64,000 bases of DNA. Source: Macrostomum lignano. Its lineage: Eukaryota. Below, piece after piece: positions 1 to 64,000 of this stretch. The notes beneath the pieces were generated by a model. The model was not told the DNA's origin and ran no database searches. It saw nothing but the letters and a program-made list of their open reading frames with translations. Position 1 is the first letter of the stretch, and every line of letters begins with the position of its first letter. Location of the stretch: contig NIVC01002746.1 of assembly GCA_002269645.1 (NCBI GenBank), forward strand, positions 62,001 through 126,000, given 5' to 3'. The position numbers and the translations under genes were made by a program.

Positions 1-869
1 TTGCCGGTCAAGGACTTCTCACTCTGGATAGCTTTTTCCACCTGGGCGGCAATCTGGATTGCTCCGTCCAGGGTGAGCTCTTGCTCTAGCAGGAGGCGTT
101 CGCGCACCTTCGCTGATGAAGTGCCGAAGATCAGCTGGTCCAGGATGAGGTCGTCGTGAAGGCTCTGGAACTCACAGTCTCTGGCGGCATGACGCAAGTT
201 TGCCACGAATGCGTGCACGCCTTCGCCGCTCCGCTGGACGCACTTCCGGAAGTCATGGCGCTTGGCATACACGCTGACGGTGGCTGAAAGTGCTCCTTAA
301 GCAGTTTGCATGCCGCTTTGAGTGTCGCTGGAGCTTCAGCTGGAGACTTGATAAGAGTCCGGTAGACTCGCACTCCTTCCCGCCCGAGGCAGTGCATGAG
401 CAGTGCGATCTTCCTGGCTTCTTGCAAGCCGTCGACTCCTGACGCTAGCAGGTAGGTGTCGAACTCAGCGGCTCAAGTTTCCATGAAACCACAGGTGTTC
501 CTGGGTTGTCGAGAAATGGAGGCGGTTCTCTCAGGTTTAGTCGTAGCGCTGGCGCTGTGGCGTTCATTTCTAACTTCACTGAGTTGAGTTTGCAGAATTG
601 CAAGGCGATAGCGAGAGTTTGACTTGTGTGCCTTGGCTGCCGTGAGTTGAGTTTTGCGCGGGGTAGTTTTTCGCTAAGTCCCTGCTTGCGATGCCAGTGT
701 TGTGGCCGCTGGCCAAGTGAATGAAATCAATTCACGTAAGGCGAAGGAGAGGAGAGGTGGCTCTCAGCTACAGTGAGCTGGCCAATATATATTATCTGAC
801 TGATATGAGCTAGATGTACATCGATGCGCGTACGTTACATAATAGCATTGGGCATGCACATTCAAAACA
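1..869 (-). mobile_element. 5' part of a Ty3/Gypsy LTR retrotransposon (gag 5' end, PBS, 5' LTR 698-869), truncated by the window start
   Basis: Matches 10495-11363. LTR at 698-869 is followed by the TSD CCTGC at 870-874. Confidence 0.93.
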
Positions 870-1108
870 CCTGCGGCGCCAAAATGTGCCTGCGGCGCCA
901 AATTGAGTGCCTGCGGCGCCAAAATGAGTGCCTGTGGCGCTAAAATGCGTGCCTGCAGCGCTAAAATGAGTGCCTGCGGCGCCAGAATGAGTGCCTGCGG
1001 CGCCAAATTGAGTGCCTGCGGCGCTAAAATGAGTGCCTGCGGCGCTAAAATGAGTGCCTGCGGCGCTAAAATGAGTGCCTGCGGCGCTAAAATGAGTGCC
1101 TGAGGCGC
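870..1108. repeat. 21-bp minisatellite (GAGTGCCTGCGGCGC[C/T]AAAAT), right half of the array split by the retrotransposon; copies at 11364-11602 and 21860-22098
   Basis: About 11 tandem units read directly. Confidence 0.95.
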
Positions 1109-1264
1109 TAAAAGTGGCAATGACATAAGGCATGGCCAGCCAGGCCAATCCGCCCCCCCCACCTAATTGAAATTCCTGGCATTTTGACTTAATACTTGAC
1201 AGTTATAGTTACTTCTGCCGTTTACCCAAAGTTGCGTTAATTTTGCTTTAGGGTTTTTTACATG

Positions 1265-1361
1265 TAAGTCGCATTTTTGTTAAAACTAAGTCGCATTTTT
1301 GTTAAAACTAAGTCGCATTTTTGTTAAAACTAAGTCGCATTTTTGTTAAAACTAAGTCGCA
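1265..1361. repeat. 22-bp tandem repeat TAAGTCGCATTTTTGTTAAAAC, 4 copies plus a partial (3 plus a partial in the third unit)
   Basis: Period of 22 read directly (1265, 1287, ...). Confidence 0.93.
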
Positions 1362-2833
1362 CGGCCGACCGAATTTTGGAGGTTGCGCATGTATGGACAA
1401 GAGTGAGACAAGAGTGATATTGTATGCTTGATAATACAATATCAAGCATCCCGACTGCAGAAGAATACACCATTATTTATTATGCTCTCAATAAATCGTT
1501 TTTTCAACCTATGGTTGAAATATAGGTTTCTTAGAAATGAACTGAAGACCGGTATGAACGAATGCGTAAATCACGAGGGCTGAAGGCCCGACGGATTTAT
1601 AAAATAGCTGCCGAAAAAGGCATGCCTTATATAGTCAAAAAGATTTTACGGGACATTATTGAATATTGGCAAATAAAATCCCGGAGAACACAAATAATGC
1701 CCGGAAAATGTTTTTATCTATGTTTTATGCAAATTCGTTGATACCGGTCTTCAGTTCATTTCTAACAAAATCGAGCGTAGCGTTCTACTGCAGTTGTAAA
1801 TGGCTGTTGAAAGCTAGGACGGCAAACTCCCGGTCCGTGGAAGCCTCTCTATCCGGCCCTCGGCTTTTTTGAAACTTCACACTATATAGCAATCTGGCCC
1901 GCTCATTAGGTTGTGCCTCTTCTCAGCTGTCTTTCTCTTCTCTACTCTCCTCTATTCCTGGCTCTCTTCTTCTCTCCCTTTCTCTCCCCCTCTTCTCTGC
2001 CCTTTTCTCTCCTCATATCTCTTCTCTCATCCAATCTCTCGCTTCTCCTCTTTTCTCTCCTTTCCTCTCTCTCGATTCTTTATCTGGCCTGCACCTTAAG
2101 GTAGAAAAGTTTCAGACTGCTGGTTTACACTCTCACCAATTATCAAACTTAGCGATGGCGCCTCTAGGATGGTGATAGATAGCGATAGCGGCCCTATTCC
2201 ATCACTTTATTTATCGACTCTAATGACAGTTGCTACTATCAATTTTTATTTTGTTTTGTTGTTCCTTTTTGTGGGAAACGTTAACAATTGGGTTATTTAT
2301 GAAAAATTCAAGGCAATATTAATTTCAAACACGTATTAATAAATTATTAATCTGAATAACGCATATTAAAAGAACTTTTTCAAACATTGTGATCTTAAGG
2401 AATATAGATAAAGAATCCAGCTCATGGCTGCGGGCCAGATGAGAGAGAGAGGGGGGGGGGAAAGGAGAGGCGAGAGATGGGATGAGAGAAGAGATTTAAG
2501 AGAAAAGATGAGAGAAAAGGGGAGAAGAGAGAGGGGAGAGGATCTGAGGGCCGCAATTCGCCAACACCTGTAGAGGAAACAGTCTACTAAATATGTAGTC
2601 CCATGCACCAGTGTTTACTAAATGCTCAAATTTTATATTGGCGCAGAAATGAAGTCGCACTTGTGTAAAAAGAATCTAGCAGAGCACACAATTGAGGAAC
2701 AAATATACTCAATGTTTTATTTGTTAAAATCCTTCAATGCCTGTTGCCTAACTAATTTGAAGTACTATAAGTGTCGAATTTCATTTCAGTTTCAATTGTT
2801 TTTCGAAACCTCTGTTTGCTATCATTGTCACAA

Positions 2834-4016
2834 TCAGTAGCAGAGCTGCTGGAGCAGCCGAAACTCAGACTCGTTGAGCATCTCACTGCTCAGGGCAAAG
2901 CAACTCATTGTGCCGCTCAGACATCTGTCACTTGTGGGCCCGAATCCGAGTCGCAGGCAGTGAAAGGACGCCGCTGAAGAGTTCCAAGAACTTCTACTAA
3001 ACGAAGACGTCGCAACCAGCGTGCCGTTCTGATACATGCGCTTCTGCTCCAGCCCGTTGAAGGTGACTCCAGCCGACAGGAGATGCACGGAGCCGTCAGT
3101 CGGTAGAAAAAAAGACGAAAATCCGAAAATTCTCTCACCGACACTCCCGCCGCCGCTGGACAGCCAGGCGAAACCGTAGAAATACTCTGCTTTCTTGATC
3201 AGAGAGCTGCCGATGTTGGTTCCTGAGCACTCTTGGAATCGGCTGTAGTACTGATACCTGCTTGTGCAGCGGTAGAGGCGTGGCTAGAAGGTGAGCAGCG
3301 GTTTCAAAGCATCACAGACAGTTTCAACTCACTCGTCTTTAGTCATGGCGTGCCGAACCTGCGCAAAAGTCGAGTAGGTGGAACCGACTCCCAGAAGCTT
3401 CTCAAAACCGGGAGTCTCAGTGCTCAAGTAGGAGCTCGTGTTGCCCTTGAAGTGAGCACCTGCTGCATCAATTGTTACATCGTGAGCCTTGAGACAGGAC
3501 AGTCTCGGGTTGACCTCATTCTTCAGACCGCTCCGAGAGAACTTGTAGAACAGCTTCAGCTTGAGCTGTTTCACCAGGGGCTCAGAAGACTCTGCAGTGA
3601 TAAATGAATAATCTATTTAAACAAAGCAAATGACTTCATTGTAGCGATACAGAATTGTCAAGACAGCAGCCACTGAGCCGCTCACCGCAGTCTCCGCACA
3701 GCCCATCGGTGTACTTGTAAGAGTCGCAGTCGCCGTCATTCCATTGCTCGAGTTGGGAACACGCGTCTCCATGGTAACACAGGCGGGTGGCGATGTCGAA
3801 GTGGAATGCGTTGCAGGTGGGCAGTCGGGAGCAGGCGGCGGCGCACTGCAGCTTGCTGGCCAGGCGGTGCGGCAGCGGAGAGGCGGCCGCGGTGGGGCAG
3901 CGTCGGGTCTTCTCGAATGCCAGCTCAGCAGCAGCAGCAAGTCTGAAAGAGACCAGTGAAAGAAGCAGAGCTAAAAAGTAATTCATCCTAGCTTGGAGTT
4001 TACTCCGTTTCATCAT
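2834..4016 (-). CDS. Secreted PAN/Apple + ConA/LamG-like protein, type A (exons 4016-3686, 3591-3333, 3257-2834; about 337 aa)
   Basis: Hydrophobic leader (YFLALLLSLVSF) and PAN-type Cys pattern (CAAAC...C.AF.F...C). GT-AG introns of 94 and 75 nt keep the frame (1014 nt total). The C-terminal exon has a LamG/pentraxin-like motif (GVTFNG...MYQNGTL). The domain names come from motif recall. Confidence 0.8.
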
Positions 4017-5201
4017 GGCTTGGTTTCGATCGATGCCTGCTGATTCACTCAGTTGCTCTCTATTTTACCTTTATAGGAAAATCTGACTCGTGCAGGCCTA
4101 TTTGATTGCCTCTGCACTCTGGTTACAAAATCAGCAAAGTTGAGTTCCTCTTGTTTCGTACTCAGGTCTCGATCCTTTTTATCAAAAGCATGGATGTCAG
4201 GCCTGACAGCAGCATGCAGAATGTCCAACAATATGAAGCATTTTTTGTTTGAACAGCGACTGTATGCTTGCATGCATTTTTTACGAGCTTAGCTGGAAGT
4301 GAAGCGACCATGGCGTCAAACGCAAATCCGACAATTCTGGAATCGGAACACACAGTTCTGCTTGCAACCGACAAGGCCAAATTTTAAACAAGCGACAGTT
4401 GCATACTCTTATTCCTCTGCAGTCCTGATGCATGATATTGAGTAAAACAGTCCACGCCTGCCGCCGATTTTAACGTCAATCAATTTTTAACAAGTTCCCA
4501 ATCGGGTTTAGGACGTTCTATTACATTCTGAAAAGTTCGAAGTCGGTAGTAAACGCGAGAGTTTATTTTTGTGATGCAAACAATGTAACATATATTCGAA
4601 TAGACGCCCTGCTCCAGCACATAGATGCTCCAGCATATAAAATTTCGATTTCACAATTACAACTCTGAATACTGAGTTTGCGCGTACCTATTCAAAGGGG
4701 TTTTGTAAACATTCCATTTGAGAATTGTGGCCATTGTGTGAGGCGTGAGAACTGTGCGTGTTTTAAACACTGGACAAATATATGTAGGTGCTTGAAAGAC
4801 ACTCAGCAAGGAAAATTTTACACAGCTAACAAATCCTACATTTATAAATGTAGAATGGGATGCCTTTTTCTGAACCGTTCTTAATTTTGGAGCAGTTAAT
4901 TTGATTTGAAAAGTGTCTGCTAATACAGGAAATGAAAAAGATTCGACTGTCGACTCTGCCCTGCCTCCTGCTGCTCAGCTGCCTGGTGGTGACTTCAAGC
5001 GCCAAGGTGCTGCCAAACTTCGCAGCAACAAAGACCCGACGCTGCCCCACCGCGGCCGCCTCTCCGCTGCCGCACCGCCTGGCCAGCAAGCTGCAGTGCG
5101 CCGCCGCCTGCTCCCGACTGCCCACCTGCAACGCATTCCACTTCGACATCGCCACCCGCCTGTGTTACCATGGAGACGCGTGTTCCCAACTCGAGCAATG
5201 G
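3741..5201. repeat. Perfect 171-bp inverted repeat (3741-3911 / 5031-5201) formed by the PAN-coding blocks of the divergent genes; also at +10495
   Basis: Base-by-base reverse-complement comparison from AAGACCCGACGCTG to CTCGAGCAATGG shows no mismatch. Confidence 0.92.
4017..4931. promoter_or_regulatory. Candidate bidirectional promoter between the head-to-head PAN genes, with TATA-like elements at 4070-4075 (minus) and 4843-4848 (plus)
   Basis: TATAAA lies about 55-85 bp upstream of each ATG; both elements are kept in the inverted, diverged copy at 24985-25885. Confidence 0.5.
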
Positions 5202-6111
5202 ACTGACGGCGACTGCGACTCTTACAAGTACACTGATGTGCTGTGCGGAGACTGCGGTGAGCGGCTCAGTGGCTGCTGTCTTGACAGCTCTGCGTCTCTC
5301 CAATGAAATCATTTACTTTGTTTAAATTGATTATAAATTTATCACTGCAGAGTCTTCTGAGCCCCTGTTGAAACAGCTCAAGCTGAAGCTGTTCTACAAG
5401 TTCTCTCGGAGCGGTCTGAAGAATGAGGTCAACCCGAGACTGTCCTGTCTCAAGGCTCACGACGTGACAATTGATGCAGCTGGTGCTCACTTCAAGGGCA
5501 ACACGAGCTCCTACTTGAGCACTGAGACCCCCGGTTTTGAGAAGTTTCTTGGAGTCGGTTCCACCTACTCGACTTTTGCGCAGGTTCGGCACGCCATGTC
5601 CGGCGGGTGAGAAAGAATTCACTCTGCATTTAACATTAAATTGCTTGCAACTTACATGTATCACCTCTCTTGTATCACCTACCTCTGTGCATATAGGTGG
5701 CAGTACTACAGCAGATTCCAAGAGTGCTCTGGAAATTACGCCAGCAATTCAATTTCCCAGTTTCAAGACTATTTCTACGTCTTTAATTGGCTGTCTACCA
5801 ACACCGGCGAGGTTCTGTACGGACTATCACCAAACTTCCTCCCTACCGACGGCTCTGTGCATCTCCTGTCGGCTGGATTCACCTACGACGGACTCGAGTT
5901 TAGGGACGTGTATAGGAACGGCACTTTGGAGGCGATTTATCGGACGGCTTACAACACTTATAGTTCTTCCATCGCCGCCTTTCAATGCCTCCGACTGGGA
6001 TTTCATCTCACAAGCGACCGTTGTCTCAACGGCTCAATGAGTTGCTTCGCCCTGAGCACTAAGATGCTCAATCAGACCGAATACGAGATGCTGCAGCAGC
6101 TCTGCTACTGA
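4932..6111 (+). CDS. Secreted PAN/Apple + ConA/LamG-like protein, type B (exons 4932-5256, 5351-5606, 5697-6111; 331 aa)
   Basis: Signal peptide MKKIRLSTLPCLLLLSCLVVTSSA and a PAN domain. GT-AG introns of 94 and 90 nt give an open 996-nt CDS. Motif GFTYDG...VYRNGTL in exon 3. Confidence 0.8.
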
Positions 6112-6586
6112 TTCAACATAACCATCAGCACGAGTTGCAGTACAACCTGTTCCAAATGAGAAACCTACTTTTTGAAGTCAATTAGAAATTTGGACTTTTG
6201 CTTTTACTGACATGTGCATGTAAAACGATTTCTGACCGCCAAGTCTCGAAAAAAATGAATACGACTGAATGGACCGATTAATTACGACCAATATTATTTA
6301 AAGCACGAAAGCTTCAAGTGAGTAGTGCGAAGCAAGAAAATGAAGACTTTGCTTTTTAATTATTGCACTGCCAAGAGTTAATAGAATCGGGAATTCACTG
6401 CCGCGTCAATTACTGGTGCTTTTAGCATTGCGCAAGCACAGTTCATGGGGAGAGATTAGATTGGTTAGACTATAGTTTCAGCTTCCGTTGGTGATTCCCT
6501 GTGCACTGTACAGAACAGTGAACAGTGATTCCCTTAATCGCCTGGGGGGTGGGGTTGGGCGCGGCGGATATCAAAAACCTGTAGGC

Positions 6587-6747
6587 AATTGAGTGCCTGT
6601 GGCGCTAAAATGCGTGCCTGCGGCGCCAAAATGAGTGCCTGCGGCGCCAAAATGAGTGCCTGCAGCGCAAAAATGAGTGCCTGCGGCGCCAAAATGAGTG
6701 CCTGCGGCGCCAAAATGAATGCCTGCGGCGCTTAAATGAGTGCCTGC
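6587..6747. repeat. Left half of the same 21-bp minisatellite; copy at 17082-17242
   Basis: About 7-8 units ending in CCTGC at the LTR junction. Confidence 0.95.
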
Positions 6748-7034
6748 TTTTGTGGCCGCTGGCCAAATGAATGAAATCAATTCACGTAAGGCGAAGGAGA
6801 GGAGAGGTGGCTCTCAGCTACAGTGAGCTGGCCAATATATATTATCTGACTGATATGAGCTAGATGTACATCGATGCGCGTACGTTACATAATAGCATTG
6901 AGCATGCACATTCACAACATCATCCCCCGTGCAAAGAGGTGACAGATTACGGGTGGGATAAGCAGACGCATTAAAAAGCAAGCAATGTCAATGGAACAGT
7001 TTTCGGTGCATGAGCAGTCAGTTAGTCAAGTCAG

Positions 7035-10000
7035 TCAATCGTGAGTCACAACGTTGCCGAACCATTGAGGCGGTGCACGAAGTCTCTCAGAGCGGCGCAG
7101 CGGTGGCGTTGGCGGTGGCGCCGCCTCTGGTCTCCCGCCGTCCGGCTGTTGCAGAGCCTCTGTGTCGTCGGCCCCGTCACCCCAGCCGTGGTGGTCATCA
7201 AGGATGCAGCGGCTGATGTGCCAGCGGCTGCCATCGGTCAGAGTGATGGTGTTGCCCTCGCGACTGACGACTGTCTGTGGCTCGGAGACGCCGCTGCTGA
7301 GCTTTCCGCGCCTCGGCCGGCGGACGCGGACGCGGCTCCCGACAGTCAACGCTGCGTCCTTCAGCGGCTGGTTCCGCTTGCGCATCCGGCGGCGGCTCTT
7401 GGCCCGCTGCTGTCGCTCCGTGACGCTGCGCCGCAGCTCCTGGTCCGTCGTTGACTCGGTGCTTGCTGGTTGAAGACGATCGAGAGGCAGGCGGAGCTTC
7501 CGTCCCAGCATCAGTTCAGCCGGCGACTTCTTGGTCAGCGCGTGCTCAGATGATCGATACGCGAGCAGCAGCTCCTGAACCGCCTGCTTCACTGGCACAC
7601 TGTCGGCGAGTAGTGCGCGCAGTGACGTCTTGATGAAGCCGTTGAATCTCTCGACTCCGCCATTCTGCTGTGGACAGTAGAACGGAGTGCGACGGTGCTT
7701 GATGCCGAGCGAGCTGAGGAAGTCCGTAAACTCGGTTGACACAAACTGAGGTCCGTTGTCCGTGGTAATTTCGTCTGGAAGCCCCCAGCGGACGAACAGG
7801 CTGCGAAGGGCTTCGATACACGCAGCGGAAGTCACGGATGAAGATGCGATGATCTCAGGCCACTTGGAGTAGAGATCGTGGACGACAATGAAAAATCGAT
7901 GGGACTGAGGCACATTGGCTTCCGGCAGCTCTCCAACTATATCGACTTGCAGCTGTCGCCATGGACCCGCTGGTAGCTCCGTCGTTGACCATGGGACCTT
8001 GATCGGCTTGAACGCTTTCTCGGACAGGACGCAGGCGCTGCAGTTCCGCACGAAGGCTTCCACGTCGCTGTCGATGCGCGGCCACCAGACCGTATCGCGG
8101 CACCGCGCCTTGACCTTGGCGACGCCGAGATGTCCTTGATGCGCCTCTGCCAGCACAAGGTCGCGGAGGTCAGTCGGGATGACGGCTCGGCTGCCTCTCG
8201 CCAGGCAGCAACCATCGTTCCACAGGTAGAGCTCGTGTTGCACCTGGTGGAAGCCCTTCAGGTCGGCTGGAACCTCGACTGGCCATCCGTTGATGAGGAA
8301 CCCGATGACTCGCTGCAGTTGGTTGTCGCTCTTGGTTGCGTCGGCCAGTTGAGTGACTGAGATCGGCTCGGCGCTTCTGGCCAGCACCAGGTTGATGTCG
8401 GACTCGCTCTGGTGCTGCTCATTGGACTCGTTGGCTGCGCTCTTGCCGTCGTAGCCGTAGCGAGACAGAAAGTCGGGCTGGACGTTGAGCTTGCCGGGGA
8501 CGTACTCGATGTCGAAGTCGTAGACGAAGAGTCGCTCGCACCAGCGCTGAAGTCGAAGAGGTCGTTGGCCGACTCCTCGAGGTGACAGCAGGGTCGTCAG
8601 CGCTTGATGGTCGGTGAGAAGCTTGAACTTGCGACCGTACAGCAGCAGGTGCCAATGCTCGCAGCTCCAGAAAGAGGCCAAGGCCTCTTTCTCTGACGCA
8701 GAGTAGCGGCGCTCGGTGTCGGATAGGGCTCGCGAAGCAAAGGCGACTGGCCGCAGCTGTCCGTGCTCGTCGACTTGGCTCAGGGTCGCGCCCAGGGAGA
8801 CGTCGCTGCTGTCGCAGGAGACGACGGTTTCGTGATCTTGGTCGAAGAACTTCAGGCACGGTGCTGATGAGATGAGCCGCTTCACCTCGCTGAAGGCCGC
8901 CTCGCATTTCGCGTCCCAGTTCCATGGCGCGTCCTTGCGCAGGAGCGCTGTCAGCGGCTCGGCGACGTGAGACAGGTTCTTGATGTAGAACTGGAAGAAC
9001 TTTGCAAAGCCGAGGAATGAAGCCAACTCTGCCGTATTTGTGGGTGCCTTGAGTTCCGATACGGACTCGGTGTGCGACTGGAGAGGTTGAATTCCCGCTG
9101 CGCTGACGCGGTGTCCGACGAACTCGATCTCCGACGCCTTGAAGATGCACTTCTTGAGGTTGACGGTTACTCGATGCTGCAGCAACTTGTCCAGTACCTG
9201 AAGTACGCGAATTTCGTGCTCGGCTTCCGTAGCGGCGTGAACGGCGATGTCGTCTTGATAGTGAACGACGCCTCTGATGCCTTGGAGGATCTTGCCGACG
9301 ACCTTCTGGAAAGCCGCCGGAGCCGAGCTGATGCCGAACGGCATCCATCTGAATCGGTAGAGGCCGGATTCGGTGTGGAAGCAGGTCAGATTCTTGGCGT
9401 CATCATGCAGAGGCAGCTGTAGATACGACTGGTTGAGGTCGATCCTTGAGAAAAACTTCGAATTGGTGAATTCGGTCACCAGGTCGGCGAAGGTAGGCAG
9501 TGACATCGAGTCCGGGATGATCGCCTTGTTGACGCTTCGCAGATCAACGCAGAGGCGCAGCTTCCCATCGGCCTTGCGGGCACAGGTGACGTTGGACTGC
9601 CAGTCAGGGATGTCGCCGTCGACTCGCTCGATGATGCCTTCTTCCTCCCAGCGTTGAATCTCGCTGTCGCACTCCTGGCGCAGCGCTAGAGGCAGTCGGC
9701 GCAGACGCTGAGCTACGGGAGGCACAGTTGGGTCAACTCTGGGACGGTGGCAGAACCCTTTGATCTCACCGAGTCCGGTGCCCAAGGCGTGGTACTTAGC
9801 TGGAATCCATTCGGGCATCGACGTGGTCGGAGGCTCCTCGGACTCGACCGCAGCAATCTGATGTCCGGAAGGCCCGAGAACTCTGCAGTTCAGCTTGTCC
9901 ATCAGGTCGATTCCCATCAGGTCATCGCCGTCCATGACGACGGTGAAGGTGAACGACGGGAGCTGGACGCAGTCGAACTCGACCGTGGCGTCGACCTCGC

Positions 10001-10766
10001 CGGCGACGCTGATGCTGGAGCCGTTGTACGACACGAGATGTCTCTCCGACGGTCGCAGGGGGACCTTGGGTCCGAAAATCTTCCTGCAGGTCTGCATGTT
10101 GATGATGGAGACCTTGGCAGCTGTGTCCACCAACAGCGGAGTGCTGAACCCGTTGATCCTGACGCTGGCTCTCTTGTACTCGCCCTTCTTGTCCGTGCTG
10201 ACGGCGAAGATGCTTTGCTGAGCGGAGCTGTCGAAGTCGACACATTGAACCTTCTTCTGAGCCGAGTGCGGTGCCGTGGTGCTGCTCTTGCACACGCTGG
10301 CGAAGTGGTTAAGCTTCCCGCACTTCTTACACGCTTTGCCACGGGCAGCGCAGCGCGGGTCGCTGCCTGTGCGGTGGCCCGGCTTACCGCAGTGCGAGCA
10401 GCAGGACTCTTGCGGTGGTCGCGCTGCCTGGCCTCTGGTGCCAGTCGGAGCTCTCTTGGCGTTGATCTTCCTGATGCCGTCGTCAGCTGCATTCTTGCCG
10501 GTCAAGGACTTCTCACTCTGGATAGCTTTTTCCACCTGGGCGGCAATCTGGATTGCTCCGTCCAGGGTGAGCTCTTGCTCTAGCAGGAGGCGTTCGCGCA
10601 CCTTCGCTGATGAAGTGCCGAAGATCAGCTGGTCCAGGATGAGGTCGTCGTGAAGGCTCTGGAACTCACAGTCTCTGGCGGCATGACGCAAGTTTGCCAC
10701 GAATGCGTGCACGCCTTCGCCGCTCCGCTGGACGCACTTCCGGAAGTCATGGCGCTTGGCATACAC
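7035..10766 (-). CDS. Gag(C-terminal)-Pol polyprotein ORF, 1243 codons, lacking its native start
   Basis: Two Cys/His knuckles (CSHCGKPGH..C; CKKCGKLNHFASVC), aspartic protease-like LLVDTAA, RT motifs (FGISSAP, YQDD), RNase H (CDSS, DHQAL), integrase HHCC (AHQGHLG...CSAC) and core D,D,E motifs (QVDIVG, TTDNGPQF, NGGVERFN). Confidence 0.93.
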   Translation of the reverse strand: MYAKRHDFRKCVQRSGEGVHAFVANLRHAARDCEFQSLHDDLILDQLIFGTSSAKVRERLLLEQELTLDGAIQIAAQVEKAIQSEKSLTGKNAADDGIRKINAKRAPTGTRGQAARPPQESCCSHCGKPGHRTGSDPRCAARGKACKKCGKLNHFASVCKSSTTAPHSAQKKVQCVDFDSSAQQSIFAVSTDKKGEYKRASVRINGFSTPLLVDTAAKVSIINMQTCRKIFGPKVPLRPSERHLVSYNGSSISVAGEVDATVEFDCVQLPSFTFTVVMDGDDLMGIDLMDKLNCRVLGPSGHQIAAVESEEPPTTSMPEWIPAKYHALGTGLGEIKGFCHRPRVDPTVPPVAQRLRRLPLALRQECDSEIQRWEEEGIIERVDGDIPDWQSNVTCARKADGKLRLCVDLRSVNKAIIPDSMSLPTFADLVTEFTNSKFFSRIDLNQSYLQLPLHDDAKNLTCFHTESGLYRFRWMPFGISSAPAAFQKVVGKILQGIRGVVHYQDDIAVHAATEAEHEIRVLQVLDKLLQHRVTVNLKKCIFKASEIEFVGHRVSAAGIQPLQSHTESVSELKAPTNTAELASFLGFAKFFQFYIKNLSHVAEPLTALLRKDAPWNWDAKCEAAFSEVKRLISSAPCLKFFDQDHETVVSCDSSDVSLGATLSQVDEHGQLRPVAFASRALSDTERRYSASEKEALASFWSCEHWHLLLYGRKFKLLTDHQALTTLLSPRGVGQRPLRLQRWCERLFVYDFDIEYVPGKLNVQPDFLSRYGYDGKSAANESNEQHQSESDINLVLARSAEPISVTQLADATKSDNQLQRVIGFLINGWPVEVPADLKGFHQVQHELYLWNDGCCLARGSRAVIPTDLRDLVLAEAHQGHLGVAKVKARCRDTVWWPRIDSDVEAFVRNCSACVLSEKAFKPIKVPWSTTELPAGPWRQLQVDIVGELPEANVPQSHRFFIVVHDLYSKWPEIIASSSVTSAACIEALRSLFVRWGLPDEITTDNGPQFVSTEFTDFLSSLGIKHRRTPFYCPQQNGGVERFNGFIKTSLRALLADSVPVKQAVQELLLAYRSSEHALTKKSPAELMLGRKLRLPLDRLQPASTESTTDQELRRSVTERQQRAKSRRRMRKRNQPLKDAALTVGSRVRVRRPRRGKLSSGVSEPQTVVSREGNTITLTDGSRWHISRCILDDHHGWGDGADDTEALQQPDGGRPEAAPPPTPPLRRSERLRAPPQWFGNVVTHD

Positions 10767-11061
10767 GCTGACGGTGGCTGAAAGTGCTCCTTAAGCAGTT
10801 TGCATGCCGCTTTGAGTGTCGCTGGAGCTTCAGCTGGAGACTTGATAAGAGTCCGGTAGACTCGCACTCCTTCCCGCCCGAGGCAGTGCATGAGCAGTGC
10901 GATCTTCCTGGCTTCTTGCAAGCCGTCGACTCCTGACGCTAGCAGGTAGGTGTCGAACTCAGCGGCTCAAGTTTCCATGAAACCACAGGTGTTCCTGGGT
11001 TGTCGAGAAATGGAGGCGGTTCTCTCAGGTTTAGTCGTAGCGCTGGCGCTGTGGCGTTCAT
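10767..11061 (-). pseudogene. Frameshifted 5' end of gag (same lesions at 273-567 and 21263-21557)
   Basis: ATG at 11061 reads MNATAPALRLNLREPPPFLDNPGTPVVSWK. The frame then shifts near 10970 to AAEFDTYLLASGVDGLQEARKIALLMHCLG...KEHFQP, and shifts again near 10775 to TVSVYAKRH. Each shift is consistent with a 1-bp deletion. Confidence 0.85.
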
Positions 11062-11172
11062 TTCTAACTTCACTGAGTTGAGTTTGCAGAATTGCAAGGC
11101 GATAGCGAGAGTTTGACTTGTGTGCCTTGGCTGCCGTGAGTTGAGTTTTGCGCGGGGTAGTTTTTCGCTAAG

Positions 11173-11190
11173 TCCCTGCTTGCGATGCCA
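11173..11190 (-). promoter_or_regulatory. Primer-binding site of the LTR element (tRNA identity uncertain, possibly Ser)
   Basis: TGGCATCGCAAGCAGG lies 1 nt after the 5' LTR end; its complement ends in CCA like a tRNA 3' end. Confidence 0.7.
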
Positions 11191-13328
11191 GTGTTGTGGC
11201 CGCTGGCCAAGTGAATGAAATCAATTCACGTAAGGCGAAGGAGAGGAGAGGTGGCTCTCAGCTACAGTGAGCTGGCCAATATATATTATCTGACTGATAT
11301 GAGCTAGATGTACATCGATGCGCGTACGTTACATAATAGCATTGGGCATGCACATTCAAAACACCTGCGGCGCCAAAATGTGCCTGCGGCGCCAAATTGA
11401 GTGCCTGCGGCGCCAAAATGAGTGCCTGTGGCGCTAAAATGCGTGCCTGCAGCGCTAAAATGAGTGCCTGCGGCGCCAGAATGAGTGCCTGCGGCGCCAA
11501 ATTGAGTGCCTGCGGCGCTAAAATGAGTGCCTGCGGCGCTAAAATGAGTGCCTGCGGCGCTAAAATGAGTGCCTGCGGCGCTAAAATGAGTGCCTGAGGC
11601 GCTAAAAGTGGCAATGACATAAGGCATGGCCAGCCAGGCCAATCCGCCCCCCCCACCTAATTGAAATTCCTGGCATTTTGACTTAATACTTGACAGTTAT
11701 AGTTACTTCTGCCGTTTACCCAAAGTTGCGTTAATTTTGCTTTAGGGTTTTTTACATGTAAGTCGCATTTTTGTTAAAACTAAGTCGCATTTTTGTTAAA
11801 ACTAAGTCGCATTTTTGTTAAAACTAAGTCGCATTTTTGTTAAAACTAAGTCGCACGGCCGACCGAATTTTGGAGGTTGCGCATGTATGGACAAGAGTGA
11901 GACAAGAGTGATATTGTATGCTTGATAATACAATATCAAGCATCCCGACTGCAGAAGAATACACCATTATTTATTATGCTCTCAATAAATCGTTTTTTCA
12001 ACCTATGGTTGAAATATAGGTTTCTTAGAAATGAACTGAAGACCGGTATGAACGAATGCGTAAATCACGAGGGCTGAAGGCCCGACGGATTTATAAAATA
12101 GCTGCCGAAAAAGGCATGCCTTATATAGTCAAAAAGATTTTACGGGACATTATTGAATATTGGCAAATAAAATCCCGGAGAACACAAATAATGCCCGGAA
12201 AATGTTTTTATCTATGTTTTATGCAAATTCGTTGATACCGGTCTTCAGTTCATTTCTAACAAAATCGAGCGTAGCGTTCTACTGCAGTTGTAAATGGCTG
12301 TTGAAAGCTAGGACGGCAAACTCCCGGTCCGTGGAAGCCTCTCTATCCGGCCCTCGGCTTTTTTGAAACTTCACACTATATAGCAATCTGGCCCGCTCAT
12401 TAGGTTGTGCCTCTTCTCAGCTGTCTTTCTCTTCTCTACTCTCCTCTATTCCTGGCTCTCTTCTTCTCTCCCTTTCTCTCCCCCTCTTCTCTGCCCTTTT
12501 CTCTCCTCATATCTCTTCTCTCATCCAATCTCTCGCTTCTCCTCTTTTCTCTCCTTTCCTCTCTCTCGATTCTTTATCTGGCCTGCACCTTAAGGTAGAA
12601 AAGTTTCAGACTGCTGGTTTACACTCTCACCAATTATCAAACTTAGCGATGGCGCCTCTAGGATGGTGATAGATAGCGATAGCGGCCCTATTCCATCACT
12701 TTATTTATCGACTCTAATGACAGTTGCTACTATCAATTTTTATTTTGTTTTGTTGTTCCTTTTTGTGGGAAACGTTAACAATTGGGTTATTTATGAAAAA
12801 TTCAAGGCAATATTAATTTCAAACACGTATTAATAAATTATTAATCTGAATAACGCATATTAAAAGAACTTTTTCAAACATTGTGATCTTAAGGAATATA
12901 GATAAAGAATCCAGCTCATGGCTGCGGGCCAGATGAGAGAGAGAGGGGGGGGGGGAAAGGAGAGGCGAGAGATGGGATGAGAGAAGAGATTTAAGAGAAA
13001 AGATGAGAGAAAAGGGGAGAAGAGAGAGGGGAGAGGATCTGAGGGCCGCAATTCGCCAACACCTGTAGAGGAAACAGTCTACTAAATATGTAGTCCCATG
13101 CACCAGTGTTTACTAAATGCTCAAATTTTATATTGGCGCAGAAATGAAGTCGCACTTGTGTAAAAAGAATCTAGCAGAGCACACAATTGAGGAACAAATA
13201 TACTCAATGTTTTATTTGTTAAAATCCTTCAATGCCTGTTGCCTAACTAATTTGAAGTACTATAAGTGTCGAATTTCATTTCAGTTTCAATTGTTTTTCG
13301 AAACCTCTGTTTGCTATCATTGTCACAA

Positions 13329-14511
13329 TCAGTAGCAGAGCTGCTGGAGCAGCCGAAACTCAGACTCGTTGAGCATCTCACTGCTCAGGGCAAAGCAACT
13401 CATTGTGCCGCTCAGACATCTGTCACTTGTGGGCCCGAATCCGAGTCGCAGGCAGTGAAAGGACGCCGCTGAAGAGTTCCAAGAACTTCTACTAAACGAA
13501 GACGTCGCAACCAGCGTGCCGTTCTGATACATGCGCTTCTGCTCCAGCCCGTTGAAGGTGACTCCAGCCGACAGGAGATGCACGGAGCCGTCAGTCGGTA
13601 GAAAAAAAGACGAAAATCCGAAAATTCTCTCACCGACACTCCCGCCGCCGCTGGACAGCCAGGCGAAACCGTAGAAATACTCTGCTTTCTTGATCAGAGA
13701 GCTGCCGATGTTGGTTCCTGAGCACTCTTGGAATCGGCTGTAGTACTGATACCTGCTTGTGCAGCGGTAGAGGCGTGGCTAGAAGGTGAGCAGCGGTTTC
13801 AAAGCATCACAGACAGTTTCAACTCACTCGTCTTTAGTCATGGCGTGCCGAACCTGCGCAAAAGTCGAGTAGGTGGAACCGACTCCCAGAAGCTTCTCAA
13901 AACCGGGAGTCTCAGTGCTCAAGTAGGAGCTCGTGTTGCCCTTGAAGTGAGCACCTGCTGCATCAATTGTTACATCGTGAGCCTTGAGACAGGACAGTCT
14001 CGGGTTGACCTCATTCTTCAGACCGCTCCGAGAGAACTTGTAGAACAGCTTCAGCTTGAGCTGTTTCACCAGGGGCTCAGAAGACTCTGCAGTGATAAAT
14101 GAATAATCTATTTAAACAAAGCAAATGACTTCATTGTAGCGATACAGAATTGTCAAGACAGCAGCCACTGAGCCGCTCACCGCAGTCTCCGCACAGCCCA
14201 TCGGTGTACTTGTAAGAGTCGCAGTCGCCGTCATTCCATTGCTCGAGTTGGGAACACGCGTCTCCATGGTAACACAGGCGGGTGGCGATGTCGAAGTGGA
14301 ATGCGTTGCAGGTGGGCAGTCGGGAGCAGGCGGCGGCGCACTGCAGCTTGCTGGCCAGGCGGTGCGGCAGCGGAGAGGCGGCCGCGGTGGGGCAGCGTCG
14401 GGTCTTCTCGAATGCCAGCTCAGCAGCAGCAGCAAGTCTGAAAGAGACCAGTGAAAGAAGCAGAGCTAAAAAGTAATTCATCCTAGCTTGGAGTTTACTC
14501 CGTTTCATCAT
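13329..14511 (-). CDS. Type A PAN/LamG-like gene, second copy (exons 14511-14181, 14086-13828, 13752-13329)
   Basis: Matches 2834-4016 at offset 10495. Confidence 0.8.
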
Positions 14512-15426
14512 GGCTTGGTTTCGATCGATGCCTGCTGATTCACTCAGTTGCTCTCTATTTTACCTTTATAGGAAAATCTGACTCGTGCAGGCCTATTTGA
14601 TTGCCTCTGCACTCTGGTTACAAAATCAGCAAAGTTGAGTTCCTCTTGTTTCGTACTCAGGTCTCGATCCTTTTTATCAAAAGCATGGATGTCAGGCCTG
14701 ACAGCAGCATGCAGAATGTCCAACAATATGAAGCATTTTTTGTTTGAACAGCGACTGTATGCTTGCATGCATTTTTTACGAGCTTAGCTGGAAGTGAAGC
14801 GACCATGGCGTCAAACGCAAATCCGACAATTCTGGAATCGGAACACACAGTTCTGCTTGCAACCGACAAGGCCAAATTTTAAACAAGCGACAGTTGCATA
14901 CTCTTATTCCTCTGCAGTCCTGATGCATGATATTGAGTAAAACAGTCCACGCCTGCCGCCGATTTTAACGTCAATCAATTTTTAACAAGTTCCCAATCGG
15001 GTTTAGGACGTTCTATTACATTCTGAAAAGTTCGAAGTCGGTAGTAAACGCGAGAGTTTATTTTTGTGATGCAAACAATGTAACATATATTCGAATAGAC
15101 GCCCTGCTCCAGCACATAGATGCTCCAGCATATAAAATTTCGATTTCACAATTACAACTCTGAATACTGAGTTTGCGCGTACCTATTCAAAGGGGTTTTG
15201 TAAACATTCCATTTGAGAATTGTGGCCATTGTGTGAGGCGTGAGAACTGTGCGTGTTTTAAACACTGGACAAATATATGTAGGTGCTTGAAAGACACTCA
15301 GCAAGGAAAATTTTACACAGCTAACAAATCCTACATTTATAAATGTAGAATGGGATGCCTTTTTCTGAACCGTTCTTAATTTTGGAGCAGTTAATTTGAT
15401 TTGAAAAGTGTCTGCTAATACAGGAA

Positions 15427-16606
15427 ATGAAAAAGATTCGACTGTCGACTCTGCCCTGCCTCCTGCTGCTCAGCTGCCTGGTGGTGACTTCAAGCGCCAA
15501 GGTGCTGCCAAACTTCGCAGCAACAAAGACCCGACGCTGCCCCACCGCGGCCGCCTCTCCGCTGCCGCACCGCCTGGCCAGCAAGCTGCAGTGCGCCGCC
15601 GCCTGCTCCCGACTGCCCACCTGCAACGCATTCCACTTCGACATCGCCACCCGCCTGTGTTACCATGGAGACGCGTGTTCCCAACTCGAGCAATGGACTG
15701 ACGGCGACTGCGACTCTTACAAGTACACTGATGTGCTGTGCGGAGACTGCGGTGAGCGGCTCAGTGGCTGCTGTCTTGACAGCTCTGCGTCTCTCCAATG
15801 AAATCATTTACTTTGTTTAAATTGATTATAAATTTATCACTGCAGAGTCTTCTGAGCCCCTGTTGAAACAGCTCAAGCTGAAGCTGTTCTACAAGTTCTC
15901 TCGGAGCGGTCTGAAGAATGAGGTCAACCCGAGACTGTCCTGTCTCAAGGCTCACGACGTGACAATTGATGCAGCTGGTGCTCACTTCAAGGGCAACACG
16001 AGCTCCTACTTGAGCACTGAGACCCCCGGTTTTGAGAAGTTTCTTGGAGTCGGTTCCACCTACTCGACTTTTGCGCAGGTTCGGCACGCCATGTCCGGCG
16101 GGTGAGAAAGAATTCACTCTGCATTTAACATTAAATTGCTTGCAACTTACATGTATCACCTCTCTTGTATCACCTACCTCTGTGCATATAGGTGGCAGTA
16201 CTACAGCAGATTCCAAGAGTGCTCTGGAAATTACGCCAGCAATTCAATTTCCCAGTTTCAAGACTATTTCTACGTCTTTAATTGGCTGTCTACCAACACC
16301 GGCGAGGTTCTGTACGGACTATCACCAAACTTCCTCCCTACCGACGGCTCTGTGCATCTCCTGTCGGCTGGATTCACCTACGACGGACTCGAGTTTAGGG
16401 ACGTGTATAGGAACGGCACTTTGGAGGCGATTTATCGGACGGCTTACAACACTTATAGTTCTTCCATCGCCGCCTTTCAATGCCTCCGACTGGGATTTCA
16501 TCTCACAAGCGACCGTTGTCTCAACGGCTCAATGAGTTGCTTCGCCCTGAGCACTAAGATGCTCAATCAGACCGAATACGAGATGCTGCAGCAGCTCTGC
16601 TACTGA
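15427..16606 (+). CDS. Type B PAN/LamG-like gene, second copy (exons 15427-15751, 15846-16101, 16192-16606)
   Basis: Matches 4932-6111 at offset 10495. Confidence 0.8.
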
Positions 16607-17242
16607 TTCAACATAACCATCAGCACGAGTTGCAGTACAACCTGTTCCAAATGAGAAACCTACTTTTTGAAGTCAATTAGAAATTTGGACTTTTGCTTTT
16701 ACTGACATGTGCATGTAAAACGATTTCTGACCGCCAAGTCTCGAAAAAAATGAATACGACTGAATGGACCGATTAATTACGACCAATATTATTTAAAGCA
16801 CGAAAGCTTCAAGTGAGTAGTGCGAAGCAAGAAAATGAAGACTTTGCTTTTTAATTATTGCACTGCCAAGAGTTAATAGAATCGGGAATTCACTGCCGCG
16901 TCAATTACTGGTGCTTTTAGCATTGCGCAAGCACAGTTCATGGGGAGAGATTAGATTGGTTAGACTATAGTTTCAGCTTCCGTTGGTGATTCCCTGTGCA
17001 CTGTACAGAACAGTGAACAGTGATTCCCTTAATCGCCTGGGGGGTGGGGTTGGGCGCGGCGGATATCAAAAACCTGTAGGCAATTGAGTGCCTGTGGCGC
17101 TAAAATGCGTGCCTGCGGCGCCAAAATGAGTGCCTGCGGCGCCAAAATGAGTGCCTGCAGCGCAAAAATGAGTGCCTGCGGCGCCAAAATGAGTGCCTGC
17201 GGCGCCAAAATGAATGCCTGCGGCGCTTAAATGAGTGCCTGC

Positions 17243-20200
17243 TTTTGTGGCCGCTGGCCAAATGAATGAAATCAATTCACGTAAGGCGAAGGAGAGGAGA
17301 GGTGGCTCTCAGCTACAGTGAGCTGGCCAATATATATTATCTGACTGATATGAGCTAGATGTACATCGATGCGCGTACGTTACATAATAGCATTGAGCAT
17401 GCACATTCACAACATCATCCCCCCGTGCAAAGAGGTGACAGATTACGGGTGGGATAAGCAGACGCATTAAAAAGCAAGCAATGTCAATGGAACAGTTTTC
17501 GGTGCATGAGCAGTCAGTTAGTCAAGTCAGTCAATCGTGAGTCACAACGTTGCCGAACCATTGAGGCGGTGCACGAAGTCTCTCAGAGCGGCGCAGCGGT
17601 GGCGTTGGCGGTGGCGCCGCCTCTGGTCTCCCGCCGTCCGGCTGTTGCAGAGCCTCTGTGTCGTCGGCCCCGTCACCCCAGCCGTGGTGGTCATCAAGGA
17701 TGCAGCGGCTGATGTGCCAGCGGCTGCCATCGGTCAGAGTGATGGTGTTGCCCTCGCGACTGACGACTGTCTGTGGCTCGGAGACGCCGCTGCTGAGCTT
17801 TCCGCGCCTCGGCCGGCGGACGCGGACGCGGCTCCCGACAGTCAACGCTGCGTCCTTCAGCGGCTGGTTCCGCTTGCGCATCCGGCGGCGGCTCTTGGCC
17901 CGCTGCTGTCGCTCCGTGACGCTGCGCCGCAGCTCCTGGTCCGTCGTTGACTCGGTGCTTGCTGGTTGAAGACGATCGAGAGGCAGGCGGAGCTTCCGTC
18001 CCAGCATCAGTTCAGCCGGCGACTTCTTGGTCAGCGCGTGCTCAGATGATCGATACGCGAGCAGCAGCTCCTGAACCGCCTGCTTCACTGGCACACTGTC
18101 GGCGAGTAGTGCGCGCAGTGACGTCTTGATGAAGCCGTTGAATCTCTCGACTCCGCCATTCTGCTGTGGACAGTAGAACGGAGTGCGACGGTGCTTGATG
18201 CCGAGCGAGCTGAGGAAGTCCGTAAACTCGGTTGACACAAACTGAGGTCCGTTGTCCGTGGTAATTTCGTCTGGAAGCCCCCAGCGGACGAACAGGCTGC
18301 GAAGGGCTTCGATACACGCAGCGGAAGTCACGGATGAAGATGCGATGATCTCAGGCCACTTGGAGTAGAGATCGTGGACGACAATGAAAAATCGATGGGA
18401 CTGAGGCACATTGGCTTCCGGCAGCTCTCCAACTATATCGACTTGCAGCTGTCGCCATGGACCCGCTGGTAGCTCCGTCGTTGACCATGGGACCTTGATC
18501 GGCTTGAACGCTTTCTCGGACAGGACGCAGGCGCTGCAGTTCCGCACGAAGGCTTCCACGTCGCTGTCGATGCGCGGCCACCAGACCGTATCGCGGCACC
18601 GCGCCTTGACCTTGGCGACGCCGAGATGTCCTTGATGCGCCTCTGCCAGCACAAGGTCGCGGAGGTCAGTCGGGATGACGGCTCGGCTGCCTCTCGCCAG
18701 GCAGCAACCATCGTTCCACAGGTAGAGCTCGTGTTGCACCTGGTGGAAGCCCTTCAGGTCGGCTGGAACCTCGACTGGCCATCCGTTGATGAGGAACCCG
18801 ATGACTCGCTGCAGTTGGTTGTCGCTCTTGGTTGCGTCGGCCAGTTGAGTGACTGAGATCGGCTCGGCGCTTCTGGCCAGCACCAGGTTGATGTCGGACT
18901 CGCTCTGGTGCTGCTCATTGGACTCGTTGGCTGCGCTCTTGCCGTCGTAGCCGTAGCGAGACAGAAAGTCGGGCTGGACGTTGAGCTTGCCGGGGACGTA
19001 CTCGATGTCGAAGTCGTAGACGAAGAGTCGCTCGCACCAGCGCTGAAGTCGAAGAGGTCGTTGGCCGACTCCTCGAGGTGACAGCAGGGTCGTCAGCGCT
19101 TGATGGTCGGTGAGAAGCTTGAACTTGCGACCGTACAGCAGCAGGTGCCAATGCTCGCAGCTCCAGAAAGAGGCCAAGGCCTCTTTCTCTGACGCAGAGT
19201 AGCGGCGCTCGGTGTCGGATAGGGCTCGCGAAGCAAAGGCGACTGGCCGCAGCTGTCCGTGCTCGTCGACTTGGCTCAGGGTCGCGCCCAGGGAGACGTC
19301 GCTGCTGTCGCAGGAGACGACGGTTTCGTGATCTTGGTCGAAGAACTTCAGGCACGGTGCTGATGAGATGAGCCGCTTCACCTCGCTGAAGGCCGCCTCG
19401 CATTTCGCGTCCCAGTTCCATGGCGCGTCCTTGCGCAGGAGCGCTGTCAGCGGCTCGGCGACGTGAGACAGGTTCTTGATGTAGAACTGGAAGAACTTTG
19501 CAAAGCCGAGGAATGAAGCCAACTCTGCCGTATTTGTGGGTGCCTTGAGTTCCGATACGGACTCGGTGTGCGACTGGAGAGGTTGAATTCCCGCTGCGCT
19601 GACGCGGTGTCCGACGAACTCGATCTCCGACGCCTTGAAGATGCACTTCTTGAGGTTGACGGTTACTCGATGCTGCAGCAACTTGTCCAGTACCTGAAGT
19701 ACGCGAATTTCGTGCTCGGCTTCCGTAGCGGCGTGAACGGCGATGTCGTCTTGATAGTGAACGACGCCTCTGATGCCTTGGAGGATCTTGCCGACGACCT
19801 TCTGGAAAGCCGCCGGAGCCGAGCTGATGCCGAACGGCATCCATCTGAATCGGTAGAGGCCGGATTCGGTGTGGAAGCAGGTCAGATTCTTGGCGTCATC
19901 ATGCAGAGGCAGCTGTAGATACGACTGGTTGAGGTCGATCCTTGAGAAAAACTTCGAATTGGTGAATTCGGTCACCAGGTCGGCGAAGGTAGGCAGTGAC
20001 ATCGAGTCCGGGATGATCGCCTTGTTGACGCTTCGCAGATCAACGCAGAGGCGCAGCTTCCCATCGGCCTTGCGGGCACAGGTGACGTTGGACTGCCAGT
20101 CAGGGATGTCGCCGTCGACTCGCTCGATGATGCCTTCTTCCTCCCAGCGTTGAATCTCGCTGTCGCACTCCTGGCGCAGCGCTAGAGGCAGTCGGCGCAG

Positions 20201-21859
20201 ACGCTGAGCTACGGGAGGCACAGTTGGGTCAACTCTGGGACGGTGGCAGAACCCTTTGATCTCACCGAGTCCGGTGCCCAAGGCGTGGTACTTAGCTGGA
20301 ATCCATTCGGGCATCGACGTGGTCGGAGGCTCCTCGGACTCGACCGCAGCAATCTGATGTCCGGAAGGCCCGAGAACTCTGCAGTTCAGCTTGTCCATCA
20401 GGTCGATTCCCATCAGGTCATCGCCGTCCATGACGACGGTGAAGGTGAACGACGGGAGCTGGACGCAGTCGAACTCGACCGTGGCGTCGACCTCGCCGGC
20501 GACGCTGATGCTGGAGCCGTTGTACGACACGAGATGTCTCTCCGACGGTCGCAGGGGGACCTTGGGTCCGAAAATCTTCCTGCAGGTCTGCATGTTGATG
20601 ATGGAGACCTTGGCAGCTGTGTCCACCAACAGCGGAGTGCTGAACCCGTTGATCCTGACGCTGGCTCTCTTGTACTCGCCCTTCTTGTCCGTGCTGACGG
20701 CGAAGATGCTTTGCTGAGCGGAGCTGTCGAAGTCGACACATTGAACCTTCTTCTGAGCCGAGTGCGGTGCCGTGGTGCTGCTCTTGCACACGCTGGCGAA
20801 GTGGTTAAGCTTCCCGCACTTCTTACACGCTTTGCCACGGGCAGCGCAGCGCGGGTCGCTGCCTGTGCGGTGGCCCGGCTTACCGCAGTGCGAGCAGCAG
20901 GACTCTTGCGGTGGTCGCGCTGCCTGGCCTCTGGTGCCAGTCGGAGCTCTCTTGGCGTTGATCTTCCTGATGCCGTCGTCAGCTGCATTCTTGCCGGTCA
21001 AGGACTTCTCACTCTGGATAGCTTTTTCCACCTGGGCGGCAATCTGGATTGCTCCGTCCAGGGTGAGCTCTTGCTCTAGCAGGAGGCGTTCGCGCACCTT
21101 CGCTGATGAAGTGCCGAAGATCAGCTGGTCCAGGATGAGGTCGTCGTGAAGGCTCTGGAACTCACAGTCTCTGGCGGCATGACGCAAGTTTGCCACGAAT
21201 GCGTGCACGCCTTCGCCGCTCCGCTGGACGCACTTCCGGAAGTCATGGCGCTTGGCATACACGCTGACGGTGGCTGAAAGTGCTCCTTAAGCAGTTTGCA
21301 TGCCGCTTTGAGTGTCGCTGGAGCTTCAGCTGGAGACTTGATAAGAGTCCGGTAGACTCGCACTCCTTCCCGCCCGAGGCAGTGCATGAGCAGTGCGATC
21401 TTCCTGGCTTCTTGCAAGCCGTCGACTCCTGACGCTAGCAGGTAGGTGTCGAACTCAGCGGCTCAAGTTTCCATGAAACCACAGGTGTTCCTGGGTTGTC
21501 GAGAAATGGAGGCGGTTCTCTCAGGTTTAGTCGTAGCGCTGGCGCTGTGGCGTTCATTTCTAACTTCACTGAGTTGAGTTTGCAGAATTGCAAGGCGATA
21601 GCGAGAGTTTGACTTGTGTGCCTTGGCTGCCGTGAGTTGAGTTTTGCGCGGGGTAGTTTTTCGCTAAGTCCCTGCTTGCGATGCCAGTGTTGTGGCCGCT
21701 GGCCAAGTGAATGAAATCAATTCACGTAAGGCGAAGGAGAGGAGAGGTGGCTCTCAGCTACAGTGAGCTGGCCAATATATATTATCTGACTGATATGAGC
21801 TAGATGTACATCGATGCGCGTACGTTACATAATAGCATTGGGCATGCACATTCAAAACA
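17243..21859 (-). mobile_element. Second full-length copy of the same Ty3/Gypsy element
   Basis: LTRs at 17243-17414 and 21688-21859, with the same CCTGC TSD and the same LTR mismatches as the 6748-11363 copy. Confidence 0.96.
17531..21262 (-). CDS. Gag(C-terminal)-Pol polyprotein ORF, second copy
   Basis: Translation identical to 7035-10766. Confidence 0.93.
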   Translation of the reverse strand: MYAKRHDFRKCVQRSGEGVHAFVANLRHAARDCEFQSLHDDLILDQLIFGTSSAKVRERLLLEQELTLDGAIQIAAQVEKAIQSEKSLTGKNAADDGIRKINAKRAPTGTRGQAARPPQESCCSHCGKPGHRTGSDPRCAARGKACKKCGKLNHFASVCKSSTTAPHSAQKKVQCVDFDSSAQQSIFAVSTDKKGEYKRASVRINGFSTPLLVDTAAKVSIINMQTCRKIFGPKVPLRPSERHLVSYNGSSISVAGEVDATVEFDCVQLPSFTFTVVMDGDDLMGIDLMDKLNCRVLGPSGHQIAAVESEEPPTTSMPEWIPAKYHALGTGLGEIKGFCHRPRVDPTVPPVAQRLRRLPLALRQECDSEIQRWEEEGIIERVDGDIPDWQSNVTCARKADGKLRLCVDLRSVNKAIIPDSMSLPTFADLVTEFTNSKFFSRIDLNQSYLQLPLHDDAKNLTCFHTESGLYRFRWMPFGISSAPAAFQKVVGKILQGIRGVVHYQDDIAVHAATEAEHEIRVLQVLDKLLQHRVTVNLKKCIFKASEIEFVGHRVSAAGIQPLQSHTESVSELKAPTNTAELASFLGFAKFFQFYIKNLSHVAEPLTALLRKDAPWNWDAKCEAAFSEVKRLISSAPCLKFFDQDHETVVSCDSSDVSLGATLSQVDEHGQLRPVAFASRALSDTERRYSASEKEALASFWSCEHWHLLLYGRKFKLLTDHQALTTLLSPRGVGQRPLRLQRWCERLFVYDFDIEYVPGKLNVQPDFLSRYGYDGKSAANESNEQHQSESDINLVLARSAEPISVTQLADATKSDNQLQRVIGFLINGWPVEVPADLKGFHQVQHELYLWNDGCCLARGSRAVIPTDLRDLVLAEAHQGHLGVAKVKARCRDTVWWPRIDSDVEAFVRNCSACVLSEKAFKPIKVPWSTTELPAGPWRQLQVDIVGELPEANVPQSHRFFIVVHDLYSKWPEIIASSSVTSAACIEALRSLFVRWGLPDEITTDNGPQFVSTEFTDFLSSLGIKHRRTPFYCPQQNGGVERFNGFIKTSLRALLADSVPVKQAVQELLLAYRSSEHALTKKSPAELMLGRKLRLPLDRLQPASTESTTDQELRRSVTERQQRAKSRRRMRKRNQPLKDAALTVGSRVRVRRPRRGKLSSGVSEPQTVVSREGNTITLTDGSRWHISRCILDDHHGWGDGADDTEALQQPDGGRPEAAPPPTPPLRRSERLRAPPQWFGNVVTHD

Positions 21860-23799
21860 CCTGCGGCGCCAAAATGTGCCTGCGGCGCCAAATTGAGTGC
21901 CTGCGGCGCCAAAATGAGTGCCTGTGGCGCTAAAATGCGTGCCTGCAGCGCTAAAATGAGTGCCTGCGGCGCCAGAATGAGTGCCTGCGGCGCCAAATTG
22001 AGTGCCTGCGGCGCTAAAATGAGTGCCTGCGGCGCTAAAATGAGTGCCTGCGGCGCTAAAATGAGTGCCTGCGGCGCTAAAATGAGTGCCTGAGGCGCTA
22101 AAAGTGGCAATGACATAAGGCATGGCCAGCCAGGCCAATCCGCCCCCCCCACCTAATTGAAATTCCTGGCATTTTGACTTAATACTTGACAGTTATAGTT
22201 ACTTCTGCCGTTTACCCAAAGTTGCGTTAATTTTGCTTTAGGGTTTTTTACATGTAAGTCGCATTTTTGTTAAAACTAAGTCGCATTTTTGTTAAAACTA
22301 AGTCGCATTTTTGTTAAAACTAAGTCGCACGGCCGACCGAATTTTGGAGGTTGCGCATGTATGGACAAGAGTGAGACAAGAGTGATATTGTATGCTTGAT
22401 AATACAATATCAAGCATCCCGACTGCAGAAGAATACACCATTATTTATTATGCTCTCAATAAATCGTTTTTTCAACCTATGGTTGAAATATAGGTTTCTT
22501 AGAAATGAACTGAAGACCGGTATGAACGAATGCGTAAATCACGAGGGCTGAAGGCCCGACGGATTTATAAAATAGCTGCCGAAAAAGGCATGCCTTATAT
22601 AGTCAAAAAGATTTTACGGGACATTATTGAATATTGGCAAATAAAATCCCGGAGAACACAAATAATGCCCGGAAAATGTTTTTATCTATGTTTTATGCAA
22701 ATTCGTTGATACCGGTCTTCAGTTCATTTCTAACAAATCGAGCGTAGCGTTCTACTGCAGTTGTAAATGGCTGTTGAAAGCTAGGACGGCAAACTCCGGT
22801 CCGTGGAAGCCTCTCTATCCGGCCCTCGGCTTTTTTGAAACTTCACACTATATAGCAATCTGGCCCGCTCATTAGGTTGTGCCTCTTCTCAGCTGTCTTT
22901 CTCTTCTCTACTCTCCTCTATTCCTGGCTCTCTTCTTCTCTCCCTTTCTCTCCCCCTCTTCTCTGCCCTTTTCTCTCCTCATATCTCTTCTCTCATCCAA
23001 TCTCTCGCTTCTCCTCTTTTCTCTCCTTTCCTCTCTCTCGATTCTTTATCTGGCCTGCACCTTAAGGTAGAAAAGTTTCAGACTGCTGGTTTACACTCTC
23101 ACCAATTATCAAACTTAGCGATGGCGCCTCTAGGATGGTGATAGATAGCGATAGCGGCCCTATTCCATCACTTTATTTATCGACTCTAATGACAGTTGCT
23201 ACTATCAATTTTTATTTTGTTTTGTTGTTCCTTTTTGTGGGAAACGTTAACAATTGGGTTATTTATGAAAAATTCAAGGCAATATTAATTTCAAACACGT
23301 ATTAATAAATTATTAATCTGAATAACGCATATTAAAAGAACTTTTTCAAACATTGTGATCTTAAGGAATATAGATAAAGAATCCAGCTCATGGCTGCGGG
23401 CCAGATGAGAGAGAGAGGGGGGGGGGAAAGGAGAGGCGAGAGATGGGATGAGAGAAGAGATTTAAGAGAAAAGATGAGAGAAAAGGGGAGAAGAGAGAGG
23501 GGAGAGGATCTGAGGGCCGCAGTTCGCCAACACCTGTAGAGGAAACAGTCTACTAAATATGTAGTCCCATGCACCAGTGTTTACTAAATGCTCAAATTTT
23601 ATATTGGCGCAGAAATGAAGTCGCACTTGTGTAAAAAGAATCTAGCAGAGCACACAATTGAGGAACAAATATACTCAATGTTTTATTTGTTAAAATCCTT
23701 CAATGCCTGTTGCCTAACTAATTTGAAGTACTATAAGTGTCGAATTTCATTTCAGTTTCAATTGTTTTTCGAAACCTCTGTTTGCTATCATTGTCACAA

Positions 23800-24984
23800 T
23801 CAGTAGCAGAGCTGCTGGAGCAGCCGAAACTCAGACTCGTTGAGCATCTCACTGCTCAGGGCAAAGCAACTCATTGTGCCGCTCAGACATCTGTCACTTG
23901 TGGGCCCGAATCCGAGTCGCAGGCAGTGAAAGGACGCCGCTGAAGAGTTCCAAGAACTTCTACTAAACGAAGACGTCGCAACCAGCGTGCCGTTCTGATA
24001 CATGCGCTTCTGCTCCAGCCCGTTGAAGGTGACTCCAGCCGACAGGAGACGCACCGAGCCGTCAGTCGGTAGAAAAAAAGACGAAAATCCGAAAATTCTC
24101 TCACCGACACTCCCGCCGCCGCTGGACAGCCAGGCGAAACCGTAGAAATAATCTGCTTTCTTGATCAGAGAGCTGCCGATGTTGGTTCCTGAGCACTCTT
24201 GGAATCGGCTGTAGTACTGATACCTGCTTGTGCAGCGGTAGAGGCGCGGCTAGAAGGTGAGCAGCGGTTTCAAAGCATCACAGACAGTTTCAACTCACTC
24301 GTCTTTAGTCATGGCGTGCCGAACCTGCGCAAAAGTCGAGTAGGTGGAACCGACTCCCAGAAGCTTCTCAAAACCGGGAGTCTCAGTGCTCAAGTAGGAG
24401 CTCGTGTTGCCCTTGAAGTGAGCACCAACTGCATCAATTGTCACATCGTGAGCCCTGAGACAGGACAGTCTCGTGTTGACCTCATTCTTCAGACCGCTCC
24501 GAGAGAACTTGTAGAACAGCTTCAGCTTGAGCGGTTTGACCAGGGGCTCAGAAGACTCTGCAGTGGAACAGATCAATTTAAATCAATTTAAACAAAGCAA
24601 ATGACTTCATTGGAGCGATACAGAATTGTCAAGACAGCTGCAGCCACTGAGCCGCTCACCGCAGTCTCCGCACAGCACATCGGTGTACTTGTAAGAGTCG
24701 CAGTCGCCGTCAGTCCATTGCTCGAGTTGAGAACACGCGTCTCCATGGTAACACAGGCGGGTGGTAATGTCGAAGTGGAATGCGTTGCAGGTGGGCAGTC
24801 GGGAGCAGGCGGCGGCGCACTGCAGCTTGCTGGCCAGGCGGTGCGGCAGCGGAGAGGCGGCCGCGGTGGGGCAGCGTCGGGTCTTTGTTGCTGCGAAGTT
24901 TGGCAGCACCTTGGCGCTTGAAGTCGCCGCCAGGCAGCTGAGCAGCAGGAGGCAGGGCAGAGTCGACAGTCGAATCTTTTTCAT
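23800..24984 (-). CDS. Chimeric PAN/LamG-like gene: type-B leader/exon 1 with type-A exon 2 end and exon 3 (exons 24984-24660, 24557-24299, 24223-23800; 335 aa)
   Basis: Starts MKKIRLSTLPC (B type) but ends ...SEFRLLQQLCY (A type). The spliced CDS of 1008 nt is open. Confidence 0.8.
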
Positions 24985-25885
24985 TTCCTGTATTAGCAGA
25001 CACTTTTCAAATCAAATTAACTGCTCAAAAATTAAGAACGGTTCAGAAGACATCCCATTCTACATTTATAAATGTAGGATTTGTTAGCTGTGTTAAATTT
25101 TCCTTGCTGAGTGCCTTTCAAGCACCTACATATATTTGTCCAGTGTTTAAAACACGCACAGTTCTCACGCCTCACACAATGGCCACAATTCCCGGATGGA
25201 ATGTTTACAGAATCCCTTTGAATAGGTACGCGCAAACTCAGTATCCAGAGTTCTAATTGTGAAATCGAAATTTCAAATACTGGAGCAGTGACCATGGTGC
25301 ATATTCGAATAAATGTCACATTTTTTGCATAACAAAATTAAACTCGGGTTTACTACCGACTTCGAACTTTTCTGAATGTATTGGAACATCCTAAAACCTA
25401 TTGGGAACTTGATAAAAATTGACTGACGGTGCCGAATCGGAGACAGGCGTGGGCTGTTTTACCCAATATCATGCATCCCGACTGCAGAGGAATGTACAAC
25501 TCTTACTTGTTCCGATTTCCACCTTGCCTGATGCAAGCAAAACTGCGCGTCCCGCCTTCAGAATTGTCGGATTTGCGTTTGATTCGGGTCGCTTCAATTC
25601 CAGTTAGCTTTTTAAAAATACATGCAAGGATACAGTCGCTGTTCAAACAAAAAATGCTTCATATTGTTTGACATTCTGCATGCTGCTGTCAGGCCTGACA
25701 TCCATGCTTTTGATAAAAGCATCGATACTTGCTGAGTACAAAACAAAGAGAAACTCAACTTTTCTGAATTTGCAACCAGCTAGAAGGCAGAGGTGATCAA
25801 ATAAGCCAGCACGAGTCAGATTTTCCTATAAAGGTAAAATAGAGAGCAACTGAGTGAATCAGCAGGCATCGATCGAAACCAAGCC

Positions 25886-27082
25886 ATGATGAAACGGAGT
25901 AAACTCCAAGCTAGGATGAATTACTTTTTAGCTCTGCTTCTTTCACTGGTCTCTTTCAGACTTGCTGCTGCTGCTGCTGAGCTGTCATTCGAGAAGACCC
26001 GACGCTGCCCCACCGCGGCCGCCTCTCCGCTGCCGCACCGCCTGGCCAGCAAGCTGCAGTGCGCCGCCGCCTGCTCCCGACTGCCCACCTGCAACGCATT
26101 CCACTTCGACATCGCCACCCGCCTGTGTTACCATGGAGACGCGTGTTCCCAACTCGAGCAATGGACTGACGGCGACTGCGCGACTCTTACAAGTACACCG
26201 ATGTGCTGTGCGGAGACTGCGGTGAGCGGCTCAGCGGCTGCTGTCTTGACAGCTCTGCGTCTCTCCAATGAAATCATTTACTTTGTTTAAACTGATTATA
26301 AATTTATCACTGCAGAGTCTTCTGAGCCCTTGGTGAAACAGCTCAAGCTGAAGCTGTTCTACAAGTTCTCTCGGAGCGGTCTGAAGAATGAGGTCAACCC
26401 GAGAATGTCCTGTCTCAAGGCTCACGATGTAACAGTTGATGCAGCTGGTGCTCACTTCAAGGGCAACACGGGCTCCTATCTGAGCACTGAGACTCCCGGT
26501 TTTGAGAAGTTTCTGGGAGTCGGTTCCACCTACTCGACTTTTGCTCAGGTTCGGCACGTTTTTACTAGCGGGTGAGTCGTTTTCGCTAGACTTGAGCAGA
26601 TAGATTAGCTCGTACATGCATTTCGTAGTGCTTGACCATGAGAATGCTATCACTGCAGGAGACAGTACTACAGCAGGTTCCAGGCGTGCTCGGGCAGTGG
26701 CATTGGTTGCTCGCTCATCAAGAATGATGATTACTTTTACGGCTATGCCTGGCTGTCCGCTGACGGTACTGTTGGTGAGAAGATATACGGCTATTCGAGC
26801 TATTTTCTGCCGGTTGACGGAGCTGAGCACCTGTTCTCTGCTGGGGTTACCTTCGACCGGAACGGACACCAGCGCGTGTACCAAAACGGATCGCTGGTCG
26901 GAGTTTCACGAACTTCAAATGCCCCTCTTGATCGATCAAACGTGGTGTTTCAGTGCCTGCGACTCGGCTCGTCATCAAGCGATGCAACCTGTCTAAAAGG
27001 TAGCATGCTGTGCTTTGCGCTGAGCACGAAACTTCTCAATAAAACAGAGTTTCTGCGGCTGCAACAGGTGTGCAACGAGTAG
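25886..27082 (+). pseudogene. PAN/LamG-like gene with type-A leader and a third (type C) exon 3; +2 frameshift near 26180 (exons 25886-26221, 26316-26571, 26659-27082)
   Basis: GACTGCGCGACTC here versus GACTGCGACTC in the paralogs. Splice sites and exons 2 and 3 are otherwise intact. Could be a sequencing error. Confidence 0.7.
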
Positions 27083-27461
27083 TTATTCGGTCAATCAGAC
27101 CTAAACAACATCAACACACGCACTCACAGTGTATAAATTGAATTAAACATTGAAGTCAAAGATTTTAATTGCTTTATCAGTTAATAAAGACAAAAGCTTG
27201 CGGACGCATATTATTTGATATTTGCCGTAACAAATTATAAATTCACCGTATAGTAATATATAGAACATGTAGAAGCTTATAAATGGATATAAAACCTAGA
27301 AATAGTACAGACGACAAAAAATACTTGTAAATGCGCGAAAGTGATAAATTCAATAAAATTATGAATTTTAGTGAAGACTTTGTGAAATGCTGTAAAATAC
27401 AGCTACTAATAGTAGTTTAAAACCCGATAGGTAAATAAGGAAACAAATGATTAATATGAAG

Positions 27462-28630
27462 TCAGTGGTTGCTACCCACGTGCTCCAGCACACCCTGCCG
27501 CACTAGCAGCTCCGTGTCGCTGTGCAGCAGGTAGTGATGGCTGCCCTTCTTTAAGTTCACCAGACAGCCGTCCTCGGTCTCCAGCTGGCCGTAGTCCTGA
27601 AGGCAGCGCACTTCAACGAATAGACTCTTTGGCGGCTGGCGGTTCACGGTGAGATCGAATCCTGTAGTCTGCGATTAATATCAGGGATAATTTAAGAAAT
27701 TTATGTATACGAAATCTTTGTAAAATCAGCGAGAGATACTGTAAAATTAGCGCAACAGAGGGTGCCAGCACCCAAGGGGCGCCAGCACCCAAGGGGCGCC
27801 AGCACCCAAGGGGCGCCAGCACCCAAGGGGCGCCAGCACCCAAGGGGCGCCAGCACCCAAGTAGTGCCAGCACCCAAGGGGCGCCAGCACCCAAGGGGCG
27901 CCAGCACCCAAGGGGCGCCAGCACCCAAGGGGCGCCAGCACCCAAGGGGCGCCAGCACCCAAGGGGCGCCAGCACCCAAGGGGCGCCAGCACCCAATGGG
28001 CGTCAACAGCAAGGGCGCCAGCCTCATAGGGGGCAGTGAACGCCATTAATTTTACCAGTCAATTGAGGACTTGGGACCCCCTTGACCTCCCCACTGGCTA
28101 CGCCATTGTGCAGGTTAAGCTGAGTTGGCCGCGGTTAGCACACAGAGCTAAACAAGCTGGATGCCCAATCTGCTGACCCCTGAGCAACCCCTGACAGTCC
28201 AACCGTGCACAACCTGCATGTAGTGGGCCAGCATCCGGTTGTAGCCGGAGAACCAGTTGATCTCCTCGTCGCGCGCATTTAGCTGCACATTGGCTGGCAG
28301 GATCGGGCCAAGCTCCCAGCGCATGCGGCGCAGCTGCACCAGTCTATGGTACAGATAGGCCAGCAGACAGCGCTTGTTCCGCTCCATCACCGCCTGACGC
28401 AGCTGGATGCTGTTGTGCGACCGGCCGGCCCTCAGCTCCTTCTCCTGCGCGGTCAGGGCGGCGTTGTTCGAATCGGCGAGGGCTTCGCCGATGGCTTCGC
28501 GATTCTGCTGGAACAGGGCGTCGATTTCGGCTAGCAGATGGCGGACTCGGTCCTCTTCGAAGGCCGGGAGGCCGGTGGACAGGCCGCGCTTCAGGTCGGC
28601 TATAAGACGCGTGCTCTGATTGGACAGCAT
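27462..28630 (-). CDS. GINS1: GINS complex subunit 1 (Psf1); exons 28630-28214 and 27668-27462; 207 aa
   Basis: Motifs LPAFEED, RNKRCLLAYLYHRL...RWELGPILP and FDLT...PPKSLFVEVRCLQDYG...RQGVLEH match Psf1. Phase-0 GT-AG intron. Confidence 0.95.
27760..28022. repeat. 17-bp minisatellite (GCCAGCACCCAAGGGGC) in the GINS1 intron
   Basis: About 14 tandem units. Confidence 0.95.
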
Positions 28631-28693
28631 GACTAGTAGTAGCCGGCTGGCAGGAAGGTGGGAAGGCGTAAATTGCTATTGGTTTTAAATATA

Positions 28694-31180
28694 TCAATAC
28701 ATATCGGCTAATCAAGTCTCTAACTTTTAGATACTTCGATAGATCTAGCTATTCGATACATATCTGCTACCACAGATTCAATTAAAACATTTCGATACAT
28801 ATCGGCTATAATAATTTTTTACACTAGTATTTCGATACATATCGGCAAAACAAGTTCAATATAGAAATTTCGATACATATCGGCTATCTGATAGTTATTA
28901 GATTTATAAATGCCATATTCTTTATAGTAGAAGCTTTATACCTAAAGGCTAGGCTATATTTTGATAGATTTTACCACAAATCATATCTAACCCAGAATTA
29001 ATATATGAACCAAACACAGGACCGGAAAAAATAATATTCAGTTTATTTAGCAAGAACAAACAGCTAAATTTAGGAGAGAGGGCTTTTAAAGTAAGCCAAG
29101 AAACAAATAGCAAAATATATGCTTGCAAATCAAATGCCAAGATTTGTTAAAGTAGAACAAAAAACGCTTACAAAAATATTGTAGAAAGCTGTTTAATAGG
29201 ACTATGAAAGTTTGAAAAATTATTATAACTTTTTCGATACATATCGGCTAGACGAAACGATGGTTGAATTAGTAGGCCTATGAGATACTGTTTTGTATCA
29301 ACGTATGACTGAGAGAAGGTATTTTTTAAGGCTTTCGATAAATATCGGTTTAATTTGCGTAAAGCTCTTAAGTACTACTGAATTAAGCAGTAGCAACAGA
29401 TAAATTTTAATTTAATATTGAATTAACTTTCAGGCTGTTTAATTTAATATTAACGCGAACGAATCGAGGTTCGAACCCCGGCAGAGCGGTTTAACAGCGG
29501 ACGCTCTAACCACTACGCCACAGGCCGCACTAAATATCCAACTGTCCAAGCGCGCTTACTAATTTACTGTGTCACCCTGGTCAAGCTTCTTCCTCGCCAT
29601 CATCGTCGCCGCAATCGTCGGCAGCAGCGTCGCTATCGCCGTAGGCCGCCTCCTCATCGCCGTCCTCACCAACGGCTTCATCTTCATCCGATGTCGACGA
29701 AACATCGTAGTCCTCCGGCCGGCGAATCTCGTCCATCTCTTCGCCCTGGATGTTCTTCAATTTGAGCTGGCCGGGCTCGAAGGCGGCGGCGCAGTCGTGT
29801 CGGGCCACCAGGGCGCGAACCCGGTAGATGAAAGTCTCCAGGGTGCGCCGGAGCGGCGGCACCAGCGCCGAAGTTGGCCCGTCGTTCCGATCTTTGCAGG
29901 TGTTGGCCACGGCCTGCAGCTGACGGGTGGACAGCTGGATCTGCTTGAGTAGGCGGACAGCCGGCTCGCTGCGACAGCGGAACTGACGGCCGAGAAGGGG
30001 CAGGCCGTGACGCATGAAGGCCTCGACTAGGGCCCGACCGTGGCGGAGAGCGATGGCCTGAGCGCATGTGAAAAAAGTTGGTAAGTTATGTAATTTTCAA
30101 TACATATCGGCTATTAAATTATTAAATAAAAAAACTCCAGTCTGGATTAGAATTGGATTTTATTTTTCGATACATATCGGCTTTACAGTTCAAACAATCT
30201 GTAGATAAAAATCCCACACAAAAATATTAATTTCAAAACCTCAACGGCAAGTAATTTAAACAGAGCTATAATTTTCCGTATTTTCGATACATATCGGCGA
30301 CTGTTAAATAATAAAAAACCTGTTAATGTCAATACATATCGTCTCAAAGTATATAAAAAAACAATGCTTAAAATATTTACGAAGTTGATTAGACAATGCT
30401 ATCAAGAGTTATCTGATATTATTAGCGTCGACTATTCATCATTTCGATACATATCGCCAAGAGTGCACGCACCTGCAGTCGCACGCACTCGGGCCAGGCT
30501 CGCACAACATCGAGCCCGACGTGCAGAGCAGCCAGGCTGTCTGGCCACCCGCGCATCAGCAGCTGCTGATCGGATTCGTCGCTAGCGACGCTATTGTTAC
30601 TACTAGCCTGCGGCAGTAGTATGCGGCAATTGGACTGGCAGTGCCTAGCCAAATCGCCTAACAGCTGGGCGAAAGCGTCTGGCACTCCCGGCCTGGTCAG
30701 GCTCGGACAGACGGCGTCGGGATCGTCGGCCGATTCGATTGAGGTGGAGACGCCGGCAGCCACAGGCTGGATGTGATTGGCTAGCAGGCGGCCAATCAGA
30801 GCGGGCCGTTTCGCGGGGCTAGTACAATTGGTGAAATGGTTGAAAAACGACTTACTACAGCTTTCGATACATATCGGCAAAGTTGTTAGTAGATACAAAA
30901 CACGAGAATAGTTAGGTTAAAATTTTGAATAAATTTAGCATTGAGTTTCAAAACAAACTTGCTGTCTAACTAACATTTAAATACATATCGGCTCTAGTTG
31001 GAGATTATTTATAGGATAATCTAAATTTCCTATCTATCGATACATATCGGCTCTAGTTGAACATAATTTATTAGGGCAATCAAAATTTCCTATCTATCGA
31101 TACATATCGGGAAACTTGAACAGACAGGGCATCGTGACAAAGCAATACTAAAATTCCTTATTTTTCGATACATATCGGCT
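28694..31180 (+). repeat. Dispersed direct repeat TTCGATACATATCGGCT, 17 copies with mostly unique AT-rich spacers
   Basis: Copies at about 28694, 28752, 28791, 28831, 28869, 29233, 29334, 30096, 30166, 30283, 30328, 30443, 30863, 30978, 31036, 31096 and 31164. All have the same orientation and none lies in a predicted coding exon. Confidence 0.88.
29455..29526 (-). pseudogene. tRNA-Asn(GTT)-like relic or tRNA-derived SINE head
   Basis: Minus strand reads GGCCTGTGGCGTAGTGGTTAGAGCGTCCGCTGTTAAACCGCTCTGCCGGGGTTCGAACC, with an A box, a CTGTTAA loop and a B box. Acceptor and anticodon stems do not pair properly. Confidence 0.6.
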
Positions 31181-33121
31181 AACACGTTAACAAAAGCGAT
31201 TGCCTCACCTGGCCGCCTCGACAAGCAGCCGGTAAACCCTGGCCAGCTGGTCCCGCTTCTTAATATCCCATCGCCGAACGAGAACTTCGCCACTCCACAC
31301 CAGCATGTCGTCATTCGGAGCGCCCAGAATGCACCGACACAGAGTCAGGGCGTCCAATGCCGTCTCTAAAGTCGGACAGGCGGACGGAATCAAACGGCCA
31401 ACACAGGCTGCCGCTTGCTTAGCAACCGTTGCTAGGTCGGCGTTGGGCTCTAAATCAGGCTTAGCCAACGGTATCAAAGTCGCCAACAATAGTCCCGATT
31501 TATCGTTCGACATTCGACTAACAGTCAGGCTGAGTATGCTCACAATTAGCTGGACTATTCGACCGCTACAGCTGCTGTCAAGGACGCTCTTGGAAGCTGG
31601 ATGATCAGCTTCATCTTCAGAGATTGCGTCGCTGTTGCGACTCTCGTTGTTTCGATTATTCGATGGCGCCGGGGGCCTTGACGACGAAGGATCAGCGGCC
31701 TTGAGCAGCAGGCCGACCAGCCTGGCACTGAGCTGGCTGACAGTGGCCAGAAATTCATTAACGGCATCAGGATCTGCGGGCGCTGAGGAACAACTTCTAC
31801 CGAATCGTCCTCGGTTGCCAGAGTGACTGCCGAGTAGACCGACGGCCCGACGATGCAGATCTTCAAGTAGGTGCAGAATTAGAGGCTCGCCCATCTGTTA
31901 ATTTTACATGCGTTCAAAAGAGAGACCGATGTAACAAATTGATGTTTAATAACACTAGTCTTCTGTATATTCCTACACAAAGTACACAAAGTACTCTTTG
32001 AACTAAAAATACATCTTGAACACTACAATAGTACGTCTTGTACTACAATAGTTCATCTTGAACTACAATAGTAGATTTGAGCTACAATAGTACATATTGA
32101 ACTACAATAGTACATATTGAACTACAATAGTAAATATTGAACTACAATAGTACATATTGAACTACAATAGTAAATATTGAACTACAATAGTACATCTTGA
32201 ACTACAATAGTACTCGTACATATTGAACTACAGTAGTAGATTTGAGCTACAATAGTACATTTGAACTACAATAGTACACCTTGAACTACAATAGTACATC
32301 TTGAAATACAATAGTACGTCTTGAACTACAATAGTACATCTTGAACTACAATAGTACATCTTGAACTACAATAGTACATCTTGAACTACAATAGTACATC
32401 TTGAACTACAATAGTACTCCTCTCACTTGCGCCCACCTGCTCATCTGTCCACTTGGCCATCAGCAGAAAGACGCTGTCAGTCAGCAGTCGATAGCAGGGG
32501 CCCAGCTGCTCAGCGCTGACCAGTTTGTTAACAGCGACCCCAGCGCCGGACTGCCGCTTCATCTGATTCTGCCCATCTTTGGCAACCGTCGCCAGATCTT
32601 CAACCACGGACGATACAACGGCGGCCGCCGCCGCAGCCACCGAATCGTTGGCGTCGAAATGGCCGAAGCCCAAGCCGACGCTGTCGTTGTCTTCAAGCTG
32701 CTCTTCCTCGTCGTCGTCATCGCCGTCATCAGTGGCTCGCCGTCCTCGTCGGCGCTTCTTCGCCGGTCGGCTGTTGCTCTTTTTCGGTTTTGAAGGCTGC
32801 TGAGTGTTCTGCCAGCGCAGGGTGACGTGTGTGACGGCGGTGCCGTCAAGTTGGGCCAGAGGCAGCGGCTGCTCCCAGCGAGTGCTGCGGATTCCGCCTC
32901 CGCTCACGCCCGCCTCGCTACTGTTAGCAGCATCTGCGGCGGCTGCTGCGGCGGCTGAAGAGTTTGGACGACAGATCGACAGTTCGAATTCGGCTCGAAG
33001 TTCGACACTGCGACGAAGACGATCGAGTACGGCGGGTTCGAATTCTGGCGAGCTGGCGAACGAGTTGGCGACCTTTGGGGGAGGGGAGGAGTGAAATGAG
33101 TGAGTGAGTGAGTGAGTGAAT

Positions 33122-33184
<63 letters not shown>

Positions 33185-36100
33185 TGAATGAGTAAGTGAG
33201 TGAGTGAGTGAATGAGTGAGTGAGTGATTGAGTGAGTGAGTAAATGAGTGAGTGAGTGAATGAGTGAGTGAGTGAGTGAATGAGTGAGTGAGTGAGTGAA
33301 TGAGTGAGTGAGTGAGTGAATGAGTGAGTGAGTGAGTGAGTAAATGAGTGAGTGAGTGAATGAGTGAGTGAATGAGTGAGTGAGTGAGTGAGTGAGTGAG
33401 TGAGTGAGTGAGTGAATGAATGAATGAGTGAGTGAGTGAGTGAGTGAGTGAGTGAATGAGTGAGTGTGTGTGTGAGTGAATGAGTGAGTGAGTGAGTGAG
33501 TGAGTGAGTAAGTAAGTGAGTGAGTGTGTGTGTGAGCGAATGAGTGAGTGAGTGAGTGAGTGAGTGAGTGAGTAAGTAAGTAAGTAAGTGAGTGAGTGAG
33601 TGAGTGAGTGAGTGAGTGAATGAGTGAGTGTGTGTGTGAGTGAATGAGTGAGTGAGTGAGTGAGTGAATGAGTGAGTGTGTGTGTGAGTGAATGAGTGAG
33701 TAAGTGAGTGAGTGAATGAGTGAGTAAGTAAGTGAGTGAGTGAGTGAGTGAATTAGTGAGTGAGTGAGTGAGTGAGTGAGTGAGTGAGTGAGTAAGTAAG
33801 TGAGTGAGTGTGTGTGTGAGCGAATGAGTGAGTGAGTGAGTGAGTGAGTGAGTGAGTAAGTAAGTAAGTGAGTGAGTGAGTGAGTGAGTGAATGAGTGAA
33901 TGAGTGAGTGTGTGTGTGTGAGTGAATGAGTGAGTAAGTGAGTGAGTGAATGAGTGAGTGAGTAAGTGAGTGAGTGAGTGAGTGAGTGAGTGAATGAGTG
34001 AGTGAGTGAGTGAGTGAGTAAGTGAGTGAGTGAGTGAATGAGTGAGTGTGTGTGTGAGTGAATGAGTGAGTGAGTGAGTGAGTGAATGAGTGAGTGTGTG
34101 TGTGAGTGAATGAGTGAGTAAGTGAGTGAGTGAATGAGTGAGTGAGTAAGTGAGTGAGTGAGTGAGTGAGTGAGTGAATGAGTGAGTGAGTGAGTGAGTG
34201 AGTGAGTGAGTGAGTGAGTGAGTGAGTGAGTGAGTGAGTGAGTAAGTAAGTAAGTGAGTAAGTGTGTGTGTGTGTGAGCGAATGAGTGAGTGAGTGAGTG
34301 AGTGAGTGAGTGAGTAAGTAAGTAAGTGAGTGAGTGAGTGAGTGAGTGAGTGAGTGAGTAAGTGAGTGAGTGAGTGAGTGTGGGTGAATGAGTGAGTGAG
34401 TGAGTAAGTGAGTGAGTGAATGAGTGAGTGATAGCCAGACAGGCCCTCACCTGGGTGCACCAGTTGGCGGCAGCCAGCAGCACAGGCGGTGAGCACAGCT
34501 GCGGATGCGGCATGATCAGAGGGCAGAGCGCCAATCCGGCGATACCCCTGGCGGGCACGCAGGCTGCCAGCAGGCGGAGGTGGGCGGGCAGGCAGGGCAG
34601 CCGCCTGGCGGGCACGCTGTCTATGGCCACAGCCATCTGAGCGGCAGACTGGGCCAGTCCCAGCCGAGGCTGCCTAGTAGTATCGCTAGCAGCCGCCTCA
34701 TCAACCCCTACACTAGACTGGGCCGTATAATTATCGAAGAAATCTTTTTTAGCAACCTCTGCCAGCCAGGCGGCCAGCTTAGCGTTGAGCTTGCCGGCCT
34801 CTAGCAGCGAGGCCAGCTCGTCTAGGAACAGAAGCGACACGTGCGGCGCCTGGGTGCACGCTTTGCGCACCAGGTTAACCAGACTGACTGCGCTTTTAAC
34901 GTCCTCGGTAGATTCGCAGGCGGCCACCTGCTGGGAGCCGAGTTGTTGGGACAGTAGAAGGTGGCGCTGTTGAAGCTCCTCTGACGGTGTGATGCACTGC
35001 AGCATGGCCAAGACGCCCAGGACTCCGTAGGACTGCGGGTTGCGCGATTGAGAGAATGAAGGGGCTTGGGCAGGGATCTTCACCCTGGCTCTGAACCTAC
35101 CTCTCATTTTCCATCCCATACCTCCTATCTCTACTCCCTACCTCCTATCTCTACTCCCTACCTCTCATCTCTACTCCCTACCTCTCATCTCTACTCCCTA
35201 CCTTCTATCTCTACTCCCTACCTCCTATCTCTACTCCCTACCTCTCATCTCTACTCCCTACCTCTTATCTCTACTCCCTACCTCTCATCTCTACTCCCTA
35301 CCTCTTATCTCTACTCCCTACCTCCTATCTCTACTCCCTACCTTCTATCTCTACTCCCTACCTTCTATCTCTACTCCCTACCTCCTATCTCTACTCCCTA
35401 CCTCTCATCTCTACTCCCTACCTCTCATCTCTACTCCCTGCCTCTTATCTCTACTCCCTACCTCCTATCTCTACTCCCTACCTCCTATCTCTACTCCCTA
35501 CCTCCTATCTCTACTCCCTACCTCCTATCTCTACTCCCTACCTCCTATCTCTACTCCCTACCTCCTATCTCTACTCCCTACCTCTTATCTTTACTCCCTA
35601 CCTTCTATCTCTACTCCCTACCTCCCATCTCTACTCCCTACCTCCTATCTCTACTCCCTACCTCCTATCTCTACTCCCTACCTTTCATCTCTACTCCCTA
35701 CCTCCTATCTCTACTCCCTACCTCTTATCTCAACTCCCTACCTTCTATCTCTACTCCCTACCTCTCATCTCTACTACCTACCTCCCATCTCTACTCCCTA
35801 CCTCCTATCTCTACTCCCTACCTCCTATCTCTACTCCCTACCTCCTATCTCTACTCCCTACCTCTCATCTCTACTCCTTATCTCTCATCCCTATCTCTTA
35901 TCTCTACCTCATACCTCCTCATCTCTACCCCATACCTCCTCATCTCTACCCCATACCTCCTCATTTCTACCCCATACCTCTCATCTCTACCACATACCTC
36001 TCATCTCTACCCCATACCTCTCATCTCTACCCCATACCTCTCATCTCTACTCCCTACCTCCTATCTCTACTCCCTACCTCTCATCTCTACTCCCTACCTC

Positions 36101-39100
36101 TTATCTCTACTCCCTACCTCTCATCTCTACTCCTTATCTCTCATCCCTATCTCTTATCTCTACCCCATACCTCCTCATCTCTACCCCATACCTCCTCATC
36201 TCTACCCCATACCTCCTCATTTCTACCCTATACATCTCATCTCTACCCCATACCTCTTATCTCTACCCCATACCTCCTCATTTCTACCCCATACATCTCA
36301 TCTCTACCACATACCTCTCATCTCTACCCCATACCTCTCATCTCTACCCCATACCTCTCATCTCTACCACATACCTCTTATCTCTACCACATACCTCTTA
36401 TCTCTACCCCTACCTCTCATCTCTATACTTAACTCTCATCTCTAAATCTCACCTCAGCCCCAAATTCTCATCTCTAATCCTATCAACTATTCAATGGCTC
36501 CTTCATCAGTCTTCCAGCCTCCCAAAACAGCCTCACCTGATACATTGGCCGGCTGTGCCACAGCTGTTTCCTAACCAGAATGCACAGATCATCCTGCAGA
36601 GCCTGCCTACCGCCACCGCAGCCTCTGTAAGCCAGCCTGGCCAATGCGGAGTACAGCAGCCTGGCCTGACCCGGGCCCAGCTGGTGCAGCACGTCCAGCG
36701 CCGCACGGAGCAGAGCGGCGAAACTGGCCAGCTCAGTTGGCCAAGCGTCGGCCACATCGACGAGGCATTGCAGCGCGTGATCTGGCTCGGAGCCAAGACG
36801 GCTCAGCAGGCAGGCGACCAGGCTCTGCTGCCAGTGCGGAGACAGGCAGCCAAACATGTCGGAGCTGACTGCCCGAGCCCAGCTCTGCCCAGCTGCCAAT
36901 GACGATGAGTCAGCGGCGGCGCTGTTAGCTGCCAGACCGTCGAGTAAGTCGACAAGCTGTTCAGCCATCCGCCTGGCCAGCACCGGGTGATGACAGCGAA
37001 GGTCGGCGCCGCACCTGGCCGGCAGGCGGCGGTTGCGAATCAGCGACCGGCAGAGGCGGAGCACGGCTTGCCGACGGCGTCGGGAGTTTCGAGAGCTGCC
37101 GCCGCCGCCGCTTCTGCGAGCGGCACTAAAAGCAGCGGCGAGGACAAGCAGATCGACTAGATGAAGACTGTCGACAGAACTCTGACGCTGCTGCTGCTGT
37201 TCCGTAACAGCTGTTGTTGTTGCTGCTGTTGTTGTCGAAGTTGGGAATGCCTCGATAGCACGAAGCCAACAATCGGCTAGTTGAGGGCTGCAATAATATT
37301 TTATAATCATATCATAATTAGACTACTGTCAGTAAAGAAAATAGAATTTTAAGCGCTTTTTACTAAGAAAAACAAAAAATGATTCCGAAATTTTTTGTTA
37401 ACTCATATTTTATTTGAATTATCAATGACTTTATAATTACTGAGATTCACATGTACAATCCCTGTGCACCCTTAGGGGCTGGCTCTCATGGCTGTGACTC
37501 GCGACAACTCCTTTCAAGGCCAATTTGGCAGAAACTAACAAAACTGTTTCTATATATGGGTGTTATAGTTTTAAAGACAGGTTTCACCGGAAAAATACAC
37601 TACGGAGATAGGAAATTTCACGTTTTTTAACACTAAAACAGTGATTGGGTCTCTTAACAGTGTCAGAGAAAGTTCTAATCACGCTATTTTGTGCCTTACA
37701 TGCTGCTCTAAGGATGCATTAATCGATTTTTCATATTAAATTGGTCTTGTCATTTATTTTAAACGTTTTTTTTCAAGTTCAAGTTGCATCCTACATATAT
37801 GTTACTTCAGTAGTCCTTGATCGGCCACTGTACATTGCGTCCCCTCTCTCCCTGCAGCCAATCAGCTTCGGTCTATAGCACTAGCAATTTAATGGCCTGG
37901 ACAATTAAATGAAAAATTAATAAAATTAAATGACAGTCTAGACTAATTGGTGGGCCATGTATGGTATTAACTAAGTTAGGAAAATAATTACAAATTAGTA
38001 CTACTAGTAGTAAGCTAATCAGATTTAGTTTTAATTTGATTTGATTGGTCAGGCCAATAAAAAAATAACTGTCCAGGCCATTAAATTGCAAGCGAGATAG
38101 ACCGAAGCTGATGATTGGCTGGCAGGAAGAGAGGGGACGCAATGCCTGATTGGCTGGCAGGAAGAGAGGGGACGCAATGTCTGATTGGCTGCAGGAAGAG
38201 AGGGGACGCAATGTCTGATTGGCTGCAGGAAGAGAGGGGACGCAATGTCTGATTGGCTGCAGGAAGAGAGGGGACGCAATGTCTGATTGGCTGCAGGAAG
38301 AGAGGGGACGCAATGTCTGATTGGCTGCACTGCAGGGAGAGAGGGGACGCAATGTCTGATTGGCTGGCAGGAAGAGAGGGGACGCAATGTCTGATTGGCT
38401 GGCAGGAAGAGAGGGGACGCAATGTCTGATTGGCTGGCAGGAAGAGAGGGGACGCAATGTCTGATTGGCTGCAGGAAGAGAGGGGACGCAATGTCTGATT
38501 GGCTGCAGGGAGAGAGGGGACGCAATGTCTGATTGGCTGCAGGGAGAGAGGGGGCGCAATGTCTGATTGCCTGCACTGCAGGGAGAGAGGGGGCGCAATG
38601 TCTGATTGGCTGGCAGGGAGAGTGGGGACGCAATGTCTGATTGGCTGGCAGGGAGAGTGGGGACGCAATGTCTGATTGGCTGGCAGGGAGAGTGGGGACG
38701 CAATGTCTGATTGGCTGCAGGAAGAGAGGGGACGCAATGTCTGATTGGCTGCAGGGAGAGAGGGGACGCAATGTCTGATTGGCTGCAGGGAGAGAGGGGA
38801 CGCAATGTCTGATTGGCTGGCAGGGAGAGTGGGGACGCAATGTCTGATTGGCTGGCAGGGACAGAGGGGACGCAATGTACAGTGGACATAACTATCATCT
38901 CATACATTATCCTACACTTAACTAGCTACTCACTTCGCTGCTAATTTCCGTTGCACCAACTCGCAGACCAGAGACTCGGCAGTTTCAGTAGCCGCCGCAG
39001 AAGCGGCCAAGTTAGCTGCAGATGAAGCAGCATTCGGCGCCATCGGCTGGATGCCGCTGATATTTAAGCTGGCCCAGCTGCCGCCCGTGTCTCCCGGCTG

Positions 39101-40612
39101 TTGCGTGCTGGTCAGCCATTTTGGCTGCTGTTTAATTTGCACCTGTTGCACCTGAGTCTGCTGCTTTTGCTGCTCCAACACGGGCACGGCGAACATGTCT
39201 AGCCGAGATCGAATCTCCATCAGGAACTCGATGACAGCGTCCGGTTCGGATGGCGGGTTGTCCAGCAGGAAGCGCAGCAGCACGGGGATTGATAGGCAGC
39301 TGCGGACGGAGGCCAGCAGTTGCATGGCGAGCCGGCGAAATTCGCCCAATTGCGATTCGCTTAATGGCAACAAGGTGAGACAATCGAATAGGGCCGGTGT
39401 TAGCGGCGTTGAACTCGCGTTGCCATGGCTACCGCTAGTGTCGTCTAGTTCTGTAGCAGATACTAGCAGACTTCTCAGCTTCTCGCACAGGCTATCGGTG
39501 GCCTGGGTGAACAGCTCGGGCAGCAGGGCGATCGTATCGCGTTTGGCGTCCAAGGATGAAGCCTCGATGATGTCGAATAGAATGGCCTCGATTCGGGAGG
39601 CTGCCTCGCGGGCAAGGGGCAGGTAGCGGAACTGGCTGAGTATGAGCTTGGTGTAGTTCACCTGCCGGATGAAGGGTTATTCTTTAGGTTGTTGTGCCAT
39701 AGCAACTGGGGATCTGGGAGGCTGGCCCAGCAACTGAGGATCTGGGAGGCTGGTGGCCCAGCAACTAAGGATCTGGGAGGCTGGCCCAGCAACTGAGGAT
39801 CTGGGAGGCTGGCCCAGCAACTGAGGATCTGGGAGGCTGGTGGCCCAGCAACTGAGGATCTGAGAGGCTGGCCCAGCAACTGAGGATCTGGGAGGCTGGC
39901 CCAGCAGCTGAGGACCTGGGAGGCCGGCAGCCCGCTCACCTGCAGGCACACAGGGTAGTCACTCTTATCGATGGCCACCAGCAGCTCCGCCAGCATCTCA
40001 GCCAGTCCAGCCTGCAGAGGCGGCACCTCCAGCAGGCAGCGCATCAGGGACACAGGCAGGCCAAAGTCCGACACCACATCGGCTGGCCCGGCAGCTGAAT
40101 TCGAACTGCCGCAGGACAGGAGCTCGGCAGGGGTGAGCATAGCGTAGAGATTGCGCTCGGACTCCGTGGCCGTCTGTTTTTGCAATCAATTAGTAAATAT
40201 GAAAAATGAGTCAGAAATACTATTGAATACGAATTTATTGGCATTTTTATATTTAAAATATTTTGCCTCTATTTCTACTATCAGTAGTGTATCAAAGGTT
40301 ATTACTTAATAATTCTAAACACGCAATATTCTGCTATTGCTACTGTAAGTAAAGTACCAAGGAAAATTTGGCTATTAGGGAACTAATAAAAAATGACCTC
40401 ACCTGTACATCATCGAGCAGAGCTTGTGCGGCGGCACTGCCGCGTTTTGTCAAATTAGCTTCGATTCGTTGGGCAACGCTGTGCCGATTGGCGCCCAGCT
40501 GAACGATCAAGTTCCCAGAATCTTCGGCATCTTCAGCTGCCGGGTTTAAACCTGAACTCTCCCTGACTAGCTGGATATGACAGCCGCTAAGGTGATGCAG
40601 CACCTGATTCAT
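29581..40612 (-). CDS. FANCD2: Fanconi anemia group D2 protein; predicted exons 40612-40403, 40173-39940, 39661-38934, 37287-36537, 35032-34451, 33072-32437, 31894-31209, 30854-30473, 30057-29581 (about 1560 aa)
   Basis: All junctions are GT-AG and phase-consistent. Contains LQDDLCILVRKQL (context of the monoubiquitinated Lys; AAA codon at 36569-36567), SLMRCLLEVPPLQ, ILHLLEDL and a C-terminus GRALVEAFMRHGLPLL...LETFIYRVRALV...GQLKLKNIQGEE matching FANCD2. The start codon is less certain. Confidence 0.92.
32020..32417. repeat. 20-bp minisatellite (TTGAACTACAATAGTACATC) in a FANCD2 intron
   Basis: Direct reading of tandem units. Confidence 0.93.
33095..34430. repeat. (GTGA)n/(GT)n compound microsatellite filling a FANCD2 intron
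   Basis: Direct reading. Confidence 0.97.
35095..36480. repeat. About 20-bp pyrimidine-rich minisatellite (CTACCTCCTATCTCTACTCC) in a FANCD2 intron
   Basis: Direct reading. Confidence 0.95.
37826..38884. mobile_element. Non-autonomous foldback/MITE-like element with CACTG...CAGTG ends and a one-sided 34-35-bp subterminal repeat expansion
   Basis: The left end CACTGTACATTGCGTCCCC is the reverse complement of the right end GGGGACGCAATGTACAGTG. Internal symmetry also at 37855/38097 and 37890/38070. About 22 tandem units lie at 38105-38880. No exact TSD. Confidence 0.72.
39705..39930. repeat. 28/31-bp minisatellite (GATCTGGGAGGCTGGCCCAGCAACTGAG) in FANCD2 intron 2
   Basis: Direct reading. Confidence 0.9.
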
Positions 40613-40712
40613 GCTGACACTGACTGACAAAATATCGTTTCAAGTTTTCGATATTTATGTATAATTTACTGAAATTGTGTGAAACAAGTATTTAAATGAA
40701 AGATTTATAAGA

Positions 40713-41620
40713 GTGAATCCCGCTACCTTCTTTACAGACCCCTCAGTGAATCCCGCTACCTTCTTTACAGACCCCTCAGAGAATCCCGCTACCCTCTTTA
40801 CAGACCCCTCAGTGAATCCCGCTGCCCTCTTTACAGACCCCTCAGAGAATCCCACTACCCTCTTTACAGACCCCTCAGAGAATCCCGCTGCCCTCTTTAC
40901 AGACCCCTCAGTGAATCCCGCTGCCCTCTTTACAGACCCCTCAGAGAATCCCGCTGCCCTCTTTACAGACCCCTCAGAGAATCCCGCTGCCCTCTTTAAC
41001 AGACCCCTCAGAGAATCCCGCTACCCTCTTTACAGACCCCTCAGAGAATCCCGCTGCCCTCTTTACAGACCCCTCAGAGAATCCCGCTGCCCTCTTTACA
41101 GACCCCTCAGAGAATCCCGCTACCCTCTTTACAGACCCCTCAGAGAATCCCGCTGCCCTCTTTACAGACCCCTCAGTGAATCCCGCTGCCCTCTTTACAG
41201 ACCCCTCAGAGAATCCCGCTGCCCTCTTTACAGACCCCTCAGAGAATCCCGCTGCCCTCTTTACAGACCCCTCAGAGAATCCCGCTGCCCTCTTTACAGA
41301 CCCCTCAGAGAATCCCGCTGCCCTCTTTACAGACCCCTCAGTGAATCCCGCTGCCCTCTTTACAGACCCCTCAGAGAATCCCACTACCCTCTTTACAGAC
41401 CCCTCAGAGAATCCCGCTGCCCTCTTTACAGACCCCTCAGTGAATCCCGCTGCCCTCTTTACAGACCCCTCAGAGAATCCCGCTGCCCTCTTTACAGACC
41501 CCTCAGAGAATCCCGCTGCCCTCTTTAACAGACCCCTCAGAGAATCCCGCTACCCTCTTTACAGACCCCTCAGAGAATCCCGCTGCCCTCTTTACAGACC
41601 CCTCAGATAATCCCGCTGCT
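40713..41620. repeat. 33-bp minisatellite (AATCCCGCTGCCCTCTTTACAGACCCCTCAGAG) between MCMBP and FANCD2
   Basis: About 27 units. Confidence 0.96.
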
Positions 41621-42169
41621 CTCTAAGGTTCAACAGCATTTCAGTTGAAAGCTACACAGTAAGGCATATAAAAATGAAGTTATATTAAGGCAGCTGAGCT
41701 CTTTGAAGCATCCAGTCAAGGTTTAAAAAACCGACAATATTAATTTAACCAGTTTTATTACTCAAAGACCGTCTTAAAAATGTGTATGCCAAGACACTTC
41801 AGAGCTACGCGGCATTATTTATATTTTGCGAGAGTCTAATATTTGCAAAACCCAATTGATGAAGTAGTACCGGTCAAAAGCAAACTAAAAAAGAAAAATG
41901 CAAAAAAATATTAATAGAAGTTTAGTACCATTAAAAACGCTGATTATTGCAGTAAACCTTATGAATTTGGGACTAAAATAGAAATGATCAGTATGCAGTC
42001 GCTTTGTTTTTGGCTTTTCCAAAAAATATTAAGAACACAGCAATCGTGTGAACAGCGATAATTTGTGACAGGGCAATAAAAGCATTCGGCTATTTAATTT
42101 AATAAAAGTAAGAGCGACATTCTACTTTGCAATGTAGGAGGCATAATGCGAAGAAAATAAGTGATAAAA

Positions 42170-42655
42170 GAGATGAGACAGACGGGAGATTATAGATGAG
42201 ACAGTGAGACTAGATATGAGAAATGTGAAGATTTATATTTGACAGGGAGAATAGATATGAGACAGGGAGATTAGATATGAGACAGAGAGATCAGATATGA
42301 AACAGGGAGATTAGATGACACAGGGAGATTAGAGATGAGACAGGGGGACTGGGGGAGATTAGAGATGAAAAAGGTGGAGACTATATTTGACAGGAAGATT
42401 ATAGATTAGACAGGAGAAAGATTAGAGATTAGACAAGGGGGATTAGAGATGGCATTGGTGGAGATAAGAGATGAGACAGGTGGAGATTAGATATGAGATA
42501 GGAGAAAGATTAGAGATGAGACAGTGTGATTAGATATGAGACAGGGAGATCAGATATGAAACAGGGAGTTTAGATATGAGACAGGGAGATTAGAGATGAG
42601 ACAGGGAGATTATAAAAGATGAGACAGGGAGAGATTAGAGATAAGACAGGCTAAG
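42170..42655. repeat. Degenerate GA-rich tandem repeat (GAGACAGGGAGATTAGATAT-like)
   Basis: Direct reading. Confidence 0.8.
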
Positions 42656-42713
42656 AGAATAGCGAACAATCATGAGATTAGAGTGTCAGGCGAGGCCCCA
42701 GCGCAGCCCAGCA

Positions 42714-46924
<4,211 letters not shown>

Positions 46925-47059
46925 GACGATGCTGGGCTGGCTCTTCAGTTTTCGAGCTGGATAAATTATAGAAAATATGAGGATTGCAACTGGAAGAAAA
47001 AAACAAATCAAATATTCAAGTCGCTACAGTGGTGTTGTGCGGATTAACGCAACGCGAAA

Positions 47060-47585
47060 CAGATGGGGAGGGATGGGGAAATGGGGGTGATGATGGGGAA
47101 TTGTGAGTGAGGGATGGGGAAATGGGGGTGAAGGATGGGGAAATGGAGGTGAAGGATGGGGAAATGAGTGAGGCATGGGAAAATGGGAGTGAGGGATGGG
47201 GAAATAGGAGTGAGGGATGGGGAAATAGGAGTGAGGGATGGGGAAATAGGAGTGAGGGATGGGGAAATGGGGGTGAAGGATGGGGAAATGTGAGTGAGGG
47301 ATGGGGAAATGAGGCATGGGAAAATTGGAGTGAGGGATGGGGAAATAGGAATGAGGGATGGGGAAATAGGAGTGAGGGATGGGGAAATAGGAGTGAGGGA
47401 TGGGGAAATAGGAGTGAGGTATGGGGAAATAGGAGTCTGGGATGGGGAAATGTGAGTGAGGGATGGGGAAATGGGGGTGAAGGATGGCGAAATGTGAGTG
47501 AGGGATGGGGAAATGTGAGTGAGGGATGGGGAAATGTGGGTGAGGGATGGGGAAATGTGAGTGAGGGATTGGGAAATAGATGAGA
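47060..47585. repeat. 21-bp minisatellite (GAGTGAGGGATGGGGAAATAG) just upstream of MCMBP
   Basis: Direct reading. Confidence 0.92.
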
Positions 47586-48284
47586 GATGGGGAGTGATTG
47601 GTGGCGAAATAGTGGTGCGAGATGGGAAAACAGCTGTAGGGTGTGGGGATTTTAGTTTCTAATTCAGTTGGCGTTGAACCAGTAAAAAAAAATTGAAAGA
47701 ACGGATCTGCAATTTTGTGATACAATCTTCGAAATTATTTTATAATTTGTAACTTAAAAAGCTTTGATATAGTGTATAATTTTTATGACCAAAAATTTTG
47801 CAACAATATTTAATTTAAGAAAGCAATCAAATACAAAATAGGACAAATAATTGCAGACAATATCAATCTTGATAGCTATTGGTAGCTTGACTATAGGAGT
47901 CAATTAAGGAACTGATTTATGAAATATTACTAAGCTTACTAAATTAGAAAAGTTATTGGAAAAATTAGAGTGATTCAAATAAATATCCAACATGAACGGC
48001 AAAAATCGAACATCTTGTACAAAGCAATTTACTCTGCAACACAGTTCTAAATACGGTTATAATCCAATAAACTGACAATCATTATTAACATAAACCAGGC
48101 ATCTATAATCACAGAGACTGTGGATTGCACAGTCGATTTGTTGGCCTTATATGAACTGACGAATCTTATAGAACTTTACTTAATAGCACGATGTACTAGG
48201 ACGGGATCCAACGCCTACTAAGCTGACCGGGATCACATAAGTATATCAAGTTCGTTTCATTCCGAAGGCTGCAGCTACAGTTAT

Positions 48285-48778
48285 ATTGCCTTGGATGGGA
48301 GGGTGGCTGCAGCTCCAATTTTATTACCCTGGATGGGAGGGAGGGGGTTGCAGCTCCAGTTTTATTACCCTGGATAGGAGGACACTGCAGCTCTAGTTTT
48401 ATTACCCTGAATAGGAGGGGGTTGCAGCTCCAGTTTTATTACCCTGAATAGGAGGGGGTTGCAGCTCCAGTTTTATTACCTGAATAGGAGGGGGCTGCAG
48501 CTCCAGTTTTATTACCCTGGATGGGAGGGGGCTGTAGCTTCAGTTTTATTACCCTGGATGGGAGGGAGGAGTTGCAACTCAAGTTTTATTACCCTGGATG
48601 GGAGAGGGTTGCAGCTCCAGTTTTATTACCCTGGATGGGAGGGGGCTGTAGCTCCAGTTTTATTACCCTGGATGGGAGGGAGGACTTGCAACTCCAGTTT
48701 TATTACCCTGGATGGGAGGGAGGAGTTTCAACTCCAGTCTTATTACCCTGGATGGGAGAGGGTTGCAGCTCCAGTTGT
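48285..48778. repeat. About 38-41-bp minisatellite (GCAGCTCCAGTTTTATTACCCTGGATGGGAGGG...)
   Basis: About 12 units. Confidence 0.9.
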
Positions 48779-49711
48779 ATTACATTCACGCAAAAAAGAA
48801 TTATTATAATATAGAAAAAAGTAACGCATAAGCACATAGCACTACTTATTGCTAAATAAGTAACAACTAGTAGAAAATATTAGAAAAATGTTAATAAAAC
48901 AATCAGCAATGGTTCTTCAAAAATGTGTATAGGTGACGAATCGAGAATTAGGTATAAAATTGATTATGCTTGAAATTAAACAGCATACTGCCAAAGTGAG
49001 AACTGAATTTACTTCTTTTGTAAGCAAAACAAATAACGCCGTGACAACACGGTAAGGACAACGCTTGACTAAAGACAATAATACAAATCTAATGGCTCTT
49101 AAACGTGAAACCGATCTGTGACAGAACTGAAAAAGCACGAACTTATAAGGTATCATTATAATCAACAGCAGAGCAATAATTCACAGCCCACAATGGCTGC
49201 ATCGTGAACGCATCCAGTAAATATTGCACATTGCCTGCATAGTTATGCTGATGTAGCTAAACAATAGAATGAATGTAATATTTATTGAAATCGCGAGCAA
49301 GATTGAAAAGAGGTTAGCAATAAAATACAAAATAGAAAGAACTGCACAGAATGAATAGGTGAGATATAGAGGTCACAAATATAGATTGTAGACATTTATG
49401 ATAGAAAAAAGTAGTTGGCCAACAAGGCAAGATGAAGAGACACAGATTCGTTTAGAAATCAGAATAATGAAGAAAAAAATTAATATCAAGAAATAGCATA
49501 TTTATCATCGAACTGACTACAATCAATAATAAATTCAATATAGGTATACGCTACTTGACAGAAATACATGACAGAGTGAAGTCTAATCATAGAATGTTGA
49601 ATCGCTTTTTGATTATTCCTATTTCGTGGAGTTCAGTTTATTAACAAATTTATTATTTTATAAATTTAAAAGTGCCAATAGTTATAAGTGAAAACACACT
49701 ACCGACTCAGC

Positions 49712-57544
<7,833 letters not shown>

Positions 57545-58269
57545 ATTCTCACAGACTATAATATGCTATCCATTGCTTACAGGGATATTTTCAATTGGCA
57601 AATATGAACTAAAATTCTGTATTTTGGCAAGTCTATATTTTGGCAAATAAACTAGTATAAATATAATATGAGTGTTGCAAAACATTTCTAAACTGTGATC
57701 ACTGAAACTATACCTAAAATCTCTTCTCTTTTAGCTTTGTTTCATATAGGCATAAAATTTCACAGCAATACCATCTACCAAAAGTTATAAGCATTTCAAA
57801 ACTGTACCCAAGAAATTTTTAACAGAACTTGGCAATGCACACAGTGCTACAGGTAGTCGCTCATAATTGCGGTCACAATCGGGAAGATAGAACTTTCTGA
57901 TGCACTCCAGAACAGTGTCACCAATAGGCTTCAAAGATGATGCTTTCTTTAACTCCTTAACCATCCAGATAACAAACCTTACTTGGTCATTGCCACCATG
58001 CAAGTGCAGCCAATGCTGGATTGCCAAGTCGATTCCAATTGGCCAGGGTCTTGGATTGTGGAGGGTCAGCGTGCATCCCCATGGCAAGCCACCTACCTAC
58101 CAGTGATGACAACCCGTGACAATCTGCCAGCACTGCCATTCACACCTGGACAGAGGAACTGCTCATCAGTGTACCAAAATGCTAAGAAGAAGCAATCTCT
58201 AAGACAAATTCTCTCTGGATGAACATGGTGCGGAGATTCATTCTCGACTGATGTAGTTAAAAGCAAATG

Positions 58270-59170
58270 TGCAGTGGAGGTATCTGTATCAAGTTCCATG
58301 CCTTGCTTTGGCTATCTCCAAAAGAGACATACAAAATCATGCATCAAGCCAAGGCAGACTCTTGTTTATCATATGACACTGTTTGTCGCTAGATGGCAAA
58401 TGTTCTTGACAGCAAAGAAGACATTCAAGATAAACCTCAAAGTAGGCCTTGTTTAACGAGAACAACATAGTTGGTGCAGAAGGTAGAAGCTGCTTTATAA
58501 GAGGATCACCATGTCACCTCTTGTCAGCTGGCTGAGTCTACTTGCATATCTCTAAACACAATCTATATATTGCTAACTGAAGATCTTGGAGTCTTGAAGA
58601 TTCTCTCAAATTTGTTGTTTATTTCCTATAAAATGAGTAGAAGCTCTGCTGCACAACTCTTAGTGTAGCTTATCTGCAAAGACACAGGCGCAAGAGGATT
58701 TAGTTTTTTTCAGAGAATTGTAGCTTATAATAAGAATTAGACTTTTTTGTAGAAGGCTAAACTGAAAGGGCAGAGCGTATCTTGGTGCCAGCCTGGTTTT
58801 CCAAGGCCAATAAAGGCTGCAAAGAGCATTGCTTAGCAGAAAACCATGCATGTGACATTCTTTGATTGCAAGGGCATCATCTTCAATCAGGCTATTCTTC
58901 TCAGCCGAATAGTCAATGGTGACTATTATTTGGAAATGCTGCGCAAGGTGCAGAGCCATTTGCAACAAAAGGCCAAGCTTACATGCCTAGGGCCTATAGA
59001 TACTCTACTGCAAGACAACATTGCTCTGCATTGCAAGAAATCAATGATTGAAGCCAACTCCTTATAAGGCTTGGAAATTCTTTTATACCCACCTTATTTG
59101 CTGGATCTTAGCCTATGTACCTTTTTCCTCTTTCCTAGTATCAAGGAGACAATGCAAGGCCACTAGGGTC
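58270..59170 (+). mobile_element. Decayed mariner (Tc1/mariner) transposase pseudogene
   Basis: Broken frames give ICIKFHALLWLSPKETYKIMHQA..CLSYDTVCR*...EDIQDKPQSRP (HTH region), EDHHVTSCQLAE...ILLTEDLG, MHVTFFDCKGII...VNGDYYLEMLRK, LLQDNIALH and a YPPYLLDLSLCTFFLFP-like motif (YSPDLAP motif). Stops and frameshifts present; TIRs not found. Confidence 0.82.
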
Positions 59171-62100
59171 CCAATTGTGTAGTAGTGTATGCTAGAACAA
59201 GAATTCTATCTTAGCTAAATGTATGCCAATGTACACCAAAAATTCTGCCTAAAAAAGTCATTTGGTTTCCACAAGTAGAGTTTCTTAAGTAAGGCTTTTG
59301 TACAAAAAGTATTTTTTAAATATTATAAATATTTTTATTTAAAACAAACTTAAATTAAACCTACATAAATAATTAGGCCTATGCAAAATTTATATTCTTA
59401 GCAATCACTTATACTTATTTTATTAATTGTTAATTTTAAAGAAGCAAAGAGTTTATCACTGACTTTTTAGACTATATAAATTTCCTTTATTTTATATAAA
59501 AACATTAATTTACAATATAATTTTCATGCATGGCATGAATTTATTTACCAAAATTGGTATGCCAAAAAAATTGGCATCAATTTGTGCACCAAAATTGGAA
59601 TGCCAACTTTGAAAAGGTCATTTATATGCCAGAATTTTCTAGTGTACACATACAATTTATACATGCATAACACCTATCCAACCCATCCATAGTCCAGAAG
59701 GTGGCTTTTACGCCGGAAAATTCCGGCATATTTTTGGTCTTGCTAACAATCTTGGTGTATACTTGGCATATAGAATTTTTAGGTTTGACATGAAGTGTAC
59801 ACATACAAAAAATAGTCAAGTTCAAGGCTAATGTAATTGTGTAGTTAAATATCAACCAACGTCTAAAGCTTTTTAAAAATATTTGAAAACTAAAATAGAA
59901 AATAACACAAAATTATAAGGTCCAAATTAAAACAAAGAATATCAGTTTTTAGCAAAAAAATAGCCATTTTAAAGTTAGGCCCTAGGTAAAAGTTTTGAAT
60001 TCCTAAAAGTATATATGCTTTGAAAAAATTACGTATAAACAATTTTAGTCTTGGTATAAAAAAAATTTTATTTTACATTGGCGACGTCGGCATAAAATTG
60101 AAAAACATGAATTTTCATTCTAGCGTATGCCTGCCATGATCCAGACTAAGGGCCTATGGCAACTAATCCAAACCAGATGGGTGAAATGGCTGCTGGCCAA
60201 GGTAAGTTGCAAAATCAAAAACAAAAAAAATGAAAATTGGGGGGAAAAAGAAAAAAAGAAGAGAAAAGGAAAAGAAAGGAGGGAGAAGAGAGAGAAGGGA
60301 AAGAGGAAAAATAAAGAGAAAGAGAAAAGAAGATCAGAAAAAGGCAAGAAAAGTCATATACAAAATGAAAATCAAGTCGCAATTGGGAAGAACTAAGTTG
60401 CAATTGGGAGGAACTAAGTCACAATTGAAAGAAACTAAGTTGCAAATCTAGACAAAACTGTCACACCAGACAGGTGAAATTTTGGGTCACTGGTCAGATC
60501 GTCATATTCTATTTCGTCATATTGGATGACGAAATGACTAGAAGCAAAGTAGCTTTAAAAAAATTATGACAAAGTTACCAAATATTTATTTATGCTGGAT
60601 ACTTCTTCATCAACCAATTAATCTATGTGAGATTCAAGTTAGTGTAAACCACCATTTTTTGTTTTTATTAACTATAAGCTGTGGCAAGCAGAACCGATTG
60701 ATCAACAGGTTTTATCAATCCAGATGACAAAATGACTGGGATCATTTGGATTTTAAGTAGGCCCCGTATGTTTAACAGTTTAATTGTCACATTAATTCAC
60801 TTGAAGTTGGAAATAATATAATTGGTGGATGACAAAATGACTCTCTTCAGGTAGTGCATGCATGCTAATTAAGATAGCCTAACGAAGTGACCATAGTCAA
60901 GGTAAGCACCCCAGACACCCAGATGACGAAATGGCAGATGACAAAATGACTAGGAACCAAATTTTGAAGTTGGGCATGTATGGGCGTACATGTAAGCCCC
61001 CCTAACCCTCTGGAGTCTGGCAAGGCCAATGTTTTAGCAGCAAAGAGGAAGTCAATGAGGCGAGGCTTATCACAAAAGAATGGCCGCCACAACAAAAAGT
61101 GGCATCAGTGCTAACATTGATAGGCCTAGACTTATGCGGCAATAGAAAAAATGCCTTGCGGCTTGTAAAAGTAAAAAAATATTAAAAAATAACTTACAAG
61201 CATCCTCGCAAGTAAGTAAGGTAGGGGCCTATTATAATAATATCAACTGAAAGCTATTTATCAGCAAGGGTAAGAATAACGAAAGAGTAGGCCTATGCAG
61301 CTCAAAAACAAGAAATTAGACCGGACCTTAAAATAATAGGTTGGTTAGACGTAGACGTAATTATTTGTAGTTTTTTTCAGGACTTCAGTCTTCACTTAAC
61401 TGCATGAACAAGTTGTATTTTTATTTTCTGCAAGTTAAAAAAACTAAATTTCCAAGATATACAAAGTAAACATCAGGTAAAACGGAAAACTAAATGTCTG
61501 TTATTTAAGGCTCGGTTTGTTTAATTTTAAAATAATAATTCACTTTAAAAGCCTAGCAGCAACTAAAAATTATTTTGGAGGTGTCAATAATACATAACAA
61601 ATTTTCTTAGAAATACATGCATTTAGACTAAAATATAGGCCTATACTGTCTGGGTCTGACAAGTTATTGAAAAAATTAGTGTGTCAATATGAAAATGGAC
61701 GCAAGGTTGCTGTGCGCAGTACACTTTGCTAGAATTTGTTCATTCTGCTAGAATTAATTTAAACTTTGCTAGAATTTTTTTATTAGTATAACTCATGTTT
61801 TGATGTTGACATTATGACATTTCAGCCTGTTAGTTATTATTGTCAAGAAATTGTAGCTATATAGTGTCTGGCATAGCTAAGCTATTATATTTATATTAAT
61901 AGGGCATAGGCCAAATTTTCATAGCCTAATTATTAAAATCTTATTTAAAATAGGTTGTATTGGAAAATTAGTCATTCTTATTTATTTTTTAATTAAATTT
62001 GTTATACTTTTATATAGTACTTTAAAATAGTCTATAGATCATTTGTTAGGCCTAATAATAATATTAATAATATATCACATTTTATTTTTAAATGAAAGGC

Positions 62101-63124
62101 AGTTGGGCTGCTGGACATTTTGTCATCTTAAATAATGTAGGGCCTATTCAGCCAAATTTTTGTAGGCCTATTGTTTATTGCCAAAATGCTAAATAATAAT
62201 GAAGGGACTAGACAGACAAACCTGGTCCATTCATTAGGCCTACCTGCACAATTTATTGACTAATCTTTAATACCATGCATATCACTGCCAGAAAGAATAT
62301 TTATAGAAATCAATAAGAAGCTACACTATTAACTTTTGTAATAGGTCTATAATCCTTCAAATATTGAATTTGTTTAAAATTGTATTGGGGGGGTCTAGTT
62401 AGATAATGAAAAGGAAGGGGTAATATTTCATTTTGCAATCACTTCAATGGTAGTTTTATATCATGTAAAAGTAAATCATATTACAAAAAGGTAGCAAGTT
62501 CTCATTTTTAGCAATTGCAATAAGTTTATATTTGCTTGTTTTTGTATACAATCTAGACCATGCGCATCTCCCCTCACTTTCATCTTACAATCCTATTCAC
62601 ATAGTGAGTTCATTAAGATTTTTATAGATGACAAAGTGGCCAAGCTTATTGAGTACCTTTATTAATACATAACAAAGTGACCAATAGGCAATATAAGGTA
62701 TAATAGATGACAAAATGTCTAGGAACTGACAGTCAGACCTTTGACATTTCTTTTAAACTTGTATACTAAAATCTAACTAAAATGGCATGCTAAACCATTG
62801 GCATCAATGTCAAAGATAATATAGGCCATTATAGATTTTTGACATAAAAATTGCAATGTAGAAAAATTGCACACCTGTGCAAGCAGCAACAATTGGACAT
62901 TTTTTGTAACTGATTGCATTAAACTGCAATGTGATTGCACACAGGAGGCACAATTCAGAGCACTGTTGCACTATAAAGGACACTGAGATACTGGCATTTA
63001 AGTTTTGAAGCCAGGGTATCACTCATAGCACCATGTTTTGGATAGTAAAGCAGAGGCAAATGAAGCTTTAATAATGCTAAATAAGCTACTTGAATTTTCA
63101 TGCATGCCTACTATAAGTAGCATA

Positions 63125-64000
63125 ATGTGGCGGCAGCGCCTATCCTCAGCTGTAGTAGTTGATAATTTTGGTCGCCAGCCCAGCCGCTGCCTGGCTGCAC
63201 CCTATCTGTGGCATTGGCGTGTGAACTGGAAGCCGAAGCCCGCCCTGTCCGAGGCTGAAGTGCCGCGAGATCAGCGTCGACTGCCTATCCGACCCAAGGT
63301 GCCAACGTCCAATGCTGGCTCGCTAGTGTCGCCAGGCGCCAAGTGGCATTATACACAGAGTCGGGCAATTTTTCGCGGTCCGGAACTTGTGCATAATAAG
63401 CTTATCCATAAGCAGTTTGGAGTGCAGGTAAATCGGCTCCTGAGTCATGCATTTAGAATTGCTCCTGAGTCGTGCATTCAGAATGGCCTCTGAGTCAAGT
63501 ATTTAGAATGTCTCCCGAGTCATCTGTTTGAAATCGTCCCTGAGCCATCTACCTGAGCCTTTAGAATCGTCCCTGAGCTATCTACCTGAGCCTTTAGAAT
63601 CGTCCCTGAGCTATCTACCCGAGCCTTTAGAATCGTCCCTGAGCCATCTACCTGAGCCTTTAGAATCGTCCCTGAGCCATCTACCTGAGCCTTTAGAATC
63701 GTCCCTGAGCCACCTACCTGAGCCTTCAGAATCGCCCCTGAGCCACCTACCTGAGCCTTCAGAATCGCCTCTGAGCCACCTACCTGAGCCTTCAGAATCG
63801 CCCTTATCAAATAACTGCCAACCCCAAACCACCGACTCTTTCAGGCCCTAGAGGCTGGCGTGATGTTACACAATCACTTCGAAACCATCCGGATGTCGTT
63901 GAACCGGAAGCTGGACCTGGACCGGATGTTCGCAGTCTGGCGCGTTGACGCCCCCTGGATGGCGGGCTACAAGCGGCCGCCCGGCCTCACCCTTGGCGGC
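63125..64000 (+). CDS. MRPL16: Mitochondrial ribosomal protein L16, 5' part (exons 63125-63427 and 63845 to beyond the window)
   Basis: RGPELVHNKLIHKQFGVQ|ALEAGVMLHNHFETIRMSLNRKLDLDRMFAVWRVDAPW matches the uL16m motifs. Phase-0 GT-AG intron. Confidence 0.88.
63430..63810. repeat. 33-bp minisatellite (CCTGAGCCATCTACCTGAGCCTTTAGAATCGTC) in MRPL16 intron 1
   Basis: Direct reading. Confidence 0.93.

What the first reader, a model, noticed from the sequence alone, without database searches (positions are those of the whole stretch)
23800..27082. Flip-flop cassette: the promoter/leader segment between head-to-head PAN-LamG genes occurs in both orientations and re-pairs 5' and 3' modules
Seen in sequence: in the amplified units the minus gene starts MMKRSK (leader A) and the plus gene starts MKKIRL (leader B). 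In the third pair the approximately 0.9-kb intergenic region plus both leaders is the reverse complement (and has diverged), so leader B joins exon 3 type A and leader A joins a new exon 3 type C. The plus gene keeps a B-type intron 1 and exon 2 length, and the minus gene keeps an A-like intron 1, which places the exchange in or at the edge of the shared PAN-coding block. Established: recombination between inverted repeats inverts the DNA between them, as in bacterial shufflons and phase variation. Inference: this locus may act as an invertible switch that combines 2 promoter/signal-peptide modules with at least 3 variable lectin-like C-terminal exons. No recombinase gene is visible, so general homologous recombination is the default explanation.
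Basis: partly seen in the sequence, partly recalled or inferred. Interest (0 to 1): 0.82.

Follow-up and report, generated by a model that had tools for sequence, protein, structure and literature searches.

The report
Inverted promoter cassette between paired lectin genes
In a flatworm (probably Macrostomum lignano) gene cluster, the 1.1-kb promoter and signal-peptide segment between two back-to-back lectin-like genes is flipped in one of three gene pairs; this looks like an old recombination between the genes' own inverted repeats, an ordinary kind of genome rearrangement, and nothing here shows a working switch.

Summary
Pairs 1 and 2 (minus gene MMKRSK, plus gene MKKIRL) and pair 3 (minus MKKIRL, plus MMKRSK) share a core of 570-bp inverted arm, 1.1-kb spacer and 570-bp inverted arm. 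The pair-3 spacer (24886-25993) is the reverse complement of 3912-5030: 91.5% identity, against 36% in the forward control. Site patterns switch reciprocally in both genes inside the same 261-bp PAN-coding interval.

This is the signature of homologous recombination between inverted repeats. Evidence for a switch is absent. The spacer centres differ by K2P 0.15. The arms of pair 3 share no pair-specific substitutions, so there is no concerted evolution. No site-specific recombinase or short recombination sites are present. The leader A + exon 3 type C gene carries a 2-bp frameshift.

The exchange point lies upstream of the whole lectin fold. Inversion therefore swaps only promoter and signal peptide, not binding modules.

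The "amplified units" are a 10,494-bp, nearly identical tandem repeat that also carries an intact LTR retrotransposon. Its identity tract ends inside the pair-3 minus gene.

Orientation heterogeneity could not be tested because no external DNA was reachable. Verdict: a new example of a known kind (inversion mediated by inverted repeats, or NAHR, in a gene family), of modest interest.

The parts
23800..24984 (-). Gene M3 (pair 3, minus strand). Exons 24984-24660, 24557-24299, 24223-23800; intact, 335 aa. It has leader B (MKKIRL), the PAN block, an A-like intron 1, A-type exon 2 (259 nt) and A-type exon 3.
   Evidence: model and translation. (exon 3 99.3% identical to A1; exon 1 98.2% identical to B1). 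(site patterns).
25886..27082 (+). Gene P3 (pair 3, plus strand). Exons 25886-26221, 26316-26571, 26659-27082. It has leader A (MMKRSK), the PAN block, B-type intron 1, a 256-nt exon 2 and a unique exon 3 'type C'. As assembled it is frameshifted and is probably a pseudogene.
   Evidence: the translation as assembled stops after 118 aa; it reads through to 337 aa only if 2 nt are removed conceptually..
26178..26182 (+). 2-bp (GC/CG) insertion in P3 exon 1, relative to the five other copies. It shifts the frame and gives a premature TGA at 26334-26336.
   Evidence: insertion private to P3, alignment columns 292-293.
24315..24885 (.). Left inverted-repeat arm of pair 3: the PAN-coding part of exon 1, intron 1 and exon 2 of M3.
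   Evidence: 24315-24885 matches 26558-25994 at 93.2% over 574 columns. (alignment).
25994..26558 (.). Right inverted-repeat arm of pair 3: the PAN-coding part of exon 1, intron 1 and exon 2 of P3.
24886..25993 (.). Inverted cassette: both signal-peptide leaders plus the 901-bp divergent intergenic (promoter) region. It is the reverse complement of 3912-5030 and of 14407-15525.
   Evidence: 91.5% identity; forward control 36%. (K2P 0.016 on the A side, 0.153 in the centre, 0.031 on the B side).
24626..24886 (-). Exchange interval in M3. Leader-type markers end at 24886 and side-type markers begin at 24626. It includes the 119-bp stretch 24767-24885, which is perfectly identical to 25994-26112 in inverted orientation.
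25993..26252 (+). The reciprocal exchange interval in P3.
2834..6111 (.). Reference pair 1: A1 (minus, 2834-4016) and B1 (plus, 4932-6111). Arms are 3344-3911 and 5031-5598 (96.3% identical; perfect 172-bp inverted match 3740-3911 / 5031-5202). The spacer is 3912-5030.
13329..16606 (.). Reference pair 2 (A2 and B2). Arms and spacer are identical to pair 1.
   Evidence: spacer of pair 1 = spacer of pair 2..
1..24427 (+). 10,494-bp tandem repeat, about 2.3 units in the window (1-10494, 10495-20989, 20990 to about 24.4 kb). Units 1 and 2 differ by only 2-3 single-base indels. Divergence of unit 3 from units 1 and 2 rises in steps: about 0.13% up to 24049, about 1.1% up to 24427, about 5.7% beyond.
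7035..10766 (-). Context, not part of the cassette: an intact 1,243-aa pol-type ORF of a Ty3/gypsy-like LTR retrotransposon inside each tandem unit. It has protease, RT, RNase H and integrase domains.

Best explanation
These are head-to-head pairs of secreted PAN/Apple + ConA-like (LamG-type) lectin-like genes. The family appears restricted to Macrostomum-like flatworms.

In each pair the 5' halves of the two genes (PAN block, intron 1, exon 2) form a 570-bp inverted repeat. This repeat flanks a 1.1-kb segment that holds both core promoters and both signal-peptide leaders.

After pair 3 and the ancestor of pairs 1 and 2 separated, a homologous-recombination event between the two arms inverted the segment in one lineage. 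The crossover lay in the most conserved, GC-rich 261-bp PAN interval. Promoter plus signal peptide were thereby swapped between the two genes.

Shown:
- the inversion;
- the inverted repeats;
- the reciprocal breakpoint interval;
- the module-wise divergence.

Inferred:
- it was a single germline event (NAHR-type crossover) rather than a programmed or frequent switch;
- its effect is regulatory only, because the mature proteins are essentially unchanged.

Later events were a recent 10.5-kb tandem amplification, whose identity tract ends inside M3, and a frameshift in P3.
For: Inversion and arms:
- One contiguous 2,274-bp inverted alignment at 92%, plus inverted-repeat arms at 96.3% and 93.2%.
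- Spacer 91.5% identical in reverse orientation against 36% forward.

Reciprocal breakpoints:
- Sixty-odd leader-type sites are followed, after 261 uninformative columns, by 7 side-type sites in intron 1 and more at the end of exon 2. The interval is the same in both genes.
- The longest perfect inverted matches (172 bp and 119 bp) sit exactly at the inner arm edges.

The arms are young homology rather than only constrained sequence:
- dS is 0-0.06 in PAN, 0.05-0.18 in exon 2 and 0.8 to saturated in exon 3.
- Intron 1 aligns at 81-98%, while intron 2 is unalignable.
- PAN GC3 is 76-81%, against 60-69% elsewhere. This is compatible with a recombination and gene-conversion hot spot.

Old and not frequent:
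- Spacer centre K2P is 0.153.
- There are no pair-specific shared sites in the arms.
- No recombinase was seen other than the integrase of an LTR retrotransposon.

Protein identity:
- Pfam PAN_1 and Laminin_G_3 hits lie just below the cutoffs.
- In the AF2 model, residues 110-331 have block-mean pLDDT of about 66-97, mostly 85-95.
- Foldseek matches ConA-like jelly-roll domains with probability 1.0.

Inversions mediated by inverted repeats through NAHR are common and recurrent in other genomes (PMC3961182, PMC9731477).
Against: - Only one assembly was available, so fixation or polymorphism is unknown.
- The arms are mosaics: one leader-type site sits inside exon 2, and P3 exon 2 has mixed affinities. 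More than one exchange has therefore occurred, and a single crossover is a simplification.
- Spacer divergence is U-shaped. The ends (K2P 0.016 and 0.031) are much more similar than the centre. This needs either promoter and leader constraint or additional later conversions in inverted register.
- Exon 3 relationships do not fit a simple duplication of whole pairs. A-B is the closest pair (69.9%). C has the A-type length (424 nt) and is slightly closer to A.
- Which lineage inverted cannot be determined without an outgroup.
Confidence: 0.72

Rival explanations
1. Live flip-flop. The cassette still inverts recurrently by homologous recombination between the arms. This could be in the germline, as a population polymorphism like the S. 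cerevisiae chromosome XIV flip/flop region. It could be somatic, as a regulated switch like Ogataea MAT. Either way promoter and leader modules would be re-paired with different lectin bodies.
For: - The architecture is right: inverted repeats flank a promoter and leader cassette.
- There are perfect 119-172-bp inverted matches at the inner arm edges.
- The PAN block has the lowest dS (0-0.06) and the highest GC3 of the gene.
- The PAN block is 98.7% identical at the protein level even in a paralogue whose exon 2 is 60% and exon 3 is 40% identical. This suggests repeated exchange in that block.
- Precedents driven by homologous recombination without a recombinase exist (PMC4238957, PMC9731477).
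Against: - No two orientations are seen at one locus. Pairs 1 and 2 are recent copies and carry no independent information.
- There are no pair-specific shared substitutions, against dozens of private ones, in the arms of pair 3. Private M3 changes at 24730 and 24765-24766 lie inside the PAN block itself and have not been homogenised.
- Intron 1 keeps distinct A and B types (88% identity).
- P3 is frameshifted.
- Flipping does not change the mature proteins.
- The arms are only 93-96% identical. By general knowledge, spontaneous recombination between repeats this short and this diverged is rare per cell division.
Confidence: 0.12
2. There was no intralocus inversion. One version is that the pair-3 core received leaders and spacer by interlocus gene conversion or double crossover with a pair-1-like donor aligned in inverted register, which is possible because the arms are palindromic. 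The other version is that pair 3 began as an inverted duplicate of a whole pair and later had its outer parts converted.
For: - The 5' core (92% identical) is far younger than the 3' exons (61-70%, with intron 2 and the 3' flanks unalignable). Cores have therefore moved between 3' contexts.
- The spacer ends are nearly identical between A1 and P3 and between B1 and M3 (K2P 0.016 and 0.031), while the centre is at 0.153. This suggests later conversions in inverted register.
- Exon 3 type C has the A-type length and is closer to A than to B.
- The 3' part of M3 has demonstrably been overwritten or co-amplified recently.
Against: - This needs two or more coordinated events to give the reciprocal switch in the same interval in both genes. 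One crossover explains it.
- The whole spacer, centre included, is colinear in reverse orientation.
- The A-like intron-1 sites of M3 lie in the old, diverged zone, outside the recent identity tract.
Confidence: 0.11
3. Assembly artefact. Either the spacer was placed in the wrong orientation between inverted repeats, or the consensus is a chimera of paralogous or homeologous copies in a repeat-rich neopolyploid genome.
For: - Units 1 and 2 differ only by single-base indels typical of consensus errors.
- M. lignano assemblies are known to be hard because of a recent whole-genome duplication (PMC10733133).
- Segments between inverted repeats are orientation-ambiguous for short reads.
- The 2-bp insertion in P3 could itself be an error.
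Against: - Spacer 3 is a distinct sequence (93 substitutions plus indels against spacers 1 and 2), not a misplaced copy.
- The perfectly identical inverted stretch is only 119 bp, and the window contains kilobase-scale minisatellites. That implies long reads that would span the 2.26-kb core.
- A reciprocal switch in both arms is not what random chimerism gives.
Confidence: 0.05

Closest known systems
Inversions mediated by inverted repeats through non-allelic homologous recombination (for example the human polymorphic inversions in Aguado et al. 2014, PMC3961182)
   Same: The inverted segment is bounded by highly similar inverted repeats. The breakpoints fall inside the repeats. No dedicated recombinase is involved. 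Gene conversion makes the arms mosaic.
   Different: - The scale here is very small: 1.1 kb between 0.57-kb arms.
- The arms are the 5' halves of two divergently transcribed paralogues, so the inversion swaps promoters and signal peptides.
- The two orientations are seen only at paralogous loci, not as alleles.
Saccharomyces chromosome XIV 24-kb flip/flop region between inverted Centroid gene pairs (Salzberg et al. 2022, PMC9731477)
   Same: The inverted repeats are made of duplicated, fast-evolving family genes in inverted orientation. Inversion is by homologous recombination between them. The result is an evolutionary re-pairing and not a physiological switch; that paper reports orientation to be stable on laboratory timescales.
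   Different: - In yeast the inverted repeats are continually homogenised within strains and the region re-inverts repeatedly. Here the arms show no pair-specific homogenisation.
- The yeast repeats contain whole genes, and the 15 genes between them are merely reoriented.
Ogataea (Hansenula) polymorpha mating-type switching by inversion between inverted repeats (Maekawa & Kaneko 2014, PMC4238957)
   Same: A eukaryotic, recombinase-free inversion between inverted repeats that changes which gene is expressed.
   Different: - There the inversion is induced by starvation, and both orientations are demonstrable.
- The read-out there is positional silencing.
- None of these properties is shown or testable here.
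Bacterial shufflons, invertons and phase-variable hsdS systems
   Same: DNA between inverted repeats is inverted and 5' and 3' coding modules are re-paired.
   Different: - Those systems use short specific sites and a dedicated Ser or Tyr recombinase, and they generate new protein specificities.
- Here the repeats are 570 bp of gene homology and no such recombinase is present.
- Here the swapped coding part is only the cleaved signal peptide.

Membership tests
Inversion mediated by inverted repeats (NAHR-type) | Two highly similar repeats in inverted orientation flank the inverted segment | tested here: met
   24315-24885 against 25994-26558 at 93.2%; 3344-3911 against 5031-5598 at 96.3%.
Inversion mediated by inverted repeats (NAHR-type) | The segment between the repeats is colinear with the other arrangement in reverse complement over its full length | tested here: met
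   1,108 against 1,119 bp, 91.5% identity in reverse and 36% forward; every 100-bp window aligns (76-100%).
Inversion mediated by inverted repeats (NAHR-type) | Breakpoints lie inside the repeats, with a reciprocal switch of flanking markers | tested here: met
   leader-type sites run up to the inner arm edge and side-type sites start in intron 1. The 261-column interval is the same in M3 and P3.
Inversion mediated by inverted repeats (NAHR-type) | The two orientations occur at the same (orthologous or allelic) locus | not testable with these tools
   Only paralogous pairs within one assembly could be compared. No external DNA was found.
Site-specific invertible switch (shufflon, Hin/Gin, fimS-type) | A dedicated serine or tyrosine recombinase is encoded nearby | tested here: not met
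   ORF lists of the window (minimum ORF length 90, 80 and 180 aa) show only the retroviral-type integrase of an LTR retrotransposon. Only that ORF was searched against Pfam, so the screen is not exhaustive.
Site-specific invertible switch (shufflon, Hin/Gin, fimS-type) | Short, specific inverted recombination sites at the borders | tested here: not met
   The borders are 570-bp blocks of gene homology (exon 1, intron 1, exon 2). The exchange lies anywhere within a 261-bp identical block.
Flip/flop switch driven by homologous recombination (Ogataea MAT, Saccharomyces FF region) | Inverted-repeat arms are kept homogeneous within a genome by repeated exchange | tested here: not met
   no pair-specific shared sites. 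There are 28 alignment columns private to M3 and 18 private to P3, including M3-private sites inside the PAN block. Arm identity is 93.2% in pair 3.
Flip/flop switch driven by homologous recombination (Ogataea MAT, Saccharomyces FF region) | Both orientations are observed among cells or individuals, and orientation changes expression | not testable with these tools
   No reads, population data or RNA data were available.
PAN/Apple domain proteins | A significant match to a PAN/Apple profile with the conserved cysteine core | tested here: inconclusive
   Pfam PAN_1 gives E 0.0015-0.0022 and 18-19 bits against a cutoff of 21.4. Relatives reach 21.3 bits. UniRef names the M. lignano relatives 'Apple domain-containing protein'. 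The AF2 confidence for this part is low, pLDDT about 50-60.
Concanavalin A-like lectin / LamG superfamily | A jelly-roll beta-sandwich fold | tested here: met
   In the AF2 model with a 16-sequence alignment, residues 110-331 are mostly at pLDDT 85-95. Foldseek against the PDB gives 291 hits at E<=0.001; the top hits are ConA-like jelly-roll receptor-binding subdomains at probability 1.0, with 12-17% identity. Pfam Laminin_G_3 is just below the cutoff (27.4 against 27.6 bits in relative P0019). This is fold-level evidence only; sugar binding was not tested.

The most novel reading that the evidence does not exclude
The cassette may still be flipping. At one or more of the three pairs both orientations would coexist among worms, or among cells, through recombination in the perfectly identical PAN block. 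The animal would then re-pair two promoter and signal-peptide modules with different lectin bodies. That would be a recombinase-free invertible promoter in a metazoan.
Probability: 0.1. Interest if true: 0.7.

Novelty: new member of a known kind. Interest (0 to 1): 0.3.

Why it matters
As it stands, this is a clean small-scale example of how gene conversion between divergently transcribed paralogues creates inverted repeats, and of how those repeats then permit promoter and leader swapping by inversion. It is a route to regulatory reshuffling in a lineage-specific, fast-diversifying family of secreted lectin-like proteins.

It also flags practical points for annotating this genome:
- a nearly identical 10.5-kb tandem amplification that carries an intact LTR retrotransposon;
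- a chimeric gene at the edge of the amplification;
- a frameshifted family member.

It would matter much more only if both orientations were found at one locus. That would be an invertible promoter cassette in an animal, working without a dedicated recombinase.

Tried and rejected
External DNA to test orientation in other individuals or species:
- Two exact-pattern scans of metagenome contigs (PAN block and exon 2) found nothing.
- Look-ups of encoding contigs failed. The relatives P0001 and P0003 and the four exon-1 read-through ORFs of the window are not on record.
- Protein searches returned only 3 M. lignano UniRef relatives. Only 21 relatives turned up among 1.84 billion representatives. 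None has type A, B or C exon 3 at high identity, so leader-by-exon-3 combinations elsewhere could not be examined.

Structure and sequence searches:
- The first AF2 run, with a 5-sequence alignment, was useless (pLDDT 32).
- The PDB sequence-profile search gave nothing significant.

Ideas considered and rejected:
- The inverted piece as part of the recent amplification, as in a DUP-TRP/INV-DUP-type replicative rearrangement. The units differ by about 0-0.1% but the inverted spacer differs by 8.5-15%.
- Similarity of the arms as purely protein constraint. Intron 1 is alignable, and dS steps from 0.05-0.18 in exon 2 to more than 0.8 in exon 3.
- Positive selection on exon 3. Pairwise dN/dS is 0.25-0.38, which gives no support.
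- An alternative splice site that rescues the P3 frameshift. By inspection, the one nearby alternative GT donor I checked does not restore the frame, and the shifted stretch would in any case destroy conserved cysteines.
Full report
**What the window is**

The sequence is eukaryotic, with GT..AG introns. The only protein relatives are Macrostomum lignano UniRef entries named "Apple domain-containing protein". One of them, A0A1I8GWZ0, matches the pair-3 minus gene exactly across the PAN block and is 96-98.7% identical to the other window copies. The window is therefore very probably M. lignano or a close relative. That species is a neopolyploid flatworm with a repeat-rich genome (PMC10733133).

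**Large-scale structure**

A self-comparison shows a 10,494-bp direct tandem repeat: 1-10494, 10495-20989, and a partial third unit starting at 20990.

- Units 1 and 2 differ by only 2-3 single-base indels.
- Unit 3 is almost identical up to about 24049 (about 0.13% different). It is about 1.1% different up to 24427 and about 5.7% different beyond.
- Each unit holds one head-to-head gene pair plus an intact Ty3/gypsy-type LTR retrotransposon. The pol ORF is at 7035-10766 on the minus strand, with protease, RT, RNase H and integrase domains.

**Gene models**

All six genes have three exons.

| Gene | Strand | Exons | Start |
|---|---|---|---|
| A1 | minus | 4016-3686 / 3591-3333 / 3257-2834 | MMKRSK |
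| B1 | plus | 4932-5256 / 5351-5606 / 5697-6111 | MKKIRL |
| M3 | minus | 24984-24660 / 24557-24299 / 24223-23800 | MKKIRL |
| P3 | plus | 25886-26221 / 26316-26571 / 26659-27082 | MMKRSK |

- A2 and B2 are copies of A1 and B1 at +10,495.
- Five genes are intact (331-337 aa).
- P3 has a 2-bp insertion within 26178-26182 that none of the other copies has. It shifts the frame and gives a stop at 26334-26336. P3 is a probable pseudogene unless the insertion is a consensus error.

**Checking the observation**

Each pair has inverted-repeat arms made of the PAN-coding part of exon 1, intron 1 and exon 2.

- Pair 1: 3344-3911 against 5031-5598, 96.3% identical.
- Pair 3: 24315-24885 against 25994-26558, 93.2% identical.

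Between the arms lie both leaders and the intergenic region (915 bp and 901 bp from ATG to ATG). The pair-3 segment 24886-25993 aligns to 3912-5030 only as reverse complement. It has 1002 matches, 93 mismatches and 37 gap columns (91.5% identity); the forward control gives 36%.

Module identities:

- Exon 1: A1-P3 97.6%, B1-M3 98.2%.
- Intron 1: B1-P3 97.9%, A1-M3 87.3%, B1-M3 82.5%.
- Exon 3: A1-M3 99.3%, C-A 66.7%, C-B 60.8%, A-B 69.9%.

A four-way site-pattern analysis gives a sharp picture.

- Every informative site from the ATG to the inner arm edge groups A1=P3 | B1=M3.
- Then come 261 columns with only private changes.
- Then 7 intron-1 sites group A1=M3 | B1=P3, followed by further such sites at the end of exon 2.

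The switch is reciprocal and falls in the same interval in both genes: 24626-24886 in M3 and 25993-26252 in P3.

**What the proteins are**

- Pfam gives PAN_1 and Laminin_G_3 hits just under the curated cutoffs, both for the window proteins and for their relatives.
- An exhaustive profile search found only 21 relatives in 1.84 billion representatives. This is a small, lineage-restricted family.
- With a 16-sequence alignment, AlphaFold2 models residues 110-331 as a beta-sandwich, mostly at pLDDT 85-95.
- Foldseek matches ConA-like jelly-roll domains with probability 1.0 at 12-17% identity. This is a statement about fold only.
- The N-termini look like signal peptides. This is by inspection, not by a predictor.
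- The jelly-roll is built from exon 2 and exon 3 together, so exon 3 is not an autonomous module.
- The exchange point lies upstream of the whole fold. The flip therefore re-pairs only promoter, 5'UTR and signal peptide with a lectin body.

**How the structure arose**

Synonymous divergence steps by module: PAN 0-0.06, exon 2 0.05-0.18, exon 3 0.8 to saturated. Intron 1 is alignable and intron 2 is not. The arms are therefore young homology, from gene conversion or duplication of the 5' module between the two divergent genes, and not merely constrained sequence.

The PAN block stands out in several ways.

- It has the lowest dS of the gene.
- It has the highest GC (65-66%; GC3 76-81%).
- It holds the longest perfect inverted matches: 172 bp in pair 1 and 119 bp in pair 3, both at the inner arm edges.
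- It is 98.7% identical at the protein level even in a paralogue whose exon 2 is 60% and exon 3 is 40% identical.

PAN is thus the preferred substrate for exchange in this family, and the mapped breakpoint lies there. A crossover between inverted repeats inverts what lies between them. One such event explains the whole pattern.

**Why this is not shown to be a switch**

1. The centre of the spacer differs by K2P 0.153 between pair 1 and pair 3. This is similar to exon-2 dS, so the two arrangements have been separate for a long time.
2. The arms of pair 3 have no pair-specific shared substitutions but many private ones, including M3-private changes inside the PAN block. In a region that keeps flipping by homologous recombination, the arms are homogenised within a genome (PMC9731477).
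3. No site-specific recombinase and no short specific sites are present. The only integrase belongs to the retrotransposon.
4. P3 is frameshifted.
5. No new mature protein can arise from flipping.
6. Part of the "leader B + exon 3 A" pairing is confounded, because the 3' part of M3 lies in the recent identity tract shared with A1 and A2. However, the A-like intron-1 sites of M3 lie outside that tract.

**Residual complications**

- The arms are mosaics, so more than one exchange has occurred.
- Spacer divergence is U-shaped: K2P 0.016 on the A side, 0.153 in the centre and 0.031 on the B side. This needs either promoter and leader constraint or later conversions in inverted register between A1 and P3 and between B1 and M3.
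- Exon-3 relationships do not match a simple duplication of whole pairs.

Interlocus conversion in inverted register, or an inverted duplication of a whole pair followed by conversions, therefore remains a minor alternative. An assembly artefact is unlikely: spacer 3 is a distinct sequence, the perfect inverted identity is only 119 bp, and the window's kilobase-scale minisatellites imply long reads.

**Limits**

No external DNA could be obtained. Orientation heterogeneity, polarity of the event and the reality of the P3 frameshift remain untested.

**Comparison and verdict**

The feature works like the inversions mediated by inverted repeats (NAHR) that are known from human polymorphic inversions (PMC3961182) and from the Saccharomyces chromosome XIV flip/flop region flanked by inverted family genes (PMC9731477). 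It resembles the Ogataea MAT inversion switch (PMC4238957) and bacterial shufflons only in geometry. It is a new example of a known kind and of modest interest. The switch reading keeps a probability of about 10% and would be notable if long reads showed both orientations at one locus.

Noticed in passing
window 26178-26182 (stop at 26334-26336): The pair-3 plus gene (leader A + exon 3 type C) has a 2-bp GC/CG insertion that is absent from all five other copies. It shifts the frame near the end of exon 1. The rest of the gene is still an open frame, so this is either a recent pseudogene or a consensus error.
   Followed up: partly
window 1-24427: There is a 10,494-bp tandem repeat, about 2.3 units in the window; the array may continue upstream of position 1. 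Units 1 and 2 differ by only 2-3 single-base indels. The identity of unit 3 decays in steps (about 0.13%, 1.1%, 5.7% divergence) and ends inside gene M3, which makes M3 a chimera at the edge of the amplification.
   Followed up: partly
window 6587-11607 (and 17082-22103; right end of another copy at 1-1113): Each tandem unit carries a Ty3/gypsy-type LTR retrotransposon with an intact 1,243-aa ORF (7035-10766, minus strand; protease, RT, RNase H, integrase). It is bounded by 170-bp repeats next to 21-bp minisatellite arrays. Its role in the amplification was not examined.
   Followed up: partly
window 27700-64000: More than 20 different mini- and microsatellite arrays sit between what look like exons of minus-strand genes. 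Examples are (TGAG)n at 33097-34431, (ACAG)n at 46006-46608 and 49864-50515, a 22-mer repeated 114 times at 54304-56937, and a 30-mer repeated 40 times at 52393-53630. The density is unusually high.
   Followed up: no
PAN block: 3686-3911, 5031-5256, 24660-24885, 25994-26221: The PAN-coding block is nearly identical in all copies (dS 0-0.06). It is also 98.7% identical at the protein level to a M. lignano paralogue (A0A1I8GWZ0) that is only 60% identical in exon 2 and 40% in exon 3. Another paralogue (P0006) has only 45% identity in PAN. This points to exon-specific homogenisation across the family.
   Followed up: partly
window 3912-5030 against 24886-25993: Divergence along the inverted spacer is U-shaped. 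The roughly 190 bp next to leader A and the roughly 330 bp next to leader B are 97-98% identical between pairs, while the centre is 86% identical (76.5% in 4301-4400). This reflects either conserved core promoters or later gene conversions in inverted register.
   Followed up: partly
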